Of a stretch of 64,000 nucleotides of DNA, positions 1-64,000 are shown piece by piece. The notes below the pieces were generated by a model, which ran no database searches, was not told where the DNA came from, and saw only the letters and a list, made by a program, of their open reading frames with translations. The position numbers and the translations under genes were made by a program. Position 1 is the first letter of the stretch; every line of letters starts with the position of its first letter. Source of the stretch: an uncultured Oscillospiraceae bacterium (GTDB lineage Bacteria; Bacillota; Clostridia; Oscillospirales; Oscillospiraceae); NCBI GenBank assembly GCA_944387145.1, contig CALXDU010000001.1, positions 100 through 64,099 of the forward strand, given 5' to 3'.

Positions 1-162
1 ATGGAGAAGTCGGGCCAGCCATACCGAGCAGTAGCTTAATCACTATCGTCATATTGACGCAGAGCGCCACTGGTTATGCTCTATTTCTCATGCCGTTTAT
101 AGCTAATTGCAAATTCACAGCATTTCTGAAAAGGGGCGTAACTTTTAATAGTTAGTCTTACG

Positions 163-315
163 CTCTATCTGCAGAAATTCCGATCCATGGAGCACTTCGA
201 GCGAGAACTGGTCGATTACCTGGACTAGTATAACAACCGCCGTATCAAAGTAAAGCTCAATGGCCTGCCGCCTGCTCTTCACAGACAGCAAGCCCTTGTC
301 CGGCTTTTTCTATGA
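163..315 (+). pseudogene. IS3/IS150-family transposase C-terminal remnant
   Basis: Frame reads LYLQKFRSMEHFERELVDYLD*YNNRRIKVKLNGLPPALHRQQAL, the typical end of IS3-family OrfB. In-frame TAG at 226-228; no upstream integrase core visible. Confidence 0.8.
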
Positions 316-393
316 AAATTATTGAATTTCTGCAACGGTATTCGTTTTTTGTCTAGTAGATAGGTGAAGGCAATAGAAAGAGAGGACAGCACC

Positions 394-948
394 ATGGAAG
401 ACAGCGCAATTATTGACCTGTACTTTGAACGTTCCCAGCAGGCCATCGCAGAAACCTCGGCAAAGTACGGCCCTTACTGTTTCAAAATCGCCTATAACAT
501 CTTGACCAATCGGGAGGATTCCGAAGAAAGTGTGAATGATACATATCTGGCTGCCTGGAACAATATACCGCCCCGGTGTCCTTCGGTACTGGCAACGTTT
601 CTGGGGAAGATCACCCGTCATATTTCTCTGGACAGATGGAAAGCCCGCACGGCCCAGAAAAGAGGCGGCGGGGAGGTTCCCCTGGCGCTGGAGGAACTGG
701 AAGAGTGTATTTCCAGTACGGAAAGCACAGAAGATGCGTACGCCAGAAAAGAATTGCTGCGAAGCATCAATCGTTTTCTGGGAAGCCTTTCGGAAACGGA
801 ACGGAAAGTCTTTGTGTGCCGGTACTGGTATCTGGATAATTCTCAGGAAATTGCGGAGCAGTTTGGATTTTCCCAAAGCAAAGTTGTGTCCATGCTCCAC
901 CGTACCAGAGGAAAGCTGAACAAGTACCTGCAAAAGGAGGGATATTGA
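394..948 (+). CDS. ECF-type RNA polymerase sigma factor (#1)
   Basis: MEDSAIIDLYFERSQQAI, region 2 (DSEESVNDTYLAAW) and region 4 (FVCRYWYLDNSQEIA) motifs. ATG at 394 follows a purine-rich RBS. Confidence 0.92.
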   Translation: MEDSAIIDLYFERSQQAIAETSAKYGPYCFKIAYNILTNREDSEESVNDTYLAAWNNIPPRCPSVLATFLGKITRHISLDRWKARTAQKRGGGEVPLALEELEECISSTESTEDAYARKELLRSINRFLGSLSETERKVFVCRYWYLDNSQEIAEQFGFSQSKVVSMLHRTRGKLNKYLQKEGY

Positions 949-2768
949 TGACAACCATGGATTTTCTGGAAGTGTTTGGCTCCATTCGGGACTCGTATAT
1001 TTTGGAAGCAAAAAATGGTGAGCAGACGCCCAAACAAACGAAGCCGGAACATGGAAAAAAAGAGAAAAACCACCAGCCATTGACTTTGCTGCCATCGGAA
1101 GAACAATATCCCTACCAGGCAAGAAAAAATAAAAAACGGAAAGGATTTAAGAAATTCCTGATTCTCTCAGCGGCAGCAGCCTTGCTGCTGGCAACGTTGG
1201 CAGGGAGAGGATACTTTACCCAATGGACGGAGTACTTTGCAACATTCCTGGAAAAGACCCAGGAGCAAAACCAGTATGCCGAACCCACGGAGGAGACAAC
1301 GGATGAAACATCACAGCCAACCACTGCTCCGACAGAACTGCCAAGTTTGACAAAAGAACGTGACCCCAATCAAATATGCCTTGCTGTTTGTCCAACCGAC
1401 ATGACAACTTCCGGAGATGAATTCTATTATTATGTGCCGGATAATCAGGAAGCGTGGATGGAGGCTTATGAAAAAGCGCAATCAAAAGCAGACCCTGACC
1501 GGGGATGGGAGGAAGGATACAGCGGCAGTGGTATTAGGATACGCTATCAGGATAACTGGTGGGAAGTGCTGGCAGATGGAGATATCTTGACTCGAAATAA
1601 TGGTCGAATTGATGCCTCAGACTGTACAGAGATCTATCGTTTGGTCCAGGATGCGGCGACAAAACTTGGGCTGAAACAACCGGTGCGTCCGGATCGTATT
1701 CATAATATCCGCTTGGCAACTTTGGAATTTAACGGAAGCTATACCATTTCAGACCCTGAGAAGCTGGCACAGTTAGAATTGTGGCTGTCAAACTCTACAG
1801 AGCTTTACGGTGGTGCGAACTGCTGGTTTACAGCTTTGCTGACATTGGAAATGGAAAGCGGGGAAACAGTGTCCATATCAATGGCGACGGATAGCTGTGC
1901 CACTTGGTTCAGTGAAGGTGTATTCTATCAGTATGATTTGCCGGGAAATGAGGCGTTTTATGCTCTGTTTGAAGTGGACATGCTTCAAACAGAGGAAAGG
2001 GAGAATGCTGGTTCCAATACGGTGGCTATGGAAGATGCGCAGCTGGTTAGAGTTGTAGACTATGTTCCTGGGCTTTCTCAGGAACTTGGCTATGCATCTG
2101 AAAATAATTTCACCAAGCAGAAGATTTATTCCTTTGAGGATGCGTATTTGCGGTATGGCACTGTTAAAAAGCTGATGAAAGCAAGTGAAGAACTGTCAAA
2201 ACAGGGCTTGCATCTGCTGATTTGGGACGCATTCCGGCCGGTTTCGGCACAGCAAAAACTATGGGAAATCTGTCCTGATCCGACTTATGTATCGCATCCG
2301 GTTACAGGAAATCGAAATCATTGCCGGGGAAGTGCGGTGGACGTGACATTGGTGGATGAGCATGGGAATATGTTGGAAATGCCCTCCGAATTCGACGATT
2401 TTACAGAGAAAGCAGATCGGGATTATTCCGACTGTACCGCAGAAGCGGGAGCCAATGCTCAGCTCCTGCAAGATATCATGGAGCAATGTGGCTTTGCTGG
2501 GTATAGCCAGGAATGGTGGCATTTTAATGATACCGATTCCTATCCGGTGGATGAATTGTTTGAACCGCAGCCCATCACTATGTGGTATGCAGAATGTGAA
2601 GAATTCATCAGTTTGCGCCAAGAGGCAAGTTCTTCCTCGGAAGTGATTACCCGTATCCCTAAAAATGATCAGTTTTCTCTGCTTGCATGGAATGGCGACT
2701 TTGGCTTGATAAATTATCAGGGGACTACGGGTTACGTTATGAAAAATTATATTCAGCCAGTGCAGTAA
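945..2768 (+). CDS. Anti-sigma-type membrane protein fused to M15D (VanX-like) D-Ala-D-Ala peptidase and C-terminal SH3b domain
   Basis: Overlaps the sigma stop codon. N-terminal FLEVFGSIRDSYILEA, one TM helix, T/P/E-rich linker, unknown domain, then DAFRP, HCRGSAVD, EFDDF, EWWHF; SH3b-like end (ISLRQEASSSSEVITRIP..GYVMKNYI). Confidence 0.8.
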   Translation: MMTTMDFLEVFGSIRDSYILEAKNGEQTPKQTKPEHGKKEKNHQPLTLLPSEEQYPYQARKNKKRKGFKKFLILSAAAALLLATLAGRGYFTQWTEYFATFLEKTQEQNQYAEPTEETTDETSQPTTAPTELPSLTKERDPNQICLAVCPTDMTTSGDEFYYYVPDNQEAWMEAYEKAQSKADPDRGWEEGYSGSGIRIRYQDNWWEVLADGDILTRNNGRIDASDCTEIYRLVQDAATKLGLKQPVRPDRIHNIRLATLEFNGSYTISDPEKLAQLELWLSNSTELYGGANCWFTALLTLEMESGETVSISMATDSCATWFSEGVFYQYDLPGNEAFYALFEVDMLQTEERENAGSNTVAMEDAQLVRVVDYVPGLSQELGYASENNFTKQKIYSFEDAYLRYGTVKKLMKASEELSKQGLHLLIWDAFRPVSAQQKLWEICPDPTYVSHPVTGNRNHCRGSAVDVTLVDEHGNMLEMPSEFDDFTEKADRDYSDCTAEAGANAQLLQDIMEQCGFAGYSQEWWHFNDTDSYPVDELFEPQPITMWYAECEEFISLRQEASSSSEVITRIPKNDQFSLLAWNGDFGLINYQGTTGYVMKNYIQPVQ

Positions 2769-2832
2769 ACAGCACAGAACGTTTGGGTAGGCGGATGCAT
2801 AAGAAAAAACAACCAAAACAAAAACTTTCTCC

Positions 2833-2861
2833 TTTACACCAAGGCTCAATGGGGGTACAAT
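2833..2861 (+). promoter_or_regulatory. sigmaA-type promoter for the darA-like gene
   Basis: TTTACA-17 nt-TACAAT. Confidence 0.6.
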
Positions 2862-2911
2862 GGTGCCATGAAGATGCGGTTTTACCGATGAAAGGAAAAG
2901 GAGATACGACC

Positions 2912-3241
2912 ATGAAGATGATTACCGCAATTATCAATAACAACGACAGCGATGCAGTTTGCAGCGGCCTGCGGGACGGCGGATTCTATTTTACCAAGAT
3001 GAGTACCACCGGCGGTTTCCTGCGCAGCGGCAATACTACGCTTTTGATGGGTACCGAAGATGACCGGGTAGCCCAGGCGCTGGATATTATCCGTGCCAAC
3101 AGCCGCAAACGGACGGTAGAGGCTCCGCTGCCCATGATGCCCAATGGCATGGATCTGGAGATGGGCCTGCCCATGTCCTCAGTAGCGGTCGGCGGCGCCA
3201 CGGTCTTTGTTACCGCCGTTGAACACTTTGAGAAAATGTAA
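2912..3241 (+). CDS. darA: Cyclic-di-AMP receptor, PII-like (DarA/PstA family)
   Basis: 109 aa; MKMITAIIN..D, TKMSTTGGFLRSGNTTLLMG and GGATVFV are family hallmarks; AGGAG RBS. Confidence 0.88.
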   Translation: MKMITAIINNNDSDAVCSGLRDGGFYFTKMSTTGGFLRSGNTTLLMGTEDDRVAQALDIIRANSRKRTVEAPLPMMPNGMDLEMGLPMSSVAVGGATVFVTAVEHFEKM

Positions 3242-3252
3242 GACAAGCAAAT

Positions 3253-3280
3253 CACCCGGCTTTCTTCAGAAAGCCGGGTG
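3253..3280. terminator. Bidirectional intrinsic terminator
   Basis: CACCCGGCTTTCT-TC-AGAAAGCCGGGTG between convergent genes. Confidence 0.75.
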
Positions 3281-3299
3281 AATGATTATTGTAAAGGAA

Positions 3300-3689
3300 T
3301 CAAATCCGTTCAAATCCCAGATACCGGGTACCCTGGAAGCTGAGATTGCCCCGATCACCCTCCACCAGCAGACCGTATTGGTTTCCTTCCAGTTCCAGTT
3401 CCATCCGGTCGCCGCTTGCTACCTGAAAGGTCACATAGTACCGGGTAGAGAAGTGGGTATGATGATTGTCCATGGTGCTGCTGTGCCGCCGGGTTACATC
3501 CGTGCGCTTTGACACAATGGTAGCGGATACCGTCAGCCGGGGGGAAGCGTTGTTTTTGCCACATTGCATAATTCCTTTGATGATGGTAGCCAGTATGATT
3601 CCCAAAATCAGAAGGAAAACGATGGTAAACATCCCAGTAAACAGAGAAAATGAGGAATCAAAGGAATTCATCGAATAACCGAATGTCAT
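3300..3689 (-). CDS. DUF2500-family membrane protein
   Basis: N-terminal TM, KNNASPRLTVSATIVSKR, YYVTFQVASGDRMEL..YGLLVEGDRGNLSFQGTRYLGFER. Confidence 0.85.
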   Translation of the reverse strand: MTFGYSMNSFDSSFSLFTGMFTIVFLLILGIILATIIKGIMQCGKNNASPRLTVSATIVSKRTDVTRRHSSTMDNHHTHFSTRYYVTFQVASGDRMELELEGNQYGLLVEGDRGNLSFQGTRYLGFERI

Positions 3690-3768
3690 AGCATATCCCT
3701 CCTTCAGGTGCGCCTGTTTCTATCTGCATTATACCGTACATTGTACTAAAAAGCTACAAAAATATCGT

Positions 3769-3795
3769 GGCCCGGCGAATATTCTTCGCCGGGCC
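3769..3795 (-). terminator. Intrinsic terminator closing the BlaI/M56 #1 operon
   Basis: GGCCCGGCGAA-TATTC-TTCGCCGGGCC. Confidence 0.65.
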
Positions 3796-3805
3796 GATTG
3801 GGTGA

Positions 3806-3973
3806 TTACTGCACTTTGTACTTTTCCTGCATCAGAATCAGAATCCGCTTCCAGAATACCGATTCTTCGGCGCAGTACATCTGTGCGTGTTCCATTGTGC
3901 TGAAGGAAATGATTCGATTGTCTTCGTCAATCCAGACGGTTTTCATGGGAGCCGATTTGTTTTCCGATGCCAT
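3806..3973 (-). CDS. 55-aa hypothetical protein (not in the ORF track)
   Basis: MASENKSAPMKTVWIDEDNRIISFSTMEHAQMYCAEESVFWKRILILMQEKYKVQ. AAGGTGA RBS; starts 17 nt after the M56 stop and ends just before the terminator. Confidence 0.7.
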   Translation of the reverse strand: MASENKSAPMKTVWIDEDNRIISFSTMEHAQMYCAEESVFWKRILILMQEKYKVQ

Positions 3974-3990
3974 AAAATCACCTTTTCTTT

Positions 3991-6729
3991 CTAGGATTGT
4001 TGCGCCATCCGCTGGGCAATCCAGGCTTGCCGCTCCTCTACAGCGGAAGCAATCTCACTCTCGGGAGTATCTGTGATAATATAATGGGTTGTATAGCCAC
4101 TCCACATGGAATCACAGGATTCCTCCAGAATTTCGGTTAGGTTCCCACTTTCGTCAAAGCGATAGGTGTACAGTCTGGCGGGATTGTCGGCGGCGTTTTG
4201 GGAATAAGAATAAACAAAACGGATTTCCGAATCACTGATCACACTGTATCCTTTCGGGAAGTAAGTGCTGTCATATTCAGAACCAAAAAGATCCAGTGTT
4301 ATCCAGTCATCATACAGGAAATCTCCAGGCGTTGGTGCAAAGCTGTGAGAATAGGCTTCCTGTTTATAGAAATCATTTACAACAGTCTCGCCATATTTCC
4401 AGATCACTTCTGTCATTTTGGGGGTAGAACCATATTTGAAATTGGAGATTTCCCATTTTTCAACCCGGTAATTGCCGCTTTGCAGCTTGGCGATGGCGGC
4501 ATCTACCCGGGCAATGGCATCCTCTCCGCCTTCACCATAGATACCGCCTACCGGATAAATGGCAAATTCAGAATACTGGATGATGGATTCTTCCCCGTTG
4601 TAAAAACGCTTTCCCATCCGATAGACACCGGGCTCCAATTCTCCATAGGTACTTGTCCAGTCCACCTGCCGCATTTCCGTCCGGCTGCGGATGGGAATTT
4701 GTTCCTCGCCAAAACTGGCTTCCGTGGTTTCGCTGACAAGACGTTCCCAGCGGGTGCCCTGCTTTCGTTCCAGCCAGTAGTTTCCATCGGTGTAGTAATT
4801 GGAGACGCCAACCGCATCCGTGGAGAACCATACTTCGCCGCCGGAGGGAGACAGAAGGTCATCATCTACTCTGAAGAAAATTCCCCAAGGCGAGTTGTAC
4901 ATTTCATCAAAAGAATCTGCATAAGTATAGGTTTCTTTGTCATACGGGATGAAAGAAGCGGATGTGCCTTCCTGTTCAACACGATTGATTTTTTTGGATA
5001 CTACAGTTCCGTTTTCATCCACGGTTTCTTCCAGATGTTCAATGGATTTCAGGCTGCCATCTTGGTTGAACAGGAAGGTATCTGTACCCCGATAGGAAGT
5101 TCCAGCATAGTCTGACCACACGGAACGGAATCGGACTTCTTCCTGGCTGATGGTTGATTGCCCCTCAGGGAACAGATAACGACGATTCTGGTCAAGGCGG
5201 AAAGGTGCGTCCCAATTTTTCTCAGCATAAATCGGCATGTCCTGAACGGCGCTGGCGATACAGAATTCACCATAAAGATACTCTACACTGTAATCGGAGT
5301 AGTCTCGAATCAGCCGCATGACCGGAGAAACATTGCCATACAGGTCATACTCAGAGAAAAGCAGGGAGTAATTATCGCTGTTATAAAGTGTATCCAGCGC
5401 AGCGGTGCACCGAGCCAGGGCAGCTTCTTCCTCTGCGGGCAATTCTTCCCGATAAATGTGGAATGCTGTCTGGAATTCAGCAGAGTCCGATACGCTGTCG
5501 ATGGTTACACGAAGCCGGTAATCCCCAGCGGGAAGGGAACCATAGACCAAAGACCAGTCCAGCTCGTCCGTAAAATAGTTTACCAGGTCGTCCCTGCTTT
5601 GCGCAAAGCCAATGCCGCTGGTATTCAGGACAATGGCACTTTGGGCTTTGCTTGGCATCGGCTCCCAGGCATTTCCATTCCATCGGTCGATGGTAACGTC
5701 ATGCATTTTCATTTCCCCGGAAGCCGCAGCAAAACGCTCTTCTACTTTATAAACCAGAGTGCCGCTGGAGGGAGAAGTCATATCCATGAAAATGTCCACG
5801 CCCCAATCCGGGTTGGGTTCTACCTCCGGCAGTACAGGGGGAGTAAAAATGGCGGGATCTTCCTTGCTGTTTTCCTCAAGCTGCTCCTGAGGATCCACAT
5901 ACACCTGCTCGGTTTCCTTGGGGCTGGTTACCAGACACAGCGCCACAAAACAGATGGCCAGCACACCCAGCAAACTGATCCAGAAGCTGGGCTTGCGGTA
6001 GTTCAGCACGGACTTAATGCGGTATTTCACACTGACTTCACCGAAGGCAACGGGGCAGGCGGCATAGTGCACCTGCTTGGTGCTGCATTTGAGCAGGGCG
6101 GCCGAGTAGGCCTTCCGTTCCTCCAGTTCCATGAACTGAACTACCCGCTCATCGCAGGCCATTTCAATGTCCTTGCATAGCAGAATATAACTGACCCAGA
6201 CCAGGGGATTGAACCAGTGCAGCGTCAGCGCCAGAAATCCGATCATTTTGATCCAGTGATCGCCCTTGTCTAAATGGGTGCGCTCGTGGGCCAGAATCTG
6301 CTCCCGGGTATTTCCGGACATGCCAGTGGGGATGTAAATCTTGGGCTTGATAAAGCCCAGCACAAAGGCGGTATCAATCCGGTCAGACTCCCATCCGCCG
6401 GGAACCTGCACCGCATCCTGCACTTTTTTGCGCAGATGCAGATAGGACCAGAAGCTGTAAACGGCGATGGCCACCGCCACTGCCACCCATACAAAGGGCA
6501 GCGCTTTGGACAGGTTCAAAGAAATGGGAAGGGTGATGCTTTTCGGCTGCAGGCTGAATCCGCTCTGTACGGGAATGGGCATCAGCAGCCGCAATCCAGC
6601 CAGCACCCACAGAAAGCAGATGAATTTTTTCGGTGTTTTCCGCAGCACCAGCCGCAGCAGCAGAACCGCCAGAATGACGATGCTGCCATGAAAGCTGGCG
6701 GTCAGCACATTCTGAAAAAAGGCAGTCAT
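3991..6729 (-). CDS. M56 (BlaR1/MecR1-like) membrane metalloprotease sensor #1 with duplicated extracellular module
   Basis: N-terminal TMs, HERTH zinc motif, HWFNPLVW, DIEMACDE. The C-terminal region holds two similar units with DW..YG.L..G.YR. No SxxK penicillin-binding domain seen. Confidence 0.9.
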   Translation of the reverse strand: MTAFFQNVLTASFHGSIVILAVLLLRLVLRKTPKKFICFLWVLAGLRLLMPIPVQSGFSLQPKSITLPISLNLSKALPFVWVAVAVAIAVYSFWSYLHLRKKVQDAVQVPGGWESDRIDTAFVLGFIKPKIYIPTGMSGNTREQILAHERTHLDKGDHWIKMIGFLALTLHWFNPLVWVSYILLCKDIEMACDERVVQFMELEERKAYSAALLKCSTKQVHYAACPVAFGEVSVKYRIKSVLNYRKPSFWISLLGVLAICFVALCLVTSPKETEQVYVDPQEQLEENSKEDPAIFTPPVLPEVEPNPDWGVDIFMDMTSPSSGTLVYKVEERFAAASGEMKMHDVTIDRWNGNAWEPMPSKAQSAIVLNTSGIGFAQSRDDLVNYFTDELDWSLVYGSLPAGDYRLRVTIDSVSDSAEFQTAFHIYREELPAEEEAALARCTAALDTLYNSDNYSLLFSEYDLYGNVSPVMRLIRDYSDYSVEYLYGEFCIASAVQDMPIYAEKNWDAPFRLDQNRRYLFPEGQSTISQEEVRFRSVWSDYAGTSYRGTDTFLFNQDGSLKSIEHLEETVDENGTVVSKKINRVEQEGTSASFIPYDKETYTYADSFDEMYNSPWGIFFRVDDDLLSPSGGEVWFSTDAVGVSNYYTDGNYWLERKQGTRWERLVSETTEASFGEEQIPIRSRTEMRQVDWTSTYGELEPGVYRMGKRFYNGEESIIQYSEFAIYPVGGIYGEGGEDAIARVDAAIAKLQSGNYRVEKWEISNFKYGSTPKMTEVIWKYGETVVNDFYKQEAYSHSFAPTPGDFLYDDWITLDLFGSEYDSTYFPKGYSVISDSEIRFVYSYSQNAADNPARLYTYRFDESGNLTEILEESCDSMWSGYTTHYIITDTPESEIASAVEERQAWIAQRMAQQS

Positions 6730-6732
6730 AGT

Positions 6733-7095
6733 TTATTCCTCCTGATAGCTGTCAATCAGCGCCTGCAGCTGGTTAACGTCCTCTTGGGATAGTTTCTTGC
6801 TCCGGGAGAAGGCGGCAATAAAGGCGGGGATAGAGCCTTCAAAGGTCTCTTCCACCATCTCTTCCAATCGGGACTTCTGGGCATCCGCTTTGGAAACCAG
6901 GGTGCTGACCATGGTGTTTTCGTTCTTGACTACACCCCGCTCCGACAGACGGCGGATAACAGTGTAGGTGGTGGCTTTGGACCAGCCCAGCTGCTCTTTA
7001 CACAGAGCCACCAGTTTGGTGGAATTGATGGGTTCATTTTCCCAAAGCAACAGGCAGAAACGGTACTCGCTTTCAAAGATTTTTGGGGTTTTCAT
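6733..7095 (-). CDS. BlaI/MecI/CopY-family repressor #1
   Basis: ESEYRFCLLLWENEP, WSKATTYTVIRRLSERG, FEGSIPAFIAAF; AAAGGAGG RBS before ATG at 7095. Confidence 0.93.
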   Translation of the reverse strand: MKTPKIFESEYRFCLLLWENEPINSTKLVALCKEQLGWSKATTYTVIRRLSERGVVKNENTMVSTLVSKADAQKSRLEEMVEETFEGSIPAFIAAFSRSKKLSQEDVNQLQALIDSYQEE

Positions 7096-7117
7096 TTTGC
7101 TGCCTCCTTTTGGTATA

Positions 7118-7990
7118 TCAGTACCGGGGACTGAAATCGTGTACGGGTTCACCGTCGCGGGTGATGTTTACACAGCCGTATACCCGGATTTCCAATCCCG
7201 GGTATTCTTCGGTACCCAGATTGCGGAACGTGTTGCCGTCAATGTTGACATCCTCGCAATTCGTAAATTCCACACCGCCGACGCTGCAATCGTAGATGTC
7301 ATTGCTGACAATCTGCATATTCTTGCTGCTGTCGCCGATTACGCCCAGAGTACCGCAGCCGAACAAGCCGCAGTCCTGAACCAGAACTTCCTGGCAGTTC
7401 AGAAACCGCAAAACACCGCCAGCACAGTATCCAGGTTCTTCCGCATGACCTGCGGTAAATCCGGTAACCATAATATTGGAGCAGTTTTCAAAGTTCAGAA
7501 CATTTGCGTAGCGGGGAACTGCGGAAATTACATTGTCATCGTGGCTTTCCCCGCCGCCGCGGATGGTCAGATTGGACAGGTTTGTGATATACAGCGCCGG
7601 CCCGTCAAACTCTTCAAACCAATAATAGGTATCGGTGCTTTTGACGCCGTAGCCGACGGAGGTGCTCAGGTCGATCATCTCTGCATCCAGAATGATTTCT
7701 GTATCCGAAGCGAGGGCCGCCAGGAATTCATCGGCGGTCTTGACATGTACCTGGGTTTGCTCTCCGGTAATCACCGGGGTAATTTCGGGCTCGTAGACAG
7801 CTGCAGCCTCAGTGGCGGCTTCGGCAGCGGGGAGCGTGGTCTCCGGGGCAGTAGTGGTTTCGGGGACGGTGGTTTGGGTGACGGCCTCTGTGGAGGCAAC
7901 CGGTTCTGTGGTGGAAGCGCTGGGAGCGCAGCCTGCCAGCATCGTAAGTACCAGGCAACCTGCGGCGATGAAGGATACTGTCTTTTTCAT
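7118..7990 (-). CDS. Lipoprotein with right-handed parallel beta-helix (pectin-lyase-like) domain
   Basis: Signal peptide with lipobox LAGC, T/E/A-rich linker, repeated FENCSNI / FLNCQEV / FTNCEDVNIDGNTF strands. Confidence 0.78.
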   Translation of the reverse strand: MKKTVSFIAAGCLVLTMLAGCAPSASTTEPVASTEAVTQTTVPETTTAPETTLPAAEAATEAAAVYEPEITPVITGEQTQVHVKTADEFLAALASDTEIILDAEMIDLSTSVGYGVKSTDTYYWFEEFDGPALYITNLSNLTIRGGGESHDDNVISAVPRYANVLNFENCSNIMVTGFTAGHAEEPGYCAGGVLRFLNCQEVLVQDCGLFGCGTLGVIGDSSKNMQIVSNDIYDCSVGGVEFTNCEDVNIDGNTFRNLGTEEYPGLEIRVYGCVNITRDGEPVHDFSPRY

Positions 7991-8049
7991 AAGGGAAACT
8001 TCCTTTCCATATCGTTTGTGAAGGGGGATGGTGGATGAATTACAGAATT

Positions 8050-8107
8050 GGTTTAATGCATTGAACCTTTGCAAGATAAGTTTAACATATTAAACTTATC
8101 TTGTCAA
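8050..8107 (-). promoter_or_regulatory. sigmaA promoter with two palindromic operators
   Basis: Minus-strand TTGACA-17-TAAACT with TG extension. Perfect 14-bp inverted repeat CAAGATAAGTTTAA-CATA-TTAAACTTATCTTG (8072-8103) plus a second copy of its core, GGTTTAA-TGCA-TTGAACC (8050-8067). Confidence 0.75.
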
Positions 8108-8240
8108 TCATTGTTTTATTTTTCTCTTTCTTCGCATATTTTGGTGACAGGGCAGCATCAATCCCAAGAAATTTTCCCCAAACCGATGACAAGCGTTTTT
8201 TTTTGTTGTATAATACCGAAAAACGACTAGGAGGAATCCA

Positions 8241-8654
8241 ATGCGCATCATGGGAATTGACTACGGCGATGCACGCACAGGTGTGGCGATTTCCGACCTG
8301 CTGTGTACGCTGGTGGGGTCTGCTAAAGTTGTACCCAGCCGCAATACAGACAAAGCCATAGCCGATATTGTAAAAATTGCAGAAGAAAACCAGATAGGGG
8401 AGATCGTGGTAGGACTTCCCAAGAATATGGACGGCACCGAAGGCAGCCGGGCACAGCTGTGCCGGGAATTTGCGGACAGACTGGGGCAGGCCACCGGATT
8501 GCCTGTGGTGATGTGGGACGAGCGAAGAACCACGGTAGAAGCCCACAATATCCTGTCTCAGCACAATTACCACGGAAAGAAGCGCAAAGACACGGTGGAT
8601 GCCGTTGCTGCGTCCTTGATTCTGGAAGGATATTTGAACTTCAAAAATCGATAA
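8241..8654 (+). CDS. ruvX: YqgF/RuvX-family nuclease (pre-16S rRNA processing / resolvase-like)
   Basis: GIDYG, VVGLP, DERRTT and VDAVAASLIL motifs. Confidence 0.93.
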   Translation: MRIMGIDYGDARTGVAISDLLCTLVGSAKVVPSRNTDKAIADIVKIAEENQIGEIVVGLPKNMDGTEGSRAQLCREFADRLGQATGLPVVMWDERRTTVEAHNILSQHNYHGKKRKDTVDAVAASLILEGYLNFKNR

Positions 8655-8708
8655 ATTTTATGGGCCTGCCTACATCCCAATTCAGGGGACATGGGCAGGC
8701 CCGTTTTG

Positions 8709-9083
8709 TTAAGATGCCTTTTTCTGACGAAAGAAGATTTCCTTTATTCCTACAACAATCAACAGCACACCGAATGCCTTTTGAATCCACTTCAGATCCC
8801 AGCCGGCGCTGATCCTGGAAAACAGCACACAGGTAATGATACCGCCGAGAATGGCAGGAATCACAATTTTCCAGCAAATATGCTTTTGACGAACCCGGAG
8901 CAGACAGGAAAGAAATGCAGCAGGAAGAAAAAACAGCAGATTGATCTGTCTGGCAACGGCGTAGTCCGTATTTGCCACCAGTGTCAGCCAAAGAATCAGC
9001 AAACTCCCGCCGCCCACACCAATTCCGGAGAAAAAGCCCAAGACTGCGGTAACCAGCACGATAACCGGAAAACTCTCTAACAT
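8709..9083 (-). CDS. Half-size TauE/SafE-family membrane protein (second half)
   Basis: MLESFPVIVLV..GFFSGIGVGGGSLLI..QINLLFFLPAA; ATG overlaps the upstream partner's stop. The 339-aa track ORF is over-extended through the tRNA. Confidence 0.78.
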   Translation of the reverse strand: MLESFPVIVLVTAVLGFFSGIGVGGGSLLILWLTLVANTDYAVARQINLLFFLPAAFLSCLLRVRQKHICWKIVIPAILGGIITCVLFSRISAGWDLKWIQKAFGVLLIVVGIKEIFFRQKKAS

Positions 9084-9433
9084 AAATACCGAATTCCTCC
9101 CCATAAAACGAATGCACCCAGAATCCGGTGAAGCCAAAGCACCGGTATTTTGCTGCCCCAAAAGCCTGCAGCCAGACCGCCCATGGCACTTCCGACCAGA
9201 TAGGGCAGGACTTGCTTTATCTCCAAGCTGATACCTGGCGCAAAAATAAGGGTAACAACGCACAATGTCAGTGTTACACAGATGGAGCAGGGGAATATTT
9301 CTTCCTCTTTCGCAGATGTCAGCAGCCCCAGAAGCGGTACCAGTACCATCCCGCCGCCGGTGCCAAACAATCCGGTGACAATTCCGGCACAGATTCCGGC
9401 CAAAACTGCCCCCCAATATTGGTGATGAATCAT
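9077..9433 (-). CDS. Half-size TauE/SafE-family membrane protein (first half)
   Basis: AGIVTGLFGTGGGMVLVP motif, about 4 TM; GGAGG RBS before ATG at 9433. Confidence 0.8.
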   Translation of the reverse strand: MIHHQYWGAVLAGICAGIVTGLFGTGGGMVLVPLLGLLTSAKEEEIFPCSICVTLTLCVVTLIFAPGISLEIKQVLPYLVGSAMGGLAAGFWGSKIPVLWLHRILGAFVLWGGIRYLC

Positions 9434-9547
9434 AAAGATAGCCTCCATATTCAGTTTTTCCACCGAAAGCGTTCTTATCCACGATTTTCCAGATTACTGA
9501 AAATTCAAGTGGCCCGCAAGACAAAATGGAAAAAGTAATTTTTAAGG

Positions 9548-9576
9548 TTGACATTTGAAATAGAAATGAGTATAAT
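9548..9576 (+). promoter_or_regulatory. Consensus sigmaA promoter for tRNA-Pro
   Basis: TTGACA-17-TATAAT, 11 nt upstream of the tRNA. Confidence 0.88.
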
Positions 9577-9587
9577 ATACTGGATTT

Positions 9588-9664
9588 CGGGGTGTGGCGA
9601 AGCTTGGTATCGCGCTTGGTTCGGGTCCAAGAGGCCTCGGGTTCGAATCCCGACACTCCGACCA
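9588..9664 (+). tRNA. tRNA-Pro (anticodon CGG)
   Basis: Acceptor stem CGGGGTG/CACTCCG, anticodon arm CTTGG-TTCGGGT-CCAAG, T-loop GGTTCGAATCC, encoded CCA. Confidence 0.97.
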
Positions 9665-9669
9665 TAATT

Positions 9670-9714
9670 GCAGCCGGTTTTACAGCGAAAGTGTTGTAAA
9701 ACCGGTTGCTTTTT
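9670..9714 (+). terminator. Intrinsic terminator after tRNA-Pro
   Basis: GCAGCCGGTTTTACAGC..GTTGTAAAACCGGTTGC followed by a T-run. Confidence 0.82.
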
Positions 9715-9861
9715 GCTTTTGACCACAATGCAGCCTAGCGGCTTGTTGTTGGTAAGCGCAATAGAAAGACCAGGAAAATCTTTTGCTCGTTGTGACCAAA
9801 TTGGATTATCTTCTGTCTATATCAGTGAAGGAGCCTTATCAATAAGAGAAAGGGGATACCC

Positions 9862-10422
9862 ATGGACGACCAACAGATCATAGAACTTTATTGGAATCGG
9901 TCGGAGTCTGCCATTACAGAAACTGCGGCTCGCTACGGTAGGTTTTGCTACCACATTGCTTACCGCATTCTGGCAAATCGGGAAGACAGCGACGAGTGCG
10001 TCAATGATACATATTTTCGGGTGTGGGAAGTGATTCCACCCACCCGGCCTAACCTTTTTTCTGCCTTTCTGGGGAAGATTACCCGAAACCTAGCCTTAAA
10101 TCGGTACGCTTTCCAGACAGCGGAGAAACGTGGCGGCAGTCAGATACCCTTAGCCTTAGAAGAGTTAGGCGATTGCATCCCGGGCGGGAGAGCACCAGAA
10201 CAGGTAGCCCAGGACAGGGAATTGGCGGAGGCCTTGAATCGATTTCTGAGAGAACTTTCTGCTGAAAATCGGAAAATCTTTTTACAGCGTTACTGGAATC
10301 TAATGCCGGTAAAGGACATCGCTATAACTTATGGCATATCCCAAAGTAATGTGAAAATGTCTCTGATGCGTACACGAAAGAGATTAAGAAATTTTCTGGA
10401 AAGGGAGGGAATCTGGGTATGA
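9862..10422 (+). CDS. ECF-type sigma factor (#2), paralogue of #1
   Basis: MDDQQIIELYWNRSESAI, DSDECVNDTY, FLGKITRNLA, FLQRYWNLMPVKDIA. Confidence 0.92.
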   Translation: MDDQQIIELYWNRSESAITETAARYGRFCYHIAYRILANREDSDECVNDTYFRVWEVIPPTRPNLFSAFLGKITRNLALNRYAFQTAEKRGGSQIPLALEELGDCIPGGRAPEQVAQDRELAEALNRFLRELSAENRKIFLQRYWNLMPVKDIAITYGISQSNVKMSLMRTRKRLRNFLEREGIWV

Positions 10423-11507
10423 AGGAAGAACGTCTTTTGACGGTTCTGGGAATGATCGACGATACCTTTGTGGAAGAGTTATATAGATCCGAAGAAGAAC
10501 GACCTTCCAACCCGGTTTCCAAGCGAAAAATCCGAGTCTATTTCCTCGTTGCTGCGATTATCCTGCTTTTGGCTGCCTGTGGAGTTAAAGCAGTTGCGAT
10601 TTTGGAGGAAAATTGGTTTCCCCAGTATTTTTCTGAAAAGTATAGAGACGATGCCGAAGAGATGATTTCAGAAAATCAAAGGGAACTGCTTGAACAAGGC
10701 TTGGTTCCCATCGGGCAGAGCGTCACCTGCAATGGGTATACCCTGACCCTGGAATCTGCACTCAGCGATGGCTACCGATCTTTCCTGAAATTTCGGCTTA
10801 CGGCACCGGAAGGAGTTGATTTGGATGGGGCGCGGTACAATCTGGAAGGCTTATCCCAAATTACCCATGCTGATGGAAAAGAAATTGAGTTTTCTATGGA
10901 AGGCGGGGACGAGTATTCCTTACCGGATCGGAAGGATCCTGACAACACGGTTGCCATCTTATATGAATCCTCTGTTGTCCCGCAGACAGACAGCGCAGAA
11001 AAAATGAAATTGGGAACCGTTTGGAACATAACCATAACCAACGTTTATGAATATGCCATTCGGGAGGATAATGCAGAGCAATATTATGATCTTCGTAAAG
11101 AGATTTCCGGAGAATGGTCCTTCCACTTTACCTTTGATGAAAATACCCTCCTTGGGCAGGAACAGGAAATTCTGGAAGACCCTATTTATTGCCTGGGCAA
11201 ACGTATCCTGTGGGAACGCAGTTTTCCGGTTATTGTAAAAATTACCTCGTACAAAATTCGTGCGTTTGGCGCAACGCTGCGTTTTGAAATGCCTCTGCTG
11301 GGGGTCTGGGAAGGAGTGGAACACGGCCCGGTTTTCATCTTCCTCAAGGACGGTACGGTGGTAGAAGGACATTTTCGGGCAGGATTCAATCGTGGGGATT
11401 ACTGGGAAAATAACTATGAATTCCCCATTCCCATTACGCCGGAGGACATTTCCTATGTTCAGTTTCCAGGCGGGCTGAAAGTTTTTCTAACCGATGAGGA
11501 AAAATAG
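10419..11507 (+). CDS. Putative anti-sigma factor (DUF4179-like extracellular domain)
   Basis: ATGA overlap with the sigma gene; LLTVLGMIDDTFVEE N-terminus, single TM, GQSVTCNGYTLTLESALSDG. Confidence 0.75.
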   Translation: MKEERLLTVLGMIDDTFVEELYRSEEERPSNPVSKRKIRVYFLVAAIILLLAACGVKAVAILEENWFPQYFSEKYRDDAEEMISENQRELLEQGLVPIGQSVTCNGYTLTLESALSDGYRSFLKFRLTAPEGVDLDGARYNLEGLSQITHADGKEIEFSMEGGDEYSLPDRKDPDNTVAILYESSVVPQTDSAEKMKLGTVWNITITNVYEYAIREDNAEQYYDLRKEISGEWSFHFTFDENTLLGQEQEILEDPIYCLGKRILWERSFPVIVKITSYKIRAFGATLRFEMPLLGVWEGVEHGPVFIFLKDGTVVEGHFRAGFNRGDYWENNYEFPIPITPEDISYVQFPGGLKVFLTDEEK

Positions 11508-11696
11508 CTTGTGCTTCCGACTACCCCAAGGTTCCTGTAGGTGCCAAATTCGAACGGAAGGAGAAAAATCAGCAGTTACACATCCGTTTTGATCGAAATG
11601 TTAACTTCAATCGTGTATAATAAAAATAAAAGCAGTAGTGCATTGTTTGAAATATTTTTCTTGTAATTTCCCCACAAAAGTGAAGGAGTGTGTTCA

Positions 11697-12059
11697 ATGA
11701 GAACAAGAATATCGATATATTTGCTATCATTACTTGGTGTAGTTAGTTTGCTTTCCATCCTTATTGGAACGCAGCACATTTCTGCGGTTGAAGAAAAATA
11801 TGATAGTCTAGCAATGAGCAAGATTGAGGAGCTTATCTCTGCCAATGGAGAGGATTTCTACGCTTATATGGACCTGGATCAGGCTCAAGAGGAACTCAAA
11901 CCTGTTATCTTAGAGGCACGGAGAAGAATCATTTTTGATTCTTCTTGGGTTTCAGATGAGATTAATGGACGAATTCTGGATGAGGATGGGAATGTAATCG
12001 AAGAAGTTCCGCATTTTTCTGAGGTATTTCCCGAGGATTGGGAGCTTCCTTCGGTGTGA
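11697..12059 (+). CDS. Hypothetical exported / membrane-anchored protein
   Basis: AAGGAG RBS; hydrophobic N-terminus; acidic C-terminal ILEARRRIIFDSSW..VPHFSEVFPEDW. Confidence 0.7.
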   Translation: MRTRISIYLLSLLGVVSLLSILIGTQHISAVEEKYDSLAMSKIEELISANGEDFYAYMDLDQAQEELKPVILEARRRIIFDSSWVSDEINGRILDEDGNVIEEVPHFSEVFPEDWELPSV

Positions 12060-12132
12060 CCACGAATGCCATGTCAAAGGATGATTTCCCAAACTGCCGA
12101 AATCCCTATGAATAACTGCAAATAGCCATTTT

Positions 12133-12172
12133 GGCCGGAAGCGGAGAGATTCTGCTTCCGGCTGATGTTTTT
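12133..12172 (+). terminator. Intrinsic terminator
   Basis: GGCCGGAAGCGGA-GAGAT-TCTGCTTCCGGCT followed by a T-rich tract. Confidence 0.65.
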
Positions 12173-12184
12173 TGGAAAAAGAGG

Positions 12185-12235
12185 TTGACAATCCTGTCTA
12201 CTGATAGTAGAATATAATTGTCTACTAGCAGTAGA
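12185..12235 (+). promoter_or_regulatory. sigmaA promoter with two BlaI-type operators
   Basis: TTGACA-17-TAGAAT; TCTACT-GAT-AGTAGA (12197-12211) and TCTACT-AGC-AGTAGA (12221-12235), 24 bp apart. Confidence 0.8.
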
Positions 12236-12253
12236 ATAAAGGAGGTGCAGAAA

Positions 12254-12613
12254 ATGCCTGAATACAAATTGGGGGAGATTGAATCCCTGTTTGCTGATAT
12301 TATATGGAGCAATGAGCCCCTTAGTTCCCGTCAGCTGGCAGAACTTGCGGAAAAATCCCTGCAATGGAAGCGTACTACAACCTACACCATTTTGAAACGG
12401 CTTTGCGACCGGGGACTGTTTCAAAATCAAGGCGGCACGGTAACATCCTGCGTCAGCCGCCAGGAATTTTACGCCCGGCAAAGCGAGAAGTTTGTTGACG
12501 ATACCTTCGGCGGCTCTCTTCCGGCTTTCCTTGCCGCTTTCGGCAGCTGCAAGAAGCTGTCCCAGTCCGAAATTGACGAAGCCCAGAAGCTGATTGACGC
12601 TATGCGGGGGTGA
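12254..12613 (+). CDS. BlaI/MecI/CopY-family repressor #2
   Basis: ESLFADIIWSNEP, WKRTTTYTILKRLCDRG, FGGSLPAFLAAF; GGAGG RBS. Confidence 0.93.
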   Translation: MPEYKLGEIESLFADIIWSNEPLSSRQLAELAEKSLQWKRTTTYTILKRLCDRGLFQNQGGTVTSCVSRQEFYARQSEKFVDDTFGGSLPAFLAAFGSCKKLSQSEIDEAQKLIDAMRG

Positions 12614-12617
12614 GAAT

Positions 12618-15011
12618 ATGGAAACCGTATTTTCTCAGGTTTTGAACATGAGTCTTACCGGCAGTGCGGTGATTCTGGTGGTAATTCTTGCCCGGCTGCT
12701 TCTGAAGCGCTTTCCCAAGATTTTTTCCTATACCTTATGGGCAGTGGTGCTGTTTCGGCTGCTGTGCCCGGTGTCTGTGAGCGCTTCCTTGTCCATGCTG
12801 GACTGGTTTCAGCCAGAGGTAACCACCGTTTCGGAAAGAACCAGCGCCGTGTCCTATCTTCCGGTGCGCTATGTGTATACCAGTGAAAAGGATAACCTGC
12901 CGCAGCCAACGCCCCCGCAGGAGACAGACACCCATCCTTCCCAAGAGAAAACCAGCCCATCCGTATCCGTTATGACCGTAGCGGCGTATCTCTGGGCGGC
13001 GGGGGTATTCTTGATGGTGCTGCGCAGTGTTATCCAGTACCTGAGCCTTCGCCGGAAACTGGTAAGCGCCATTGTGTACCGTGGGGAAGTGTATCTGGCG
13101 GATTACATTGATACCCCCTTTGCCTTGGGTATCCTGCGTCCCCGGATTTATCTTCCATTCCAAATTCCCGAAGAGGAACGGCGTTATATCATTGCCCATG
13201 AGCGCCACCATATCCGCCGGGGCGATCATGTGATGAAACTTCTGGCTTACGGCGCACTTTGTATCCACTGGTTTAACCCGTTGGTCTGGACAGCCTTCCT
13301 TCTGGCGGGAAAAGACATGGAAATGAGCTGTGATGAAGCGGTAATTCGCAAACTGGGAGAACATATCCGGGCGGATTATTCTGCCACGCTTCTGCGCATG
13401 GCTACACATAAGCACACCATCGCAGCTTCGCCCCTGGCCTTTGGCGAGGGAGATACGAAAGGACGGATTCAAAATATGGCACATTGGAAAAAGCCTAAAC
13501 TTTGGGTCAGTGTCTTGTGTCTGGCGCTTTGTATCGCTGTGTTTGCTGCCTGTGCGGTGAATCCTGCAAAGGAAGAAAGTAACCCACCGGCAGCTGTAAG
13601 TGAGATTCCCAGCACGCCGGAGACGACAGCCCCAACCCAGCCGTCGGTAGAAGAAACACAGCCGACCTATCAATCCGAATTTACCAACCGTGACGGCAGA
13701 GTCTTCTTCCACATCGATGCCCCCATGCCCCAGGAGATTGAAGAAGGTGTGATTCTGGAAGCCGTACCCCACTATCTGACAGAGGAAGATGTGAAGCGGG
13801 CTGCTTACGCCATCTTCGGAGAGGACGCTTATTTTACGGAAGCGCCCCCGCAGTTTGAACTCTACACCGAAACCCGGGAGCAGCTGGAAGCCGCTATTGA
13901 GCGGATGAAGCCGTACACCACCCCGGAAGCCTGGGAGTATCTTATGGGATCGAAGGAAGCTGCGGACCAGGAACTGGAAAAACAGATTCTGGAAGAGAAT
14001 GCTGCCATGACATCTGAACTGATAGTGTCTTATCAGAAAAGCCTGGATAACTTCCGCCTAGATTTTCCGGAGGAACCCTGTAAATGGACTTGGAAGAAAG
14101 ATGCGTATTATTGTTATGCACCGGAACACGTTAGTGAGAGGGAGCTTGCCGGGCGTAATGATTCCATTCGAGCCTTTGTAGAGGCAGATGGAGTCTCATA
14201 TGAATTCAATGCGTCTACCAGAGATGAAGAAGACTTCAAAATCAACATTATTAGCGCCTGGCCCAGTTGGCCTGCGGGATGGTTTGAAGTGGACGACAAA
14301 CTCCTGCGCCGCAATCTGTGTGAAGAGGAGCCGACCCAGGAGCAGATTGCCCAAGCCTGTGCGGAAGCAGAACGCATTCTGAAGGATATGCAGTTGGGGC
14401 AGTGGCAGATTTCTGATGCCTATGTGGAGCTGAATACCTACACCAATACCGACATAATATTGTACGAAATCTGCATCCAGGCAGTTCCGGTATTGGAAGG
14501 CGGCGCTGATGTTAGAAGAGGACAGCATGGGAATATCAACCAGGCCTCTGAAGATCCGGCGCCGGATAATTACTACCTGACCCGGGCAGAATTCCAGTTT
14601 GCCCCCAATGGGGAATTGTTCGGATTGGATTTTCGGTCTCCCATGGATACCACGGTGGTCAGCAGGACCAATGCAGTCTACTCGGTGGCGGATTTGCTGA
14701 AGTTGGCGGAAGAAACCCTGAAAAATGCTGACATCAATGGCTACGGATGGGATGTAGATGAAATGGAGTACGAGGAGGCTAAATGCGATGTGATCATTTC
14801 GGACATTCAAACCGGAATGGCCCGAGTCCGGGTGGAGGGAACAGAGGATACCTATCAATATGTTCCGGTGCTGTCGCTGATTGGCACGTGTACCTATACG
14901 TTGGATGGCGGCTACCAGAGGGAGTCGGGATATGGCAAACCACAAAATATCCTCACCATCAATGCCCTTGACGGCAGCATCATCGACAACCCGGGAGCGC
15001 CGGAAGCCTGA
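12618..15011 (+). CDS. M56 (BlaR1-like) membrane metalloprotease sensor #2 with unrecognised extracellular domain
   Basis: HERHH, HWFNPLVW, DMEMSCDE; TM then an acidic domain of about 450 aa unrelated to that of M56 #1; no SxxK domain seen. Confidence 0.9.
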   Translation: METVFSQVLNMSLTGSAVILVVILARLLLKRFPKIFSYTLWAVVLFRLLCPVSVSASLSMLDWFQPEVTTVSERTSAVSYLPVRYVYTSEKDNLPQPTPPQETDTHPSQEKTSPSVSVMTVAAYLWAAGVFLMVLRSVIQYLSLRRKLVSAIVYRGEVYLADYIDTPFALGILRPRIYLPFQIPEEERRYIIAHERHHIRRGDHVMKLLAYGALCIHWFNPLVWTAFLLAGKDMEMSCDEAVIRKLGEHIRADYSATLLRMATHKHTIAASPLAFGEGDTKGRIQNMAHWKKPKLWVSVLCLALCIAVFAACAVNPAKEESNPPAAVSEIPSTPETTAPTQPSVEETQPTYQSEFTNRDGRVFFHIDAPMPQEIEEGVILEAVPHYLTEEDVKRAAYAIFGEDAYFTEAPPQFELYTETREQLEAAIERMKPYTTPEAWEYLMGSKEAADQELEKQILEENAAMTSELIVSYQKSLDNFRLDFPEEPCKWTWKKDAYYCYAPEHVSERELAGRNDSIRAFVEADGVSYEFNASTRDEEDFKINIISAWPSWPAGWFEVDDKLLRRNLCEEEPTQEQIAQACAEAERILKDMQLGQWQISDAYVELNTYTNTDIILYEICIQAVPVLEGGADVRRGQHGNINQASEDPAPDNYYLTRAEFQFAPNGELFGLDFRSPMDTTVVSRTNAVYSVADLLKLAEETLKNADINGYGWDVDEMEYEEAKCDVIISDIQTGMARVRVEGTEDTYQYVPVLSLIGTCTYTLDGGYQRESGYGKPQNILTINALDGSIIDNPGAPEA

Positions 15012-15037
15012 TCCCGTTACCGGAAGGAAAACAAATA

Positions 15038-15073
15038 AAAGCGGTCTTGAAACTAATGTTTCAAGACCGCTTT
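15038..15073. terminator. Bidirectional terminator
   Basis: AAAGCGGTCTTGAAAC-TAAT-GTTTCAAGACCGCTTT between convergent genes. Confidence 0.82.
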
Positions 15074-15082
15074 CCGCATATA

Positions 15083-15730
15083 TTACAGGGATTCTTTCTG
15101 CAGAAGTTCCAGCAGTTCCTGGGTTGTCTGGGCAATGGCCGCAGCGCCGGCTTCCAGCATTTCATCAATCTCCCCATAGCCCCAGCTGACGCCGATGGTA
15201 GGGATACCGTGGGCCTTGGCACCGATGACGTCGTACTTGGTATCACCAACCATTACCATGTTTTCAGCGCTTCCGTTTTGCTCCAGCAGGTAGGCAATCA
15301 CAGCCTCTTTGGAACTGCGGGAGGTATCCATGGAGGCGCCGCAGATTCTGTCAAAATACCGTGCCAGATCAAAATGCTCCAGAATCTCCACCGCCATAGG
15401 CTCCGGCTTGGATGTGGCCACGAACAGCTTGTGGCCCTGGGCTTTCAGAGTTTCCAGCAATTCCGGGATGCCGGGGTAGGGGGCGTTCTCAAATTTGCCG
15501 ATGGGGATATAACGGCTGCGGTAAATTTTCGTGGCGTTCTCCAGCTGGTCGGCAGGCACTCCGAAGCGGAGGAAGGTATCGTGCAGGGGCGGGCCAACAA
15601 AGACCCGCAATTCCTCCCGGGAGGGAATTGCAATGCCGTAATGCTCCAGGGCAGGGATCACGCTGTTGATGATTCCCTCGCCGGAATCGGTCAAGGTTCC
15701 GTCTAAATCAAACAAAATCGCTTTTTGCAT
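15083..15730 (-). CDS. HAD-superfamily hydrolase (phosphoglycolate-phosphatase-like)
   Basis: FDLDGTLTDS, VATSK and MVGDTKYD motifs. Confidence 0.9.
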   Translation of the reverse strand: MQKAILFDLDGTLTDSGEGIINSVIPALEHYGIAIPSREELRVFVGPPLHDTFLRFGVPADQLENATKIYRSRYIPIGKFENAPYPGIPELLETLKAQGHKLFVATSKPEPMAVEILEHFDLARYFDRICGASMDTSRSSKEAVIAYLLEQNGSAENMVMVGDTKYDVIGAKAHGIPTIGVSWGYGEIDEMLEAGAAAIAQTTQELLELLQKESL

Positions 15731-15754
15731 AATGGATATTCCTTTCGTGTGGGA

Positions 15755-16510
15755 TTAAGCCAGCAAGAAGTCCGACAGCAGCATCAGACAAAATCCTGCC
15801 AGCAGAGCATAGGTTGCGCCGCTCTCGGCGCCGTGGGCGTGGGTTTCCGGAATCATTTCGTCACTGATGACATACAGCATGGTTCCTCCGGCAAATGCTA
15901 AGGCAAAGGGAAGAATGGCAGTTGCCACACTGACCGTCAGATAACCCACCAGAGTTCCGATGACTTCCACCAAACCGGTGGCAAAGGCAATGACGAATGT
16001 CCGTTTGGGCTTGATGCCGGCAGCCAGCATGGGAGCGATGATGACCATGCCTTCCGGGACATTTTGCAGAGCAATGCCGCCGGCGATCAGAAGCGCATCG
16101 GCATTGTTACCGGAACCGAAGCTGACACCAGCTGCAATGCCTTCGGGCAGATTGTGAATGGCAATGGCGGAAACAAAGAGCAGAACCTTATCCAGGTTTG
16201 CGCTGCCAGGGTGATGCTCTGTATCCCCGCCGGCCAGATGGTGCAGATGGGGCACCAAGCGGTCAATCAAATTCAGGCAAACTGCGCCGGCAAAGATTCC
16301 GGCGATGGTGATGACAATTCCCATATCCCCGCCGTAATCCAGGGATGGGAGAATCAGACCCAGCACAGCAGCAGCCAGCATAACACCGGCGGCAAAGGCC
16401 AGCACCACGTCACTGAACCGGTGAGAAATTTTTTTGAACGCAAAACCAATCAAAGCACCCAGTACCGTTGCACCGCCAACGCCCAGGGCTGTTAAAAAAA
16501 CCAGCTTCAT
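15755..16510 (-). CDS. ZIP (ZupT/GufA) family divalent metal transporter
   Basis: AFAAGVMLAA, HNLPEG, QNVPEG, SDEMIPETH; multiple TM. Confidence 0.92.
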   Translation of the reverse strand: MKLVFLTALGVGGATVLGALIGFAFKKISHRFSDVVLAFAAGVMLAAAVLGLILPSLDYGGDMGIVITIAGIFAGAVCLNLIDRLVPHLHHLAGGDTEHHPGSANLDKVLLFVSAIAIHNLPEGIAAGVSFGSGNNADALLIAGGIALQNVPEGMVIIAPMLAAGIKPKRTFVIAFATGLVEVIGTLVGYLTVSVATAILPFALAFAGGTMLYVISDEMIPETHAHGAESGATYALLAGFCLMLLSDFLLA

Positions 16511-16697
16511 ACGCACCTCCTAGTATTTGCGTCTCATTATACCATATGTGCCGGAAAGATACAATGTTTTTGCGTAATTGCTGATAATTTACAATTTTGG
16601 AAAGGGCAAATTTGAATAGCAATTTGCAAAAGGATAATGCGGAAAATCCCCCAAAGACGCTGCATTTGTGTACCACAGCGGCCTTCGGGGGATTGTT

Positions 16698-17540
16698 TTA
16701 ATGCTTTTCAAATCGGCGGGCGTACCCGCATTTGCGGCAGAGTTCCTCAGCCGCTTTTCTTCTGCCAAATCCCTGGTAGATTGCCTGTGCTCGGGGCGTG
16801 GCTAAGATCTGTTCCAGGGAATCGGAAAACAGATTCCCCAGGGCCAGATCTCCCTCGTGGTCCAGACAGCAGGGAACCACGGTGCCATCACAGAGGATAC
16901 CAATTTGATCTCGCAATCCGTAGCAGAATACCTGTTCTTCGCCTTCCGGCGCCGTAAGATCCGGCCAGTCAAATTTTTCGCCATATTCCAGGAAAATCCG
17001 GTTTCCAATTTCGGTTCCTCGCCGCTGCACATTCCAGGGTTTTGGAAAGACTGCTTCCATAGCAGAAAGTATTTCTTCATTCCGTGCTTCGGTGCCGCCT
17101 TGATTCCACAGACGATATACCACCAGTTTTTGCCCTTGCGCTGCTTGTCCAAAGGAGAAGCAGCGGTGCAGATATTCAGAAAATGGAATATCCAAATCAT
17201 TCGCCTCGAAAGCGTGCAGGGATATGTTGACTTTGTGCAGAGCGCTTGCCTGCAAGAGCGTTTCCTGCTGCTTTGCCAGCAATGTGCCGTTGGTAGTCAG
17301 AATTACTTTGAAGCCAAACTGTCCGGCAAGAGACAAAAATTCTGCCAGCTTGGGGTGGCAAAGCGGCTCACCCATAATGTGAAAATACAGAAAATCCGTC
17401 CACGGCCGCAGCTTCGGCAAAAGAGATGCAAATTCCGCCTCCGTCATAATCTGACGCTTCCGCTGGGTACCGGGGCAAAAACTGCATCGCAGGTTGCAGA
17501 TGTTGGAGATTTCTACATAGATTTTTTGAAAACGTCTCAT
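16698..17540 (-). CDS. Radical SAM protein with SPASM/twitch domain
   Basis: CNLRCSFC, GEP and TTNG motifs; C-terminal CYGL..VPCCLD..CRKC; AAGGAG RBS before ATG at 17540. Confidence 0.9.
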   Translation of the reverse strand: MRRFQKIYVEISNICNLRCSFCPGTQRKRQIMTEAEFASLLPKLRPWTDFLYFHIMGEPLCHPKLAEFLSLAGQFGFKVILTTNGTLLAKQQETLLQASALHKVNISLHAFEANDLDIPFSEYLHRCFSFGQAAQGQKLVVYRLWNQGGTEARNEEILSAMEAVFPKPWNVQRRGTEIGNRIFLEYGEKFDWPDLTAPEGEEQVFCYGLRDQIGILCDGTVVPCCLDHEGDLALGNLFSDSLEQILATPRAQAIYQGFGRRKAAEELCRKCGYARRFEKH

Positions 17541-17734
17541 AAGACTCCTTAACTTGTGTTTTCTACCAGTATAGCATAACCATCTTGGGCTTTCAACGAG
17601 ACGGACAGCTTTACGGACTTTTTTCACACAGGATTTCTTTTGCCAAAAGCCGACAAGCGCTTTGTGATAAACTGGCTGTAGGGACAGAATGTCCGGATAC
17701 GCAGCCGAATTTGGAAGAACAGGGGAGGATTTCG

Positions 17735-18025
17735 ATGACGAAAAAACGCATACGATGGCTTCATCTATTCTTGGCAGTAGAGTGCATCTTCTGTCTGTTC
17801 CTTTTCTGCGTCCCACTACAGGTGTGTGGTCAGGATAGAATACCGGACATAGAAGAAACACAGAATCAGATTCTTCTCTGCAATTACCAGCCTGGGTCCG
17901 AAGCAAACGGAAAAAGCGACACCATTCTCCCTGGCATTTCCCGTCAGCAAATTACAACCGTCGGCGGTCTATTGGTTCTTTGCGCAGGCGGACTGATCCT
18001 CAGCAATCATAAGAAATGGATGTGA
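17735..18025 (+). CDS. Small hypothetical membrane protein
   Basis: GGAGG RBS; hydrophobic N- and C-terminal segments, basic tail. Confidence 0.55.
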   Translation: MTKKRIRWLHLFLAVECIFCLFLFCVPLQVCGQDRIPDIEETQNQILLCNYQPGSEANGKSDTILPGISRQQITTVGGLLVLCAGGLILSNHKKWM

Positions 18026-18031
18026 TGCTGC

Positions 18032-18367
18032 TTGAAACGAAAGAGGCAGTTGATATGGATTCTGTTTCTGATCGAAGTTGTGGGGTTTCTGTTTGGAGCA
18101 GGGAAGAGAATAGAATGGAAAGTCTTTTTCGAAAGCAGAAACTACCTAACAACAGTTCAGGAAGAAACCCTGAGCAACAAAAGACAGCCAAGTGAAGTAA
18201 GCCAAGAGTGGAACTTACAAAGAACATCACAGAGTCAGGTCAAGATGCAGACCACAACGCTTACCCAATCTCTTACAAAACTATTGATTCTATCCATTAC
18301 GCTTCCGCTGAGCACCGCTGGGCTGGTACTTACGGCATTAAATATTCGCAGGGACAGGAAAAGATAA
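18032..18367 (+). CDS. Small hypothetical membrane protein
   Basis: Follows the previous ORF; two hydrophobic segments, basic tail RRDRKR; terminator follows. Confidence 0.5.
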   Translation: MKRKRQLIWILFLIEVVGFLFGAGKRIEWKVFFESRNYLTTVQEETLSNKRQPSEVSQEWNLQRTSQSQVKMQTTTLTQSLTKLLILSITLPLSTAGLVLTALNIRRDRKR

Positions 18368-18370
18368 AGA

Positions 18371-18399
18371 AAAGAGGCTGGATGTGCTCCAGCCTCTTT
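18371..18399. terminator. Bidirectional terminator
   Basis: AAAGAGGCTGGA-TGTGC-TCCAGCCTCTTT. Confidence 0.78.
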
Positions 18400-18410
18400 A
18401 TTGGGTTTGG

Positions 18411-19769
18411 TTAATCCAGATCTACGTAATCCATGGAGATCCAGCCCTTGTCGATGTTGCCCCAGGTGGTATCGCCAACCGTGACTTCATACAGAATTGT
18501 GACACGATCACCGGAGTTCAAGCTGCCGACAGCGCCGTAGCCAGTGCCGGGACCGCTGCGGATATTCAGGTTGTCACCAGTGATGGTGCCTTCCTTATCG
18601 TTGCCGGTGCCGGAGCCATCTACATAGACATAGTCCATAGAGATCCAGCCGTTCTTGATGCAGCCCCAGGTGGTGCCGTTATAAGTAAACTGCTCCAGAA
18701 TATCGACCCGATCGCCGGCATTCAGACTGCCGACAGAACCATAGCCAGTGCCGGGACCACTGCGGACGTTCAATGCATTTCCGGTAACAATACCGCCGGT
18801 AGCCTTGGAACCCTTGGTGCCATCCTGATACACATAGTTCAGGCTGATCCAGCCATCTTTGGTACGGCCCCAGTCACCGCTCTTTTCCAGAATTTCCACA
18901 CGGTCACCAAAGGACAGGCTGCCAACCTTGGTACCCTCCGTGCTGGCGCTGCTGCGAATATTCAGTTCAGATGCGGTAACGATGCCCTTAAACTGTACTG
19001 TAGTGCTGCCGTTACCGGTTGTATTGCCGCCGGTATTTCCAGTATTGCCAGTGTTTCCGGTGCCAGTGCCGGTAGAGCTGCCGCTGGTATTGACGTACTC
19101 CATTTTAATCCAGCCCTTGTTGGTGCGGCCCCATCCATTCTTGGTTTCCAGAATGGTAACCACATCGCCCTTGTTATAAGAGCCCTGAATCGTACCATTG
19201 GTGCTGGCTTCGCTGCGGATACGCAATTCGCTTGCGGTAATCACACCCTTGATGTTGGTGGTATTGTTATTGGTAGTGGTATTGCCGCTGCTGCCAGTGG
19301 GTTCCGTGGTAGCAGGAGGCGTAGTCTCGCCGCCGGCAGGGGTGCTGGTATCGCTGCCTTCATTGCCGTCAGTGGGAATGTCCATCTTCACATATTCCAT
19401 AACGATCCATCCGGCTTGGGGAGAGATGATGTACGCCCAGTTAATACCAACCAGTTCTTCCCGACGGCTGATTTCTACTCTGTCACCGGGGTTCAGGGTA
19501 CCAACAACATTGGCTTCCGTGCTGGGTGAACTGCGGATGTTAATCTGGCTGATGACAGTGGCAGTATTTTCATTAATCTCGGCTGCCTCTGTAGTAGGGG
19601 GAGTCGTTGACTGTGTAGTAGAGGAAGGGGTGGTTTCCAAGTCCAGTTTCGGCGCCTCCGTGGTTTCATCAGGTGAACCCAGGCAGCCGGTGAACAGTGT
19701 AGACACCAGGCAAAGCACCAGGATCAGACTCAGCAGTTTGCTGAGTGAATGATATTTGGAGAAATTCAT
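18411..19769 (-). CDS. Lipoprotein with five SH3b domains
   Basis: Lipobox FTGC; five repeats of LNxRSxxxT..G....GDxV.I....W....GWI...YV separated by T/G/N-rich linkers. Confidence 0.9.
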   Translation of the reverse strand: MNFSKYHSLSKLLSLILVLCLVSTLFTGCLGSPDETTEAPKLDLETTPSSTTQSTTPPTTEAAEINENTATVISQINIRSSPSTEANVVGTLNPGDRVEISRREELVGINWAYIISPQAGWIVMEYVKMDIPTDGNEGSDTSTPAGGETTPPATTEPTGSSGNTTTNNNTTNIKGVITASELRIRSEASTNGTIQGSYNKGDVVTILETKNGWGRTNKGWIKMEYVNTSGSSTGTGTGNTGNTGNTGGNTTGNGSTTVQFKGIVTASELNIRSSASTEGTKVGSLSFGDRVEILEKSGDWGRTKDGWISLNYVYQDGTKGSKATGGIVTGNALNVRSGPGTGYGSVGSLNAGDRVDILEQFTYNGTTWGCIKNGWISMDYVYVDGSGTGNDKEGTITGDNLNIRSGPGTGYGAVGSLNSGDRVTILYEVTVGDTTWGNIDKGWISMDYVDLD

Positions 19770-19804
19770 GGTGTTACCTCACTTTCGTCTCATTTCTCAC
19801 ATGT

Positions 19805-19833
19805 ATTATAGCGGCAAGGGGGGGCGGTTGTCA
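19805..19833 (-). promoter_or_regulatory. Consensus sigmaA promoter for the SH3 lipoprotein
   Basis: Minus-strand TTGACA-17-TATAAT. Confidence 0.82.
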
Positions 19834-19940
19834 ATAGTGTAAGAATTTCTTAATAAATTTCCAAGGAAGATAGTGGAAATTCTACGGTAAATGCTTGACA
19901 AATCATGGAAATTGATGATAAAATAGCCGGGAAATTGAAT

Positions 19941-20136
19941 ATCGCGATGAACGGAAAGAGTAGCGCAGTCAGCGCCATAGAGAGCCTGGGTCACCGGCTG
20001 AAAGCCTGGGTGGATGTCGTCTGCGGGAAAGTGCGTCCGGGAGCGAACAAAGCGATCCAAAGTGATAAATGAGAGTGGAACCGCGGACTTGCCCCGCCTC
20101 TTGTACATAGATTGTGCAAGGGGTCTTTATTTTTTT
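19941..20136 (+). ncRNA. T-box riboswitch, cysteine specifier
   Basis: Stem I with AGTA/GAA motif; specifier TGC at 20032-20034; T-box AGTGGAACCGCG (UGGA fits the U73 of tRNA-Cys); terminator with T-run; upstream of cysS. Confidence 0.9.
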
Positions 20137-20156
20137 AATGATTTGGAGGAAATACT

Positions 20157-21572
20157 ATGTATCTTTATAACTCACTGTCTCATAAAAAGGAGCTGTTTGT
20201 GCCCAATGATCCCAACCTGGTAAAAATGTACACCTGTGGTCCTACAGTGTACCACTATGCCCACATCGGCAACCTGCGTACTTATATTATGGAGGATGTG
20301 CTGGAAAAATCACTGCGGTATCTGGGTTATCCTGTCAAGCGGGTCATGAATATTACGGACGTAGGCCACCTGGCATCCGATGCGGATACCGGCGAAGACA
20401 AAATGGTCAAGGGCGCCAAGCGGGAAAATAAAACCGTCATGGAGATTGCAAAATATTATACCGATGCCTTCTTTGCTGATTGCGACAAGCTGAATATCAA
20501 GCGCCCCGATGTGGTAGAGCCAGCTACCAACTGCATTGATAACTATATCCACATGGTGCAGACCCTGCTGGAGAAGGGAAAGGCATATATTGCCGGAGGA
20601 AATGTCTATTTCGATACCTCCACACTGGAAAAATATTATGTTTTTAACGACCATGATGAAGAAGACCTGGCAGTCGGTGTCCGGGAAGGCGTGGAAGAGG
20701 ACACCAACAAAAAGAATAAAAATGACTTTGTCCTTTGGTTCACCAAATCCAAATTTGAAGACCAGGCCCTGAAGTGGGACTCTCCCTGGGGTGTGGGCTA
20801 TCCTGGCTGGCACATTGAATGCTCCTGCATTTCCATGAAACACCTGGGGGAAGACCTGGATATTCACGCCGGCGGCATTGACAATGCATTCCCTCATCAC
20901 ACCAACGAGATTGCCCAGTCGGAAAGCTATTTGGGCCATAAGTGGTGCAACTACTGGTTCCATGTCCACCATCTGAATACTGATACCGGTAAAATGAGCA
21001 AATCCAAGGGAGAATTCCTGACAGTTTCCTTGTTGGAGCAGAAAGGCTATGATCCCATGGTCTACCGCCTGTTCTGCCTGCAGAGTCACTACCGCCGGAA
21101 TCTGGTCTTCTCCTGGGAGAACCTGGACAATGCTGTGGTGGCCTATGAGAAACTGATCGCCCGGATTGCATCGCTGAAAGATGGGGGAGAAGTGGACAAA
21201 GAGGCATTTGACCAGCTGAAACAGCGGTTTGTGAATGCCCTAAACGGCGACCTGAATACTTCTGTAGCGGTCACTTCTTTGTACGATGTATTGAAGGCAA
21301 AGTGCAGCGATGCCACCAAACTGGCACTCCTGGCAGATTTTGACCAAGTGCTGTCCCTGAACTTGCTGAGTGCTGCTGAGAAATATCGGGAAAAGCAGAA
21401 CCAACAGGCCCAGGACAGCGCTGACCCGGAGATTGATGCTCTGGTGGTAGCCCGTACGGAAGCAAAAAAGGCGAAGAACTTTGCAGAAGCCGACCGGATT
21501 CGGGACGAATTGAAAGCCCAGGGCATTGAAATCATTGATACTCCCCAGGGCAGCAAGTGGAGAAGAGTATGA
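20157..21572 (+). CDS. cysS: Cysteine--tRNA ligase
   Basis: CGPTVY, HIGN, GWHIECS, KMSKS. Confidence 0.98.
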   Translation: MYLYNSLSHKKELFVPNDPNLVKMYTCGPTVYHYAHIGNLRTYIMEDVLEKSLRYLGYPVKRVMNITDVGHLASDADTGEDKMVKGAKRENKTVMEIAKYYTDAFFADCDKLNIKRPDVVEPATNCIDNYIHMVQTLLEKGKAYIAGGNVYFDTSTLEKYYVFNDHDEEDLAVGVREGVEEDTNKKNKNDFVLWFTKSKFEDQALKWDSPWGVGYPGWHIECSCISMKHLGEDLDIHAGGIDNAFPHHTNEIAQSESYLGHKWCNYWFHVHHLNTDTGKMSKSKGEFLTVSLLEQKGYDPMVYRLFCLQSHYRRNLVFSWENLDNAVVAYEKLIARIASLKDGGEVDKEAFDQLKQRFVNALNGDLNTSVAVTSLYDVLKAKCSDATKLALLADFDQVLSLNLLSAAEKYREKQNQQAQDSADPEIDALVVARTEAKKAKNFAEADRIRDELKAQGIEIIDTPQGSKWRRV

Positions 21573-24097
21573 AGCTGCTGATTTTAGACGGCAACAGCGT
21601 GATTAACCGGGCCTTCTTTGGTGTAAAGCCCTTGACTACCCGTGACGGTCTTTACACCCATGCTATTTATGGCTTCCTCAATATTTTGGAACGGATGGAC
21701 AAGGAGGAGCAGCCCGAGGCCATTTGCGTGGCCTTTGACCTCCACGGCCCTACCTTCCGGCATGAAAAGTACGACGGCTATAAAGCAAACCGCCATGGCA
21801 TGCCGGAAGAGCTGGCCATGCAGATGCCCGTCATGAAGGACGTACTGCGGGCGATGAATATCCCCATCTACGAATGTCAGGGCTGGGAAGCTGACGACGT
21901 GATCGGAACAGTGGGAAAAATTTGCTCCCAGCAGGGGTGGGAGTGCGTCATTGCTACCGGCGACCGGGATTCCCTGCAGCTGATTGATGAGCACGTCCAT
22001 GTAAAGCTGGTCATTTCCAAACCGGGCAATACCACCGCTTCGCTGTATACCGAGGAAAAGTTCCGGGAGGAGTACGGTTTTGAGCCGAAAAAACTGATTG
22101 ATTTGAAGGCACTGATGGGAGATTCCTCTGACAACATCCCGGGTGTTGCCGGTGTCGGCCCGAAAACGGCAACGGATTTGCTGCTGAAATTCGGCAGCCT
22201 GGATGGGGTTTATGCCCACCTGGATGATCCTGGCATCCGCCCGAAACTGCGGGAAAAACTGGAGGCAGGAAAGGAAAATGCCTACCTTTCCTTTGACCTG
22301 GCCACCATCCGTCCGGAAGCTCCCATAACCTTCTCACCTTTGGATGCCATTGTCCAGCCATATAACCGGGCGGAGCTGTATGCCCTGTTTCAGAAACTGG
22401 AATTTGTGCGGCTCATTGATAAATACGGCTTACGGGGTGCGGAACTGGAAACCGCAAAACCGGAAGTGAAGCAAAATGTTCTTCCTCGGGTTGATGGGAT
22501 GCCCGAGAGTGTCAAATCCTGTGCGGTTTACCTTGCGCCGGATGGCAGTGTTGGCTTTGCCTGGGAAAGTGGTGTCTGGGCGCTCACGCCTATGGAAGTG
22601 CAGATGCATCCGATTTCTCTGGTAGGGAAAGACTTGATTCTTCACGACAGCAAGGATGCTTACCACCGACTGGACAGCCTGGGAATTTCCTGGGACCGCT
22701 GCGTTTTTGATACGGCTTTGGCAGCTTATGATCTGAACCCTTCTCAGTCGGATTACCCGGTATCCAAACTGACGGTTAACTTCCTGGGCCAGAGCGTGGA
22801 GGATGGAGATGCTGTCGGATGCGCCGAAGCGCTTTGGAATCTGCGCCCGGTTTTGGAAGCGGAACTGGAAAAGAATACCATGCAGCAGCTGTATCAGCAG
22901 ATCGAGCTTCCTCTGTGTACGGTACTTTACCGGATGGAAAAGCGGGGGATCTGTGTAGACCGGAGCAAGCTGGAGCAGTTCGGCCAGATGCTGGCTCAGC
23001 GGATTTCGGACTGCGAAACCCTGATTTATTCCTATTCCGATACGAAGTTCAATATCAATTCCACCAAACAGCTGGGTGAACTGCTGTTTGAAAAGCTGGG
23101 ACTGCCGCCGGTGAAGAAAACCAAAACCGGCTACTCTACCAATGTGGAAGTCCTGGAGAAACTGAAAAATCAGCATCCCATTATCCCAGCGATTATGGAC
23201 TATCGGATGCTGACGAAATTGAAGTCCACCTACGCCGACGGGCTGATTAAGGAAATCCGGGATGACGGACGGGTGCACACCACCTTCCAGAATCTGGTAA
23301 CCGCTACCGGCCGCCTGTCCTCTACGGAACCGAATCTGCAGAATATTCCCGTGCGGACAGATTTGGGAGCGGAGATCCGCAAAATGTTTGTGCCCAAGCC
23401 TGGATGCGTCCTGGTGGATGCGGACTACAGCCAGATTGAACTGCGGGTGCTTGCACATATTGCTGACGATGCAACCATGCAGGAATCCTTCCGCAATGGT
23501 ACGGATGTCCACGCTGCCACAGCAGCCCAGGTATTTGGTGTGCCGGTGGAAAGCGTTACACCGCTGCAGCGCCGTCATGCCAAAGCGGTCAACTTCGGCA
23601 TTGTGTATGGCATCAGTGAGTTCTCTTTGGCGGAGGACATCGGTGTCAGCCGCTACGAGGCCAAGCGCTATATTGACAGCTACTTGGATCACTACAGTGG
23701 CGTTCGCACCTATATGAAATCGGTTGTGGAAGATGCCAAGAAGCGCGGCTATACCGAAACCCTGTACCATCGCAGACGCTATATTCCGGAACTGACCAGC
23801 AGCAATTTTAATGTGCGCAGCGGTGCAGAGCGCATTGCGCTGAATACCCCCATCCAGGGAACGGCAGCGGACATTATCAAGCTGGCCATGATCCGTGTGG
23901 AACAGGCACTGGAAGAACATTATCCGGAGGCAAAACTGCTTTTGCAAGTCCATGACGAATTGATTGTGGAATGTCCGGAAGAGCTGGCGCAGCCCGTTTC
24001 CCAACTGGTCAGCCGGGAAATGGAAACCGTTGCCAAGCTGGAAGTACCCTTGACAGCGGAAGCCAAATCTGGAAAGAGCTGGTACGACGCAAAATGA
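21569..24097 (+). CDS. polA: DNA polymerase I
   Basis: 5'-3' exonuclease (LDGNS, EADD, GDRD, GDSSDNIPGV) and family A motifs (DYSQIELR, KAVNFGIVYG, QVHDEL); ATGA overlap with cysS. Confidence 0.98.
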   Translation: MKLLILDGNSVINRAFFGVKPLTTRDGLYTHAIYGFLNILERMDKEEQPEAICVAFDLHGPTFRHEKYDGYKANRHGMPEELAMQMPVMKDVLRAMNIPIYECQGWEADDVIGTVGKICSQQGWECVIATGDRDSLQLIDEHVHVKLVISKPGNTTASLYTEEKFREEYGFEPKKLIDLKALMGDSSDNIPGVAGVGPKTATDLLLKFGSLDGVYAHLDDPGIRPKLREKLEAGKENAYLSFDLATIRPEAPITFSPLDAIVQPYNRAELYALFQKLEFVRLIDKYGLRGAELETAKPEVKQNVLPRVDGMPESVKSCAVYLAPDGSVGFAWESGVWALTPMEVQMHPISLVGKDLILHDSKDAYHRLDSLGISWDRCVFDTALAAYDLNPSQSDYPVSKLTVNFLGQSVEDGDAVGCAEALWNLRPVLEAELEKNTMQQLYQQIELPLCTVLYRMEKRGICVDRSKLEQFGQMLAQRISDCETLIYSYSDTKFNINSTKQLGELLFEKLGLPPVKKTKTGYSTNVEVLEKLKNQHPIIPAIMDYRMLTKLKSTYADGLIKEIRDDGRVHTTFQNLVTATGRLSSTEPNLQNIPVRTDLGAEIRKMFVPKPGCVLVDADYSQIELRVLAHIADDATMQESFRNGTDVHAATAAQVFGVPVESVTPLQRRHAKAVNFGIVYGISEFSLAEDIGVSRYEAKRYIDSYLDHYSGVRTYMKSVVEDAKKRGYTETLYHRRRYIPELTSSNFNVRSGAERIALNTPIQGTAADIIKLAMIRVEQALEEHYPEAKLLLQVHDELIVECPEELAQPVSQLVSREMETVAKLEVPLTAEAKSGKSWYDAK

Positions 24098-24534
24098 GAA
24101 TCGTTATGATGGAATCATGCCACGTTCCCCAGGTGGCGGCTTTGGAGAAGCTCTGCTTTTCTGATCCCTGGAGCGAAAACAGCGTGGCATCGGAATTGAA
24201 AAACGAACTGTCCTGCTGGCTGGTGGCCTTGGATGGGGACACAGTTGCCGGATATGTGGGCTCTCAGACGGTTCTGGGAGAGACGGATATGATGAATTTG
24301 GCAGTCTCCCCAGAATACCGACGCAAAGGAATTGCCAAAGCTCTGGTCAATGCCCTGGTAGAGCAGCTGAAACAGCGGGAAAGTCACTGCCTGACATTGG
24401 AAGTCCGTCTTTCCAATGAACCTGCCAGGACTCTGTATGAATCTTTGGGATTCGTCCAGATTGGCAGACGCCCAGGGTATTATCATAACCCCAAAGAGGA
24501 TGGATTGATCCTGCGAAAGGAGTGGGAAATTTGA
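24094..24534 (+). CDS. rimI: Ribosomal-protein-alanine N-acetyltransferase (GNAT)
   Basis: NLAVSPEYRRKGIA, LEVRLSN, YYHNPKEDG; upstream of tsaD. Confidence 0.9.
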   Translation: MRIVMMESCHVPQVAALEKLCFSDPWSENSVASELKNELSCWLVALDGDTVAGYVGSQTVLGETDMMNLAVSPEYRRKGIAKALVNALVEQLKQRESHCLTLEVRLSNEPARTLYESLGFVQIGRRPGYYHNPKEDGLILRKEWEI

Positions 24535-25547
24535 ATATTCTGGCTGTGGAATCCTCTTGTGATGAAACTGCGGTAGCCATTGTCAAAGATGGCAGGGAGG
24601 TCTTGTGCGACTGCATTGCCTCTCAGGTAGATCTGCATCGGATTTACGGTGGCGTGGTGCCGGAGATTGCATCCCGGAAGCACATGGAGGCAATTTACGG
24701 TCTGGCTGACCAGGCGCTGGAGCAAACCGGACTGAGCCGGGAACAGATCGATGCCGTTGCGGTCACCTATGCACCGGGACTGATTGGCGCTGTGCTGGTG
24801 GGCGTGAATTTTGCCAAGGCCGCCGCACTGGCCATGGGAAAGCCGCTGATTCCGGTACACCATATCCGCGGACACATTGCTGCCAACTATCTTGCCTACC
24901 CACAACTGGAGCCGCCGTTTTTGTGCCTGGTGGTTTCCGGAGGACACACCATGCTGGTGGAGGTCCAGGACTATACCAAAATGAACATCCTGGGAACGAC
25001 CCTGGACGATGCCGCAGGAGAGTGTTTTGACAAGGTGGCCCGAGTATTGGGAATGCCGTATCCCGGCGGTGCTGCTCTGGATAAGATGGCACGGCAGGGA
25101 CATCCGGAAAAGTATGCTCTGCCTCGGAGCAAACCTGGAGAAAATCCCTATAATATGAGTTTTTCCGGTCTGAAAACTGCGGCTCTGAACCTGATTCACC
25201 ACGCCCAGCAGGTCGGGGAAGAACTGGACGTACCCAGTTTGTGCGCTTCTTTTTCACAAGCGGTGTCGGACACCCTGGTGCCCCGGGTGGTCATGGCGCT
25301 GGAACAGACTGGCTATCGCAAAATTGCGGTAGCCGGCGGTGTGGCTGCCAATTCCCGTATCCGGGAAGATGTGCTTGCTGCCGCAAAAAAATTGGGAGCG
25401 GAAGTGTACATGCCGCCGATGAGCCTGTGCGGCGACAACGGCGCCATGATTGGCGCTCAGGCATACTACGAATATCTGGCTGGCAATGTCGCAGATATGA
25501 GCCTGAATGCCTATGCTACTAAGTCGATTTTGGGTGAAGCATTATAA
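24531..25547 (+). CDS. tsaD: tRNA N6-threonylcarbamoyltransferase
   Basis: ESSCDET, GGVVPEIASRKH, HHIRGH, SGGHT, DDAAGE, DNGAMI; TTG start overlapping the rimI stop. Confidence 0.97.
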   Translation: MNILAVESSCDETAVAIVKDGREVLCDCIASQVDLHRIYGGVVPEIASRKHMEAIYGLADQALEQTGLSREQIDAVAVTYAPGLIGAVLVGVNFAKAAALAMGKPLIPVHHIRGHIAANYLAYPQLEPPFLCLVVSGGHTMLVEVQDYTKMNILGTTLDDAAGECFDKVARVLGMPYPGGAALDKMARQGHPEKYALPRSKPGENPYNMSFSGLKTAALNLIHHAQQVGEELDVPSLCASFSQAVSDTLVPRVVMALEQTGYRKIAVAGGVAANSRIREDVLAAAKKLGAEVYMPPMSLCGDNGAMIGAQAYYEYLAGNVADMSLNAYATKSILGEAL

Positions 25548-25549
25548 GA

Positions 25550-25582
25550 AAAAGTGAGGACAGGTCCGTGTCCTCACTTTTT
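25550..25582 (+). terminator. Intrinsic terminator
   Basis: AAAAGTGAGGAC..GTCCTCACTTTTT. Confidence 0.82.
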
Positions 25583-25707
25583 GTATATTGTATGAATGAA
25601 TATTGAACTGAATATGTTCTATTTGTGGTATCAGGTCTAAAAAGTTGCAAAATTGTTAAATAAATATGTATTTTCCGAATCAATATAAATTTCTATACCG
25701 GAAAACC

Positions 25708-25737
25708 TGTGGAAAAGCCTGTGGAAACTGTGTATAA
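25708..25737 (-). promoter_or_regulatory. Cluster of three tandem DnaA-box-like 9-mers beside an AT-rich tract
   Basis: TGTGGAAAA (25708), TGTGGAAAC (25720) and TGTGTATAA (25729), versus consensus TGTG(G/T)ATAA. Confidence 0.6.
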
Positions 25738-25786
25738 CATTCTGTATATACAGCGGGGGAGCCTCGAAAACCGTCGAATCAGGAAC

Positions 25787-26746
25787 TTATAAATTCACCA
25801 CATTCTGGGGCGCTCCTGCCAGGAAGCAGCGAATATTCTCCACAACGCAGTCCAGCAGCCGCTGGCGACTTTCCACCGGTGCCCAGGCGATGTGGGGGGT
25901 AATGATGCATTTTTCACAGTTCAGCAGGGGATTGTCAGAGTGCATCGGCTCCTGGGAAACAACATCCACAGCAGCGCCCCGGAGTTTTCCGGAATCCAAA
26001 GCCCGAACAAGCGCGGCCTCATCGATCAGTCCACCCCGGGAGGTATTGATCAGCATGGCGCCATCTTTCATTTTGGCCAGAGTATCGGCGTTGATGATTT
26101 TCTCCGTTGCGGGGAACAAGGGACAGTGCAGGGAAACAATATCACTGCGGCGCAGCAGGGTATCCAGATCTACATATTCTGCAATTTCCCGCCCGGCATC
26201 CGTTTCGCTGCGGCTGTATGCCAGCACCTGCATGCCAAAGGCTTTTGCCAGCTGTCCCACAGCCCGTCCAATCCGGCCAAAGCCTACAATGCCGATGGTT
26301 TTTCCAGCCAGTTCTGTCTGGGGGGTCAGCCAGTAGCAGAAGGTGCTGCTTTTGACCCAATCTCCCTGGCGAACCGACTGGTTGTGCAGTCCGATTTGAT
26401 GACACAGCTCCAGAATCAGAGCAATGGTAAATTGGGCAACAGCGGCAGTGCCGTAGGAAGGGACATTGGTCACAGGAATTCCCCGCTTAGCGCAGGCTTC
26501 GCAGTCGATGACATTGTACCCTGTGGCCTGGACGCAGATCAGCTTGATATTGGGACAGGCGGACAAAATCTTTTCCGTAATTGGAACTTTGTTCACTACC
26601 ACAATCTCACTGTCACCGATTCGCTCAATGGCTTCTTCTTCGGTGTCTGTCCGCTGGTACAGTGTCATTTCCCCAAATTGGCGGATGCAGTCGTAGGACA
26701 GATCGCCGGGATTCAAAGCGTTTCCATCAAGAATGACAATTTTCAT
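25787..26746 (-). CDS. D-2-hydroxyacid dehydrogenase (glycerate dehydrogenase-like)
   Basis: MKIVILDG, ATGYN, GIVGFGRIG, LHCPL, INTSRG, AAVDV, TPHIAW. Confidence 0.92.
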   Translation of the reverse strand: MKIVILDGNALNPGDLSYDCIRQFGEMTLYQRTDTEEEAIERIGDSEIVVVNKVPITEKILSACPNIKLICVQATGYNVIDCEACAKRGIPVTNVPSYGTAAVAQFTIALILELCHQIGLHNQSVRQGDWVKSSTFCYWLTPQTELAGKTIGIVGFGRIGRAVGQLAKAFGMQVLAYSRSETDAGREIAEYVDLDTLLRRSDIVSLHCPLFPATEKIINADTLAKMKDGAMLINTSRGGLIDEAALVRALDSGKLRGAAVDVVSQEPMHSDNPLLNCEKCIITPHIAWAPVESRQRLLDCVVENIRCFLAGAPQNVVNL

Positions 26747-26819
26747 GGGAATTCCTCCAATCACTTGCATTATGCATCTATTTTTGTTAGGATGAAAGAA
26801 AAAACTGTGTGAGGTATGT

Positions 26820-27467
26820 ATGGAAATCCTGTTTGCAGATAAGGATATTGTCGTGTGCATCAAACCGCCACGGGTTCTGTCTACGGATGAACCGGGAGGT
26901 CTGCCGGAACTTGTGCGTCAGGCATTGGGGGACCCCGGCGCAGATGTTCGGACGGTGCACCGCCTTGACCGAGTGGTCAGCGGTGTGATGGTACTGGCCA
27001 GAAACCCCCAGGCGGCATCAGAACTGTCCCGGCAAATCCGGGAAGATCAATTTCAAAAAGAATACCTGGCCATTCTGCATGGCTGCCTGGAGGAACAGCA
27101 GGGAACCCTGACTGACCTTCTGGTTCGGGATAAGGCAAGAAAAATGACCCTGGTTGCCAAGAAGCCGGGAAAAGGCGTTCAGGAAGCAATCTTAGATTAC
27201 ACCGTTCTTGCCAAAACTGCAGATTTCTCTATGGTAAACATCCACCTGCGTACCGGCAGAACTCACCAGATTCGCGTCCAGTTTTCCAGCCGGGGCTATC
27301 CTCTGGTGGGGGAAAGAAAATATGTCGTTCAGGATGACCCCTGCGAAATTGCCCTGTGGTCCCATAAAATTGGCTTTTACCATCCGACAACCGGGCAGTG
27401 GATGGATATTTGCAAAGAGCCGCCCCAGGAGTATCCCTGGACGCAGTTTCAAGGAGAATTTGTATGA
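26820..27467 (+). CDS. RluA-family pseudouridine synthase
   Basis: HRLDRVVSG with catalytic Asp; TGRTHQIRV. Confidence 0.93.
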   Translation: MEILFADKDIVVCIKPPRVLSTDEPGGLPELVRQALGDPGADVRTVHRLDRVVSGVMVLARNPQAASELSRQIREDQFQKEYLAILHGCLEEQQGTLTDLLVRDKARKMTLVAKKPGKGVQEAILDYTVLAKTADFSMVNIHLRTGRTHQIRVQFSSRGYPLVGERKYVVQDDPCEIALWSHKIGFYHPTTGQWMDICKEPPQEYPWTQFQGEFV

Positions 27468-27730
27468 GCCACTATGACTTTTTCCAAAATCGGGAATGTG
27501 AGTATTTTCCCTGCCATGAAGGAGCCGATCCGGATACCTTCAGCTGTCTGTTCTGCTACTGCCCGCTGTATTGTCTTGCAGACAAGTGCGGCGGCAGCTT
27601 CCGTTATCTGGACAATGGAATCAAAGACTGCTCCCGGTGCCTGCATCCCCATCGCAGGGAAAATTACGAGAAAATCTGTGGAAAAATGAAAGACGTTCTG
27701 GAAATCGCCAGGAGAATGCCGGAAAAATAG
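27464..27730 (+). CDS. Cysteine-rich small-domain (putative metal-binding) protein
   Basis: FFQNRECEYFPCH..CLFCYCPLY..KDCSRCLHPH; ATGA overlap with the RluA gene. Confidence 0.85.
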   Translation: MSHYDFFQNRECEYFPCHEGADPDTFSCLFCYCPLYCLADKCGGSFRYLDNGIKDCSRCLHPHRRENYEKICGKMKDVLEIARRMPEK

Positions 27731-27732
27731 GT

Positions 27733-30051
27733 TTACAGCGGAGGATTTTTTCCGTAAATCCGCTTGACTTCCTGCACGATTCCCGTATCTGCTGGGCAGA
27801 AGGGGTAGTTATCAGCTTGGCTGGGATGAATCCAGCATAGGGCGTTATGCTCCATCGCCTGAGGAAATCCGGAGGGAATGGTGCAGTGGAATAGGGTCAG
27901 CCGAATCAGCATGTCGGGATATTCGTGCATTACCTGCATGAACTGATTTCCCACTTCTACAGTAATGGCCAATTCCTCGGCACATTCACGCACCAGTGCC
28001 TGCTGTTTGGTTTCTCCCGGCTCTACTTTTCCGCCTACAAATTCCCACAGAAGTCCCCGGGATTTGTTGGCGGGACGCTGGCAGATGAGAAATTTGTCTT
28101 TTTCCCAGATCAGCGCAGCAACTACATCCACCGGCTTTTTCCTGCTGAGTACCAGTGTGGAAATGGGAGCGATGACAGCGCTGTCCCGCAGGATATCCAA
28201 AGATTCCGTGCCCGCTTCCTGATCCCGAACATTGACATGCCAGGGGCCTTCCGGAAGGGGAAGGGTAGTTTCACTGGTGTCAGCGTTGAATACAATCAGA
28301 AGCTCTTCCGCCTGGTCGTCCAGGTAGAATCCAACCACATGACCGTTTCCGCAGCCAATGGGATGCACTTTGGCGCAGACCGCATCCCGGGTCATAAGCC
28401 GCAGTACCGGATGGGCTTTGCGCAGGGCGATCAAGCCCCGGTAGTAGTCTGCTGTCTGAGCGTATTCTGGTTTGTCCAGATCCTCCCAGTGCAGGGCGTT
28501 GACCCGGTCGGGGGAGCGATAGCTGTTATCATCAAACTGCCCTTTCTTTCCGGGCTTGGTACGCAGCAGCTCTTCTCCGGCCTGGAAGAACGGAACACCC
28601 TGAGACAGCAGGCAGAAAGCCGCCGCCAGATTGTTCATCCGAATCCGCACATCTCTGGGCGCTTCCGGTGCAGACAGAGACAGCCTGTCAAACAATGTGT
28701 GATTGTCATGGCAGGAAACATAGTTAACGCATTGATACGGCTGTGCGGCCCAGGAAGGCATTCCCATGAAGCTGGCTTCCAACTCACTTTTGGCGCACAG
28801 TGCCCCGGAAGCGAAGCCAAGCGCATCCTGGTAAAAGGTAGAACCCCGAAGCAAATCCCGGATGGTATCACTGAAGAAAGAGAAACCGGGAAGCTGGAAG
28901 GAATTTCCCTGTACTGCCAAAGCGATGCCGGGTTTTGTGGGCATGGTCTGCATGCTCCAGCCTTCCCCATAGAAAATAACATCCGGATGCCGCTGGTGTA
29001 CCGTCCGGACAATCTCCTGAATGGTCACCACATCCAGCAGCCCTACCAAGTCAAACCGGAAGCCGTCGATATGGTATTCATCCGCCCAATAATTGACAGA
29101 ATCGACAATATATTTGCGCACCATAGCACGTTCCGAGGCGGTGTCATTACCGCAGAAGGAGCCGTTGGAGTATGTCCCATCGGAGCCAATGCGGCTGAAA
29201 TAACCTGGGACGATTTTGTTGAAGCAGAAGCTCCCTGCGTCGTAAACGTGGTTGTATACCACATCCATCACCACGCTGATACCAGCATCATGAATGCTCT
29301 TCACCATCTGCTTCATTTCCCGGATGCGCACTTCTCCATGATGAGGATCGGTGGAATAGGAACCTTCCGGAACGTTAAAGTTCACCGGGTCGTATCCCCA
29401 GTTATACTGAGGACTGCGGCGGCTTTCGTCGGTATATCCAAAATCAAATACCGGCAGCAGATGCAGATGGGTGACCCCCAAATTCCGGATATGCTCCAGG
29501 CCAATGGGTTTGCCGCCTTTGGTCTTGATGCCGGAATTGGTGAAGGCCAGGAATTTTCCTTTGTTGGTCATACGGCTGAACTTGCCCATGGAATAATCCC
29601 GGACATGCAGTTCGTAAATGACGGCGTCGGTGATGTTTTTTCCGGCGTTGGGGTTGCGGTCTTGGCCCCAGCCAGCTGGATTGGTAGCGGACAAGTCTAC
29701 CACCATGGCACGTACACCATTGATGCCAACTGCTCTGGCGTAAGGGTCACAGGCTTCGTTCATCTGCCCGTCTACCATGACCAAATATGTGTAATATAGT
29801 CCACTGCAATTTCCTTCTTTTGCGGCGACCCAGGTTCCGTTAATATCCTTCTGCATCCGCAGCTGCCCCATAAGGTCCTGACTATCAGGTTCGCCACTTT
29901 GGTAAAGGTTGATGGTCACTTCCTCTGCGGTTGGTGCCCACAGCCGGAAATGCGTCACCTCCGGCGTCCAAACCGAGCCCAAATCTGTGCCGGTATAGGT
30001 GTATTCTGCCTCAAATGCCGGGTCTGCGTAACGTTCGTACATAGAGTGCAC
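27733..30051 (-). CDS. Type I pullulanase (GH13) fused to a C-terminal MutT-like NUDIX hydrolase
   Basis: YNWGYDP, MDVVYNH, GFRFDL, YGEGW, CHDN; then in frame VVAALIW..WEFVGGKVEPGETKQQALVRECAEEL; no signal peptide. Confidence 0.9.
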   Translation of the reverse strand: MHSMYERYADPAFEAEYTYTGTDLGSVWTPEVTHFRLWAPTAEEVTINLYQSGEPDSQDLMGQLRMQKDINGTWVAAKEGNCSGLYYTYLVMVDGQMNEACDPYARAVGINGVRAMVVDLSATNPAGWGQDRNPNAGKNITDAVIYELHVRDYSMGKFSRMTNKGKFLAFTNSGIKTKGGKPIGLEHIRNLGVTHLHLLPVFDFGYTDESRRSPQYNWGYDPVNFNVPEGSYSTDPHHGEVRIREMKQMVKSIHDAGISVVMDVVYNHVYDAGSFCFNKIVPGYFSRIGSDGTYSNGSFCGNDTASERAMVRKYIVDSVNYWADEYHIDGFRFDLVGLLDVVTIQEIVRTVHQRHPDVIFYGEGWSMQTMPTKPGIALAVQGNSFQLPGFSFFSDTIRDLLRGSTFYQDALGFASGALCAKSELEASFMGMPSWAAQPYQCVNYVSCHDNHTLFDRLSLSAPEAPRDVRIRMNNLAAAFCLLSQGVPFFQAGEELLRTKPGKKGQFDDNSYRSPDRVNALHWEDLDKPEYAQTADYYRGLIALRKAHPVLRLMTRDAVCAKVHPIGCGNGHVVGFYLDDQAEELLIVFNADTSETTLPLPEGPWHVNVRDQEAGTESLDILRDSAVIAPISTLVLSRKKPVDVVAALIWEKDKFLICQRPANKSRGLLWEFVGGKVEPGETKQQALVRECAEELAITVEVGNQFMQVMHEYPDMLIRLTLFHCTIPSGFPQAMEHNALCWIHPSQADNYPFCPADTGIVQEVKRIYGKNPPL

Positions 30052-30252
30052 ATGCTCCTTACAATGAAAGTATGGGAATCTTTCGTACTCGAATTATAAC
30101 ATGGTCGCAGGGCTCTGTAAAGAAATATCCAGGGGAAAGCAATCGCATTTTTGGCCGGAATTTTACAAAATACGTCTAGCACATTTTACAGAAAAGGGGT
30201 ATCCTATCCTTGTATTTGAATGTCTGAAATGTGATAAATAAGGAGAAACGCA

Positions 30253-30909
30253 ATGACCTATGATGAAGTCCGTCAAGATGCGGCGGTAAAAGTATACATT
30301 GCCCAGGCAGATGCCTCCATGGCTGCTTTGGGATTTACAGAGCATAGCTTTGCCCATGTAACCCGTGTGGCGGAGCTTGCGGGCAATATTCTGCAAACGC
30401 TGGACTATCCCCAGCGGACAGTGGAACTGGCGAAAATTGCGGGGTATCTGCATGATATCGGTAATGTTGTCAACCGGGTAGACCACAGCCAGAGCGGAGC
30501 TGTGATGGCTTTTCGGATTTTGGACCGCATGAATTTTCCGCCGGAGGAGATTGCGTCTATTGTGACAGCCATTGGCAACCATGACGAAGGAAACGGCGTA
30601 CCGGTCAATGCGGTGGCTGCAGCTCTGTTCCTGGCAGATAAATCCGACGTGCGCCGCTCCCGAGTTCGCAGCAAGGAAAGTGTGGCCTTTGATATTCACG
30701 ACCGGGTCAATTATTCCGTAACGGAGTCTGTGCTGCAGATCAACAAAGAAGAGCAGATCATCGAACTGAAGCTGACGGTAGACACCCAGGTCAGCTCTGT
30801 AATGGAGTATTTTGAAATCTTTATGAAGCGTATGCTGCTATGCTGCCAGGCGGCAAAGCGCCTTGGCTTTACTTTCCGGCTGCGAATCAACGACCAGGTT
30901 CTGGCTTGA
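30253..30909 (+). CDS. HD-domain phosphohydrolase
   Basis: HSFAH, LHDIG, GNHDE, ADKSD. Confidence 0.88.
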   Translation: MTYDEVRQDAAVKVYIAQADASMAALGFTEHSFAHVTRVAELAGNILQTLDYPQRTVELAKIAGYLHDIGNVVNRVDHSQSGAVMAFRILDRMNFPPEEIASIVTAIGNHDEGNGVPVNAVAAALFLADKSDVRRSRVRSKESVAFDIHDRVNYSVTESVLQINKEEQIIELKLTVDTQVSSVMEYFEIFMKRMLLCCQAAKRLGFTFRLRINDQVLA

Positions 30910-30918
30910 CTGCAAAAA

Positions 30919-30948
30919 AACGCTCCGAGACAATTGTCTCGGAGCGTT
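30919..30948. terminator. Bidirectional terminator
   Basis: AACGCTCCGAGACAA-TTGTCTCGGAGCGTT perfect inverted repeat between convergent genes. Confidence 0.82.
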
Positions 30949-30954
30949 TGTACA

Positions 30955-32601
30955 TTAACCCAGTTGGGCAATGGTGGCTTGAATCCGGCTGATGGTGCGG
31001 TCTTTTCCCAAAATCTGCATAACCGTGTACAGATCGGGGGAATTGGTCTTTCCGGTTACCGCCAGACGAATGAAGGTAGACACATCCGCCACCGTTCCGG
31101 GGAAGGCGGAGGGATCCGCTTTGTAAGCCTTCATATCGGTGGTAAATCCGATCTCATTGGTAATGGCCTTGACCTTTTCAAACCAGGTGTTGGCATCATC
31201 GCCGATGTCAAAGGAATCCAGGAAACGGTTCAGCACATCTGCAATGACAGTCTTGTCAAATGCAGTGCCAAAATCCGGCTTTTCCAGGTAATCATCATAG
31301 AAGAAACCCATATACTCCTTGGCATCTTTCCAAACGGCCAGGTCTTTTCTGGGCTTTTTGCCGCCCCGACCGATGGCCAGAATCCGGGTAGCAAACTCCG
31401 GATCTGCTGCCAGCTTGCCGCCAAAGTCCGGATCGTATTCCTGTGCCCACTCGGTAAGCAGGCTGTAAACCTCTTCTGCGGACATTCGGGAGATGACATT
31501 CTTGGAAACGTCCACCAGCTTGGCGTAATCAAACAGGGAGCCAGCAGGATTCAGCTTCTTGGGATTGAACTTGAAGCTGTCCACGGGAGCGTCGGGATTG
31601 GCTCTGCGCCAGTCTTCAAAGTTGGAGTTGAGCAGGGTCATGATATACTCATAAACCGCAGCTACAGGGAGGCCTTCCGCCTTGTAATAGGTCAGTGCCA
31701 ACTCCGGGTCTTTGCGCTTACTGAGCTTGCGCTTGGAGTTGCCGTCCATCTTCATCAGCGGTCCAATGTGGACATACTTGGGAAGTTTGAAGCCCAGAGC
31801 CTGGAACAGCTGAATGTGGAAGGGCAGGGTAGGCAGCCATTCATCGCCGCGGACCACATGGGTGGTACGCATCAGATGATCGTCCACGGCATGGGCAAAG
31901 TGGTAGGTGGGAATGCCGTCGGATTTCAGCAGAACATGGTCAATATCGTTTTCGGTGATGGTGAGTTTTCCCTTCACCAGATCGTCGAATTTGAACTGGT
32001 GTTCAATGCTGCCGGTGGAGCGGAACCGCAGAACCCAAGGGTTACCGGCATCCAGCTGTGCCTGAATATCCTCCATGGAGCGGTCGCGCCAGATGGCATA
32101 CTTTCCATAGTAGCCGGTATTTTCTTTGTTTGCTTCCTGGGTTTCCCGCATGGCGGCGAGCTCTTCTTCGGTGCAGAAGCAGGGATAGGCCTGACCCTGG
32201 GCAACCAGCTTCTTGGCGTAGACATGGTAGATGGCCGCCCGCTGCCGCTGATGGTAGGGGCCATAAATTCCATTGTCGCCATCCATGGTAGCGCCTTCGT
32301 CAAAGCAGATGCCGTAGTGCTTCAAGGTGTTGATCAGCACTTCCACAGCGCCGGGAACTTCCCGCTTGGCATCGGTGTCTTCCACCCGCAGGAACAGAAC
32401 GCCGCCGGACTGATGGGCCATCCGCTCGGAGGTCAGACCCTGCACCAGATTGCCCAGATGGACAAAACCGGTAGGAGAAGGAGCCATACGGGTGACAACG
32501 GCACCTTCAGGCACCTGACGGGCCGGGAACCGCGCTTCCAAGGCTTCCGGCGTATCCGCTACATCAGGAAACAGGAGATCCGCTAAAGCTTGATAATCCA
32601 T
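30955..32601 (-). CDS. gltX: Glutamate--tRNA ligase (long clostridial type)
   Basis: RMAPSPTGFVHLGN, LRVEDTD, PTYHFAHAVDD, RGDEW, KLSKR. Confidence 0.95.
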   Translation of the reverse strand: MDYQALADLLFPDVADTPEALEARFPARQVPEGAVVTRMAPSPTGFVHLGNLVQGLTSERMAHQSGGVLFLRVEDTDAKREVPGAVEVLINTLKHYGICFDEGATMDGDNGIYGPYHQRQRAAIYHVYAKKLVAQGQAYPCFCTEEELAAMRETQEANKENTGYYGKYAIWRDRSMEDIQAQLDAGNPWVLRFRSTGSIEHQFKFDDLVKGKLTITENDIDHVLLKSDGIPTYHFAHAVDDHLMRTTHVVRGDEWLPTLPFHIQLFQALGFKLPKYVHIGPLMKMDGNSKRKLSKRKDPELALTYYKAEGLPVAAVYEYIMTLLNSNFEDWRRANPDAPVDSFKFNPKKLNPAGSLFDYAKLVDVSKNVISRMSAEEVYSLLTEWAQEYDPDFGGKLAADPEFATRILAIGRGGKKPRKDLAVWKDAKEYMGFFYDDYLEKPDFGTAFDKTVIADVLNRFLDSFDIGDDANTWFEKVKAITNEIGFTTDMKAYKADPSAFPGTVADVSTFIRLAVTGKTNSPDLYTVMQILGKDRTISRIQATIAQLG

Positions 32602-32752
32602 AATTGTTTTCCTCTCTTGTCTGAATTTCTAGCATAGAGTATAGCATATCCGTACCTGGAAATCAATTCATTCCGGCAGGAAAATCTCCTTGCACAATTG
32701 GCCCTTCTGTGTTAAAATATCCCAAATGACCAATAAAGGAAGCGAGAATTTT

Positions 32753-33775
32753 ATGAGCGACGTGATTGCGGAAACTCCCAAGAAGAGAATGCTCTCCGGC
32801 ATTAAACCCTCCGGAGATTTGACTTTGGGCTCCTACCTGGGAGCCATCAAAAACTGGGCAGAGCGGGCGGATTACTATGACTGCTATTACTTCATGGCTG
32901 ACCTGCACGCCATTACCGTGCGGCAGAATCCGGCTGATCTGCGCCGCCGGACTCTGGAGCAGCTGGCGCAGTATATTGCCTGCGGCCTGGATCCGGAAAA
33001 GAATACCCTGTTTATTCAGAGCCATGTCCATCAGCATGCAGAATTGGGCTGGGTGCTGGACTGCTATGCCATGTTCGGTGAACTTTCCCGGATGACCCAG
33101 TTTAAGGATAAGTCTGCCAAGAATGCGGACAACATCAACGGCGGCCTGTTTACTTACCCCGCCCTGATGGCTGCGGATATTCTGCTGTATCAGCCGGATC
33201 TGGTGCCTGTGGGTGAGGATCAGAAGCAGCATGTGGAGCTGTGCCATACCATTGCCCGGCGCTTCAACGGTGTCTATGGAGATGTGTTCAAGATTCCGGA
33301 GCCTTTTGTCCCCAAGGTCGGAGCCAGAATCATGAGCCTGACCAATCCCACTGCCAAAATGTCCAAGTCTGAAAATGAGGACACTGGCCGCGTGCTGGTG
33401 ATGGACACACCGGAGACCATTATGCGCCAGTTCAAGCGGGCCATTACCGACTCCGATACGGAAAACTGCGTCCGTTTTGACCGGGAAAACAAGCCTGGTG
33501 TATCCAACCTGATGACCATTTATGCTGCCTGCACCGGCAAAACCTATGAGCAGATTGAGCAGGAATTTGCCGGATGCGGTTACGGCAAGTTCAAACCCGC
33601 TGTAGGCGAGGCTGTGGTGGAGACCCTGCGTCCCATCCGGGAGGAAACCAACCGCTTGCTCAAGGATAAGGCATATCTGGAAAGCGTCTACCGCAATGGT
33701 GCAGAGAAAGCCAGCTACGTTGCGGAAAAGACTCTGCGGAAGGTTTACAAAAAAGTAGGATTCTTGGGGAAATGA
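32753..33775 (+). CDS. trpS: Tryptophan--tRNA ligase
   Basis: SGIKPSG, ADLHAIT, YPALMAADILLY, VPVGEDQKQH, KMSKS. Confidence 0.97.
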   Translation: MSDVIAETPKKRMLSGIKPSGDLTLGSYLGAIKNWAERADYYDCYYFMADLHAITVRQNPADLRRRTLEQLAQYIACGLDPEKNTLFIQSHVHQHAELGWVLDCYAMFGELSRMTQFKDKSAKNADNINGGLFTYPALMAADILLYQPDLVPVGEDQKQHVELCHTIARRFNGVYGDVFKIPEPFVPKVGARIMSLTNPTAKMSKSENEDTGRVLVMDTPETIMRQFKRAITDSDTENCVRFDRENKPGVSNLMTIYAACTGKTYEQIEQEFAGCGYGKFKPAVGEAVVETLRPIREETNRLLKDKAYLESVYRNGAEKASYVAEKTLRKVYKKVGFLGK

Positions 33776-34059
33776 TGGAAAACGAGAATCCAAATCTGCC
33801 TGAGGTTCCGGAAATGGACCTTTATGAGCGGGAAGAACAGTGCAGCCGTGCATTAAAGCAGGTGGCAAAGGCCTGTGTGATGCGAATCGTCGTGACAGGA
33901 CTGCTGCTGTTTGTGCTGCTTTGCGAACAACGGGCATTGTGGTTTTGGGGCCTGCTGGGCCTTGTGATGCTGCTGAACCTGGCGGGGCTGCTTCCTCTGC
34001 TCGGGGAGGTAAAACGGCGGCTGCAAGAGCTGAAGCAGCTGCGCAGTATGGAAGACTGA
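33772..34059 (+). CDS. Small two-TM hypothetical protein
   Basis: Overlaps the trpS stop; two hydrophobic segments; followed by a terminator. Confidence 0.65.
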   Translation: MMENENPNLPEVPEMDLYEREEQCSRALKQVAKACVMRIVVTGLLLFVLLCEQRALWFWGLLGLVMLLNLAGLLPLLGEVKRRLQELKQLRSMED

Positions 34060-34075
34060 TATTGTGTTTTGATTT

Positions 34076-34108
34076 CCCACGGAAAGCGAGGATTCTGCTT
34101 TCCGTGGG
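34076..34108 (+). terminator. Intrinsic terminator
   Basis: CCCACGGAAAGCGAG-GAT-TCTGCTTTCCGTGGG. Confidence 0.7.
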
Positions 34109-34133
34109 AAATTTTTTGAAATTCTGCAATCCA

Positions 34134-34160
34134 TGAAAGTTTTCGTCCGGCAAAATCGTA
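34134..34160 (+). promoter_or_regulatory. Candidate autoregulatory ECF promoter
   Basis: TGAAAG-17-CGTA, resembling the Bacillus sigW/sigX/sigV-type TGAAAC..CGTA. Confidence 0.5.
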
Positions 34161-34194
34161 TCCTGATTGAAGGCGCCTCGAAGGAGTTGAACCA

Positions 34195-34674
34195 ATGGAT
34201 ATCACACAACAAGCGGAGCGATTGGCGAAGGACTATTCCGATGCCATTCTCCGACTTAGCTACACCTATCTGAAAAGTACTGATGATGCTCAGGATATTT
34301 GCCAAACCGTGTTTGTCAAACTGCTGACCCAGCCGATGGAGTTTGACTCGCCGGAGCATGAACGAGCCTATGTTCTGCGGATGGCATCCAATGCCTGTAA
34401 AGACTTGCTGAAGAGTCCCTGGCGAAAACGAAAATGCAGCCTGGATGCCTGTATGGAGATACCGGCTCCCGAAGCAAAGGACGGTTCTGTGTTGGAAGCG
34501 GTCAATCGGCTGCCCACAGCTTACCGAACTGTGATCTACCTGTTTTACTACGAAGGCTATCAGGCGTCGGAGATTGGACAAATTCTTGGGATTCCCACGG
34601 CAACCGTGCACACACGATTGGCAAGAGGTCGGGAAAAGCTGAAACCTTATTTGGAGGAGTATGGATATGCATAA
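34195..34674 (+). CDS. ECF sigma factor (#3, SigV-like)
   Basis: YSDAILRLSYTYLKSTDDAQDICQTVFVKL, YRTVIYLFYYEGY..SEIG, TVHTRLARGR. Confidence 0.92.
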   Translation: MDITQQAERLAKDYSDAILRLSYTYLKSTDDAQDICQTVFVKLLTQPMEFDSPEHERAYVLRMASNACKDLLKSPWRKRKCSLDACMEIPAPEAKDGSVLEAVNRLPTAYRTVIYLFYYEGYQASEIGQILGIPTATVHTRLARGREKLKPYLEEYGYA

Positions 34675-35728
34675 CATGAAAGACTATCAAGATTTCTATA
34701 ATCATCTGTCCTATACTACGGAGCAGAAGGCACATATTGCCGCCAAGGCCGCTGCTGCAGCAGTCCGGAGAAAGCCGGAGCGTAAATGGATGTACCTGAG
34801 TAAAATTGCGGTAGCCGCAGCCTGCTTGGTTTGCTTGCTGACGGTTACGGCGGAGGCGGCAGGCATTCCCACACCGCTGTCAGAGCTTCTGGCTCCCATC
34901 TTCGGCGGAAGCGTTGCCCAAACAGAAGTGATTGATAAAATTGGCCATCCGATTGGGGCTTCTGATACAGACAACGGTATTACCATTCAGGCAGATGCCG
35001 TGATCGGGGATGAATATAATATCTGCATGGTTTATACCATCCGCCGGGATGATGGGACACCCTTGCTGCCGGAAGGTGTGACGGCGAATCATCTGCTGTC
35101 AGGAGCATTTGACCGCACGTCTTACGGTAAAGGCGGGCATGGTATGTCTTATTTTGTGGACACAGTTCCGGGAGATGCGGAGATCCAGTATGTCACGGTA
35201 TTCAGTTCTGACGAACCGGTGAATCAGGGAAAGGTTACAGCCCAATTCCATGACCTTTTCTGTTATGATGATACCGCAAAGGAGAGATTTCCTGTTTTAG
35301 AGGGAAGTTGGAAATTCCGCTTTGACATTGCCTATGAGGATGCTTCCGTCCATTTGGGTGGCGGAGAGACCTTTTCTCAGGATGGACTGAATTTTACCAT
35401 CACAGAAATTCGCCTTTCCCCTCTGGCAGTCAGCGTTGCCTATGAAGCGGATTCTCAGGTGCAGTGGAGCAATGCGGAAAACGGAAAACAGCCCGAAGAA
35501 GACGAACGTGAATGGGAACGTTATCAGGAAAACATTGCGGTGTTTTTGACCAAGAAAGATGGTACGGTTCTGGACTTGACTGTCTCCGGCGGTTCCTTAG
35601 CAGCTGAGGAGGGAAAAACCATCGGCGTGAAAGGAATGGTTTTTGACCAGATTGTTCCTTTGGAGGATATGGAAAGCCTTACGGTTGGAGGCGTTACCTT
35701 CCCCATCGGAGACAACAGTAATGCATAA
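34661..35728 (+). CDS. Putative anti-sigma factor (DUF4179-like)
   Basis: Overlaps the sigma gene; single TM; IGASDTDNGITIQADAVIGD; GSWKFRF. Confidence 0.78.
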   Translation: MDMHNMKDYQDFYNHLSYTTEQKAHIAAKAAAAAVRRKPERKWMYLSKIAVAAACLVCLLTVTAEAAGIPTPLSELLAPIFGGSVAQTEVIDKIGHPIGASDTDNGITIQADAVIGDEYNICMVYTIRRDDGTPLLPEGVTANHLLSGAFDRTSYGKGGHGMSYFVDTVPGDAEIQYVTVFSSDEPVNQGKVTAQFHDLFCYDDTAKERFPVLEGSWKFRFDIAYEDASVHLGGGETFSQDGLNFTITEIRLSPLAVSVAYEADSQVQWSNAENGKQPEEDEREWERYQENIAVFLTKKDGTVLDLTVSGGSLAAEEGKTIGVKGMVFDQIVPLEDMESLTVGGVTFPIGDNSNA

Positions 35729-35736
35729 GCAGAAAA

Positions 35737-35762
35737 GTGGAGGCGACAGCAGTCGCCTCCAC
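35737..35762. terminator. Bidirectional terminator
   Basis: GTGGAGGCGAC-AGCA-GTCGCCTCCAC. Confidence 0.78.
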
Positions 35763-35766
35763 AAAT

Positions 35767-36432
35767 TTATGATTGGTCAGAAGAATTGGCCAGACTTGCG
35801 TAATCCGGCATGGCATATCCACGGATGTGCATGTCATTCAGGAGAACATACCGGTAGCCTACGGCATCGTCTTTGTTCCCTTCGATTACTTTCACGAAAG
35901 GCCATTTGGTACCCACCACAATGCCCACATGGTCAGACCAGCCTGTGCAGTCGCCAAAGCCCTTTGCATCCCAGTCGTAAAAAATCAAATCTCCCGGCAG
36001 GGGAACGGCAGCGTCATCTTCTTCCCAGCGGCCGATTTCCTGAAATAGACCAATGTGACGTTCACAGCCGCATTCGGTGGGAATGATGTCTGTCAAACCG
36101 CATTCAATCGCCATGGCGCTGACAAAGGTGGAGCACCAGCTGTCCGTGTCCTGTACTACATATCCCACAGCCAGCGGTTCGTGGTTGTTGTAGATGTTCA
36201 AAATGGCTTTGTGACTGCCATCGGCTTCGTTATAGCCCAGATACTGCTCCGCTGTTTCCACCAGCTGCAGCCGAAGGGCTTCTTCCTGGGGGGAAACTTT
36301 CCAGTAAAATCCCCAGTCAGAGAAGAGATAATGACGTACGATCGCTGCAGCCATCAGCAAACATACGGCGGCAGCAGCGATTCGCTTTTTCAATCCTTGC
36401 TTTTCTTTTGTTATCACTGGGCAACCTCCCAC
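35767..36432 (-). CDS. Membrane-anchored CHAP-domain peptidoglycan hydrolase
   Basis: N-terminal TM, WCSTFVS (Cys), PGDLIFYDW, DHVGIV (His), IEGN; start uncertain. Confidence 0.85.
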   Translation of the reverse strand: MGGCPVITKEKQGLKKRIAAAAVCLLMAAAIVRHYLFSDWGFYWKVSPQEEALRLQLVETAEQYLGYNEADGSHKAILNIYNNHEPLAVGYVVQDTDSWCSTFVSAMAIECGLTDIIPTECGCERHIGLFQEIGRWEEDDAAVPLPGDLIFYDWDAKGFGDCTGWSDHVGIVVGTKWPFVKVIEGNKDDAVGYRYVLLNDMHIRGYAMPDYASLANSSDQS

Positions 36433-36483
36433 TGTAGATTGCCCACCATTATATCAGTTCATTCGACGCAAAGCAACGTATTT

Positions 36484-36888
36484 TTACAGAAACAGATAAA
36501 GAGCCAAAGTCAGCAGTGCGGAATTCTGATCTTTTTGGGAGTCTCCTGCCATCAGAAGCAGTAGCAGAACAACGATCAGATCCTCTGTGCAGAAATCCTT
36601 TGGCAGCAGCTGTCGGAAAAATGACCCTACCGGCACAGCGGGGGTCGTATATTGGCGGTGTTCCTGACGGCGTGGAGGAGCGGAAACGATGTGAGAAGGT
36701 CGATGGGCAGGAGATGGCTGTCCATTCCGGGGACGGTTTGAAACGGCGGCAGGAATCGGCTCTTGCCTTTGCGGCTGCTGATTGGAAGGCGTTTTGGGCA
36801 TCATTGGCTTGGCAGAGCTTGCCTGCATATCCGAAACCTGCTTTCGACGAAAACTGCCATCAGGCTGGGGGATATAGCGATTATACAT
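36484..36888 (-). CDS. Hypothetical protein (P/Q-rich, hydrophobic C-terminus)
   Basis: MYNRYIPQ..LLPKDFCTEDLIVVLLLLLMAG; GGAGG RBS; third gene of a tight operon. Confidence 0.75.
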   Translation of the reverse strand: MYNRYIPQPDGSFRRKQVSDMQASSAKPMMPKTPSNQQPQRQEPIPAAVSNRPRNGQPSPAHRPSHIVSAPPRRQEHRQYTTPAVPVGSFFRQLLPKDFCTEDLIVVLLLLLMAGDSQKDQNSALLTLALYLFL

Positions 36889-36892
36889 GAAT

Positions 36893-37258
36893 TCACCTCC
36901 CAATCAGACTTTGTAAGCCTCCGGCATTTAAAAATGTGGATGCCAGCGAGGCCATCTTGGCAGCACGCATGGCCCGTTCCAGCTTTTCTACCCGGTTATG
37001 ACTTAAGTATGGGGAAAGAGCCTGCAGCAGCGTCTGTTGATTCTGATCCACATTGTTTTGCTGCATAAAGCCAGAAAGCATTTGCAGCATTGCCGGATCA
37101 ATTTGAGGGATTGGGGATGTCTCCGGCTGGGCGGAGACATCCGAAAATTGCGCATCTTCGGACTGTACTTGACCCATGGCCTGGGCCATGGACATGATTT
37201 GCTGCATCATCTGTGGATTGGAGAGGATAGAACCCAGCTTCTCCTCCAGTTCACTCAC
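36893..37258 (-). CDS. Hypothetical Q/M-rich helical protein
   Basis: MSELEEKLGSILSNPQMMQQIMSMAQ..LLQALSPYLS..VEKLERAM; overlaps the upstream gene. Confidence 0.78.
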   Translation of the reverse strand: MSELEEKLGSILSNPQMMQQIMSMAQAMGQVQSEDAQFSDVSAQPETSPIPQIDPAMLQMLSGFMQQNNVDQNQQTLLQALSPYLSHNRVEKLERAMRAAKMASLASTFLNAGGLQSLIGR

Positions 37259-37476
37259 GTTTGTTCCTCCAGCTGCTTCAGCAGCGCTATGGCCTTCGGA
37301 TCGGTCAAAAGAGAAGAAACCAGCTTTTTCGCCTGAGAGTAGTCCCCGGCGGAGGCTTTGTTCATAGCTGACTGCAGCGCATCACCGCTGGAATGCTGAA
37401 GCATGGCAATCAGCTGCTGACCGGCAGGGGACTGAGCCAGTTTCATCAGTTGGGCGTAATCTGGTGTCTGTTGCAT
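37255..37476 (-). CDS. Small hypothetical helical protein
   Basis: GGGAGG RBS; LMKLAQSPAGQQLIAML..LLTDPKAIALLKQL. Confidence 0.75.
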   Translation of the reverse strand: MQQTPDYAQLMKLAQSPAGQQLIAMLQHSSGDALQSAMNKASAGDYSQAKKLVSSLLTDPKAIALLKQLEEQT

Positions 37477-37532
37477 TGCGATACCTCCCTAACGGAATAA
37501 CCATTGTTACGCGGAAATCCCTCTACTGAAAT

Positions 37533-37561
37533 AGCCTATGCAGGCAATGGAAGATATGTGC
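37533..37561 (-). promoter_or_regulatory. Candidate mother-cell (sigmaK/sigmaE-type) promoter
   Basis: GCACA-16 nt-CATAGGCT matches the sigmaK consensus mACm-N16-CATA---T. Confidence 0.5.
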
Positions 37562-37927
37562 CGAAAAAATCTTCTGCGTTCCAGTTCTTTCATTCTCTGC
37601 GATCGAAGATTTGCAATGATCTGTTGTATTTTAAGGAAGTTGTTTCTAAGGAGAGGCCAGGAGAGGGGATAAGGAATTTGCTGTATGCCCTTGCTCCACG
37701 CCCTCATCGCTTAATGTTATTGCAATATTATAATTTGTTTCCTTGCATTCTGATTGATGGAGCATATCTTGCGCTAGCTTATTCATGGAAATAGATAGAC
37801 ACCTGCGTTTCCGTTTTGCTTAGCAGCTTAACGTTAACACTGGTCACTGCTATTCGCTCTTCTTTTTTCTATTTGTCACACATCATTGTAACACCTACAG
37901 CTTCGCCGGTAAACTGGTCTTTGCCAC

Positions 37928-38219
37928 TTGACAAAGGGGAAACTTTCTGCTAGGATTAAACCCACAACACAGTGAAGGGAAGAAGTAAGCGTTTCCTTTC
38001 CCGCCAGAGAGCTGCCGGCTGGTGCAAGGCAGTGGGGATTCACGCCGAAATACCTCCCGGAGTGGCTTGCCTGAACAAACAGTAGGGCAGGACGGGAACG
38101 CCCGAGACAGCGGAAGGCGTTGTTGGACGCCAAGAGGGCATTTGTCGTGAGGCAGAGCCGAATTAGAGGTGGTACCGCGTATTTTACGCCCTCTATCCGT
38201 GTGGATAGAGGGCGTTTTT
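37928..38219 (+). ncRNA. sigmaA promoter plus T-box riboswitch, tyrosine specifier
   Basis: TTGACA-17-TAGGAT; stem I with specifier TAC at 38051-38053; stem II GAAC/AGTA; T-box AATTAGAGGTGGTACCGCG; terminator ACGCCCTCTATCC..GGATAGAGGGCGT-TTTT. Confidence 0.92.
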
Positions 38220-38248
38220 GTTATTGTATGGACGAAGGGAGACAGAAA

Positions 38249-39196
38249 ATGCTGACTGTGCCTATGGACATATTGAATCAGTTTCCTGTGCGAAAAACAG
38301 GTAGGCAAAAGGATGCCTTTCGTGCTGCTGTGCAAGCATATGCGGAAAGTTTGGGTTATGTTTGCCGGGAGGAAAAGGGAAGCTTTGGCAGCCGTAATCT
38401 GGTAATCGGCGATCCGGAAACAGCGAGTTTTTTGGTCACAGCCCACTATGATACCTGTGCGGTTCTGCCTGTTCCGAATCTGATTACCCCGTGTAATTTG
38501 TTTCTGTTTTTTCTGTACCAGATAGTTCTCACAGCGGGAATTTTTCTGCTGTCAATCTTAATTGGTGTTGCAGCTGGACTTTTGACTGGAAGCTCGTTCA
38601 TTGCAGGATGGGCTGGATATGTTACGATTTGGGCTATCCTTATCTGTATGGTAGTTGGCCCTGCCAATAGGCACAATGCCAATGACAACACCTCTGGAGT
38701 GATAACGGTGCTGGAAATTGCCAGAACGCTGCCGGAGAATCAACGAAAGAAAGTTTGCTTTGTGCTGTTTGATCTGGAAGAAGCAGGCTTGATTGGGTCT
38801 GCATCCTACCGAAAAACCCACAGAAAGCAGATTGCCAGACAGCTGGTTCTGAATCTGGATTGCGTGGGTGATGGGGATCACTTGATGCTGTTTCCCACCA
38901 GGAAGCTCCGGAAGGACAAAACCAAGCTGGCTTTCCTATATCGGACATGCGGGTATTTTGGGAAAAAATCCCTGCTCCTGCGGGAAAAAGGTTTTGCAAT
39001 CTATCCCTCTGACCAGATGAATTTTCCCTATGGAGTCGGAATCTGTGCTTTGCGCAAGGGCAGGCTGGGATTGTACCTCAGCCGAATACATACCCCCAAA
39101 GACACCATTTTAGAAGAAACAAACGTCAATATTCTGCGCGCCGCATTGACAAGTTTTATCTGCTGCAGCGCAGTTACCTTTGGAAAGGAAGAATGA
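38249..39196 (+). CDS. M28-family metallopeptidase with a TM hairpin inserted in the catalytic domain
   Basis: TAHYDT, ANDNTSG, DLEEAG, NLDCVG and IHTPKD (five zinc-site motifs); hydrophobic hairpin between HYD and NDN. Confidence 0.85.
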   Translation: MLTVPMDILNQFPVRKTGRQKDAFRAAVQAYAESLGYVCREEKGSFGSRNLVIGDPETASFLVTAHYDTCAVLPVPNLITPCNLFLFFLYQIVLTAGIFLLSILIGVAAGLLTGSSFIAGWAGYVTIWAILICMVVGPANRHNANDNTSGVITVLEIARTLPENQRKKVCFVLFDLEEAGLIGSASYRKTHRKQIARQLVLNLDCVGDGDHLMLFPTRKLRKDKTKLAFLYRTCGYFGKKSLLLREKGFAIYPSDQMNFPYGVGICALRKGRLGLYLSRIHTPKDTILEETNVNILRAALTSFICCSAVTFGKEE

Positions 39197-39199
39197 ACA

Positions 39200-40423
39200 A
39201 TGAAAGTGTATGACGAACTGGTTGCCCGTGGTTTGATTGCTCAGGTCACGGACGAAGCGGAAATCCGGGAGATGATCGACAATGGCAAGGCTACCTTCTA
39301 TATTGGCTTTGACCCTACTGCGGATTCTCTGCATGTGGGACATTTTATGGCTCTGTGCCTGATGAAACGCCTGCAGATGGCAGGCAACCGCCCCATCGCT
39401 CTGATCGGCGGCGGCACCGCCATGATTGGCGACCCCTCCGGACGCAGCGACATGCGTTCCATGATGACCCAGGAAACCATCCAGCACAACTGTGAGTGTT
39501 TCAAAAAGCAGATGGAGCGTTTTATCGAGTTTGGCGAAGGCAAGGCTATGATGGTGAATAACGCCGATTGGCTGCTGAACCTGAACTACATCGACTTTAT
39601 CCGGGATATTGGCGCCTGCTTCTCTGTCAACAATATGCTCCGGGCTGAGTGTTTCAAGCAGCGCATGGAGAAGGGCCTGTCCTTCCTGGAATTCAACTAC
39701 ATGCCTATGCAGTCTTATGACTTCTACTACCTCTACCAGCATTACGGCTGCAACATGCAGTTCGGCGGCAATGACCAGTGGAGCAATATGCTGGGCGGCA
39801 CGGAGCTGATCCGCAGAAAGCTGGGCAAGGATGCCCATGCCATGACCATCACGTTGCTCCTGAATTCTGAGGGCAAGAAGATGGGCAAAACCGCAAAGGG
39901 CGCTGTGTGGCTGGACCCCAACAAAACTTCTCCCTTTGACTTCTACCAGTACTGGCGGAATGTAGAGGATGCTGATGTAATGAAGTGCATCCGGATGCTG
40001 ACCTTCCTGCCCCTGGAAGAAATTGACGCCATGGCAGACTGGAAAGACGCCCAGTTGAATGTGGCCAAGGAAATTCTGGCATACGAGCTGACTAAGCTGG
40101 TCCACGGCGAAGAGGAGGCAGAAAAAGCCAAAGCTGCAGCTAAGGCTCTGTTTGTCGGCGGTGGCGATGATGCCAATATGCCCACAACCCAGATCACAGA
40201 AGAACAGCTGACAGATGGCCAGATTGGCATTCTGAACTTGATGGTTGCCTGCAAGCTGGCTTCTTCCAATAAGGAAGCCCGTCGGCTGATTGAGCAGGGC
40301 GGTGTCTTTGTCAATGACGAAAAGGTTCCTGCCGCTGCGTTTGTGATTACCAAAGACCAGCTGAAGGAAGGCGTGAAGATCCGTAAGGGTAAGAAGGTCT
40401 TCCATAAGGCAATCTTGGCCTGA
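39200..40423 (+). CDS. tyrS: Tyrosine--tRNA ligase
   Basis: [27 protein letters not shown]-terminal S4 domain. Confidence 0.98.
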
Positions 40424-40435
40424 TTTTTACAGAAT

Positions 40436-40470
40436 ATTTCGCAGAGCATTCCTGCTCTGCGAAATTCTTT
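40436..40470 (+). terminator. Intrinsic terminator
   Basis: ATTTCGCAGAGCA-TTCC-TGCTCTGCGAAAT followed by TCTTT. Confidence 0.72.
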
Positions 40471-40471
40471 C

Positions 40472-40500
40472 TTGACATACTGTGTGACACACTATATAAT
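40472..40500 (+). promoter_or_regulatory. Consensus sigmaA promoter with a palindromic operator in the spacer
   Basis: TTGACA-17-TATAAT; ATACTGTGT-G-ACACACTAT near-palindrome (40477-40495). Confidence 0.78.
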
Positions 40501-40530
40501 GAATATATACAGTAATGTGAGGTGAAGGGT

Positions 40531-40869
40531 GTGGATGTAGATGAAGTGGTGTCCGGTCTGATTCTGGAACTGCGCCGGGGTACCTTGATTTTGTTGGTAC
40601 TGAGCCAGATGAAGGAGCCTACCTATGGTTATTCTCTGGTAAAGACATTAAGTGACAATCAGATTCCCATGGACGCCAATACTTTGTACCCGCTCCTGCG
40701 CCGATTGGAGGGGCAAGGGCTGCTTTCCAGTCAGTGGGATACTGCCCAGGGAAAGCCGCGAAAGTACTACCAAATTACCGAAAACGGCATGGAGGTATTG
40801 GAGAAAACAAAAACCTATTGGAAGAGATTTTCTGAGCATGTGGACAACTTATTGGAGGGGACAGTATGA
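40531..40869 (+). CDS. PadR-family transcriptional regulator
   Basis: ELRRGTLILLVL, YGYSL, NTLYPLLRRLE, RKYYQITENG; GTG start after GAGGTG. Confidence 0.92.
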   Translation: MDVDEVVSGLILELRRGTLILLVLSQMKEPTYGYSLVKTLSDNQIPMDANTLYPLLRRLEGQGLLSSQWDTAQGKPRKYYQITENGMEVLEKTKTYWKRFSEHVDNLLEGTV

Positions 40870-41837
40870 ATCAGGATTTGCTGGAGCGCTATCTTTATGC
40901 CGTCACACGCCGGCTGCCGGAAAAGCAGCGGGAGGATGTGGCCCAGGAATTGCGAGGCCTGGTGGATGACATGCTTTTCGATCGCTGCGGGGACATTACA
41001 CCAACGGAAAAAGATCTTCGTGTGGTGCTGACAGAGCTAGGAACCCCTCGGGAATTGTATGAAAAGTATTCCGGCGACGCAGGAAAATGCCTGATCGGAC
41101 AGCCTTATTACAGTACATATAAATTGGTCTTGGGAATTGTTTTAATTTGCGCTGGGGCTGGTATTACCATCGCCAACGGTATTTTGCTGATGTTGGAACC
41201 TCAGAACGGACTGCAGGCGGTGCTGACCTGGCTGAGTATGCTTTGGAACAGCCTGATCAGTGCATTTGCCTTTGTAACCTTGTTGTTTGCGTTCTTCTCC
41301 TGGCGGGGGATTCCGGTCAACAGAGATTTCGATTTTGACAGTCTGCCTACAGTGCCCAAACAGCGGGAACAGATCTCCCGGTGGGAATGTATTGCCGGCA
41401 TTGCCTTTTGTATCTTTTTTATGGTGGTATTTTTAGGGGTTCCCCAGGTATTTTGCGCATGGCTCCCGGAGACTAACCAGCGTATCCCAGTATTTGACGC
41501 TGCCGCTATTCGCCAGGGATGGTATTGGATTGCCTTGTTTTCTGTTTTAGGAATTGCCGGAGAGACGGTGAAACTGTTGGAAGGACGATACAACCGCAAC
41601 GTTTTGTTGGTAACTCTGGGGACTAATTTTCTCTCGGCAGTGGCTGGGATTCTTTGGCTGACACAGTACAATCTGATGAGTCCGGAATTTACAGCCCATC
41701 TTTCTCAACTCTTTGGGGAAGGGGAGGAAATTGTTGTGACATTATTTTCCAACTTCCAGATATTTTTCCTGTGCGTTCTGTTGTTTGCCCTGATTCTGGA
41801 CACTGCGGAAGCAGTGATACGAACGCTGAAAAAATAA
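40866..41837 (+). CDS. Multi-TM membrane protein with N-terminal HAAS-like helical domain
   Basis: LLERYLYAVTRRLP..REDVAQELRGLVDDML..LGTPRELYEKY, then about 6 TM; ATGA overlap with padR. Confidence 0.72.
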   Translation: MNQDLLERYLYAVTRRLPEKQREDVAQELRGLVDDMLFDRCGDITPTEKDLRVVLTELGTPRELYEKYSGDAGKCLIGQPYYSTYKLVLGIVLICAGAGITIANGILLMLEPQNGLQAVLTWLSMLWNSLISAFAFVTLLFAFFSWRGIPVNRDFDFDSLPTVPKQREQISRWECIAGIAFCIFFMVVFLGVPQVFCAWLPETNQRIPVFDAAAIRQGWYWIALFSVLGIAGETVKLLEGRYNRNVLLVTLGTNFLSAVAGILWLTQYNLMSPEFTAHLSQLFGEGEEIVVTLFSNFQIFFLCVLLFALILDTAEAVIRTLKK

Positions 41838-41841
41838 ACTT

Positions 41842-41868
41842 TGGCCGGAAAGCATTGCTTTCCGGCCA
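41842..41868. terminator. Bidirectional terminator
   Basis: TGGCCGGAAAGCA-T-TGCTTTCCGGCCA. Confidence 0.75.
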
Positions 41869-41875
41869 TCTTTGC

Positions 41876-42751
41876 TCAATGAATATCAAGCCACTGCGCC
41901 AATGACTTTTGGGTTTCGCTGGTGGGGTGTGTCAGAGGCAGCCGACAAGTTCCGCAGTCAAAGCCGATGAGCTGCATGGCGGCTTTGACAGGGATGGGAT
42001 TGACTTCCTGGAACAACAGTTCTATCAATGGAAGAAGCTGAAGCTGCAGATCTGTGGCTGTGTCGAAGTCACCGTCTAAAGCTGCCTGTGCCATCGCTTG
42101 CACTTCTACAGGGAACAGATTGGAAACGACAGAAATTACTCCGGCCCCGCCCAGTGCCATAACTGCGACGGCTTGTTGATCGTTTCCGCTCCATACGGCA
42201 AAGTCAGCAGGGCATTCTGCACGGATTTGGGCGATTTTGTTGATATCTGTGGATGCTTCCTTTACGCCGATGATGTTTGGAAGCTGGGCAAGGCATTTGT
42301 AAACGCTCACCGGAATATCCACACCGGTACGGGATGGGACATTGTAAAGGATGATGGGGATATGTACCGAGGCTGCGATGGCGCTGTAGTGCGCGACTAA
42401 ACCCTCTGGTGTTGCTTTGTTGTAGTAGGGGCTGACTACCAGCAGCGCATCTACGCCGACTTCTTGTGCTGCCTTGCTCAGTGCTACGGCGTGTTCCGTG
42501 GAGTTAGAACCAGTTCCGGCGATGATTGAGCAGCGACCAGCGGCATAATGGACACCTTTTCGGAAAATCTCCAGTTTTTCGCAGTCAGACAATGTTGGAG
42601 ATTCACCGGTGGTACCGCACAATACTACAGCAGAAATCCCGGCATCCGACTGCCGTTTAATCAGTTGTTCCAACATGGGGTAGTTTACCTTTTCTCCTAA
42701 AAACGGGGTGACCAGCGCCGTACAGGCACCTGAAAAGAATGGTTTTTTCAT
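41876..42751 (-). CDS. dapA: 4-hydroxy-tetrahydrodipicolinate synthase
   Basis: GTTGES, SPYYNK, LYNVPSRTG, GVKEAS (Schiff-base Lys), NPIPVK. Confidence 0.96.
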   Translation of the reverse strand: MKKPFFSGACTALVTPFLGEKVNYPMLEQLIKRQSDAGISAVVLCGTTGESPTLSDCEKLEIFRKGVHYAAGRCSIIAGTGSNSTEHAVALSKAAQEVGVDALLVVSPYYNKATPEGLVAHYSAIAASVHIPIILYNVPSRTGVDIPVSVYKCLAQLPNIIGVKEASTDINKIAQIRAECPADFAVWSGNDQQAVAVMALGGAGVISVVSNLFPVEVQAMAQAALDGDFDTATDLQLQLLPLIELLFQEVNPIPVKAAMQLIGFDCGTCRLPLTHPTSETQKSLAQWLDIH

Positions 42752-42948
42752 AAATTGATACCTCCATGCCCAGTCTATGCACAAGAGATCCGTTTTGTTT
42801 GCTTGAATACCGGAAAACAGGCTATACTGATGATGGCGTAATCTTGTGTGGATTCAATGGTGATATGCTTGCAATCGTTTTGCCTATATGGTATGATAAG
42901 CAAAATAATGTCCGGATGCTTTTAAAGAAAAAGGATGTGCAGAAGAAA

Positions 42949-44352
42949 ATGAAAAAACTAAGCCGTGGTGCATATGAAGATATGAAAGGATTTGTCCGGG
43001 TTGCGGAGACGCTGTTGGAAATTCTGATCTTAACATTGATGTACTATATTGCTTGGGTGGAAGGGTATTCGCTTTCTTATTTTGAATACAAAGGAAAATA
43101 TGTTCTGATGGGCATCTATGCGGTGATGCTGTATATTTTCTTTCAGAACGCTGACTGCACCATGTTTGGCCAGCTTCGCAGAATAGACCTGATCATGGGA
43201 CAAATTATCTCTCTTTTTTTGGTGAATTTTATCACCTATTTCCAACTGTGCTTGATTGCGAACAGCATGCTGTCGCCGTCCCCGATTCTGACACTTTTCG
43301 CTTGGGAGATTGCTGGGGCTGTAGGATGTATTTATGCGTTCACCAGCCTTTACCATAGACTTTATGCGCCGCATGATATGCTCCTGATTTACGGAAATGA
43401 GCGGGGAGTGGAACTGAAAATCAAAATGGATTCCCGTCGGGACAAGTACAACATCAGTAAACTCATTTCCATTGAAGAAGGGCTTGAGGCATTACGACAA
43501 GAAATACCGAAATACGATGCAGTCATTCTGAATGATGTGCCGGCTCAGATGCGAAATGATATTCTGAAATTTTGTTACCGTTACCGGATTCGCACATATG
43601 TAGCGCCGAAACTGACGGATATTATGATCCGCGGAGCAAGAAATATCAGCCTGTTTGATACCCCGTTGCTGCTTGTGAAGGGTACTGGACTGACACCTGC
43701 GCAGCGGGTGATGAAGCGTGGCGTGGATTTGGTTTTGTGTTCTATTGCCATGATTTTTGCGGCGCCGGTTATGATATTTGTGGCTCTGGCGATTAAGATA
43801 GAAGACGGAGGCCCGGTATTTTTTAAGCAGAAAAGACTTACCCGAAACAACCGGGAGTTTGATATCCTGAAATTCCGGAGTATGATTGTGGATGCGGAAA
43901 AATATGCCGGAGCGGTTTTGGCAACGGAGCACGATCCTCGCATCACGAAAGTCGGAAGATTTATCCGTGCTACTCGCCTGGATGAATTGCCCCAGCTGTT
44001 GAACATCTTGAAAGGGGATATGAGTATCGTAGGCCCCCGACCGGAGCGGAAGGTCATTGCCGACGAGTATATGAAGGAGATTCCGGAATTTGCTTACCGC
44101 CTGAAGGTGCGTGGCGGTCTGACAGGATATGCGCAGATTTACGGAAAGTACAATACCAGTGCTTATGACAAGCTGCGGCTGGATTTGATGTACATTGAGA
44201 ACTATTCTATGATGCTGGATATTAAGCTGATTATCCTGACACTGCGTATAATTTTCAGTAAAGATAGTACAGAAGGCATCGATAAAGCCCAGGAAAACAA
44301 GAAAATGGCATCGGAACTTCTAAAAAAGATGAAAAAAGACAGCAATTCATGA
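42949..44352 (+). CDS. Polyprenyl-phosphate glycosylphosphotransferase (priming sugar transferase)
   Basis: N-terminal TMs, Rossmann-like middle, KRGVDL, KFRSM, LDELPQLLNILKGDMSIVGPRP. Confidence 0.93.
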   Translation: MKKLSRGAYEDMKGFVRVAETLLEILILTLMYYIAWVEGYSLSYFEYKGKYVLMGIYAVMLYIFFQNADCTMFGQLRRIDLIMGQIISLFLVNFITYFQLCLIANSMLSPSPILTLFAWEIAGAVGCIYAFTSLYHRLYAPHDMLLIYGNERGVELKIKMDSRRDKYNISKLISIEEGLEALRQEIPKYDAVILNDVPAQMRNDILKFCYRYRIRTYVAPKLTDIMIRGARNISLFDTPLLLVKGTGLTPAQRVMKRGVDLVLCSIAMIFAAPVMIFVALAIKIEDGGPVFFKQKRLTRNNREFDILKFRSMIVDAEKYAGAVLATEHDPRITKVGRFIRATRLDELPQLLNILKGDMSIVGPRPERKVIADEYMKEIPEFAYRLKVRGGLTGYAQIYGKYNTSAYDKLRLDLMYIENYSMMLDIKLIILTLRIIFSKDSTEGIDKAQENKKMASELLKKMKKDSNS

Positions 44353-44575
44353 ACAAATGTTGCGCCCGTATGTGTAAAAGCATGCGGGTGCCTTGCTGTT
44401 TCCATGCACAAAAAATGGCATTTCCTGAAAAAATGTAGACTTTTTTTAAGATCTTTTCCGGAAAAACACGGAGTATTTTAAAATGTGTCTTGCAAAAAAG
44501 GGATAACTTGCTATAATATGGAGTGCATATGATGCATGCATAGCAGCGGGAGATTCCGCTGGAGAGGAGTGGAAT

Positions 44576-45955
44576 ATGTCTTTACGGGCGAAAATGTTTA
44601 CAAGCTGGATGAAAAAACGTCCCAAAAATATGAGCGCCATGAAAGTGATTGCAATCGTATTTGCGGTTATTATCCTGACAGGCGCATGCTTGCTGACACT
44701 TCCGGTTGCATCCCGGGATGGGACTTCCAGTGGATTTTTACCGGCTCTGTTCACCGTAACCTCCGCAACCTGCGTAACGGGACTGGTTTTGTTTGATACC
44801 TGGAGCCAGTGGAGTGGATTTGGACAAATTGTGATTATTGCGCTTATTCAGATCGGTGGACTTGGATTCATGTCTGCGGCTACGCTTCTGGTCTTTATGC
44901 TGCGCAAAAGAATCGGTCTGAAACATCGTCTGGTCATGGCCCAGGCGCTGAGTGTCAGTGACATGGATGGTGTGGTTCGGCTCCAGAAGACCGTGCTTGT
45001 GGGAAGCTTCGTCATCGAAGGAATCGGCGCTGCGATTCTGTTTTTCCGCTTTTTACCGGAATATGGTTTTGAGAGAGCCATTAAATGGGGAATCTTCCAC
45101 TCGGTCTCAGCATTCTGCAACGCTGGATTCGATATTTTTGGTTATATCAAACCGGATGCCAGCGTCATGGAATTTCAATCCGATCCGGTTGTACTGCTGA
45201 CATTGGCCTGCTTGATTGTAATTGGCGGCTTAGGTTTTCTTGTTTGGCAGGATGTCGCTGAGAAAAAGATTTTTAAAAAGCTCTCTGTTTATGCCAGACT
45301 GGTACTTGTGACCACGCTGGGCCTTATTGTAGTTGGCTGGACTTTGATTTGCTTCCTGGAATGGAACAATCCGAACACACTGGGCGCAATGCCGGTGGGA
45401 GATAAGCTGCTCAATGGACTATTCCAGTCTATTACCTTGCGGACTGCGGGTTTCGCCTCGTTGGACCAGGCGCAGTTAACAGAGGGAGGAAAAGCCGTAT
45501 CCATTGTGCTGATGCTCATTGGCGGTTCTTCCGGATCTACTGCCGGTGGCTTGAAAACGGTTACCTTTATCGTCTTGATCCTGTTTATGACCACACGGGC
45601 CAGAGGCCGGGACACAGTGTGTGTTTTCAAACATACCATTCCGCAAGGTCAGGTGCTGGACTCCATGACCATCGCCTTTATTTTGATTTTCCTGGCGGTT
45701 TTTGGTGGAATTTTTATCAGCGCAACTTCTCCGGTGGGATTCACGGAAGGACTTTTTGAAGCGGTTTCTGCTTTGGCAACTGTGGGACTGACTGCAGGGG
45801 CTACCACATCTTTAAGCATCCCTGCTCAGATTCTGATTATACTGTACATGTATTTTGGTCGTGTGGGCGTACTGACGATCAGTATGGGCTTCCTGGCGGG
45901 CAACCGTGTGGAGGAACGTTTCCATTATGCTGAGACGAATTTGCTGATTGGATAA
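44576..45955 (+). CDS. TrkH/KtrB-family K+ uptake membrane subunit
   Basis: Four pore loops SATCVTG, SAFCNAG, TLRTAG, ALATVG; MYFGRVG. Confidence 0.95.
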   Translation: MSLRAKMFTSWMKKRPKNMSAMKVIAIVFAVIILTGACLLTLPVASRDGTSSGFLPALFTVTSATCVTGLVLFDTWSQWSGFGQIVIIALIQIGGLGFMSAATLLVFMLRKRIGLKHRLVMAQALSVSDMDGVVRLQKTVLVGSFVIEGIGAAILFFRFLPEYGFERAIKWGIFHSVSAFCNAGFDIFGYIKPDASVMEFQSDPVVLLTLACLIVIGGLGFLVWQDVAEKKIFKKLSVYARLVLVTTLGLIVVGWTLICFLEWNNPNTLGAMPVGDKLLNGLFQSITLRTAGFASLDQAQLTEGGKAVSIVLMLIGGSSGSTAGGLKTVTFIVLILFMTTRARGRDTVCVFKHTIPQGQVLDSMTIAFILIFLAVFGGIFISATSPVGFTEGLFEAVSALATVGLTAGATTSLSIPAQILIILYMYFGRVGVLTISMGFLAGNRVEERFHYAETNLLIG

Positions 45956-45967
45956 GGAGTATAGAAT

Positions 45968-46615
45968 ATGAAATCTTACATTGTAATTGGTTTGGGCTTG
46001 TTTGGACAGGCGCTGGCTCGGCAGCTGTGTAAACTGGGCGCAGATGTGCTGGCCATGGATATCCGGAGCAATGTGGTGCAGCAGGTTTCTGCGGATGTCA
46101 CCCACGCTGTAGTAGGGGATGCCAAGGACAAGGAAGTTCTGCGTGCATTGGGTGCAAGAGACTTCGACTGTGCAATTATTGCCATTGGCAATGACTTGGC
46201 TGCATCAGTCTTGGTTGCCATGAACCTGATGGAATTGGAAGTACCCTATGTGGTTTGTAAAGCCCATGATGAAACCCATCGTCGGGTGCTGGAAAAGCTG
46301 GGTGTGAATCGCGTGGTTATTCCGGAACAGGAAAATGCGCAGCGCCTGGGCCGCAGCCTGCATAGCCATAATGTGCTGGAATACATTGAGCTGTCTGAGG
46401 AATATGGTATTTTGGAAGTTCCTGCGCCCAAGAGCTGGATTGGCAAGACGCTGCGGGAACTGAATGTCCGTGCAAAGTTGGGCGTCCATATTATCGCAGT
46501 TGAATGCGGGAAAAAGACCAATGTGGCTCCGGCAGCAGATTATCTGATTCAGGAGGGGGATATAATGGTGGTCCTGGGCGATAATTATGCGCTGGAGGCG
46601 GTGCAGAAGCTGTGA
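45968..46615 (+). CDS. TrkA/KtrA-family RCK regulatory subunit
   Basis: IGLGLFG Rossmann motif, VIPEQE, C-terminal TrkA_C. Confidence 0.95.
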   Translation: MKSYIVIGLGLFGQALARQLCKLGADVLAMDIRSNVVQQVSADVTHAVVGDAKDKEVLRALGARDFDCAIIAIGNDLAASVLVAMNLMELEVPYVVCKAHDETHRRVLEKLGVNRVVIPEQENAQRLGRSLHSHNVLEYIELSEEYGILEVPAPKSWIGKTLRELNVRAKLGVHIIAVECGKKTNVAPAADYLIQEGDIMVVLGDNYALEAVQKL

Positions 46616-47364
46616 TGGAGCAGAGAATCACTTCCCGCAAAAATCCGGTTCTGCAGCAGGTAAAAAAGCTGCTGACTTCCCGAAAAATGCGGGAGGAAAT
46701 GGGGCTTTTTGTAGCGGATGGTACCAAGCTCCTGGCAGAGGCGGTGGAGTATTGCCCGGGATTGGAAACGGTAATTCTCTCCGACGGCGTGGAGGTTACG
46801 CTGCCGGATCGTGTGCAGAAGATTCGGGTACCGGAGGATGTAATGCAGTCCCTGTCTCCGATGTCCAGTCCCCAGGGGGCGCTGTTTGTCTGCCGATTGC
46901 CGCAGAATCAGCCGTTTTCACCATGCGGCGGCATGCTTTTGCTGGATGGAATTCAGGACCCGGGAAATCTGGGAACGATTTTGCGTACTGCGGATGCGCT
47001 GGATGTGCCAGTGGCACTTTTGGAAGGGTGTGCGGATCCTTATAGCCATAAGGTCGTGCGTGCCAGTATGGGTGCAGTGTTTCGCCGTGATGTGATACAG
47101 ACAACATGGTCCCAAGCCTATGCTGCCTGCATGGAAAAAGGGATTGCCATTGGCGTTACGGCTTTGAGTCAACGGGCAATGGACATACGGCAAGCCGAGA
47201 TGAAGCACATGGCAGTGGTAATTGGCAGTGAAGGACAAGGCGTGCGTCGTGAGATTTTGGATCGAGCCAATGCGGAATTGATTATTCCTATGAATTCCCA
47301 TTGCGAATCCTTAAATGCTGCTGTTGCTGCCACAATTGTGATGTGGCAAATGAAGATATCGTAA
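46612..47364 (+). CDS. TrmH/SpoU-family RNA 2'-O-methyltransferase
   Basis: DGIQDPGNLGTILRTA, IGSEGQG, ESLNAAVA. Confidence 0.93.
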   Translation: MMEQRITSRKNPVLQQVKKLLTSRKMREEMGLFVADGTKLLAEAVEYCPGLETVILSDGVEVTLPDRVQKIRVPEDVMQSLSPMSSPQGALFVCRLPQNQPFSPCGGMLLLDGIQDPGNLGTILRTADALDVPVALLEGCADPYSHKVVRASMGAVFRRDVIQTTWSQAYAACMEKGIAIGVTALSQRAMDIRQAEMKHMAVVIGSEGQGVRREILDRANAELIIPMNSHCESLNAAVAATIVMWQMKIS

Positions 47365-47381
47365 AGAAAGGGTGAGGAAAC

Positions 47382-48644
47382 ATGCTGGCGCATTGGGTAT
47401 GGTTTGCCCATCGTCCTGGATTGGGGGATCGGGGAAAAGTGACTGTGCTTCAGCATTTTTCCTGTCCCGAAGAGATCTATTTTGCTGCCCAATCCTCTTT
47501 TGATCATATACCTGGATTGACTTCGGAAGCCAAGGAAGCGCTGAATGACAAAGATATGACGAAGGCAGAGGAGATTCTGGAGCTTTGCCGCCGGGAGAAA
47601 ATTCATCTTCTGACCTTCCGGGATGCTGCGTATCCCATGCGACTGAAAAATATACCTGATCCTCCGGTATTGCTGTACTACAAAGGGCAGCTGCCGGATT
47701 TTGACGCTTATCCTGTAATTGGTGTTGTTGGTACCCGAAAGGCATCTGCTTATGGCCTGACAACTGCCAAACGCATGGGCTACCAAATTGGAAAATGCGG
47801 CGGCATTGTGGTTTCCGGCATGGCCTATGGAATTGACGGGATGGCAATGGCTGGGGCGCTGACCGCCGGTCAGCAGGTAGTGGGAGTCCTTGGGTGTGGA
47901 GTGGACATCATTTATCCGCTTTCCAACCGTGCGCTATTTCGGGATGTAGAACAATACGGATGCCTGCTCAGTGAATTCCCTCCCGGGACTCAGCCGCTGA
48001 AATGGAATTTTCCAAAGCGTAATCGGATTATCAGCGGTTTGAGCAATGGTGTGCTGGTGGTGGAAGCACCGGAAAAAAGCGGTGCTTTGATCACTGCCCA
48101 TCAGGCGGCGGAGCAGGGAAGAGATGTTTTTGCCGTGCCTGGAAATATTGATATTCCTTCTTTTGCGGGGAGCAATCAACTGCTTCGCGACGGCGCAATT
48201 ATGGTATCTTCCGGATGGGATGTTCTGAGTGAATATGCAGGACTCTATCCGGATAAGCTGCATAGGCAAGATATTTCACCACGGCAAAGTGCCTATGCCG
48301 ATGAGGTGAGGACAGCCGCCAAAGAGACGGATTCCTTACCTAAAGTTGCCCAAAATGTTGTACTCCCCAGTAAAAATGGTGATCTTAAGAAAAACTTAGA
48401 GAAAAAAACCATTGACAATGCGCCGTCTACGGCTTATAGTGACGTAAACAATACCATGCCGTCTTTGTCATCTCAGGAGCAACTGGTTGTAACGGCCCTG
48501 GCCAAAGGAGAGCGATTGGTAGATGATGTTATTGCAGAAACCGGATTGTCGACGGGTAAATTATTGGCTGCATTGACTATGTTGGAGCTGAAAGGCGTCA
48601 TTCGTCGGCTGCCTGGTAAGCGCATTGTTTTGGCAGACAGATAG
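47382..48644 (+). CDS. dprA: DNA-processing protein DprA
   Basis: IPDPPVLLYYKG, VVGTR, VSGMAYGID, FPKRNRIISGLS, VEAPEKSGALIT; C-terminal winged helix. Confidence 0.96.
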   Translation: MLAHWVWFAHRPGLGDRGKVTVLQHFSCPEEIYFAAQSSFDHIPGLTSEAKEALNDKDMTKAEEILELCRREKIHLLTFRDAAYPMRLKNIPDPPVLLYYKGQLPDFDAYPVIGVVGTRKASAYGLTTAKRMGYQIGKCGGIVVSGMAYGIDGMAMAGALTAGQQVVGVLGCGVDIIYPLSNRALFRDVEQYGCLLSEFPPGTQPLKWNFPKRNRIISGLSNGVLVVEAPEKSGALITAHQAAEQGRDVFAVPGNIDIPSFAGSNQLLRDGAIMVSSGWDVLSEYAGLYPDKLHRQDISPRQSAYADEVRTAAKETDSLPKVAQNVVLPSKNGDLKKNLEKKTIDNAPSTAYSDVNNTMPSLSSQEQLVVTALAKGERLVDDVIAETGLSTGKLLAALTMLELKGVIRRLPGKRIVLADR

Positions 48645-48692
48645 CGTGTTCTGGCCTGCCCATTATTGTAATGAAACGGAGAACATGAATAC

Positions 48693-50981
48693 ATGGGAAA
48701 ACCGAGTAATCTTGTGATCGTGGAGTCTCCCTCCAAAGCGAAAACCATTGGCCGATATCTCGGCCCGGATTATATTGTGAAAGCCAGTATGGGACATCTG
48801 CGGGATCTGCCCAAAAGCAAAATGGGTGTGGATCTGGAGCATGATTTTACGCCCCAGTATATCCCTGTCCGTGGCAAGGAGTCTTTGATTAAGGAACTGA
48901 AAGCAGATGCGGCAAAGGCAGATACGGTCTACCTGGCAACGGACCCTGACCGAGAGGGAGAAGCGATTTCCTGGCATCTGAAAGAACTTTTGGGCCTTTC
49001 TGACGAAAAGGCCCGGCGGGTTACCTTTAACGAAATTACCCAAAAGGTTGTGAAAGAGTCCATTCAGCACCCCCGGGAAATAGATTATGATCTGGTGGAT
49101 GCTCAGCAGGCCAGAAGAATTCTGGACAGAATTGTGGGTTACCAGCTTTCTCCATTGCTGTGGAAGAAGGTACGCAGAGGCTTGTCCGCTGGCCGGGTAC
49201 AGAGTGTAGCCACCCGAATGGTGGTCGATCGGGAAAATGAAATTCGTGCCTTCCAGCCTCGGGAATACTGGACGCTGGATGTCACCTTGAACCGGGAGGG
49301 AAAGCCTGGTTCTTTTGTGGCGCACTATTATGGCAGCCCCAAAAAGCAGGAACTGGAAACCGAAGAGCAGGCACAGTCTGTCATTTCGGACATTACCGGT
49401 AAGGCATTCACCATTACCAATGTAAAGAAAGCAGAGAAGAAGCGCTCCTGCGCCCCTCCTTTTACCACCTCGACGCTGCAGCAGGAAGCTTCCCGGAAGC
49501 TGGGATTCACCCCGAAGAAAACCATGATGATCGCCCAGCAGCTGTATGAAGGTGTGGAAGTTGCTGGTGAAGGTACCACCGGCTTGATTACCTACATGCG
49601 TACAGACTCACTGCGCTTGTCGGATGAAGCCATGGCTGCTGCAGCTTCTTTTATTCGCAATCGCTATGGTGAAGGCTACTACTATGGGTCTTTCCACACG
49701 TTCAAAACCAAATCCGGCGCCCAGGATGCTCATGAAGCCATCCGTCCGTCTCATGTAGAATTGGAACCGGAGCGGGTTCGCGATAGCTTGACGCCTGACC
49801 AGTATAAATTGTACAAGCTGATCTGGAGCCGTTTCCTGGCAACACAGATGGCCAATGCCATTTATGATACGGTGTCCATTGATGCTCAGTGTGGGGATCA
49901 TGTATTCCGGGCCAGTCATCAGAGTATGCGTTTCCCTGGATTTATTGCGGTTTATGAGGAAGGAAAAGACGATGAGTCCGAGGCGGTGGGATCTCCTTTG
50001 CCGGATTTGACTTCCGGTGAACAGGCCACTGCATCTGACATGAAGAAAGAGCAGCATTTCACCCAACCTCCTGCCCGCTATACAGAGGCAACCTTGGTTA
50101 AGGCGATGGAGGAAAAAGGGGTTGGCCGTCCTTCCACCTACGCTGCGACGATCTCTACAATCGAAGATCGGGAATATGTTGTGAAACAGGACAAGCGTCT
50201 GGCTCCAACTCCCTTGGGCGAGATTGTTACCGGACTGATGATGGAGCGTTTTAACGACATCATAGACGTGGAGTTTACCGCCAACATGGAGTCCCAGCTG
50301 GATGCAGTGGAGGAAGGCAAGGAGCATTGGAAGACGCTGCTGGCTGAGTTCTATCAGGGATTCAGCAAGGAACTTCAGGATGCAGAAACTGCTTTGGAAG
50401 GCGTGCGTCTGAAGGTTCCGGAAGAAGAGACAGATGAAGTCTGTGAGCTGTGCGGGCGAAAAATGGTCATCAAGATGGGCCGTTTCGGTAAGTTCTTGGC
50501 TTGTCCTGGCTTTCCGGAGTGTAAAAATGCCAAGCCCTTGGTGGAGCGCATGCCTGGACGGTGTCCCAAGTGCGGCAGCGGCATACTCAAGCGGAAATCC
50601 AAGAAAGGCTATGCTTTCTATGCCTGCGAAAAAGGACAGGAATGCGGTTTCATGACTTGGGATGTGCCCACTGCCGAGGATTGTCCGGAATGCGGCCAGA
50701 CGCTTTTTAAGAAATCCGGAAAGGGCAGAATGAAGCCATTCTGTATTAACGAGCATTGCAGTCGGTTCCTGCCGGAAGACCAGCGGGGCTATTATAAGAA
50801 AAAAATTGGAGAAGAATCTGCGCAGCAGCCTCAGGCAGAGCAGGAAGAAACCCCTGATAAGGAAACAGCCAAGAAGACAGCCACCAAAAAAGCAGCTGCA
50901 AAAAAATCTACAGCGAAAAAGACCACTGCGAAGAAAACTGCGGTGAAGAAGACGTCTGCCAAGAAGAAAGAGGAGGCCTGA
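48693..50981 (+). CDS. topA: Type I DNA topoisomerase
   Basis: VIVESPSKAK, ATDPDREGE, SAGRVQS, ITYMRTD; zinc ribbons; Lys-rich tail. Confidence 0.98.
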   Translation: MGKPSNLVIVESPSKAKTIGRYLGPDYIVKASMGHLRDLPKSKMGVDLEHDFTPQYIPVRGKESLIKELKADAAKADTVYLATDPDREGEAISWHLKELLGLSDEKARRVTFNEITQKVVKESIQHPREIDYDLVDAQQARRILDRIVGYQLSPLLWKKVRRGLSAGRVQSVATRMVVDRENEIRAFQPREYWTLDVTLNREGKPGSFVAHYYGSPKKQELETEEQAQSVISDITGKAFTITNVKKAEKKRSCAPPFTTSTLQQEASRKLGFTPKKTMMIAQQLYEGVEVAGEGTTGLITYMRTDSLRLSDEAMAAAASFIRNRYGEGYYYGSFHTFKTKSGAQDAHEAIRPSHVELEPERVRDSLTPDQYKLYKLIWSRFLATQMANAIYDTVSIDAQCGDHVFRASHQSMRFPGFIAVYEEGKDDESEAVGSPLPDLTSGEQATASDMKKEQHFTQPPARYTEATLVKAMEEKGVGRPSTYAATISTIEDREYVVKQDKRLAPTPLGEIVTGLMMERFNDIIDVEFTANMESQLDAVEEGKEHWKTLLAEFYQGFSKELQDAETALEGVRLKVPEEETDEVCELCGRKMVIKMGRFGKFLACPGFPECKNAKPLVERMPGRCPKCGSGILKRKSKKGYAFYACEKGQECGFMTWDVPTAEDCPECGQTLFKKSGKGRMKPFCINEHCSRFLPEDQRGYYKKKIGEESAQQPQAEQEETPDKETAKKTATKKAAAKKSTAKKTTAKKTAVKKTSAKKKEEA
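50862..50966 (+). repeat. Seven xxxKK pentapeptide repeats in the TopA tail
   Basis: ETAKK TATKK AAAKK STAKK TTAKK TAVKK TSAKK. Confidence 0.85.
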
Positions 50982-50983
50982 GG

Positions 50984-52288
50984 ATGGTTGTAAAGGTAAT
51001 CGGCGCAGGCCTTGCCGGCTGTGAGGCTGCGTGGCAGCTTGCCAATCGGGATATTGATGTGGAACTTTACGAAATGAAGCCCCACAAAATGACACCGGCT
51101 CACCATAGCACTGACTTTGCGGAGCTGGTTTGTTCCAATTCTTTGCGGGGAGATCGGCTGGAAAATGCGGTGGGCTTGCTGAAAGAAGAACTGCGCCGAT
51201 GCGGCAGTTTGATTCTTTCTTGCGCAGAAGAAACCCGTGTGGAAGCAGGCGGATGCTTGGCTGTTGACCGTGGCGGTTTTTCTGAATTGGTTACCCGAAA
51301 AATTCGCAGCCATCCTCGCATTCGGGTTATTTCGGAAGAAGTAACCCAGATCCCGGATGGCCCTGTTATCATTGCCACAGGCCCGTTGACATCGGATGCT
51401 CTATCGGAAGCGATCGGCAAATATTTTGGTGAAACAGGATATCTGCACTTTTTCGATGCCGCAGCACCTTTGGTAACGGCGGAATCCATTGATATGAACC
51501 AGGCCTGGTGGCAGTCCCGTTATGACCGGGGAACGCCGGATTACATCAACTGCGCTTTGGATCGGGAGCAGTACGAAGCCTTTGTAAAGGAACTGACTAC
51601 GGCAGAAGAGGCCGAAGTTCACGGATTTGAAGATAAGAATGTCTTTGAAGGCTGTATGCCGGTGGAAGTTATGGCCCGTCGTGGTTTTGAAACCCTGCGT
51701 TACGGTCCGCTGAAGCCGGTTGGGCTGATTGATCCCAATACCGGCAAGGAGCCGTATGCGGTGGTGCAGCTGCGCCAGGATAATGCGGCCAAAAGCGTGT
51801 TTAACCTGGTAGGATTCCAGACGCATTTGAAATTCGGGGAGCAGAAGCGGGTGTTTTCCATGATTCCCGCTCTGCATGATGCGGAGTTTGTCCGCTATGG
51901 TGTGATGCATCAGAATACATTCCTCCAGTCCCCGAAGCTGCTGGATCGGTATTATGCCGACCGACGCAATCCGATGGTTGCCTTTGCCGGTCAGATGACC
52001 GGTGTGGAAGGGTATGTGGAATCCACTGCATCGGGTTATCTGGCTGCCGTGGCGATGGCGGCAAAGGTTCAGGGGAGGAATATCCCTGATTTTCCCAAGA
52101 CAACTGCAATTGGCGCCTTAGGGCTGTATATCAGTGATGAAAGTATCGAAAACTTCCAGCCCATGAATATCAATTTCAGTATCATTCAGCCGCTGGAAAA
52201 GCGGATACGGAAGAAAGCGGAAAAAAATCTGGCCATTGCCAATCGTTCTCTGGAAGTGATTGACCAGCTGGTGGCCAAAGGAATTTAA
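50984..52288 (+). CDS. trmFO: Folate/FAD-dependent tRNA U54 methyltransferase
   Basis: GAGLAGCEAA, ELVCSNS, HFFDAAAP, FEGCMP, GQMTGVEGY. Confidence 0.97.
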   Translation: MVVKVIGAGLAGCEAAWQLANRDIDVELYEMKPHKMTPAHHSTDFAELVCSNSLRGDRLENAVGLLKEELRRCGSLILSCAEETRVEAGGCLAVDRGGFSELVTRKIRSHPRIRVISEEVTQIPDGPVIIATGPLTSDALSEAIGKYFGETGYLHFFDAAAPLVTAESIDMNQAWWQSRYDRGTPDYINCALDREQYEAFVKELTTAEEAEVHGFEDKNVFEGCMPVEVMARRGFETLRYGPLKPVGLIDPNTGKEPYAVVQLRQDNAAKSVFNLVGFQTHLKFGEQKRVFSMIPALHDAEFVRYGVMHQNTFLQSPKLLDRYYADRRNPMVAFAGQMTGVEGYVESTASGYLAAVAMAAKVQGRNIPDFPKTTAIGALGLYISDESIENFQPMNINFSIIQPLEKRIRKKAEKNLAIANRSLEVIDQLVAKGI

Positions 52289-52306
52289 CAGAAAGAGGTG
52301 GCGCAG

Positions 52307-53335
52307 TTGAAGATTATTCTGGATGCAATGGGCGGTGATCTGGCCCCGGAAGCTCCGGTACGAGGAGCCATCGATGCGGCAAAAGCCTATGGCGTAGAAA
52401 TTGTTCTGGTAGGCAGAGGCGAAGAAATCCTGGAGGTGCTGAAAAAACAGGGAATTGACAATCTGCCTGCGGGGATGGAAATTGCCAACGCTGATGACGT
52501 GGTAGATATGCATGATGATCCTGCTTCCGTCATTCATAAGCGGAAGAATTCTTCCATGATTGTGGGACTGAAAATGTTGGCCGATGGGAAAGGCGATGCC
52601 TTTGTTTCTGCCGGTTCAACTGGTGCGCTGCTGACTGGTGCCACTTTGCTTGTAAAACGGGTGAAGGGTATTCGACGCGCCGCTATGGCCCCTGCCGTTC
52701 CCACAAAGGCTGGCAGCAAGGTTGTGATCTGCGATTGCGGTGCAAATGCTGAATGCACCCCGGAATTTTTGCTGCAGTTTGGACTTGTGGGTTCGGCCTA
52801 TGTGCACAATGTGCTGGGTGTTGCGCAGCCGAGAGTTGGTCTGCTGAACATTGGTACGGAGGACAGCAAGGGGACTTCTTTGCAGAAAGAAGCATACAGC
52901 CTGCTGCAGAGTGCCAACGATAAGGGACTGATTCATTTTGTTGGCAATGTTGAAGCCCGCGCGGTCCCTCTGGGAGAAGTTGATGTGGTGGTTTGTGATG
53001 GTTTCAGCGGAAATGTGCTGCTGAAATCCATTGAAGGTACTGCCATGTTTATGGGCAGTATGCTCAAGAGAATGTTCAAGAAGAATCTGTTCAGCAAAAT
53101 CGGATATTTGCTGTGCAAATCCGGTGTTGGTGAAATTGCGAAGCTGCTGGACTATCGGGAAATTGGCGGAACACAGTTCCTGGGTATTAAAAAGCCTGTT
53201 ATCAAAGCCCACGGCTCTTCCGATGCCCTTGCGTTCCGTAATGCGGTCAAACAGGCTATGACTGCTGCGGAGGGGAATTTTACTTCCCAGCTGGAGCAGA
53301 GCCTTGCTGCGATGAAGGAGATTGACCATGATTAA
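52307..53335 (+). CDS. plsX: Phosphate acyltransferase
   Basis: LDAMGGDLAP, SAGSTGA, DCGANAE, VCDGFSGN, IKAHGSS. Confidence 0.96.
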   Translation: MKIILDAMGGDLAPEAPVRGAIDAAKAYGVEIVLVGRGEEILEVLKKQGIDNLPAGMEIANADDVVDMHDDPASVIHKRKNSSMIVGLKMLADGKGDAFVSAGSTGALLTGATLLVKRVKGIRRAAMAPAVPTKAGSKVVICDCGANAECTPEFLLQFGLVGSAYVHNVLGVAQPRVGLLNIGTEDSKGTSLQKEAYSLLQSANDKGLIHFVGNVEARAVPLGEVDVVVCDGFSGNVLLKSIEGTAMFMGSMLKRMFKKNLFSKIGYLLCKSGVGEIAKLLDYREIGGTQFLGIKKPVIKAHGSSDALAFRNAVKQAMTAAEGNFTSQLEQSLAAMKEIDHD

Positions 53336-54014
53336 GGATCTGGAAGCTGCAATTGGATACCGGTTCCATAATATTTCTCTGCTGCAGAATGCGTTGACCC
53401 ACTCGTCTTATGCCAATGAGCGATGGCACAACAGTCTGTTGAGCAATGAGCGCCTGGAGTTTTTGGGAGACAGCGTGCTGGGAATGCTGGTTGCAGAGTA
53501 TCTGTACCGGAATTTCCCCAATCGTCCGGAAGGGGAGCTTACCCGGATGCGGGCGGATATGGTTTGCGAGGGGACATTGGCCTCCGCAGCCAATCGAATT
53601 GGGCTTGGCAACCATCTGCTGCTTGGTCACGGTGAGGAGCAAGGCGGCGGACGCAGCCGGGATTCCATTCTGGCGGATGCCATGGAGTCGGTCATTGCGG
53701 CTTGTTTCCTGGACGGTGGCTTGGCAGCTGCGCTGAAGGTTGTACAAACCTTTATTCTGGTGGAAGTACCGGTAGCGAAACTTCACAATGCAGACTATAA
53801 GACGCAGCTTCAGGAGCTGGTTCAACAGAAAAAAAACCAGGTGCTTTCTTACACACTGGTTGGTCAATCCGGCCCCGACCATGATAAGAGCTTTGACGTG
53901 GAAGTCTGCCTGAATGGAACTGTTGTTGGCAGTGGTTCCGGCAGCAGCAAAAAGCGGGCAGAGCAGATGGCAGCACGTTGCGCAATTGAAAAGCTGTTCC
54001 CGGATAAAGTATAA
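53328..54014 (+). CDS. rnc: Ribonuclease III
   Basis: ALTHSSYANE, NERLEFLGDSVLG, DYKTQLQE dsRBD. Confidence 0.98.
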   Translation: MIKDLEAAIGYRFHNISLLQNALTHSSYANERWHNSLLSNERLEFLGDSVLGMLVAEYLYRNFPNRPEGELTRMRADMVCEGTLASAANRIGLGNHLLLGHGEEQGGGRSRDSILADAMESVIAACFLDGGLAAALKVVQTFILVEVPVAKLHNADYKTQLQELVQQKKNQVLSYTLVGQSGPDHDKSFDVEVCLNGTVVGSGSGSSKKRAEQMAARCAIEKLFPDKV

Positions 54015-54157
54015 CTATAAGATAATTCTATCTGCTTACAATTTAAATTTCTGCCAATTTTGGGAATAAAGATTGACAAAAATTTTCAAATCGAGTACAA
54101 TCGTCGGGTTGTCAAGCTTATTGCTCCTACAAAATATTGGCAATCAAGGAGATTGTT

Positions 54158-55261
54158 ATGGATTTGCATCAGAGATTGCTGGAAGTCAGCAGAGGTTTCC
54201 GGATTGATTATGAGTATTTGGGTTATGAAACCATCCAGATGGGAAATGTAAACCGTACATATAAGGTGAACTTCCGTATGCCGGATGGCATGCCGAAATC
54301 TTTTCTGGTACAGAATGTAAACACCTATGCCTTCCGCAATCCTGTGGGTTTGATGGAAAATATTGATAAAGTGACGGAGCACATCCGTGCAAAGAAACCT
54401 GGCCAGTTGGCACTGCATTTTCATCATACTGCCCAGAGAAAGACCTATATTGTGGATGGGAAGAACTTTTGGCGAATGACCAACTACGTTCCTTCCGTAA
54501 CCTATAATACCGTAACAGATCTGAAAGTTGTGCGCAACGCAGGCAAGGCTTTTGGGGAGTTCCAGATGGACTTGGCAGATTTCGATATTTCGGAATTGAC
54601 AGAGACAATTCCTGGATTCCATAATACCCGTCAGCGTTATGAGAATTTCCTTCAGGCAGTTCGGGAAGACAAGGCTGGCCGGGCTTGTCAGGTGCAGGAA
54701 GAAATTGACTATCTGCTGTCCGTGCAGGATCTGGCCTGTACGTTGACAGACTTACAGCAGCAGGGCAAACTTCCGCTGCGAGTTACCCATAATGATACAA
54801 AGATCAATAATGTTCTGTTCTCTCCGGAAGATAACAGCGCCATGATTGTGATTGACTTGGACACGGTTATGCCAGGGCTGATGGGCCATGACTTTGGGGA
54901 TGCTATCCGGTTTGCAGCGAATTTCGTGGAAGAAGACTGCAGTGAGTACGAAAAAGTTGGTGTAAACCTGGAGGTGTTTCGTGCATTTGCTGAAGGGTTC
55001 TTGTCCAAGACTGCTCAAACCATGACCAGTCAAGAAATTGACACGTTGGCTCTGAGCTGCTTTGTCCTCACTGTAGAATTGGCAACCCGGTTCCTGGCGG
55101 ATTATCTGGATGGTGACTTATATTTTAAGACCAATTATCCGGAACACAACCTGGTTCGGACCCGCTGTCAGATTGCTTTGGCCAAGGATATGTACAAGCA
55201 TTTGCCGGAGATGGAGCAAATTGTCCGCGACTGCGTTGAAGCCGCTAAAGCTGTAAAATAA
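54158..55261 (+). CDS. Aminoglycoside-phosphotransferase-fold kinase, N-acetylhexosamine 1-kinase (NahK/LnpB)-like
   Basis: GNVNRTY, HNDTKINNV, IDLDTVMPG, DFGDAIR, RFLADYLDGD.YF; own TTGACA-17-TACAAT promoter and terminator at 55267-55292. Confidence 0.8.
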   Translation: MDLHQRLLEVSRGFRIDYEYLGYETIQMGNVNRTYKVNFRMPDGMPKSFLVQNVNTYAFRNPVGLMENIDKVTEHIRAKKPGQLALHFHHTAQRKTYIVDGKNFWRMTNYVPSVTYNTVTDLKVVRNAGKAFGEFQMDLADFDISELTETIPGFHNTRQRYENFLQAVREDKAGRACQVQEEIDYLLSVQDLACTLTDLQQQGKLPLRVTHNDTKINNVLFSPEDNSAMIVIDLDTVMPGLMGHDFGDAIRFAANFVEEDCSEYEKVGVNLEVFRAFAEGFLSKTAQTMTSQEIDTLALSCFVLTVELATRFLADYLDGDLYFKTNYPEHNLVRTRCQIALAKDMYKHLPEMEQIVRDCVEAAKAVK

Positions 55262-55429
55262 GCATTATGCCCGCAGTGAACACTGCGGGCATTGTCACGT
55301 TCTGGGTGCATTTTGAGACTTGTGTGTTACACGTCTGCACAATCCTGCTAGTGGTGCAAAAAAGGACTGGAAATCCCCCTGAAAATATGATATCATATGG
55401 TGTAATGCTTTGTTAAAGGAGGGAAATCT

Positions 55430-56266
55430 GTGAATCTTACTTGGCTGCAAAGCGGATTATATGGTTTTATCTCCGGTCTTATGGATATTTTGCCTGTTTC
55501 AGCACCGGCGCATAAAGTGCTTTTGCTGAAATTCTTGGGTGGCTATACTGCGAATGAAACATTGGATTTTCTGATACATTTGGGGATCTTTGCTGGATTG
55601 TATTTCAGCTGCCAGAGTCAGATTGTCCGCATCAACCGAGCCAGGGCATTGGCGAGAATTCCCAAACGGCGCAGAAGACGTCCGTTGGATGTTCGCAGTC
55701 TGATGGATTGGAGCATGCTGAAAACAATGCTGATTCCGGTCATACTGGGGCTGTTCCTGTATCAATATGCGGTAAAATTAAACAGCAATTTGATGATGAT
55801 CTCCATTTTCCTGCTGATCAATGGCGTGGTGCTGTACATACCGCAGTTTTTTCCCAGCAGCAACCGAGATTCTCGTACATTGTCCAGAGTAGAAGGATTG
55901 CTGGTGGGGCTTGGTGCCACTGTTTCCGTACTTCCGGGAATGTCAGCAGTGGGGGCGGCAATATCCATCGGTTCTTTGTGCGGTATTGACCGCAGCTACA
56001 GTTTGACCATGGCATTGATGATGAACATGGGTCTGAACTTGGGACTGGCTATATATGACCTTTTGGGCGTGTTCTCGTCCGGATTGGGGACCCTATCGTT
56101 CTTGATTGTCATACGGTATTTGCTCACAGCGCTGATTGCCTTTGGCGGAAGCCTGCTGGGCGTCAAATTGATGCGTTATCTGGCTGCCAATCACGGTTAT
56201 GCAGTGTTTGCGTTTTACTGCACCGGCCTGGCGTTATTTACATTTATCTTGAATCTTGTGGCATAG
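55430..56266 (+). CDS. UppP/BacA-family membrane protein with substituted catalytic motifs
   Basis: GFISGLMDILPVSAPAH aligns to the BacA motif GVVEGLTEFLPVSSTGH; PGMSAVG aligns to PGFSRSG; hydrophobicity fits BacA. Confidence 0.82.
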   Translation: MNLTWLQSGLYGFISGLMDILPVSAPAHKVLLLKFLGGYTANETLDFLIHLGIFAGLYFSCQSQIVRINRARALARIPKRRRRRPLDVRSLMDWSMLKTMLIPVILGLFLYQYAVKLNSNLMMISIFLLINGVVLYIPQFFPSSNRDSRTLSRVEGLLVGLGATVSVLPGMSAVGAAISIGSLCGIDRSYSLTMALMMNMGLNLGLAIYDLLGVFSSGLGTLSFLIVIRYLLTALIAFGGSLLGVKLMRYLAANHGYAVFAFYCTGLALFTFILNLVA

Positions 56267-56276
56267 GAGGTTTGTC

Positions 56277-59063
56277 ATGGCTCAGAAGAAAACTTCCAGC
56301 CGAGCAGAGAAAATGGTTTCCGATACAAAAAAGCAAACGCCTGCTTCATCGGCAGCCAAATCCGCTCCGAAAAAAAAGAATACGAAAAAGCCGACGGTAT
56401 CTTCTAAAAAGACGCCGACTGCTAAGACAGAATATGAAAATCCCATTCCGTCAAGTGCTTTGATGGCGATTTTCAGTCTGCTGCTGTTTATCCTGTTTAT
56501 CGTCATCAGCATCAACCCTGATGGTGCCTTACTGAAGGTAATCAAATCTGTCGTATTTGGCTTGATCGGACAGGCAGGATTTTATTTTTCCATTCCGGCG
56601 CTGTTGTATCTGTTTGTCATCCACACGTTCAGCCGTAAAACGGCTGTCAAGATGCGCAGTATCTGCTTGGTAATTTTTGTCTTGATGTGCGGCGCCATCT
56701 ATCACTTGTTGGTACAAAAGTACGACATGATTGGTCAGGGAATGGAGGTTATCAAGGACCTGTATACAGGAGGTACTTCTGGAAGAACCGGTGGTGTGAT
56801 CTGCGGCGGCTTTGCGCTGCTGCTTCGCTGGTCCTGCGGACTTCCGCTGTCCTTTGTGATTACCATAACAGTTGCTATTTTTACCTTGCTAGGGGCCATG
56901 CAGATCACCATCCCCAGCATTATCCGGGCCATTGCAAATCGCCCCAGAGATGACTGGGAAGAGGACGATTATATTGAACCGGCAGCCATCGTGGTCAATC
57001 ACATCGCAAACAAACAAATTGCCTACAAACAGCGGCGCAGAGAACAGGCTGCTATGGCACAGACAACAAAAGCGGAACGCATAGCTGCCGCGGCAGAATC
57101 GCCGAAACATTTCGAGCAGAATCCGCCGACTCAGAAACACCAGGAGACTCAGCCACCGCAGCCATCGCATGTGGAACAGGGTGTCCAGGAAGATGTTAAG
57201 CAAATTCCTGGCAAGGGTGCTTCTTTCATGGATCGGATTGACCGGGAAATCAATGCTCCGTTGGTTGGAACATCGGAATATGTACGCGAACCTGTGCCCA
57301 ATGTGTTTGAAGAGCCGGTGGCTATGCCTGTTCGTGTGGAGGCTGAGGAACTGGAACCGGAGATCCCATCCCGGATGCCGGAGTTAAAGCGGGAAGAACC
57401 GTCTTCTGCTCCTGTGAAGGCAGAGCAGCCGCCTAAACCTGCACCTGTTCCCGAAATCAAAACAGGAAAAGTCAGTGCCAAAGATACGGCAGCATCTGCA
57501 CAAGAGGTTGCTCAGGAGATTGCACAGGCCCAAACCATGCCGAAAACAGAATACTGTTTTCCACCGATTGATCTGCTGAAGCGTCCAATGCGGGGAGGAG
57601 GGGACGGTACCGAAGAGATGCGGGAAAATTCCCGCCGCCTGAATGAAACCCTGGCCAGCTTCCGTATTGATGCGCATATTATCAACGTTACCCGCGGACC
57701 CAGTGTCACCCGGTATGAAGTGGAGTTGGACAAAGGCGTCCGGCTGAACAAGCTGACGGGATGTGCTGACGATATTGCACTGAGCCTCGGTGCATCTGGC
57801 GTTCGGATTGCGGCTGTGCCTGGTAAGATTTCCGTGGTTGGCATTGAGGTGCCCAACCGTGTGGTGACTACTGTTTCGCTGCGTGAGGTCATTGACTCGA
57901 CGGAATTTGCACGTTCCAAGTCCAAATCTTCCTTTGCTGTCGGCAAGGATATCGGCGGAAACTGCATCATTGGCAACATTGCAAAAATGCCCCACTTGCT
58001 GATTGCCGGTACGACCGGTTCTGGTAAATCGGTCTGTATGAATTCCATTATCATCAGTCTGTTGTACAAGGCCAGTCCGGATGATGTGAAACTCATCATG
58101 GTTGACCCCAAGATGGTAGAATTGGGTATTTACAATGGCATTCCCCATCTGCTGATTCCGGTTGTGACTGACCCCAAGAAAGCAGCAGGAAGTTTGCAGT
58201 GGGCTGTAACCGAAATGCTGCGGCGGTACAAGCTAATGTCAGACGCCGGAGTTCGTGACCTGGAATCTTATAATTCCATTGTGGAATCGGAAGAGGACGG
58301 TCAAAAGATGCCTCAGGTGGTTATCATCATTGACGAGTTGGCGGATATGATGATGGTTGCTGCCAAAGAAGTGGAAGACTCCATCTGTCGCATTGCCCAG
58401 ATGGGCCGTGCAGCTGGAATGCACCTGATTATTGCAACTCAGCGTCCTTCCGCAGACGTGATTACCGGCTTGATGAAAGCCAACATTCCTTCCCGGATTG
58501 CGTTCTCAGTGGCGTCCGCTATGGAATCCCGGATCATTCTGGATACCATGGGTGCAGAGAAACTGGTAGGCAAGGGCGATATGCTCTTTGCGCCCATTGG
58601 GTGCGGAAAGCCCCTTCGCGTCCAAGGCTGTTTTGTTACAGATTCCGAGGTTGAATCGGTTGCTGAATATGTAAAAGAGAATTATGTTGCCGATTATAAC
58701 CAGCAGGTGCTGGCCGAGATCGAGAAGAAAGCCCAGCAAACGGGCAAGAAAACGCCCAGCGTCTCGGACCCCGACCCCAGCGACGAGGAGCTGGAGGGAG
58801 ATGAAATGCTCCCGGCAGCAGTGGATGTTATCTTGGAAACCGGACAGGCCTCTGTCTCTATGCTCCAGCGGCGGCTGAAATTGGGATATGCCCGTGCTGC
58901 CCGAATTGTGGATGAAATGGAAGAGAAGGGGATTGTTGGCCCCTTCCAGGGTTCCAAACCCAGAGCCATTCTGATCACCAAAGAGCAGTGGCAGGCCAAG
59001 AAAAACGGGAATAGCCAGCAAATGGATTTTGACGATTTGCAGGAATTCTCGGAAGACATGTAA
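56277..59063 (+). CDS. FtsK/SpoIIIE DNA translocase
   Basis: N-terminal TMs, GPSVTRYE, Walker A GTTGSGKS, Walker B IIIDELAD, gamma domain SVSMLQRRLKLGYARAARIVD. Confidence 0.97.
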   Translation: MAQKKTSSRAEKMVSDTKKQTPASSAAKSAPKKKNTKKPTVSSKKTPTAKTEYENPIPSSALMAIFSLLLFILFIVISINPDGALLKVIKSVVFGLIGQAGFYFSIPALLYLFVIHTFSRKTAVKMRSICLVIFVLMCGAIYHLLVQKYDMIGQGMEVIKDLYTGGTSGRTGGVICGGFALLLRWSCGLPLSFVITITVAIFTLLGAMQITIPSIIRAIANRPRDDWEEDDYIEPAAIVVNHIANKQIAYKQRRREQAAMAQTTKAERIAAAAESPKHFEQNPPTQKHQETQPPQPSHVEQGVQEDVKQIPGKGASFMDRIDREINAPLVGTSEYVREPVPNVFEEPVAMPVRVEAEELEPEIPSRMPELKREEPSSAPVKAEQPPKPAPVPEIKTGKVSAKDTAASAQEVAQEIAQAQTMPKTEYCFPPIDLLKRPMRGGGDGTEEMRENSRRLNETLASFRIDAHIINVTRGPSVTRYEVELDKGVRLNKLTGCADDIALSLGASGVRIAAVPGKISVVGIEVPNRVVTTVSLREVIDSTEFARSKSKSSFAVGKDIGGNCIIGNIAKMPHLLIAGTTGSGKSVCMNSIIISLLYKASPDDVKLIMVDPKMVELGIYNGIPHLLIPVVTDPKKAAGSLQWAVTEMLRRYKLMSDAGVRDLESYNSIVESEEDGQKMPQVVIIIDELADMMMVAAKEVEDSICRIAQMGRAAGMHLIIATQRPSADVITGLMKANIPSRIAFSVASAMESRIILDTMGAEKLVGKGDMLFAPIGCGKPLRVQGCFVTDSEVESVAEYVKENYVADYNQQVLAEIEKKAQQTGKKTPSVSDPDPSDEELEGDEMLPAAVDVILETGQASVSMLQRRLKLGYARAARIVDEMEEKGIVGPFQGSKPRAILITKEQWQAKKNGNSQQMDFDDLQEFSEDM

Positions 59064-59067
59064 TTGT

Positions 59068-59100
59068 AAAACCTCCTCCTGGGTTGCAGGAGGAGGTTTT
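59068..59100. terminator. Bidirectional terminator
   Basis: AAAACCTCCTCCTG-GGTTG-CAGGAGGAGGTTTT. Confidence 0.82.
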
Positions 59101-59101
59101 C

Positions 59102-60301
59102 TTATCGTATTATTTGCAAATGCAAAGCCTGATCCAAAATGGCGTTGGCTGCGGCATCTTTGCTAAAAAGGGGAAGTTCGGTGGTGCTGTCCTTGGTTAT
59201 GAGGGTGATAACATTGGTATCAACCCCGAAACCGGCACCGTCCACTTTCAAATTATTGGCACAAATCATGTCCACATGCTTGCTGTCCAATTTTTTTCTG
59301 CTGTTTTCAACCAAATTCTGGGTTTCCATGGAGAATCCGCAGATGATCTGGCCAGAAGTGCGGTTCTGCCCCAAATATTTCAGAATATCCTGGGTGCGCT
59401 TTAACGGGATGGACATGTCACCATCGGATTTCTTGATTTTGTTGTCCTGATAGTCGGCGGGAGTGTAATCTGCCACAGCTGCCGCCTTGAAGATAAAATC
59501 TGCGTTCGGTGCCAGGGAAGCCACTGCATCGAACATATCCTGAGCCGATGTAACCGGAACTACGTTTACAAAAGCAGGAGGCTGAACTGCCATGGGACCG
59601 CAAATCAGTGTTACCTCAGCACCACGAAGCATGGCCATTTTGGCAATGGAGCAGCCCATTTTTCCTGTGGAGTGGTTGGTCAGATACCGTACCGGGTCCA
59701 AAGCTTCCTGGGTGGGGCCTGCTGTTACCAGAACGCGCTTTCCAGCCAGATCATGTGGCATCGCCGCATGGCGCAAAATATGCTCCAACAAAATTTCCGG
59801 CTCCGGCAGTTTTCCTTTGCCAACAGCACCGCAGGCCAGACGGCCGCTGGCTGGTTCGATGACTTCCCAGCCGTAGTGCTGCAGAATCTTCAGATTATCC
59901 TGGGTAACAGGATTTTCAAACATGTTGGTGTTCATTGCCGGTGCAATCAGCTTCGGACAGTGGCAGGCGAGCACCGTTGTAGTCAGCATATCGTCTGCCA
60001 GTCCGTGGGCAAGTTTGGCGCAGATGTTGGCAGTAGCAGGGGCAATGATAACCAAATCGGTACGTTCTGCCAGGGAGATATGCTCTACCTGATGGGTAAA
60101 ATTTCGGTCAAACGTATTTACTATGGTACGCCGCCCGGTAAGCTGCTCAAAAGTCAACGGCGTAATAAACTCCGTAGCGTGCTGGGTCATAACCACTTCT
60201 ACTGCCGCGTGCTGCTTGACCAGTGCAGAAGCCAAAGCAGCTGCTTTGTAGGCAGCAATACCGCCGGTGACTCCAAGAAGAATCGTTTTTCCTTTCAGCA
60301 T
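59102..60301 (-). CDS. coaBC: Phosphopantothenoylcysteine decarboxylase/ligase
   Basis: GGIAAYK, PATAN, PAMNTNM, GRLACG, TAGPTQE..DPVRYLTNHSTGKMG, AAAVADY. Confidence 0.97.
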   Translation of the reverse strand: MLKGKTILLGVTGGIAAYKAAALASALVKQHAAVEVVMTQHATEFITPLTFEQLTGRRTIVNTFDRNFTHQVEHISLAERTDLVIIAPATANICAKLAHGLADDMLTTTVLACHCPKLIAPAMNTNMFENPVTQDNLKILQHYGWEVIEPASGRLACGAVGKGKLPEPEILLEHILRHAAMPHDLAGKRVLVTAGPTQEALDPVRYLTNHSTGKMGCSIAKMAMLRGAEVTLICGPMAVQPPAFVNVVPVTSAQDMFDAVASLAPNADFIFKAAAVADYTPADYQDNKIKKSDGDMSIPLKRTQDILKYLGQNRTSGQIICGFSMETQNLVENSRKKLDSKHVDMICANNLKVDGAGFGVDTNVITLITKDSTTELPLFSKDAAANAILDQALHLQIIR

Positions 60302-60475
60302 GTATATGCCTCCTGAACTGTTTTTTGTTATTATAGTCAATAAAGCAGGTGCTGTAAAGCCTGGATTTCTGCTTGTAATTTCCAGTTACCGTTGTTATAA
60401 TGTCCCTGGAGCTGCGGCTCCAAAATTTGCGCTGTATCCTTATTCTGAGGAACGGCAGCAGGAGGTAATTGAATT

Positions 60476-61108
60476 ATGAAAAAAACAACCCTGGACACCC
60501 GATCCATGGCTGTGCTTGCCATGCTGTGTGGCGTGCTGCTGGTCATGGGTATGACAGGAATCGGCTTTATCCCGCTTCCCGTCATCAAAGCGACGACAAT
60601 GCACATTCCGGTGATATTGGGAGCGGTCTTACTTGGCCCGGGAGCCGGAGCGGTTCTGGGCGGACTGTTTGGCCTTTGCTCCATTTGGGTAAACACCACG
60701 ACTCCTGGACTGCTTGCCTTTGCTTTTTCCCCCTTTATGAGCACGGAAGGTTTATTGGGGGCTATGAAAAGCGTATGGATTGCGCTGGGGTGTCGGATTT
60801 TGTTTGGTGCCATCGCAGGGTGGCTTTGGAAGCTGTTTAAGGCGGTGCTGAAACAGGACTATGCTGCGCTTCCGGTTACCGCGGCAGTGGCAACTGTATG
60901 CCATACTCTCTTGGTTATGGGCAGCATCTATGTTTTGCTGGCGCAGCAGTATGCCCAGGCGAAAAACGTGGCCATCACGGCGGTGTTTGGCTTGGTAATG
61001 GGAACCGTTACCGCATCCGGTATTCCGGAAGCCATTGCCGCTGCGGTTTTGGTAACTGTTATTGGAAAATCCCTTCTGCATTTGATGGCGCAGGCGAAAA
61101 AACGGTAA
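60476..61108 (+). CDS. ECF-transporter S component, probably pantothenate (PanT-like)
   Basis: GIGFIPLP..TTMHIPVILGAVLLG motif, multi-TM; lies between coaBC and coaX. Confidence 0.82.
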   Translation: MKKTTLDTRSMAVLAMLCGVLLVMGMTGIGFIPLPVIKATTMHIPVILGAVLLGPGAGAVLGGLFGLCSIWVNTTTPGLLAFAFSPFMSTEGLLGAMKSVWIALGCRILFGAIAGWLWKLFKAVLKQDYAALPVTAAVATVCHTLLVMGSIYVLLAQQYAQAKNVAITAVFGLVMGTVTASGIPEAIAAAVLVTVIGKSLLHLMAQAKKR

Positions 61109-61120
61109 GGAGACCTGATT

Positions 61121-61888
61121 ATGCTTCTGGCAATCGACATCGGCAATACCAATCTGGTGATTGGCTGCATCAAAGATGATAAAATACTTTTCAAGGCCCG
61201 CATTGCAACCGACAGGCTGCGTACCTCCGATCAGTACGGTGTGGAAATCAAAAATATGATGGAAGCCTATGGTGTACAGTTGTCAGAAATTGATGATTGT
61301 ATCATTTCTTCTGTTGTACCCCCGGTTTTTAACTCCGTCCGTACGGGTGTCATTAAGATTCTTGGTAAGCAGCCTATGGTTGTCGGCCCCGGACTAAAAA
61401 CGGGATTGAATATTCATATGGATGTACCGTCTCAGGTAGGCAGCGACCGGATTGTGATTGCGGTAGCAGCTCTGGCAGAATATTCGGCACCGCTGATCCT
61501 CATGGATTTGGGAACAGCTACCACCATTGAGGTGGTGGAACCGGATAATGTTTATCTGGGCGGCATCATTTTTCCTGGTGTCCGGGTGTCGCTGGATGCA
61601 CTGACCAGCCGGACATCCCAGCTGCCAGGCATCAGCCTGGACAAACCCAAGCAGGTAATTGGAAAGAACACCGTGGACTGCATGCGCAGCGGCATGATGT
61701 ACGGTACAGCCGCTATGCTGGACGGATTGGTAGACCGGATTGAAGAAGAACTTGGACATACGTCTACCATCATCGCAACCGGCGGATTGGCTCAGTTCAT
61801 TACACCGCTGTGTAAGCACAATATCATTTTGGAAAAGAATCTGCTGCTCAAAGGATTGAATATCCTTTACAAAAAGAATAAACGGTAA
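61121..61888 (+). CDS. coaX: Type III pantothenate kinase
   Basis: LAIDIGNTN, SSVVP, VGSDRI, DLGTATT, GKNTVDCMRSG, ATGG. Confidence 0.97.
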   Translation: MLLAIDIGNTNLVIGCIKDDKILFKARIATDRLRTSDQYGVEIKNMMEAYGVQLSEIDDCIISSVVPPVFNSVRTGVIKILGKQPMVVGPGLKTGLNIHMDVPSQVGSDRIVIAVAALAEYSAPLILMDLGTATTIEVVEPDNVYLGGIIFPGVRVSLDALTSRTSQLPGISLDKPKQVIGKNTVDCMRSGMMYGTAAMLDGLVDRIEEELGHTSTIIATGGLAQFITPLCKHNIILEKNLLLKGLNILYKKNKR

Positions 61889-61891
61889 GGG

Positions 61892-61922
61892 AAAACCGGT
61901 CGCAATTTGCGGCCGGTTTTTT
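61892..61922 (+). terminator. Intrinsic terminator
   Basis: AAAACCGGTCGC-AATTT-GCGGCCGGTTTTTT. Confidence 0.78.
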
Positions 61923-61932
61923 CTGTGTCTGG

Positions 61933-61961
61933 TGCTATTGCAGCATCTGCTCACATAGTCT
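61933..61961 (+). promoter_or_regulatory. Candidate sigmaE promoter of spoIIIA
   Basis: TGCTATT-14-CATAGTCT; spoIIIA is a known sigmaE operon. Confidence 0.55.
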
Positions 61962-61970
61962 TTCCCAGGA

Positions 61971-62807
61971 GTGATGCAAATGATGTGTGCATGGAAAGAA
62001 CTGCTGGCAATCTTACCGCTGCGGCTTCGAGGGGATGTAGATAAGCAGGGGAGGGAAAATCTTCAGGAACTGCGGCTGCGAATCAACGCACCGCCAGAGC
62101 TGGTTCTGGGGGGAAAGATAAGTTGGTTGTCAGGAAATGTTACCCAGGACGAGCTGAATTTCGTAGTCAATACTGCCAGCCGGTATTCTCCATGGGCTGC
62201 GTCAACGACGGCACAAGGATTTTTGACGGCTCCCGGCGGCCATCGAATCGGAATTTGCGGAGAGGCGGTTTGTAAGGACGGGAATATTACGGGAATGCGC
62301 CATATTTTCTATCTGTGTATCCGCGTGGCTAGGGATTTCCCAGATTTGCTGAAAAGCGCACAACAACCTGAAGGTTCTGTTTTGATTTTGGGCGCACCAG
62401 GATGGGGGAAGACCACACTGCTTCGCTGTCTTATCCGGCAGATTGCCCAGGAGGAAGCGGTCAGTGTGGTGGACGAGCGTGGGGAGCTGTTTCCGCAGGG
62501 ATTTGTACGCGGCAGACGGATGGACATTTTAACGGGCTGCCCAAAGCCGGCAGGAATTGAAATGATGCTTCGTACCATGGGCCCGGCCTGTATCGCCGTG
62601 GATGAAATCACTGCAGCTGCAGATTGTCAGGCGCTAATCCAGGCGGCAAACTGTGGAGTCAGGCTTCTGGCAACAGCACACGCCGGATCTTCCCGTGACT
62701 ATTGCCAAAGAGGTGTCTACCGGGAACTGGTTCATCAGGAAATCTTTGATGCACTGATCGTTTTGCACAAGGATCAATCCTATCATATGGAAAGGATGAC
62801 GCTATGA
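61971..62807 (+). CDS. spoIIIAA: Stage III sporulation protein AA (ATPase)
   Basis: LQELRLR, GGHRIGICG, GAPGWGKTTLLR, VVDERGE, AVDEI, ATAH; exact start uncertain. Confidence 0.93.
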   Translation: MMQMMCAWKELLAILPLRLRGDVDKQGRENLQELRLRINAPPELVLGGKISWLSGNVTQDELNFVVNTASRYSPWAASTTAQGFLTAPGGHRIGICGEAVCKDGNITGMRHIFYLCIRVARDFPDLLKSAQQPEGSVLILGAPGWGKTTLLRCLIRQIAQEEAVSVVDERGELFPQGFVRGRRMDILTGCPKPAGIEMMLRTMGPACIAVDEITAAADCQALIQAANCGVRLLATAHAGSSRDYCQRGVYRELVHQEIFDALIVLHKDQSYHMERMTL

Positions 62808-63316
62808 TATACAAATGGATTGGAGCAGTACTGGTATTGGTCAGCTGTGGTGGGTTTGGGTTTGCGATTGCATCCGGATACCGGAGAGAAGAACAACGCC
62901 TGCGGCAGCTGCTCCGGGCGCTGCAATATATGGAATGTGAACTGCAATATCGTTTGACGCCATTGCCGGACTTGTGCCGCCAGGCGGGGGTGGAAACCAG
63001 TGGCTGCGTCAGGGAAGTGCTGAACAAGCTGGCCAGGGAATTGGAAAGTCAGATTGCGCCGGATGTGTCCAGCTGTATGCGCACAGCGATCGAGGACTAT
63101 CAGGACTTTTCCAAGAGATTTCGGCGACTCTTGCTCCAGCTGGGCAGAACCTTGGGCCGTTTTGACCTAGCAGGACAGATCCAGGGCCTACAGGCAGTGC
63201 AGGCATCCTGCATTCAGGAGCAAAAGGCACTGGAACAAAATCGGGATATGCGTCTTCGCAGTTATCGAACACTGGGACTTTGTGCCGGAGCAGCTCTGGC
63301 CATATTATTTGCGTGA
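62804..63316 (+). CDS. spoIIIAB: Stage III sporulation protein AB
   Basis: KWIGAVLV, LTPLPDL, LGRTLGRFD..GQ, YRTLG; position in operon. Confidence 0.9.
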   Translation: MIYKWIGAVLVLVSCGGFGFAIASGYRREEQRLRQLLRALQYMECELQYRLTPLPDLCRQAGVETSGCVREVLNKLARELESQIAPDVSSCMRTAIEDYQDFSKRFRRLLLQLGRTLGRFDLAGQIQGLQAVQASCIQEQKALEQNRDMRLRSYRTLGLCAGAALAILFA

Positions 63317-63318
63317 GT

Positions 63319-63513
63319 ATGGATATTGATCTGATTTTCAAAATTGCCGCAATTGGCATTATCGTATCAATTCTCAATCAGGTTTTGTCTCGTTCCGGCA
63401 GGGAAGAGCAGGCAACTATGACCAGTCTTGCGGGACTGGTTGTGGTTCTGATGATTGTAGCCCAAAAGATTGCGGATCTTTTTGACTTGGTAAAAACGTT
63501 GTTTGAATTCTAA
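63319..63513 (+). CDS. spoIIIAC: Stage III sporulation protein AC
   Basis: MDIDLIFKIAAIGIIVSILNQVL.RSGREEQA. Confidence 0.95.
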   Translation: MDIDLIFKIAAIGIIVSILNQVLSRSGREEQATMTSLAGLVVVLMIVAQKIADLFDLVKTLFEF

Positions 63514-63908
63514 TGGATGAATTTTGGAAAGCTTCTGCTGCTGTGCTGTTGACAGTAGTACTGATTCTCGCTCTGGGAAAACGGGAAAAAGACATTTCTG
63601 TATTGCTGACCATGGCGGTATGCTGTATGGTTACCGTCAGCGCAATAACATATTTAGAACCGGTACTGGATTTGCTGTGGGAGCTGGAATCTATAGCAAA
63701 TGTACAGGGCGGAATGATGGAAATCCTGATGAAGGCTGTGGGAATCGGCTTGGTGGTTGAGATCGCAGGGATGATCTGCACAGATTCTGGCAACAGCTCT
63801 CTGGGAAAGACCATTCAGACCCTGGGAACAGTGGTCATTCTTTATCTATCCATACCGCTTTTCCGTGGCTTTTTAACGTTAATACAGGAGATATTGGGAC
63901 AAGTATGA
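63513..63908 (+). CDS. spoIIIAD: Stage III sporulation protein AD
   Basis: ILMKAVGIG..ICTDSGNSSLG..LYLSIP; position in operon. Confidence 0.9.
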   Translation: MDEFWKASAAVLLTVVLILALGKREKDISVLLTMAVCCMVTVSAITYLEPVLDLLWELESIANVQGGMMEILMKAVGIGLVVEIAGMICTDSGNSSLGKTIQTLGTVVILYLSIPLFRGFLTLIQEILGQV

Positions 63909-64000
63909 AAAAACTGATATTGCTGCTTTTTCTGGTTTTCACTTTGGCTCCCAAAGGATATGCCATGGAGTTTACTGCTCCGGAAGTGCCGAGCGCTGCG
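63905..64000 (+). CDS. spoIIIAE: Stage III sporulation protein AE, 5' part (truncated by window end)
   Basis: ATGA overlap with spoIIIAD; MKKLILLLFLVF signal-like start; called mainly by operon position. Confidence 0.75.
   Translation, partial: MKKLILLLFLVFTLAPKGYAMEFTAPEVPSAA

Follow-up and report, generated by a model that had tools for sequence, protein, structure and literature searches.

A BlaI/BlaR-type operon headed by a beta-helix lipoprotein whose domain is also the ectodomain of sister BlaR-type proteins

The BlaI/BlaR1 and MecI/MecR1 systems of Staphylococcus aureus and Bacillus licheniformis combine a Penicillinase_R winged-helix repressor with a membrane-bound M56 zinc protease of the HExxH type, encoded beside the repressor, and are autoregulated through two dyads over their own promoter. 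In the beta-lactam systems, the sensor domain of BlaR1 is related to beta-lactamases, the effector thus being homologous to the sensor; BlaZ and BlaP are lipoproteins, and the cleavage site of BlaI and MecI, N101/F102, lies in the C-terminal dimerisation domain. The locus described here resembles these systems in its repressor, its adjacent M56 protein, its paired dyads with the autoregulation that they would provide, its lipoprotein surface product and the homology between an effector-type protein and a sensor domain. It differs from them in several respects: there is no penicillin-binding sensor domain, beta-lactamase or PBP; the operator is of the form GTTTAAT-N2-ATTAAAC instead of TACA/TGTA; the putatively regulated gene lies inside the operon, before blaI; the ectodomain, of about 630 aa, consists of duplicated Ig-like and alpha/beta units; and the aligned cleavage position reads A-F instead of N-F. 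A looser likeness is found in RsgI/SigI of Clostridium thermocellum, polysaccharide sensors with exchangeable extracellular carbohydrate-type domains and known plant polysaccharide ligands, where a membrane sensor, regulated proteolysis releasing a transcription response and many paralogues per genome recall the present case; however, theirs is an anti-sigma/sigma pair and ours a repressor and an M56 protease, with no homology between the two.

The non-canonical BlaIR pairs come closer. Only about 6% of M56 proteins carry a transpeptidase domain, while 96% are encoded near a BlaI (PMC13492132). The CenIR pair of Clostridioides difficile, likewise a member of the class Clostridia, has no transpeptidase domain and an unknown signal. 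What it regulates most strongly is a neighboring gene for an exported protein without an assigned function, the downstream, C. difficile-specific CDR_0474 of 136 aa, within a regulon of about 12 genes, one of them for a peptidoglycan hydrolase; the CenR ectodomain, compared here by description only, is short and largely unstructured, unlike that of our M56 protein (PMC13492132). In C. thermocellum, BlaI_0696 and BlaI_1845 exemplify several BlaI/BlaR pairs in one genome, each with its own inverted repeats (half-sites GTCTAT and GACTAT), two dyads per promoter (four protomers) and very small, self-contained regulons whose operons include hypothetical proteins; DAP-seq and EMSA demonstrated the binding of these repressors, whereas ours is a prediction (PMC8457756). 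In our locus, an M56 protein without a transpeptidase domain likewise stands beside a BlaI-like repressor, and we class the system as a variant of this known non-canonical kind. In contrast to CenIR, its regulon appears to comprise just the module and a twin, and its product is a beta-helix lipoprotein common to sister sensors; such a beta-helix partner is not described for the C. thermocellum paralogues.

The window, that is, the whole analysed stretch of 64,000 nucleotides, contains the following features.

3769–3795, minus strand: intrinsic terminator-like hairpin at the operon end, with an 11-bp stem, 9 GC pairs and a T-rich tail.
3806–3973, minus strand: small 55-aa ORF, whose sequence shows neither a signal peptide nor a membrane segment.
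3991–6729, minus strand: M56 protein of 912 aa, matching Peptidase_M56 (PF05569, E 2.6e-38) and Big_14.
6733–7095 (stop codon included), minus strand: BlaI/MecI-family repressor of 120 aa, Penicillinase_R.
7118–7990, minus strand: lipoprotein of 290 aa, its real start being the ATG at 7990 (MKKTVSFIAAGCLVLTMLAGC), with a match to Pfam Beta_helix (2e-6).
8050–8067, no strand assigned: O2, GGTTTAATGCATTGAACC, with 11-nt arms of 91% complementarity, over the predicted transcript start.
8072–8103, no strand assigned: O1, a perfect 14+4+14 palindrome with the core GTTTAA-N4-TTAAAC at 8080–8095.
8079–8084, minus strand: -10 hexamer TAAACT with a TG upstream, coinciding with the right half of O1 and kept in 14 loci.
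8102–8107, minus strand: -35 hexamer TTGACA, kept as such in all related loci.

Read along the minus strand, the operon thus runs from the beta-helix lipoprotein through BlaI and the M56 protein to the 55-aa ORF and the terminator, with intergenic gaps of 22, 3 and 17 nt. All its parts lie at or near where the first-pass annotation had placed them, and its genes stand tightly spaced in the four-gene order proposed there; no promoter-like site was found before blaI. Since the lipoprotein gene lies between the operators and blaI, it should be co-regulated with the rest.

The promoter (TTGACA-17-TAAACT, its spacer containing the TG) scores 10/12 and is intimately associated with the dyads. O1 occupies the spacer between the two hexamers and overlaps the -10, while O2 falls at about +5 to +22 relative to the predicted start, the two centers being 29 bp apart; a pair of GTTTAA-type palindromes, one over the -10 region and one downstream, is just what had been noticed at first reading. 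Both are of the GTTTAAT-N2-ATTAAAC type within the family consensus (A/G)TTTAATGCATTAAA(C/T), the 14+4+14 extent of O1 being found in this lineage, and the pattern GTTTAANNNNTTRAAC has three strand matches within the window, where 0.04 would be expected by chance. The layout of paired dyads overlapping the promoter of their own operon is that of the BlaI/MecI/CopY family; the TACA-N-TGTA core of that family is missing, and the core TTTAAT-N2-ATTAAA agrees with the earlier observation that the operator is unlike TACA-NN-TGTA. Judged by comparative sequence analysis, the two dyads are very probably BlaI operators, because their position and sequence are kept in more than 17 related loci, because they are absent from six homologous lipoprotein loci without BlaI and because the same BlaI recognition helix always goes with the same operator type. 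It had also been suggested that the palindrome affects the divergent ruvX promoter. This finds no support: the promoter-like site on the plus strand (8186–8214) begins 83 bp past O1, and the neighbor on that side differs in each related locus with listed flanking genes.

The repressor and the sensor-protease are recognizable members of their families. BlaI matches PF03965 with E 8.7e-21 (74.9 bits, cut-off 22.6), and its residues 2–114 match the MecI structures 1sd6 (E 8e-7) and 1okr (E 1.5e-6); its recognition helix reads WSKATTYTVIRRL. In the alignment with MecI, the motif PAFIAAF falls on the cleavage region, IAAF standing opposite VLNF, and PAF(I/L)AAF is kept in all five BlaI paralogues of the genome. 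The M56 protein has four predicted membrane helices and an intact zinc-protease motif of the BlaR1/MecR1 type, HERTH, whose H148, E149 and H152 are invariant among 50 homologues, as are many other M56 residues. Its ectodomain (aa ~285–912) consists of an Ig-like Big_14 domain and an unnamed alpha/beta domain, occurring twice, and a C-terminal helix. No match to PF00905, the penicillin-binding transpeptidase (SxxK) domain, was found in the protein, and the NCBIfam model blaR1_generic reaches 61 bits, its cut-off being 400, over aa 114–268 only; nor do the genes of the operon, or those that follow the other operator sites of the genome, include a beta-lactamase or low-affinity PBP. The earlier statement that both are lacking thus holds, and the BlaR1-like protease comes without the beta-lactam sensor.

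The reading that we prefer, and to which we give about an even chance, is that of a proteolytic switch in the manner of BlaI/BlaR, complete in itself and autorepressed, with the beta-helix lipoprotein as its output and a cue other than a beta-lactam. In the off state, as the architecture and knowledge of the family suggest, BlaI dimers would occupy both dyads; given that these cover the -10 hexamer and the transcript start, bound BlaI would block RNA polymerase. In the on state, the M56 ectodomain would detect an extracellular, non-beta-lactam cue, and the cytoplasmic HExxH zinc protease would then cut BlaI, probably within PAFIAAF, and so derepress the operon. The output would be the product of the first gene, the only clearly nonregulatory one: a lipoprotein that would stand, by its stalk of some 50 residues, on the outer face of the membrane.

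The genome context suggests a very narrow regulon. A matrix built solely from other loci gives O1 24.6 and O2 23.8 bits and, genome-wide, detects just two promoters in the 2.0 Mb, that of the operon and that of a blaI-blaR pair on contig C10 (30.8 and 24.7 bits); apart from an intragenic site of 20.1 bits, nothing else exceeds 14.0. The sole extra site for GTTTAANNNNTTRAAC across the 2.02-Mb genome lies within a coding frame on contig C6. The genome scan proposed with the first-pass annotation thus finds few sites, and from these the regulon appears to be the module and its C10 twin only. The twin has no lipoprotein gene, its promoter standing directly ahead of blaI, and the recognition helix of its BlaI is identical to that of the operon's; the promoter may hence depend on a further sensor for its control, and a scheme with a single signal may not hold. 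Altogether, the genome holds five BlaI/BlaR loci, each with a TTGACA, a dyad over the -10 hexamer, a second dyad and an RBS, and each with a dyad sequence of its own; two other paralogues, for example, have TCTACA or TCTACT dyads. Only at this locus does a gene separate the dyads from blaI, the other four of the five being plain two-gene units.

These plain units, together with the same promoter straight before blaI in the twin and in a related locus, L079, could indicate that the lipoprotein gene is a passenger, caught between a BlaI-controlled promoter and blaI, and that the switch controls something else or nothing. We hold this to be highly improbable. More than 17 Oscillospiraceae loci from genomes and metagenomes show lipoprotein, BlaI and M56 in this order behind the same promoter with its two dyads, and the arrangement persists at 50–65% protein identity, in many genera and among differing flanking genes; the operators, kept in 14 loci and in further ones, never leave their position upstream of the lipoprotein gene, and the beta-helix domain is repeatedly tied to M56 proteins. 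Starting from the lipoprotein, the order with an M56(Big_14) protein is found in L025, L027 and L028, which have different neighbors, and in 15 of 18 genome loci; starting from BlaR, it is found in three of three distant homologues. The module of three to five genes travels among gut Oscillospiraceae. It is rare, being present in one of 201 sampled genomes of the family and in neither of two congeneric ones, and this rarity counts against our preferred reading. The first-pass annotation had missed both this conservation and the second blaI-blaR pair of the same genome with its common operator type.

The lipoprotein itself begins with a signal peptide with the lipobox LAGC, whose Cys21 is invariant across 66 homologues. 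A stalk follows, about 50 disordered residues rich in T, P, E and A, and then a right-handed beta-helix with some eight coils (aa 72–290); in an AlphaFold2 model, pLDDT exceeds 90 for most of aa 70–290. The Foldseek comparison with PL/GH folds that had been recommended did return beta-helix proteins, including RbmB, pectate lyases, PL6 and fucoidan lyase, with probabilities of 0.96–1.0, but the matches are generic, with TM of 0.3–0.5 and identities of 8–15%. The best hit in a PDB profile search had E = 0.11, no CAZy-type Pfam family matched, and no PL/GH catalytic signature is recognizable at the sequence level. The term pectin-lyase fold, used previously for this protein, is therefore right for the fold, the right-handed parallel beta-helix of those enzymes, but not for the function, a generic beta-helix without a PL/GH signature being no member of those families.

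Other M56/BlaI systems respond to copper (PetR/PetP), and one may ask whether the beta-helix domain binds a metal or reactive sulfur species in an envelope metal response resembling that of CopY or PetR. H182, C170, C189, C212 and C235 are invariant across the superfamily, the Pfam NosD match, weak here (E 9e-4), is stronger in relatives, and BlaI matches the CopY family (TIGR02698, E 2e-12). We nevertheless consider metal or thiol sensing improbable. C189, C212 and C235 follow each other in steps of 23 residues, the length of one coil, in the turns between strands, and thus probably form a structural ladder instead of a site; the CxC metal motif at the C-terminus of CopY is missing from the BlaI sequence, and a gene for a metal transporter or chaperone was found in none of the loci listed.

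More important for the role of the lipoprotein is a new point: by sequence similarity, its beta-helix domain doubles as the ectodomain of many BlaR-type proteins. Among the best 148 cluster representatives of the domain, 48 are fusions to M56. Four of them (P0250, P0258, P0262 and P0291) are 48–60% identical to our M56 domain and 45–48% to the lipoprotein, and at the one locus examined, that of P0250, both the operators and the BlaI helix are the same as in our operon. Residues W124, D129, G130, P159, R160, H182, C189, GCG211–213, Y233 and C235 are equally kept in free and fused copies. L079 represents this second architecture, blaI with an M56-beta-helix fusion and no separate output gene; a switch of this lineage can thus do without an effector next to it, and the case for the lipoprotein as a necessary output is weaker for that. 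The protein may be either an output homologous to the sister sensor or the detached half of a sensor, and the role of effector, earlier assigned to it, is only one of two live readings.

Under the second of these, the lipoprotein would belong to the sensing apparatus, as a detachable ligand-binding receptor half that docks on the M56 ectodomain and triggers BlaI cleavage, the L079 architecture being the fused form of the same receptor. The Rosetta-stone pattern of the fusions, some with the same M56 subfamily and operators, and the residues shared by free and fused copies argue for it, as does the finding, whether one starts from the lipoprotein or from BlaR, that the lipoprotein accompanies this type of BlaR ectodomain at almost all loci examined. 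We still regard a split sensor as rather unlikely, if clearly worth considering: the sequences of the lipoprotein and the M56 ectodomain show no relation (0.5% probability in hhalign) and so give no hint of homotypic docking; an operon that opens with a receptor subunit placed under its own repression would be unusual, though conceivable; and, in the genome, no nonregulatory output would be left but the optional 55-aa ORF.

With the lipoprotein as output, our preferred reading, the fact that sister BlaR proteins, which share the lineage of M56, BlaI and operator, use this domain as their sensor makes it most likely that the beta-helix domain binds, and perhaps cleaves, the molecule to which the switch responds. 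The beta-helix fold would make a glycan polymer the likeliest class of ligand, and this is the weakest step of the proposal.

The 55-aa ORF gave no match in family searches. Homologues of 43–95% identity are found at the equivalent position in seven other loci, and the ORF is a conserved yet optional final gene of the module.

The BlaI/BlaR-like operon described in the first-pass annotation, with its promoter, two dyads, four genes and terminator, was confirmed, and every element could be located:

8107-8102, minus strand: -35 hexamer TTGACA of the operon promoter, which matches 10 of 12 consensus positions
8084-8079, minus strand: -10 hexamer TAAACT, behind a 17-nt spacer with TG after TTGACA
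8072-8103: O1, the first putative BlaI operator, a perfect 14+4+14-nt palindrome between the hexamers and reaching into the -10
8080-8095: core of O1, GTTTAA-N4-TTAAAC
8050-8067: O2, the second putative operator, GGTTTAATGCATTGAACC, a dyad with one mismatch
7990-7118, minus strand: lipoprotein gene, with its real start at ATG 7990 (MKKTVSFIAAGCLVLTMLAGC)
from ATG 7095, minus strand: blaI, with AGGAGG ahead of it, 22 nt past the lipoprotein gene
from 6729, minus strand: gene of the M56 protein ("BlaR"), 3 nt after the blaI stop
from 3973, minus strand: 55-aa ORF, 17 nt after the M56 stop
3795-3769, minus strand: GC-rich terminator hairpin followed by a T tail, ending the operon

The centres of O1 and O2 lie 29 bp apart, O2 covers the predicted transcript start, and the originally proposed dyad pattern has three matches in the window, strands counted, against 0.04 expected from shuffles. 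A promoter search of the locus found no promoter-like site ahead of blaI. The palindrome had also been thought to affect the divergent ruvX; we reject such co-regulation because the promoter-like site of ruvX lies 83 bp beyond O1 and this neighbour is not conserved across related loci. Pfam and NCBIfam assign the lipoprotein to Beta_helix (2e-6), BlaI to Penicillinase_R (9e-21) and the M56 protein to Peptidase_M56 (3e-38) with Big_14, and give no family match for the 55-aa ORF.

We are highly confident that the regulatory half of the module works by the usual BlaI/BlaR logic, with operator and sensor both new. The alignment of BlaI with MecI spans aa 2-114 (E 8e-7) and places IAAF opposite the VLNF of MecI, the stretch that contains the N101/F102 cleavage site; PAF(I/L)AAF is kept in all five BlaI paralogues of the genome. 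In the M56 protein, H148, E149 and H152 are invariant. Its family membership rests on Pfam and NCBIfam, which detect no penicillin-binding domain in it; neither a profile nor a single-sequence search of PDB with the M56 portion returned a BlaR1 structure. AlphaFold2 models the protein, at a mean pLDDT of 72 and mostly 80-95 in the ectodomain, with four membrane helices. The ectodomain, aa 285-912, comprises in this model two repeats, an Ig-like Big_14 sandwich and then a long helix on an antiparallel sheet, plus a terminal helix. Profile comparison supports a duplication, with 96% probability (E 3e-9) for Ig1 against Ig2 and 97% (E 4e-11) for the pair of alpha/beta domains. The alpha/beta domain has no Pfam family; a LolA-like identity was discarded, the only local Foldseek match, 8cgm (E 9e-4, TMt 0.40), being too weak, and Foldseek with the whole model gave mostly meaningless multi-Ig matches.

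The 2.02-Mb assembly that holds the window contains five BlaI/BlaR pairs, two of them in the window. Besides the operon under study, these are:

12254-15011: second window pair, with DUF6034 in the ectodomain
12197-12211 and 12221-12235: its dyads, TCTACT-N3-AGTAGA
C10:33974-37270: pair on contig C10
C7:about 1-2330: pair on contig C7
C47:7266-10330: pair on contig C47

All five share one layout of TTGACA, a dyad reaching into the -10, a second dyad, a ribosome-binding site and the first gene, and only at the locus under study does a gene lie between the dyads and blaI (1/5). The dyads are of TCTACT-N3-AGTAGA, TCTACA, TCTAAT and GTTTAAT types. TCTACA or TCTACT half-sites go with the recognition helix WKRTTTYT(V/I)LKRL, TCTAAT-like ones with WSKTTTYTVIKRL and GTTTAAT with WSKATTYTVIRRL, so that dyad type and recognition helix vary together as a small natural specificity code, and five paralogues of one 2-Mb genome offer a small natural data set for DNA recognition in the BlaI family. 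The ectodomains differ among all five pairs.

The genome scan for the operator that had been suggested as a check found the promoter of the window operon and that of a twin on C10, a blaI-blaR pair with no lipoprotein gene (operators 33974-34019, blaI 34038-34400, blaR 34403-37270). With a position matrix built from 20 sites of other loci, the window's own sites excluded, the C10 sites score 30.8 and 24.7 bits, O1 24.6 and O2 23.8, an intragenic site on contig C6 20.1, and the remainder at most 14.0. The C6 site, GTTTAATTTGTTAAAC (C6:15822-15837; 5822-5837 in the extracted locus L004; 20 bits), is the sole other exact operator-like site; it lies within a 790-aa coding frame, in a low-GC stretch resembling a mobile element, and was set aside as probably a chance match. 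Exact-pattern and matrix scans of the assembly thus gave no further promoter targets, and, regulators aside, the lipoprotein gene and the 55-aa ORF are the only genes behind this operator type. The twin BlaI is 76% identical to that of the window operon and its recognition helix is the same; as the operator type is also shared, cross-regulation with the window operon is likely, and from these sequences both repressors would be expected to bind at both promoters. The M56 domains are 66% identical; the twin ectodomain has the same domain types as BlaR of the window operon but only about 25% identity, and within a sample of 201 genomes it occurs in this genome only. Similar twins are found in two other module-bearing genomes (G201:C9, locus L078; G206:C92, locus L071). 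Extra operator sites in related genomes were dismissed as new targets, being twin loci, a LacI-type operator (which precedes a glycosidase-like gene) or single AT-rich matches.

Beyond the genome, the module is conserved and patchily distributed: among 201 sampled family genomes, two of the same genus included, it was present only in its own. Homologues of the lipoprotein, about 285 aa long, fall into more than 350 clusters, none of them named, and the M56 ectodomain has about 300, the best name being 'M56 family metallopeptidase' (Oscillospiraceae, Clostridiales, Candidatus Faecousia). The order Beta_helix, Penicillinase_R, M56 with Big_14 recurs at three distant lipoprotein homologue loci (57-65% identity) with quite different flanking genes, and at 15 of 18 genome loci taken from gut MAGs of Oscillospiraceae, with human, goat and chicken among the hosts; starting from BlaR homologues (about 50% identity), lipoprotein and BlaI stand upstream in 3/3. 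The promoter and dyads follow the consensus TTGACA-N6-GTTTAAT-NTG-TTAAACT-N10/11-(A/G)TTTAATGCATTAAA(C/T)C at 14 loci, and at further loci too. No operator sites were found at six BlaI-less loci with a homologous beta-helix protein, which served as a negative control, and no operator pairs in seven genomes of the family whose beta-helix homologues are more distant. Seven other loci have a homologue of the 55-aa ORF (43-95% identity) at the corresponding place; at least eight lack it.

The lipoprotein model shows a short right-handed beta-helix carried by a stalk of about 50 disordered residues; pLDDT exceeds 90 for most of aa 70-290. The Foldseek comparison suggested as a check gave only generic matches (polysaccharide lyases, a putative glycosidase, tailspikes; TM 0.3-0.5, identity 8-15%). 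Beyond Beta_helix and a weak NosD match, neither Pfam nor the PDB profile search gave a sequence family, and function searches (PDB profile, Foldseek against PDB and BFVD, PHROGs, PADLOC) returned generic beta-helices and no defence system. Phage, earlier named as a possible signal, found no support, with no relevant PADLOC match and only weak repeat matches in PHROGs. That the lipoprotein is a copy of the BlaR ectodomain of its own operon was rejected (hhalign probability 0.5%).

In a profile search of 1.84 billion representatives, the lipoprotein family numbers 2740 clusters at E <=1e-3 and 589 at E <=1e-30. Among the best 148 representatives, 48 are M56 proteins with one to five C-terminal, extracellular beta-helix copies, and 100 are free proteins, mostly of two domains and 500-600 aa, with a lipobox-like motif in 67. 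In four fusions (P0250, P0258, P0262, P0291), the M56 domain shows 48-60% identity to that of the window operon, and one beta-helix copy 45-48% to the lipoprotein. The P0250 locus has the promoter and dyads of the window operon (GTTTACTGTGTTAAAC, GTTTAATCGATTAAAC) and an identical BlaI recognition helix, and contains neither a separate lipoprotein nor another candidate output gene. A single regulatory lineage thus occurs in three architectures:

Architecture A: lipoprotein-blaI-blaR, Ig/alpha-beta ectodomain; the window locus
Architecture B: blaI-blaR, beta-helix ectodomain
Architecture C: blaI-blaR, rearranged Ig/alpha-beta ectodomain; the twin

The family invariants (W124, D129, G130, P159, R160, C170, H182, C189, G211-C212-G213, Y233, C235) are retained equally in free and M56-fused copies. 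C189, C212 and C235 lie in turns, one coil apart, and therefore probably form a structural ladder; the conserved loop 179-193, with H182 and E185, is the likeliest place for a functional site. A free two-domain paralogue on contig C5 has an uninformative gene context.

What the lipoprotein does in architecture A can be read in two ways. The proposal of a surface protein as output remains our favoured reading, though we hold it at an even balance: the gene is first in the operon and the only clearly non-regulatory one under the operator. Precedents exist: BlaZ and BlaP are themselves lipoproteins. In CenIR, likewise, the main target is an adjacent exported protein (PMC13492132). Alternatively, and with distinctly lower probability, the lipoprotein is a detached half of the sensor, as the Rosetta-stone pattern of a beta-helix domain either free or fused to M56, and the lack of an output gene in architecture B, would suggest; we prefer the output reading because otherwise a switch without any output has to be assumed in this genome. 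Either reading predicts that the beta-helix domain binds the ligand concerned, for which the fold makes a glycan the most probable class; we leave a small chance to a metal or thiol, since some His and Cys residues are invariant and there is a weak resemblance to NosD. A more elaborate scheme, which we think rather improbable, makes the lipoprotein a detachable subunit, the split form of the M56-beta-helix fusions, and has two sensors converging on one promoter. If true, BlaR1 with the lipoprotein and the C10 twin would both act on one promoter through BlaIs of identical DNA specificity. Surface display of the beta-helix protein would then be governed by a two-input proteolytic logic gate, and the system would be the first of BlaR type to have convergent sensors and a separate partner for ligand binding.

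Teaching usually presents BlaI/BlaR switches as devices for antibiotic resistance. Systems of this family that lack a beta-lactam sensor are a known kind: CenIR was described in 2026, and a transpeptidase domain is present in only about 6% of M56 proteins (PMC13492132); the BlaI paralogues of C. thermocellum have two dyads and tiny regulons (PMC8457756). The literature searched describes no M56 or BlaI system that has a beta-helix protein as partner. Features that appear to be new are the family of operators, the ectodomain of duplicated Ig/alpha-beta units, the conserved position of the lipoprotein gene just past the operators, the movement of a single domain back and forth between sensors and lipoproteins, and a twin sensor sharing DNA specificity. 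With a defined operator, a one-promoter regulon (plus the twin) and a single candidate output, the module is compact and conserved, comes from abundant gut anaerobes and lends itself to experiment. The beta-helix domain, which occurs in sister systems both as sensor and as regulated product, offers a concrete way to the ligand, since the molecule that it binds is probably the signal.

Individual loci show further variation. Eight relatives carry, between O2 and the lipoprotein gene, a hydrophobic micro-ORF of 23-29 aa that is absent from the window (L025 5887-5976, L028 5870-5941 and L032-L037, about 80-160 nt past the -35); its consensus is MxFSPLxTLLAAMVISLLAxxGIR, and it has a strong GGAGG ribosome-binding site. 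At L028, a 195-nt insert rich in hairpin-forming repeats occupies the lipoprotein-blaI spacer (6853-7046), and the M56 gene is called as two ORFs of 443 and 436 aa (7413-10108). In L058 (about 1500-1560; G207:C55), the full promoter and both dyads precede only a 153-aa membrane ORF resembling an M56 N-terminus, and the locus may be a decayed module. L052 has a second BlaI/M56(Big_14) pair (1-2750), divergent from the lipoprotein operon, with its own TACA-type dyads within the shared 213-bp spacer, so the operators of the two systems stay separate. Other envelope-sensing genes surround the window module (945-2768 and 9862-11507): an anti-sigma-like protein that has both an M15 peptidase and an SH3 domain, together with an ECF sigma factor and a DUF4179 anti-sigma. 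The neighbourhood of L025 is partly similar, with an M15 peptidase upstream and ECF sigma genes downstream (3199-4803, 10163-12258).

Follow-up and report, generated by a model that had tools for sequence, protein, structure and literature searches.

A predicted BacA/UppP-fold pseudo-phosphatase, kept under purifying selection upstream of ftsK in the genus Faecousia

Introduction

UppP/BacA is central to recycling of the cell wall carrier lipid; antibiotics target it, and bacteriocins use it as a receptor. The transporter-like fold, an inverted repeat, comprises six transmembrane helices and two re-entrant helix pairs. The DNA analyzed here is a stretch of 64,000 nucleotides from contig CALXDU010000001.1 of an uncultured Oscillospiraceae bacterium (hereafter, the window). 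Directly upstream of ftsK/spoIIIE, this stretch carries a uppP-like gene in which codons for residues essential to catalysis are substituted. The locus raises the question of whether such a gene is decaying, encodes a phosphatase that works in some other way, or has been kept for a role in which phosphatase chemistry plays no part.

The initial annotation, made from the DNA alone, had favored the last of these readings and proposed a catalytically inactive homolog repurposed as a flippase or binder of undecaprenyl phosphate or as a septal partner of FtsK/SpoIIIE. It drew on the need for Ser27 and Arg174 and on a structure-based proposal of lipid flipping, and on both points the literature agrees (PMC4641660, PMC5852022). 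In Escherichia coli BacA, the S27A, R174A, and E21A variants retain 0.013%, 0.13%, and 1.4% of activity, respectively, and each fails to complement a conditional E. coli mutant (PMC4641660). E17 and E21 have been proposed to coordinate Ca2+, R174 binds pyrophosphate, and the flippase role was proposed from the structure (PMC5852022).

Results

The product of the uppP-like gene was compared with protein family models and with E. coli BacA. The initial annotation had described a full-length reading frame with a ribosome-binding site, and this description held: both features are present (Table 1), and the product matches PF02673 over its full length (113.7 bits against a cut-off of 33.4; residues 10 to 269, profile positions 3 to 256 of 257) and no other Pfam family. 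The two motifs reported from the DNA, SGLMDILPVSAPAH and PGMSAVG, were found as given, with GCA (Ala) at codon 55502, which aligns to E. coli S27, and at codon 55946, which aligns to R174. In the HMMER alignment to E. coli BacA (PDB 5oon and 6cb2), VEGLTEFLPVSSTGH stands opposite ISGLMDILPVSAPAH and PGFSRSGATISGG opposite PGMSAVGAAISIG. This alignment bore out the proposed E17S, E21D, S27A, and R174A substitutions, with P, S26, and H30 kept. In E. coli numbering, it further contains T28P, G29A, Q164A, S175V, and T178A, and the equivalents of S173, G176, and R189 are also retained.

Table 1. Features at and around the uppP-like gene (window coordinates)
Feature	Position	Strand	Description and evidence
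Palindromic GC-rich hairpin	55267..55292	.	Terminator-like consensus scan and sequence read
Sigma-70-like promoter candidate	55368..55396	+	TGGAAA-17-TATCAT with TG; consensus match alone; weak
Ribosome-binding site GGAGG	55418..55422	+	7 nt 5' of the GTG start; sequence read
BacA/UppP-fold pseudo-phosphatase (predicted)	55430..56266	+	278 aa, GTG start; ORF, PF02673, AF2 model, dN/dS
Former BacA1 motif SGLMDILPVSAPAH, residues 15-28	55472..55513	+	E17S, E21D, S27A, T28P, G29A; S26 and H30 kept
Polybasic loop IVRINRARALARIPKRRRRRPLD, residues 65-87	55622..55690	+	Clade specific, nearly invariant; between H3 and H4; conservation columns
Second conserved segment PQFFPSSNRDSRTLSRVEG, residues 138-156	55841..55897	+	Clade specific; immediately N-terminal to re-entrant helix h6
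Former BacA2 motif PGMSAVG, residues 169-175	55934..55954	+	R174A, S175V; S173 and G176 kept
ftsK ribosome-binding site AGGAGG	56265..56270	+	Shares bases with the uppP-like TAG stop codon (56264-56266); sequence read
ftsK/spoIIIE	56277..59063	+	928 aa, ATG 56277; Pfam FtsK_alpha, FtsK_SpoIIIE, FtsK_gamma

Scores against the NCBIfam UppP equivalogs (TIGR00753/PRK00281 models) fell under the cut-off for all 12 models, the best being 74.1 and 73.9 bits against required scores of 308 and 217.5. At the positions of the residues essential in UppP, Glu21, Ser27, and Arg174, the window protein has D, A, and A, and at the metal ligand Glu17 it has S. Sequence and fold thus assign it to the BacA superfamily, but it fails the functional tests for UppP, on model cut-offs as well as on catalytic residues. 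From the sequence, we infer that the protein would lack C55-PP phosphatase activity.

Structure prediction, one of the checks put forward with the initial annotation, indicated that the BacA fold is retained. The AF2 model, built from an alignment of 46 sequences, reached a pLDDT of 85.1 and a pTM of 0.83 and has 10 to 11 helices in the BacA order. When the model was searched against the PDB with Foldseek, BacA entries alone were returned at E<0.001, with 6fmt and 5oon at the top (TM score, 0.74 to 0.80).

To place the protein among its relatives, 201 genomes across the order were compared. The best relatives were canonical UppP proteins carrying the motifs QGxxEFLPxSSSGH and PGxSRSG, here named type B, which matched the window protein at 75 to 98 bits and about 27% identity (range for the type-B proteins, 23 to 29%). 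They are closer to it than is the other BacA-family protein of the window genome (type A; see below), which scores 40 bits. Type-B proteins from 20 of 20 genomes were invariant at 18 of 20 tabulated conserved BacA sites, all catalytic residues included. In 13 of 20 other Oscillospiraceae/Oscillospirales genomes for which longer flanks were taken, ftsK is immediately preceded by the canonical type-B gene, with both genes in the same orientation. Since canonical type B precedes ftsK in other genera, the adjacency is ancestral and the window gene is a positional ortholog. It has thus descended in place from the housekeeping UppP found before ftsK throughout the order. The neighborhood of ftsK had been read as a hint of a new septal partnership; adjacency by itself gives no such hint, because canonical orthologs hold the same position in those 13 genomes.

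The local arrangement suggests how the gene may be expressed. Upstream lies an APH-family kinase-like gene (54137-55261), and the GC-rich hairpin just after it (Table 1) probably ends that gene's transcription unit. One of the sigma-70-like sites lies between the hairpin and the uppP-like gene; the consensus scan returned 8 such sites against 5.9 expected by chance. At the other end, the ribosome-binding site of ftsK overlaps the uppP-like stop codon, which suggests that the two genes form one operon, possibly with translational coupling. The uppP-like gene is followed by ftsK at every locus with enough downstream DNA in a scan of 63 loci (see below), and the pair is also present in those sampled Faecousia loci whose downstream flank is long enough and in G605, a genome of the genus with a very divergent copy.

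How far the substitutions extend was examined at several depths. A word-indexed protein search gave 1,928 relatives, the best 120 of which are 64 to 92% identical to the window protein; nearly all of these 120 have Asp in place of E21 and Ala in place of both S27 and R174. The contig scan gave 63 species-representative loci at 43 to 97% identity, in which the substitutions recur. The named loci belong mostly to Faecousia, Limivicinus, or unclassified Oscillospiraceae metagenome-assembled genomes, and the nearest is "Ca. Faecousia faecavium" (97%). Among 301 genomes from 134 genera of the family, matches above 110 bits were confined to the genus of the window, Faecousia. Within that genus, 151 genomes were searched, and the scores formed a continuum between 426 and about 45 bits (identity, 67% down to about 25%).

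Twenty loci spanning this score gradient were fetched from the genus, and their active sites were graded as well. A fully canonical site is present in L131, with VQGIAEFLPISSSGH and PGLSRSGTT. Partly eroded sites pair PLSASGF with PGLSRTG, PVSSQAH with PGISRVG, or PVSAQPH with PGLSRTG. Strongly eroded sites read PVPTDAQ or PLSASAN, and in L132 motif 2 is unrecognizable. The form found in the window is PVSAxAH with PGxSAxG, and the consensus of its clade is SGLxDILPVSAQAH for the former BacA1 motif and PGxSA[VIM]G for the former BacA2 motif. The same gradation was seen among representatives chosen at 50% identity: E17S and the change of S175 to a hydrophobic residue are general across the wider group, and R174 persists in many of the distant members but is gone from the nested clade to which the window protein belongs. 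Across the genus, position R174 is occupied by A, G, S, P, C, T, or L and position S27 by A, G, E, or T. In the maximum-likelihood phylogeny, a single clade that is nested inside type B takes in 40 of the 41 copies from the genus. The 37 rows of the eroded group share a stem of 1.41 substitutions per site (SH-aLRT, 100), and a second small group (L134 to L136) has a stem of 0.8. Erosion of the active site is confined to one genus, Faecousia, and is graded there.

The rate of protein evolution was estimated as dN/dS by the Nei-Gojobori method over 278 codons. Between the window gene and that of L034, one of the two nearest relatives, there were 73.5 synonymous and 9.5 nonsynonymous differences (dN/dS, 0.032); between the window gene and that of L037, the other, there were 49.0 and 13.0 (dN/dS, 0.074). 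Nine other close pairs in the clade gave values of 0.02 to 0.21. The neighboring coaBC gene, used as a control in the same genome pairs, gave 0.08 to 0.12 (0.08 to 0.09 for the two nearest relatives). ftsK was dropped as a control because its variable N-terminal half made the codon alignment unreliable, with values of about 1 and saturated dS. No internal stops were found among the listed genus copies of the ftsK-linked gene, for which 151 genomes were searched.

According to the initial annotation, the gene is maintained rather than decaying, an alignment of orthologs should reveal whether the substitutions mark a clade under purifying selection, and a dN/dS near 1 would speak for decay. The alignment did contain recurring substitutions in a clade with a dN/dS of 0.02 to 0.21, a value near 1 was not seen in any of the 11 close pairs, and the reading frame was intact in all relatives inspected. 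The derived form is under selection in the same range as the core biosynthetic gene coaBC.

Loss of the gene within the genus was considered and was not demonstrated when the 12 genus genomes without a clear match were checked. In 10 of the 12, an ftsK motor-domain match was lacking as well, which indicates assembly gaps, and in one the contig ends inside ftsK. The last of them, G605, carries a very divergent BacA-like reading frame before ftsK, with AAVEGIGTVLPLSSAGF and PGLSPVG.

Conservation was then scored column by column, comparing the eroded clade with the canonical orthologs. In the eroded clade, conservation has been lost at the equivalents of T28, R174, T178, S196, and P202 and gained at residues 71 to 87, at residues 139 to 149, at D210, and along helix 10. 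Residues 71 to 87 lie in the polybasic loop (clade form, RARALARxPKRxRxRPLD) and residues 139 to 149 in the second conserved segment (clade form, PQFxPxSNRDSRTLSRVEG). In E. coli BacA, both termini lie in the periplasm, and the links from H3 to H4 and from H5 to h6 lie in the cytoplasm (PMC5852022); the same topology would place both the polybasic loop and the NRDSRTLSR segment of the window protein on the cytoplasmic side. The former pocket is lined in the eroded clade by small, uncharged residues, and the core is still constrained. Parts of the motif loops also persist, with P22, S24, A27, H28, P169, G170, S172, and G175 (window protein numbering) invariant in the clade. Loss of R261 was rejected as a mark of the eroded clade, since Cys occupies this site in the canonical type-B proteins as well (FAYYCWG).

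The genome that contains the window (assembly, 2.02 Mb; estimated completeness, 100%) was searched for other phosphatases, as had been suggested with the initial annotation, and both a second canonical uppP and a PAP2 gene were found. The former is a BacA-family gene on contig 15 that reaches 286 bits and carries the canonical motifs VEGVTEWLPISSTGH and PGTSRSGSTILG (PGTSRSG); its product is the E. coli-like protein that we named type A. The single PAP2 phosphatase gene is on contig 42. With a canonical type-A UppP and a PAP2 phosphatase present, the ancestral chemistry is covered by other genes. Most of the 151 genus genomes likewise have a second BacA-family match, of about 37 to 45 bits, that resembles the type A of the window genome. 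Across the family, type A was found in about 26 of 134 genera, and 4 of 28 type-A genes contain internal stops, so that true pseudogenes do occur elsewhere in the family. Type B stays canonical in genera that also have type A (G237, G043, and G142), so redundancy permits erosion and does not explain it. Redundancy looks necessary for the erosion but not sufficient.

Two families of C55-P translocases are known, UptA (DedA, PF09335) and PopT (DUF368, PF04018). The window protein belongs to neither, as PF02673 alone was matched. In the window genome, no PF09335 match lay above the cut-off (best, 18.9 bits), and PF04018 had no match. The lack of both DedA/UptA and DUF368/PopT in this genome is compatible with the flippase idea and means that C55-P must be brought back to the inner leaflet by a different protein. 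Among 121 family genomes, DedA is present in 61 and DUF368 in 34, and many of those that have neither keep a canonical UppP. Of 61 genus genomes, 24 have DedA, and these include both genomes with the eroded form and others, with no anticorrelation evident by inspection. The absence of DedA and DUF368 has no specific association with the eroded form and was rejected as support for a flippase role.

Discussion

These data establish orthology with a canonical UppP, loss of the catalytic residues, retention of the fold, selection at the level of the protein, and the presence of replacement phosphatases. Taken as a whole, we consider it likely that the window protein is a neofunctionalized pseudo-phosphatase that arose in situ from the housekeeping type-B UppP before ftsK. 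The starting point would have been an ancestral type-B gene directly upstream of ftsK. In Faecousia, where most genomes have a second BacA-family match like type A, the ftsK-linked copy may have been released from catalytic selection; its nucleophile Ser27 would then have disappeared, as would Arg174 and the Glu17/Glu21 pair. It would have evolved fast for a time before strong purifying selection resumed on a new form, one that combines the 10-helix BacA fold and a de-charged pocket with an invariant polybasic H3-H4 loop and the NRDSRTLSR segment, both predicted to be cytoplasmic. This pseudo-phosphatase is putatively coexpressed with ftsK.

Other readings of the locus have to be weighed against this one. 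The frame could have stayed open in a functionless relic if mutations in it were polar on the essential ftsK, through coupling or Rho. The stop codon does overlap the ftsK ribosome-binding site, the gene pair is never separated, and divergence inside the one genus is extreme, reaching about 25% identity. Selection for an open frame alone, however, predicts a dN/dS of about 1, whereas the observed values of 0.02 to 0.21 lie in the range of coaBC; in addition, new invariant motifs have arisen, and the transmembrane fold is predicted with confidence. The dN/dS values and intact frames dispose of decay and of polarity as the sole cause, so that a relic is largely refuted and we regard it as very improbable. 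A working phosphatase is also distinctly unlikely. Such an enzyme would use a rewired site or another substrate, with Ser24 (the S26 equivalent) as the nucleophile together with Asp19 and His28, acting on C55-PP or a different lipid phosphate. The near invariance of the S26, H30, S173, G176, and R189 equivalents in the clade, the conservation of the former motif loops in their new form, and the continued constraint on the pocket region all speak for it. Against it, S27A leaves 0.013% of activity even with S26 in place and R174A leaves 0.13% (PMC4641660), and here both residues are gone together with E17. The many residues found at R174 and S27 across the genus, moreover, point to released constraint and not to a single rewired solution, and every NCBIfam UppP equivalog model scores far below its cut-off.

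What the neofunctionalized pseudo-phosphatase would do is a separate matter, and here carrier-lipid handling or translocation ranks ahead of a divisome-linked scaffold, which in turn ranks ahead of residual or altered catalysis; another transport role is also on the list. As a noncatalytic divisome component, the protein would be a membrane adaptor whose polybasic loop contacts the N-terminal membrane domain or linker of FtsK, DNA, or anionic septal lipids. In its favor are an operon arrangement with ftsK that is kept across the order and the clade-specific conserved elements on the predicted cytoplasmic face; the adjacency, however, is older than the catalytic loss and hence does not single out the eroded form, and we hold this role to be unlikely. 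Our leading suggestion, made tentatively and with the balance still against it, is that the new role is nonhydrolytic handling of polyprenyl carrier lipid, such as binding of C55-P or its translocation from leaflet to leaflet. Loss of the phosphate-binding Arg and of both acidic metal ligands argues against binding of the head group in the old pocket. Because that pocket is de-charged, such binding would need other residues, for example those of the new basic cytoplasmic face, and the conserved basic face would in this case receive the C55-P head group. The narrower proposal that the clade is a dedicated C55-P translocase or carrier-lipid chaperone derived from UppP, with the basic cytoplasmic face as the receiving side, is more doubtful. 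If it were true, nature would here, for the first time, have parted the flippase function long proposed for BacA from the phosphatase function; the BacA fold would be able to work without phosphatase chemistry, and it would serve genomes that have neither UptA nor PopT.

Apart from any such role, the locus presents a natural clade that keeps the BacA fold under strong selection without its catalytic residues. The canonical ortholog at the same locus in sister genera and the intermediates within one genus provide a comparative series for nonhydrolytic roles of the fold. The results also expose a systematic annotation error, since public records name these proteins "undecaprenyl-diphosphate phosphatase" even though they fail every equivalog cut-off.

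Compared with known systems, the window protein shares with pseudoenzymes in general the features by which they are operationally recognized and would be classed among them: it is homologous to an enzyme, has lost essential residues, is under purifying selection, and has a competent paralog. It differs in that no BacA/UppP pseudoenzyme clade is described in the literature searched; full-text searches returned no account of an inactive BacA/UppP paralog or clade. With UptA and PopT, there is a possible functional analogy, in that the window protein, which is small, polytopic, and equipped with re-entrant helices in the membrane, could move C55-P, but it has no relationship in sequence or fold to either. 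Canonical type-B UppP has the same place and orientation before ftsK, the window clade nests inside it on the tree, and a C-terminal helix of the FAYYCWG type is common to both; unlike type B, the window protein lacks the catalytic set, and its stem measures 1.41 substitutions per site. E. coli BacA/UppP (5OON and 6CB2) has the same length, a full-length PF02673 match, and the same 10-helix interdigitated inverted-repeat fold (TM score, 0.76 to 0.80), and its P, S26, H30, S173, G176, and R189 have equivalents in the window protein. The window protein, in contrast, is only about 22% identical to it, has the catalytic set substituted, scores under all equivalog cut-offs, and carries a new invariant polybasic H3-H4 loop together with the conserved NRDSRTLSR segment.

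Variation of the ftsK-linked gene within Faecousia

The loss of active-site residues from the ftsK-linked BacA/UppP homologue has occurred in the genus by more than the route seen in the window. A very divergent variant at locus L139 carries the substitutions E21T, H30F, and R174P (E. coli BacA numbering) and retains E17 and the Ser pair. This variant is a member of the small eroded group L134-L136, which together with L139 represents a second route of active-site erosion. At another locus, L131 (G576 contig 9), a fully canonical housekeeping-type (type-B) UppP precedes ftsK in a genome assigned to the same genus as the window, and in the tree this copy clusters with other genera. This could mean that the genus still includes members in the ancestral state, that the genome is misplaced, or that the gene was gained by transfer.

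In 10 genus MAGs (G594, G621, G536, G585, G574, G537, G560, G551, G636, and G571), neither an ftsK-linked BacA gene nor an FtsK motor-domain match at an E value of ≤1e-40 was detectable. One of these MAGs is 98% complete. Those assemblies seem to lack the whole BacA-ftsK locus, owing to a gap in assembly or binning or to withheld sequence.

Gene context and related families

Upstream of the uppP-like gene in the window lies an APH-family gene, which is kept beside it only in L037, the closest relative with upstream sequence; the context is variable in other relatives. As a separate observation, the 325-aa homologue P0002 contains an internal tandem duplication of approximately 47 residues (alignment columns ~189 to 235). 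The duplicated unit is the motif-2/h7 region, with VLPGVSAIGASLSIGSICGVERSYGLTMAMLMDMGL present twice.

Features identified at the analyzed loci
Feature	Location	Strand	Motifs or domains
Very divergent ftsK-linked BacA variant	L139 (G605 contig 65), 3895-4842	+	AAVEGIGTVLPLSSAGF / PGLSPVG
Canonical type-A uppP and OmpR-family response regulator, divergent neighbors	L001 (G000 contig 15), 594-1388 and 1483-2325	- and +	Response_reg + Trans_reg_C
APH-family phosphotransferase-like protein, 374 aa	Window, 54137-55261	+	PF01636, 48.8 bits

Both known C55-P translocase families, DedA/UptA (PF09335) and DUF368/PopT (PF04018), are absent from the whole genome containing the window (G000, estimated 100% complete), and one or both are likewise absent from many family genomes.

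Across the family, 4 of 28 genes for the second, E. coli-like UppP (type A) contain an internal stop codon (G267, G319, G210, and G293, all of other genera), indicating that this accessory copy is sometimes a true pseudogene in those genera. Unlike it, the ftsK-linked copy in Faecousia is not a pseudogene. The layout of the type-A uppP and response regulator pair in G000 is similar to that of cell-envelope-stress or bacitracin-responsive modules.
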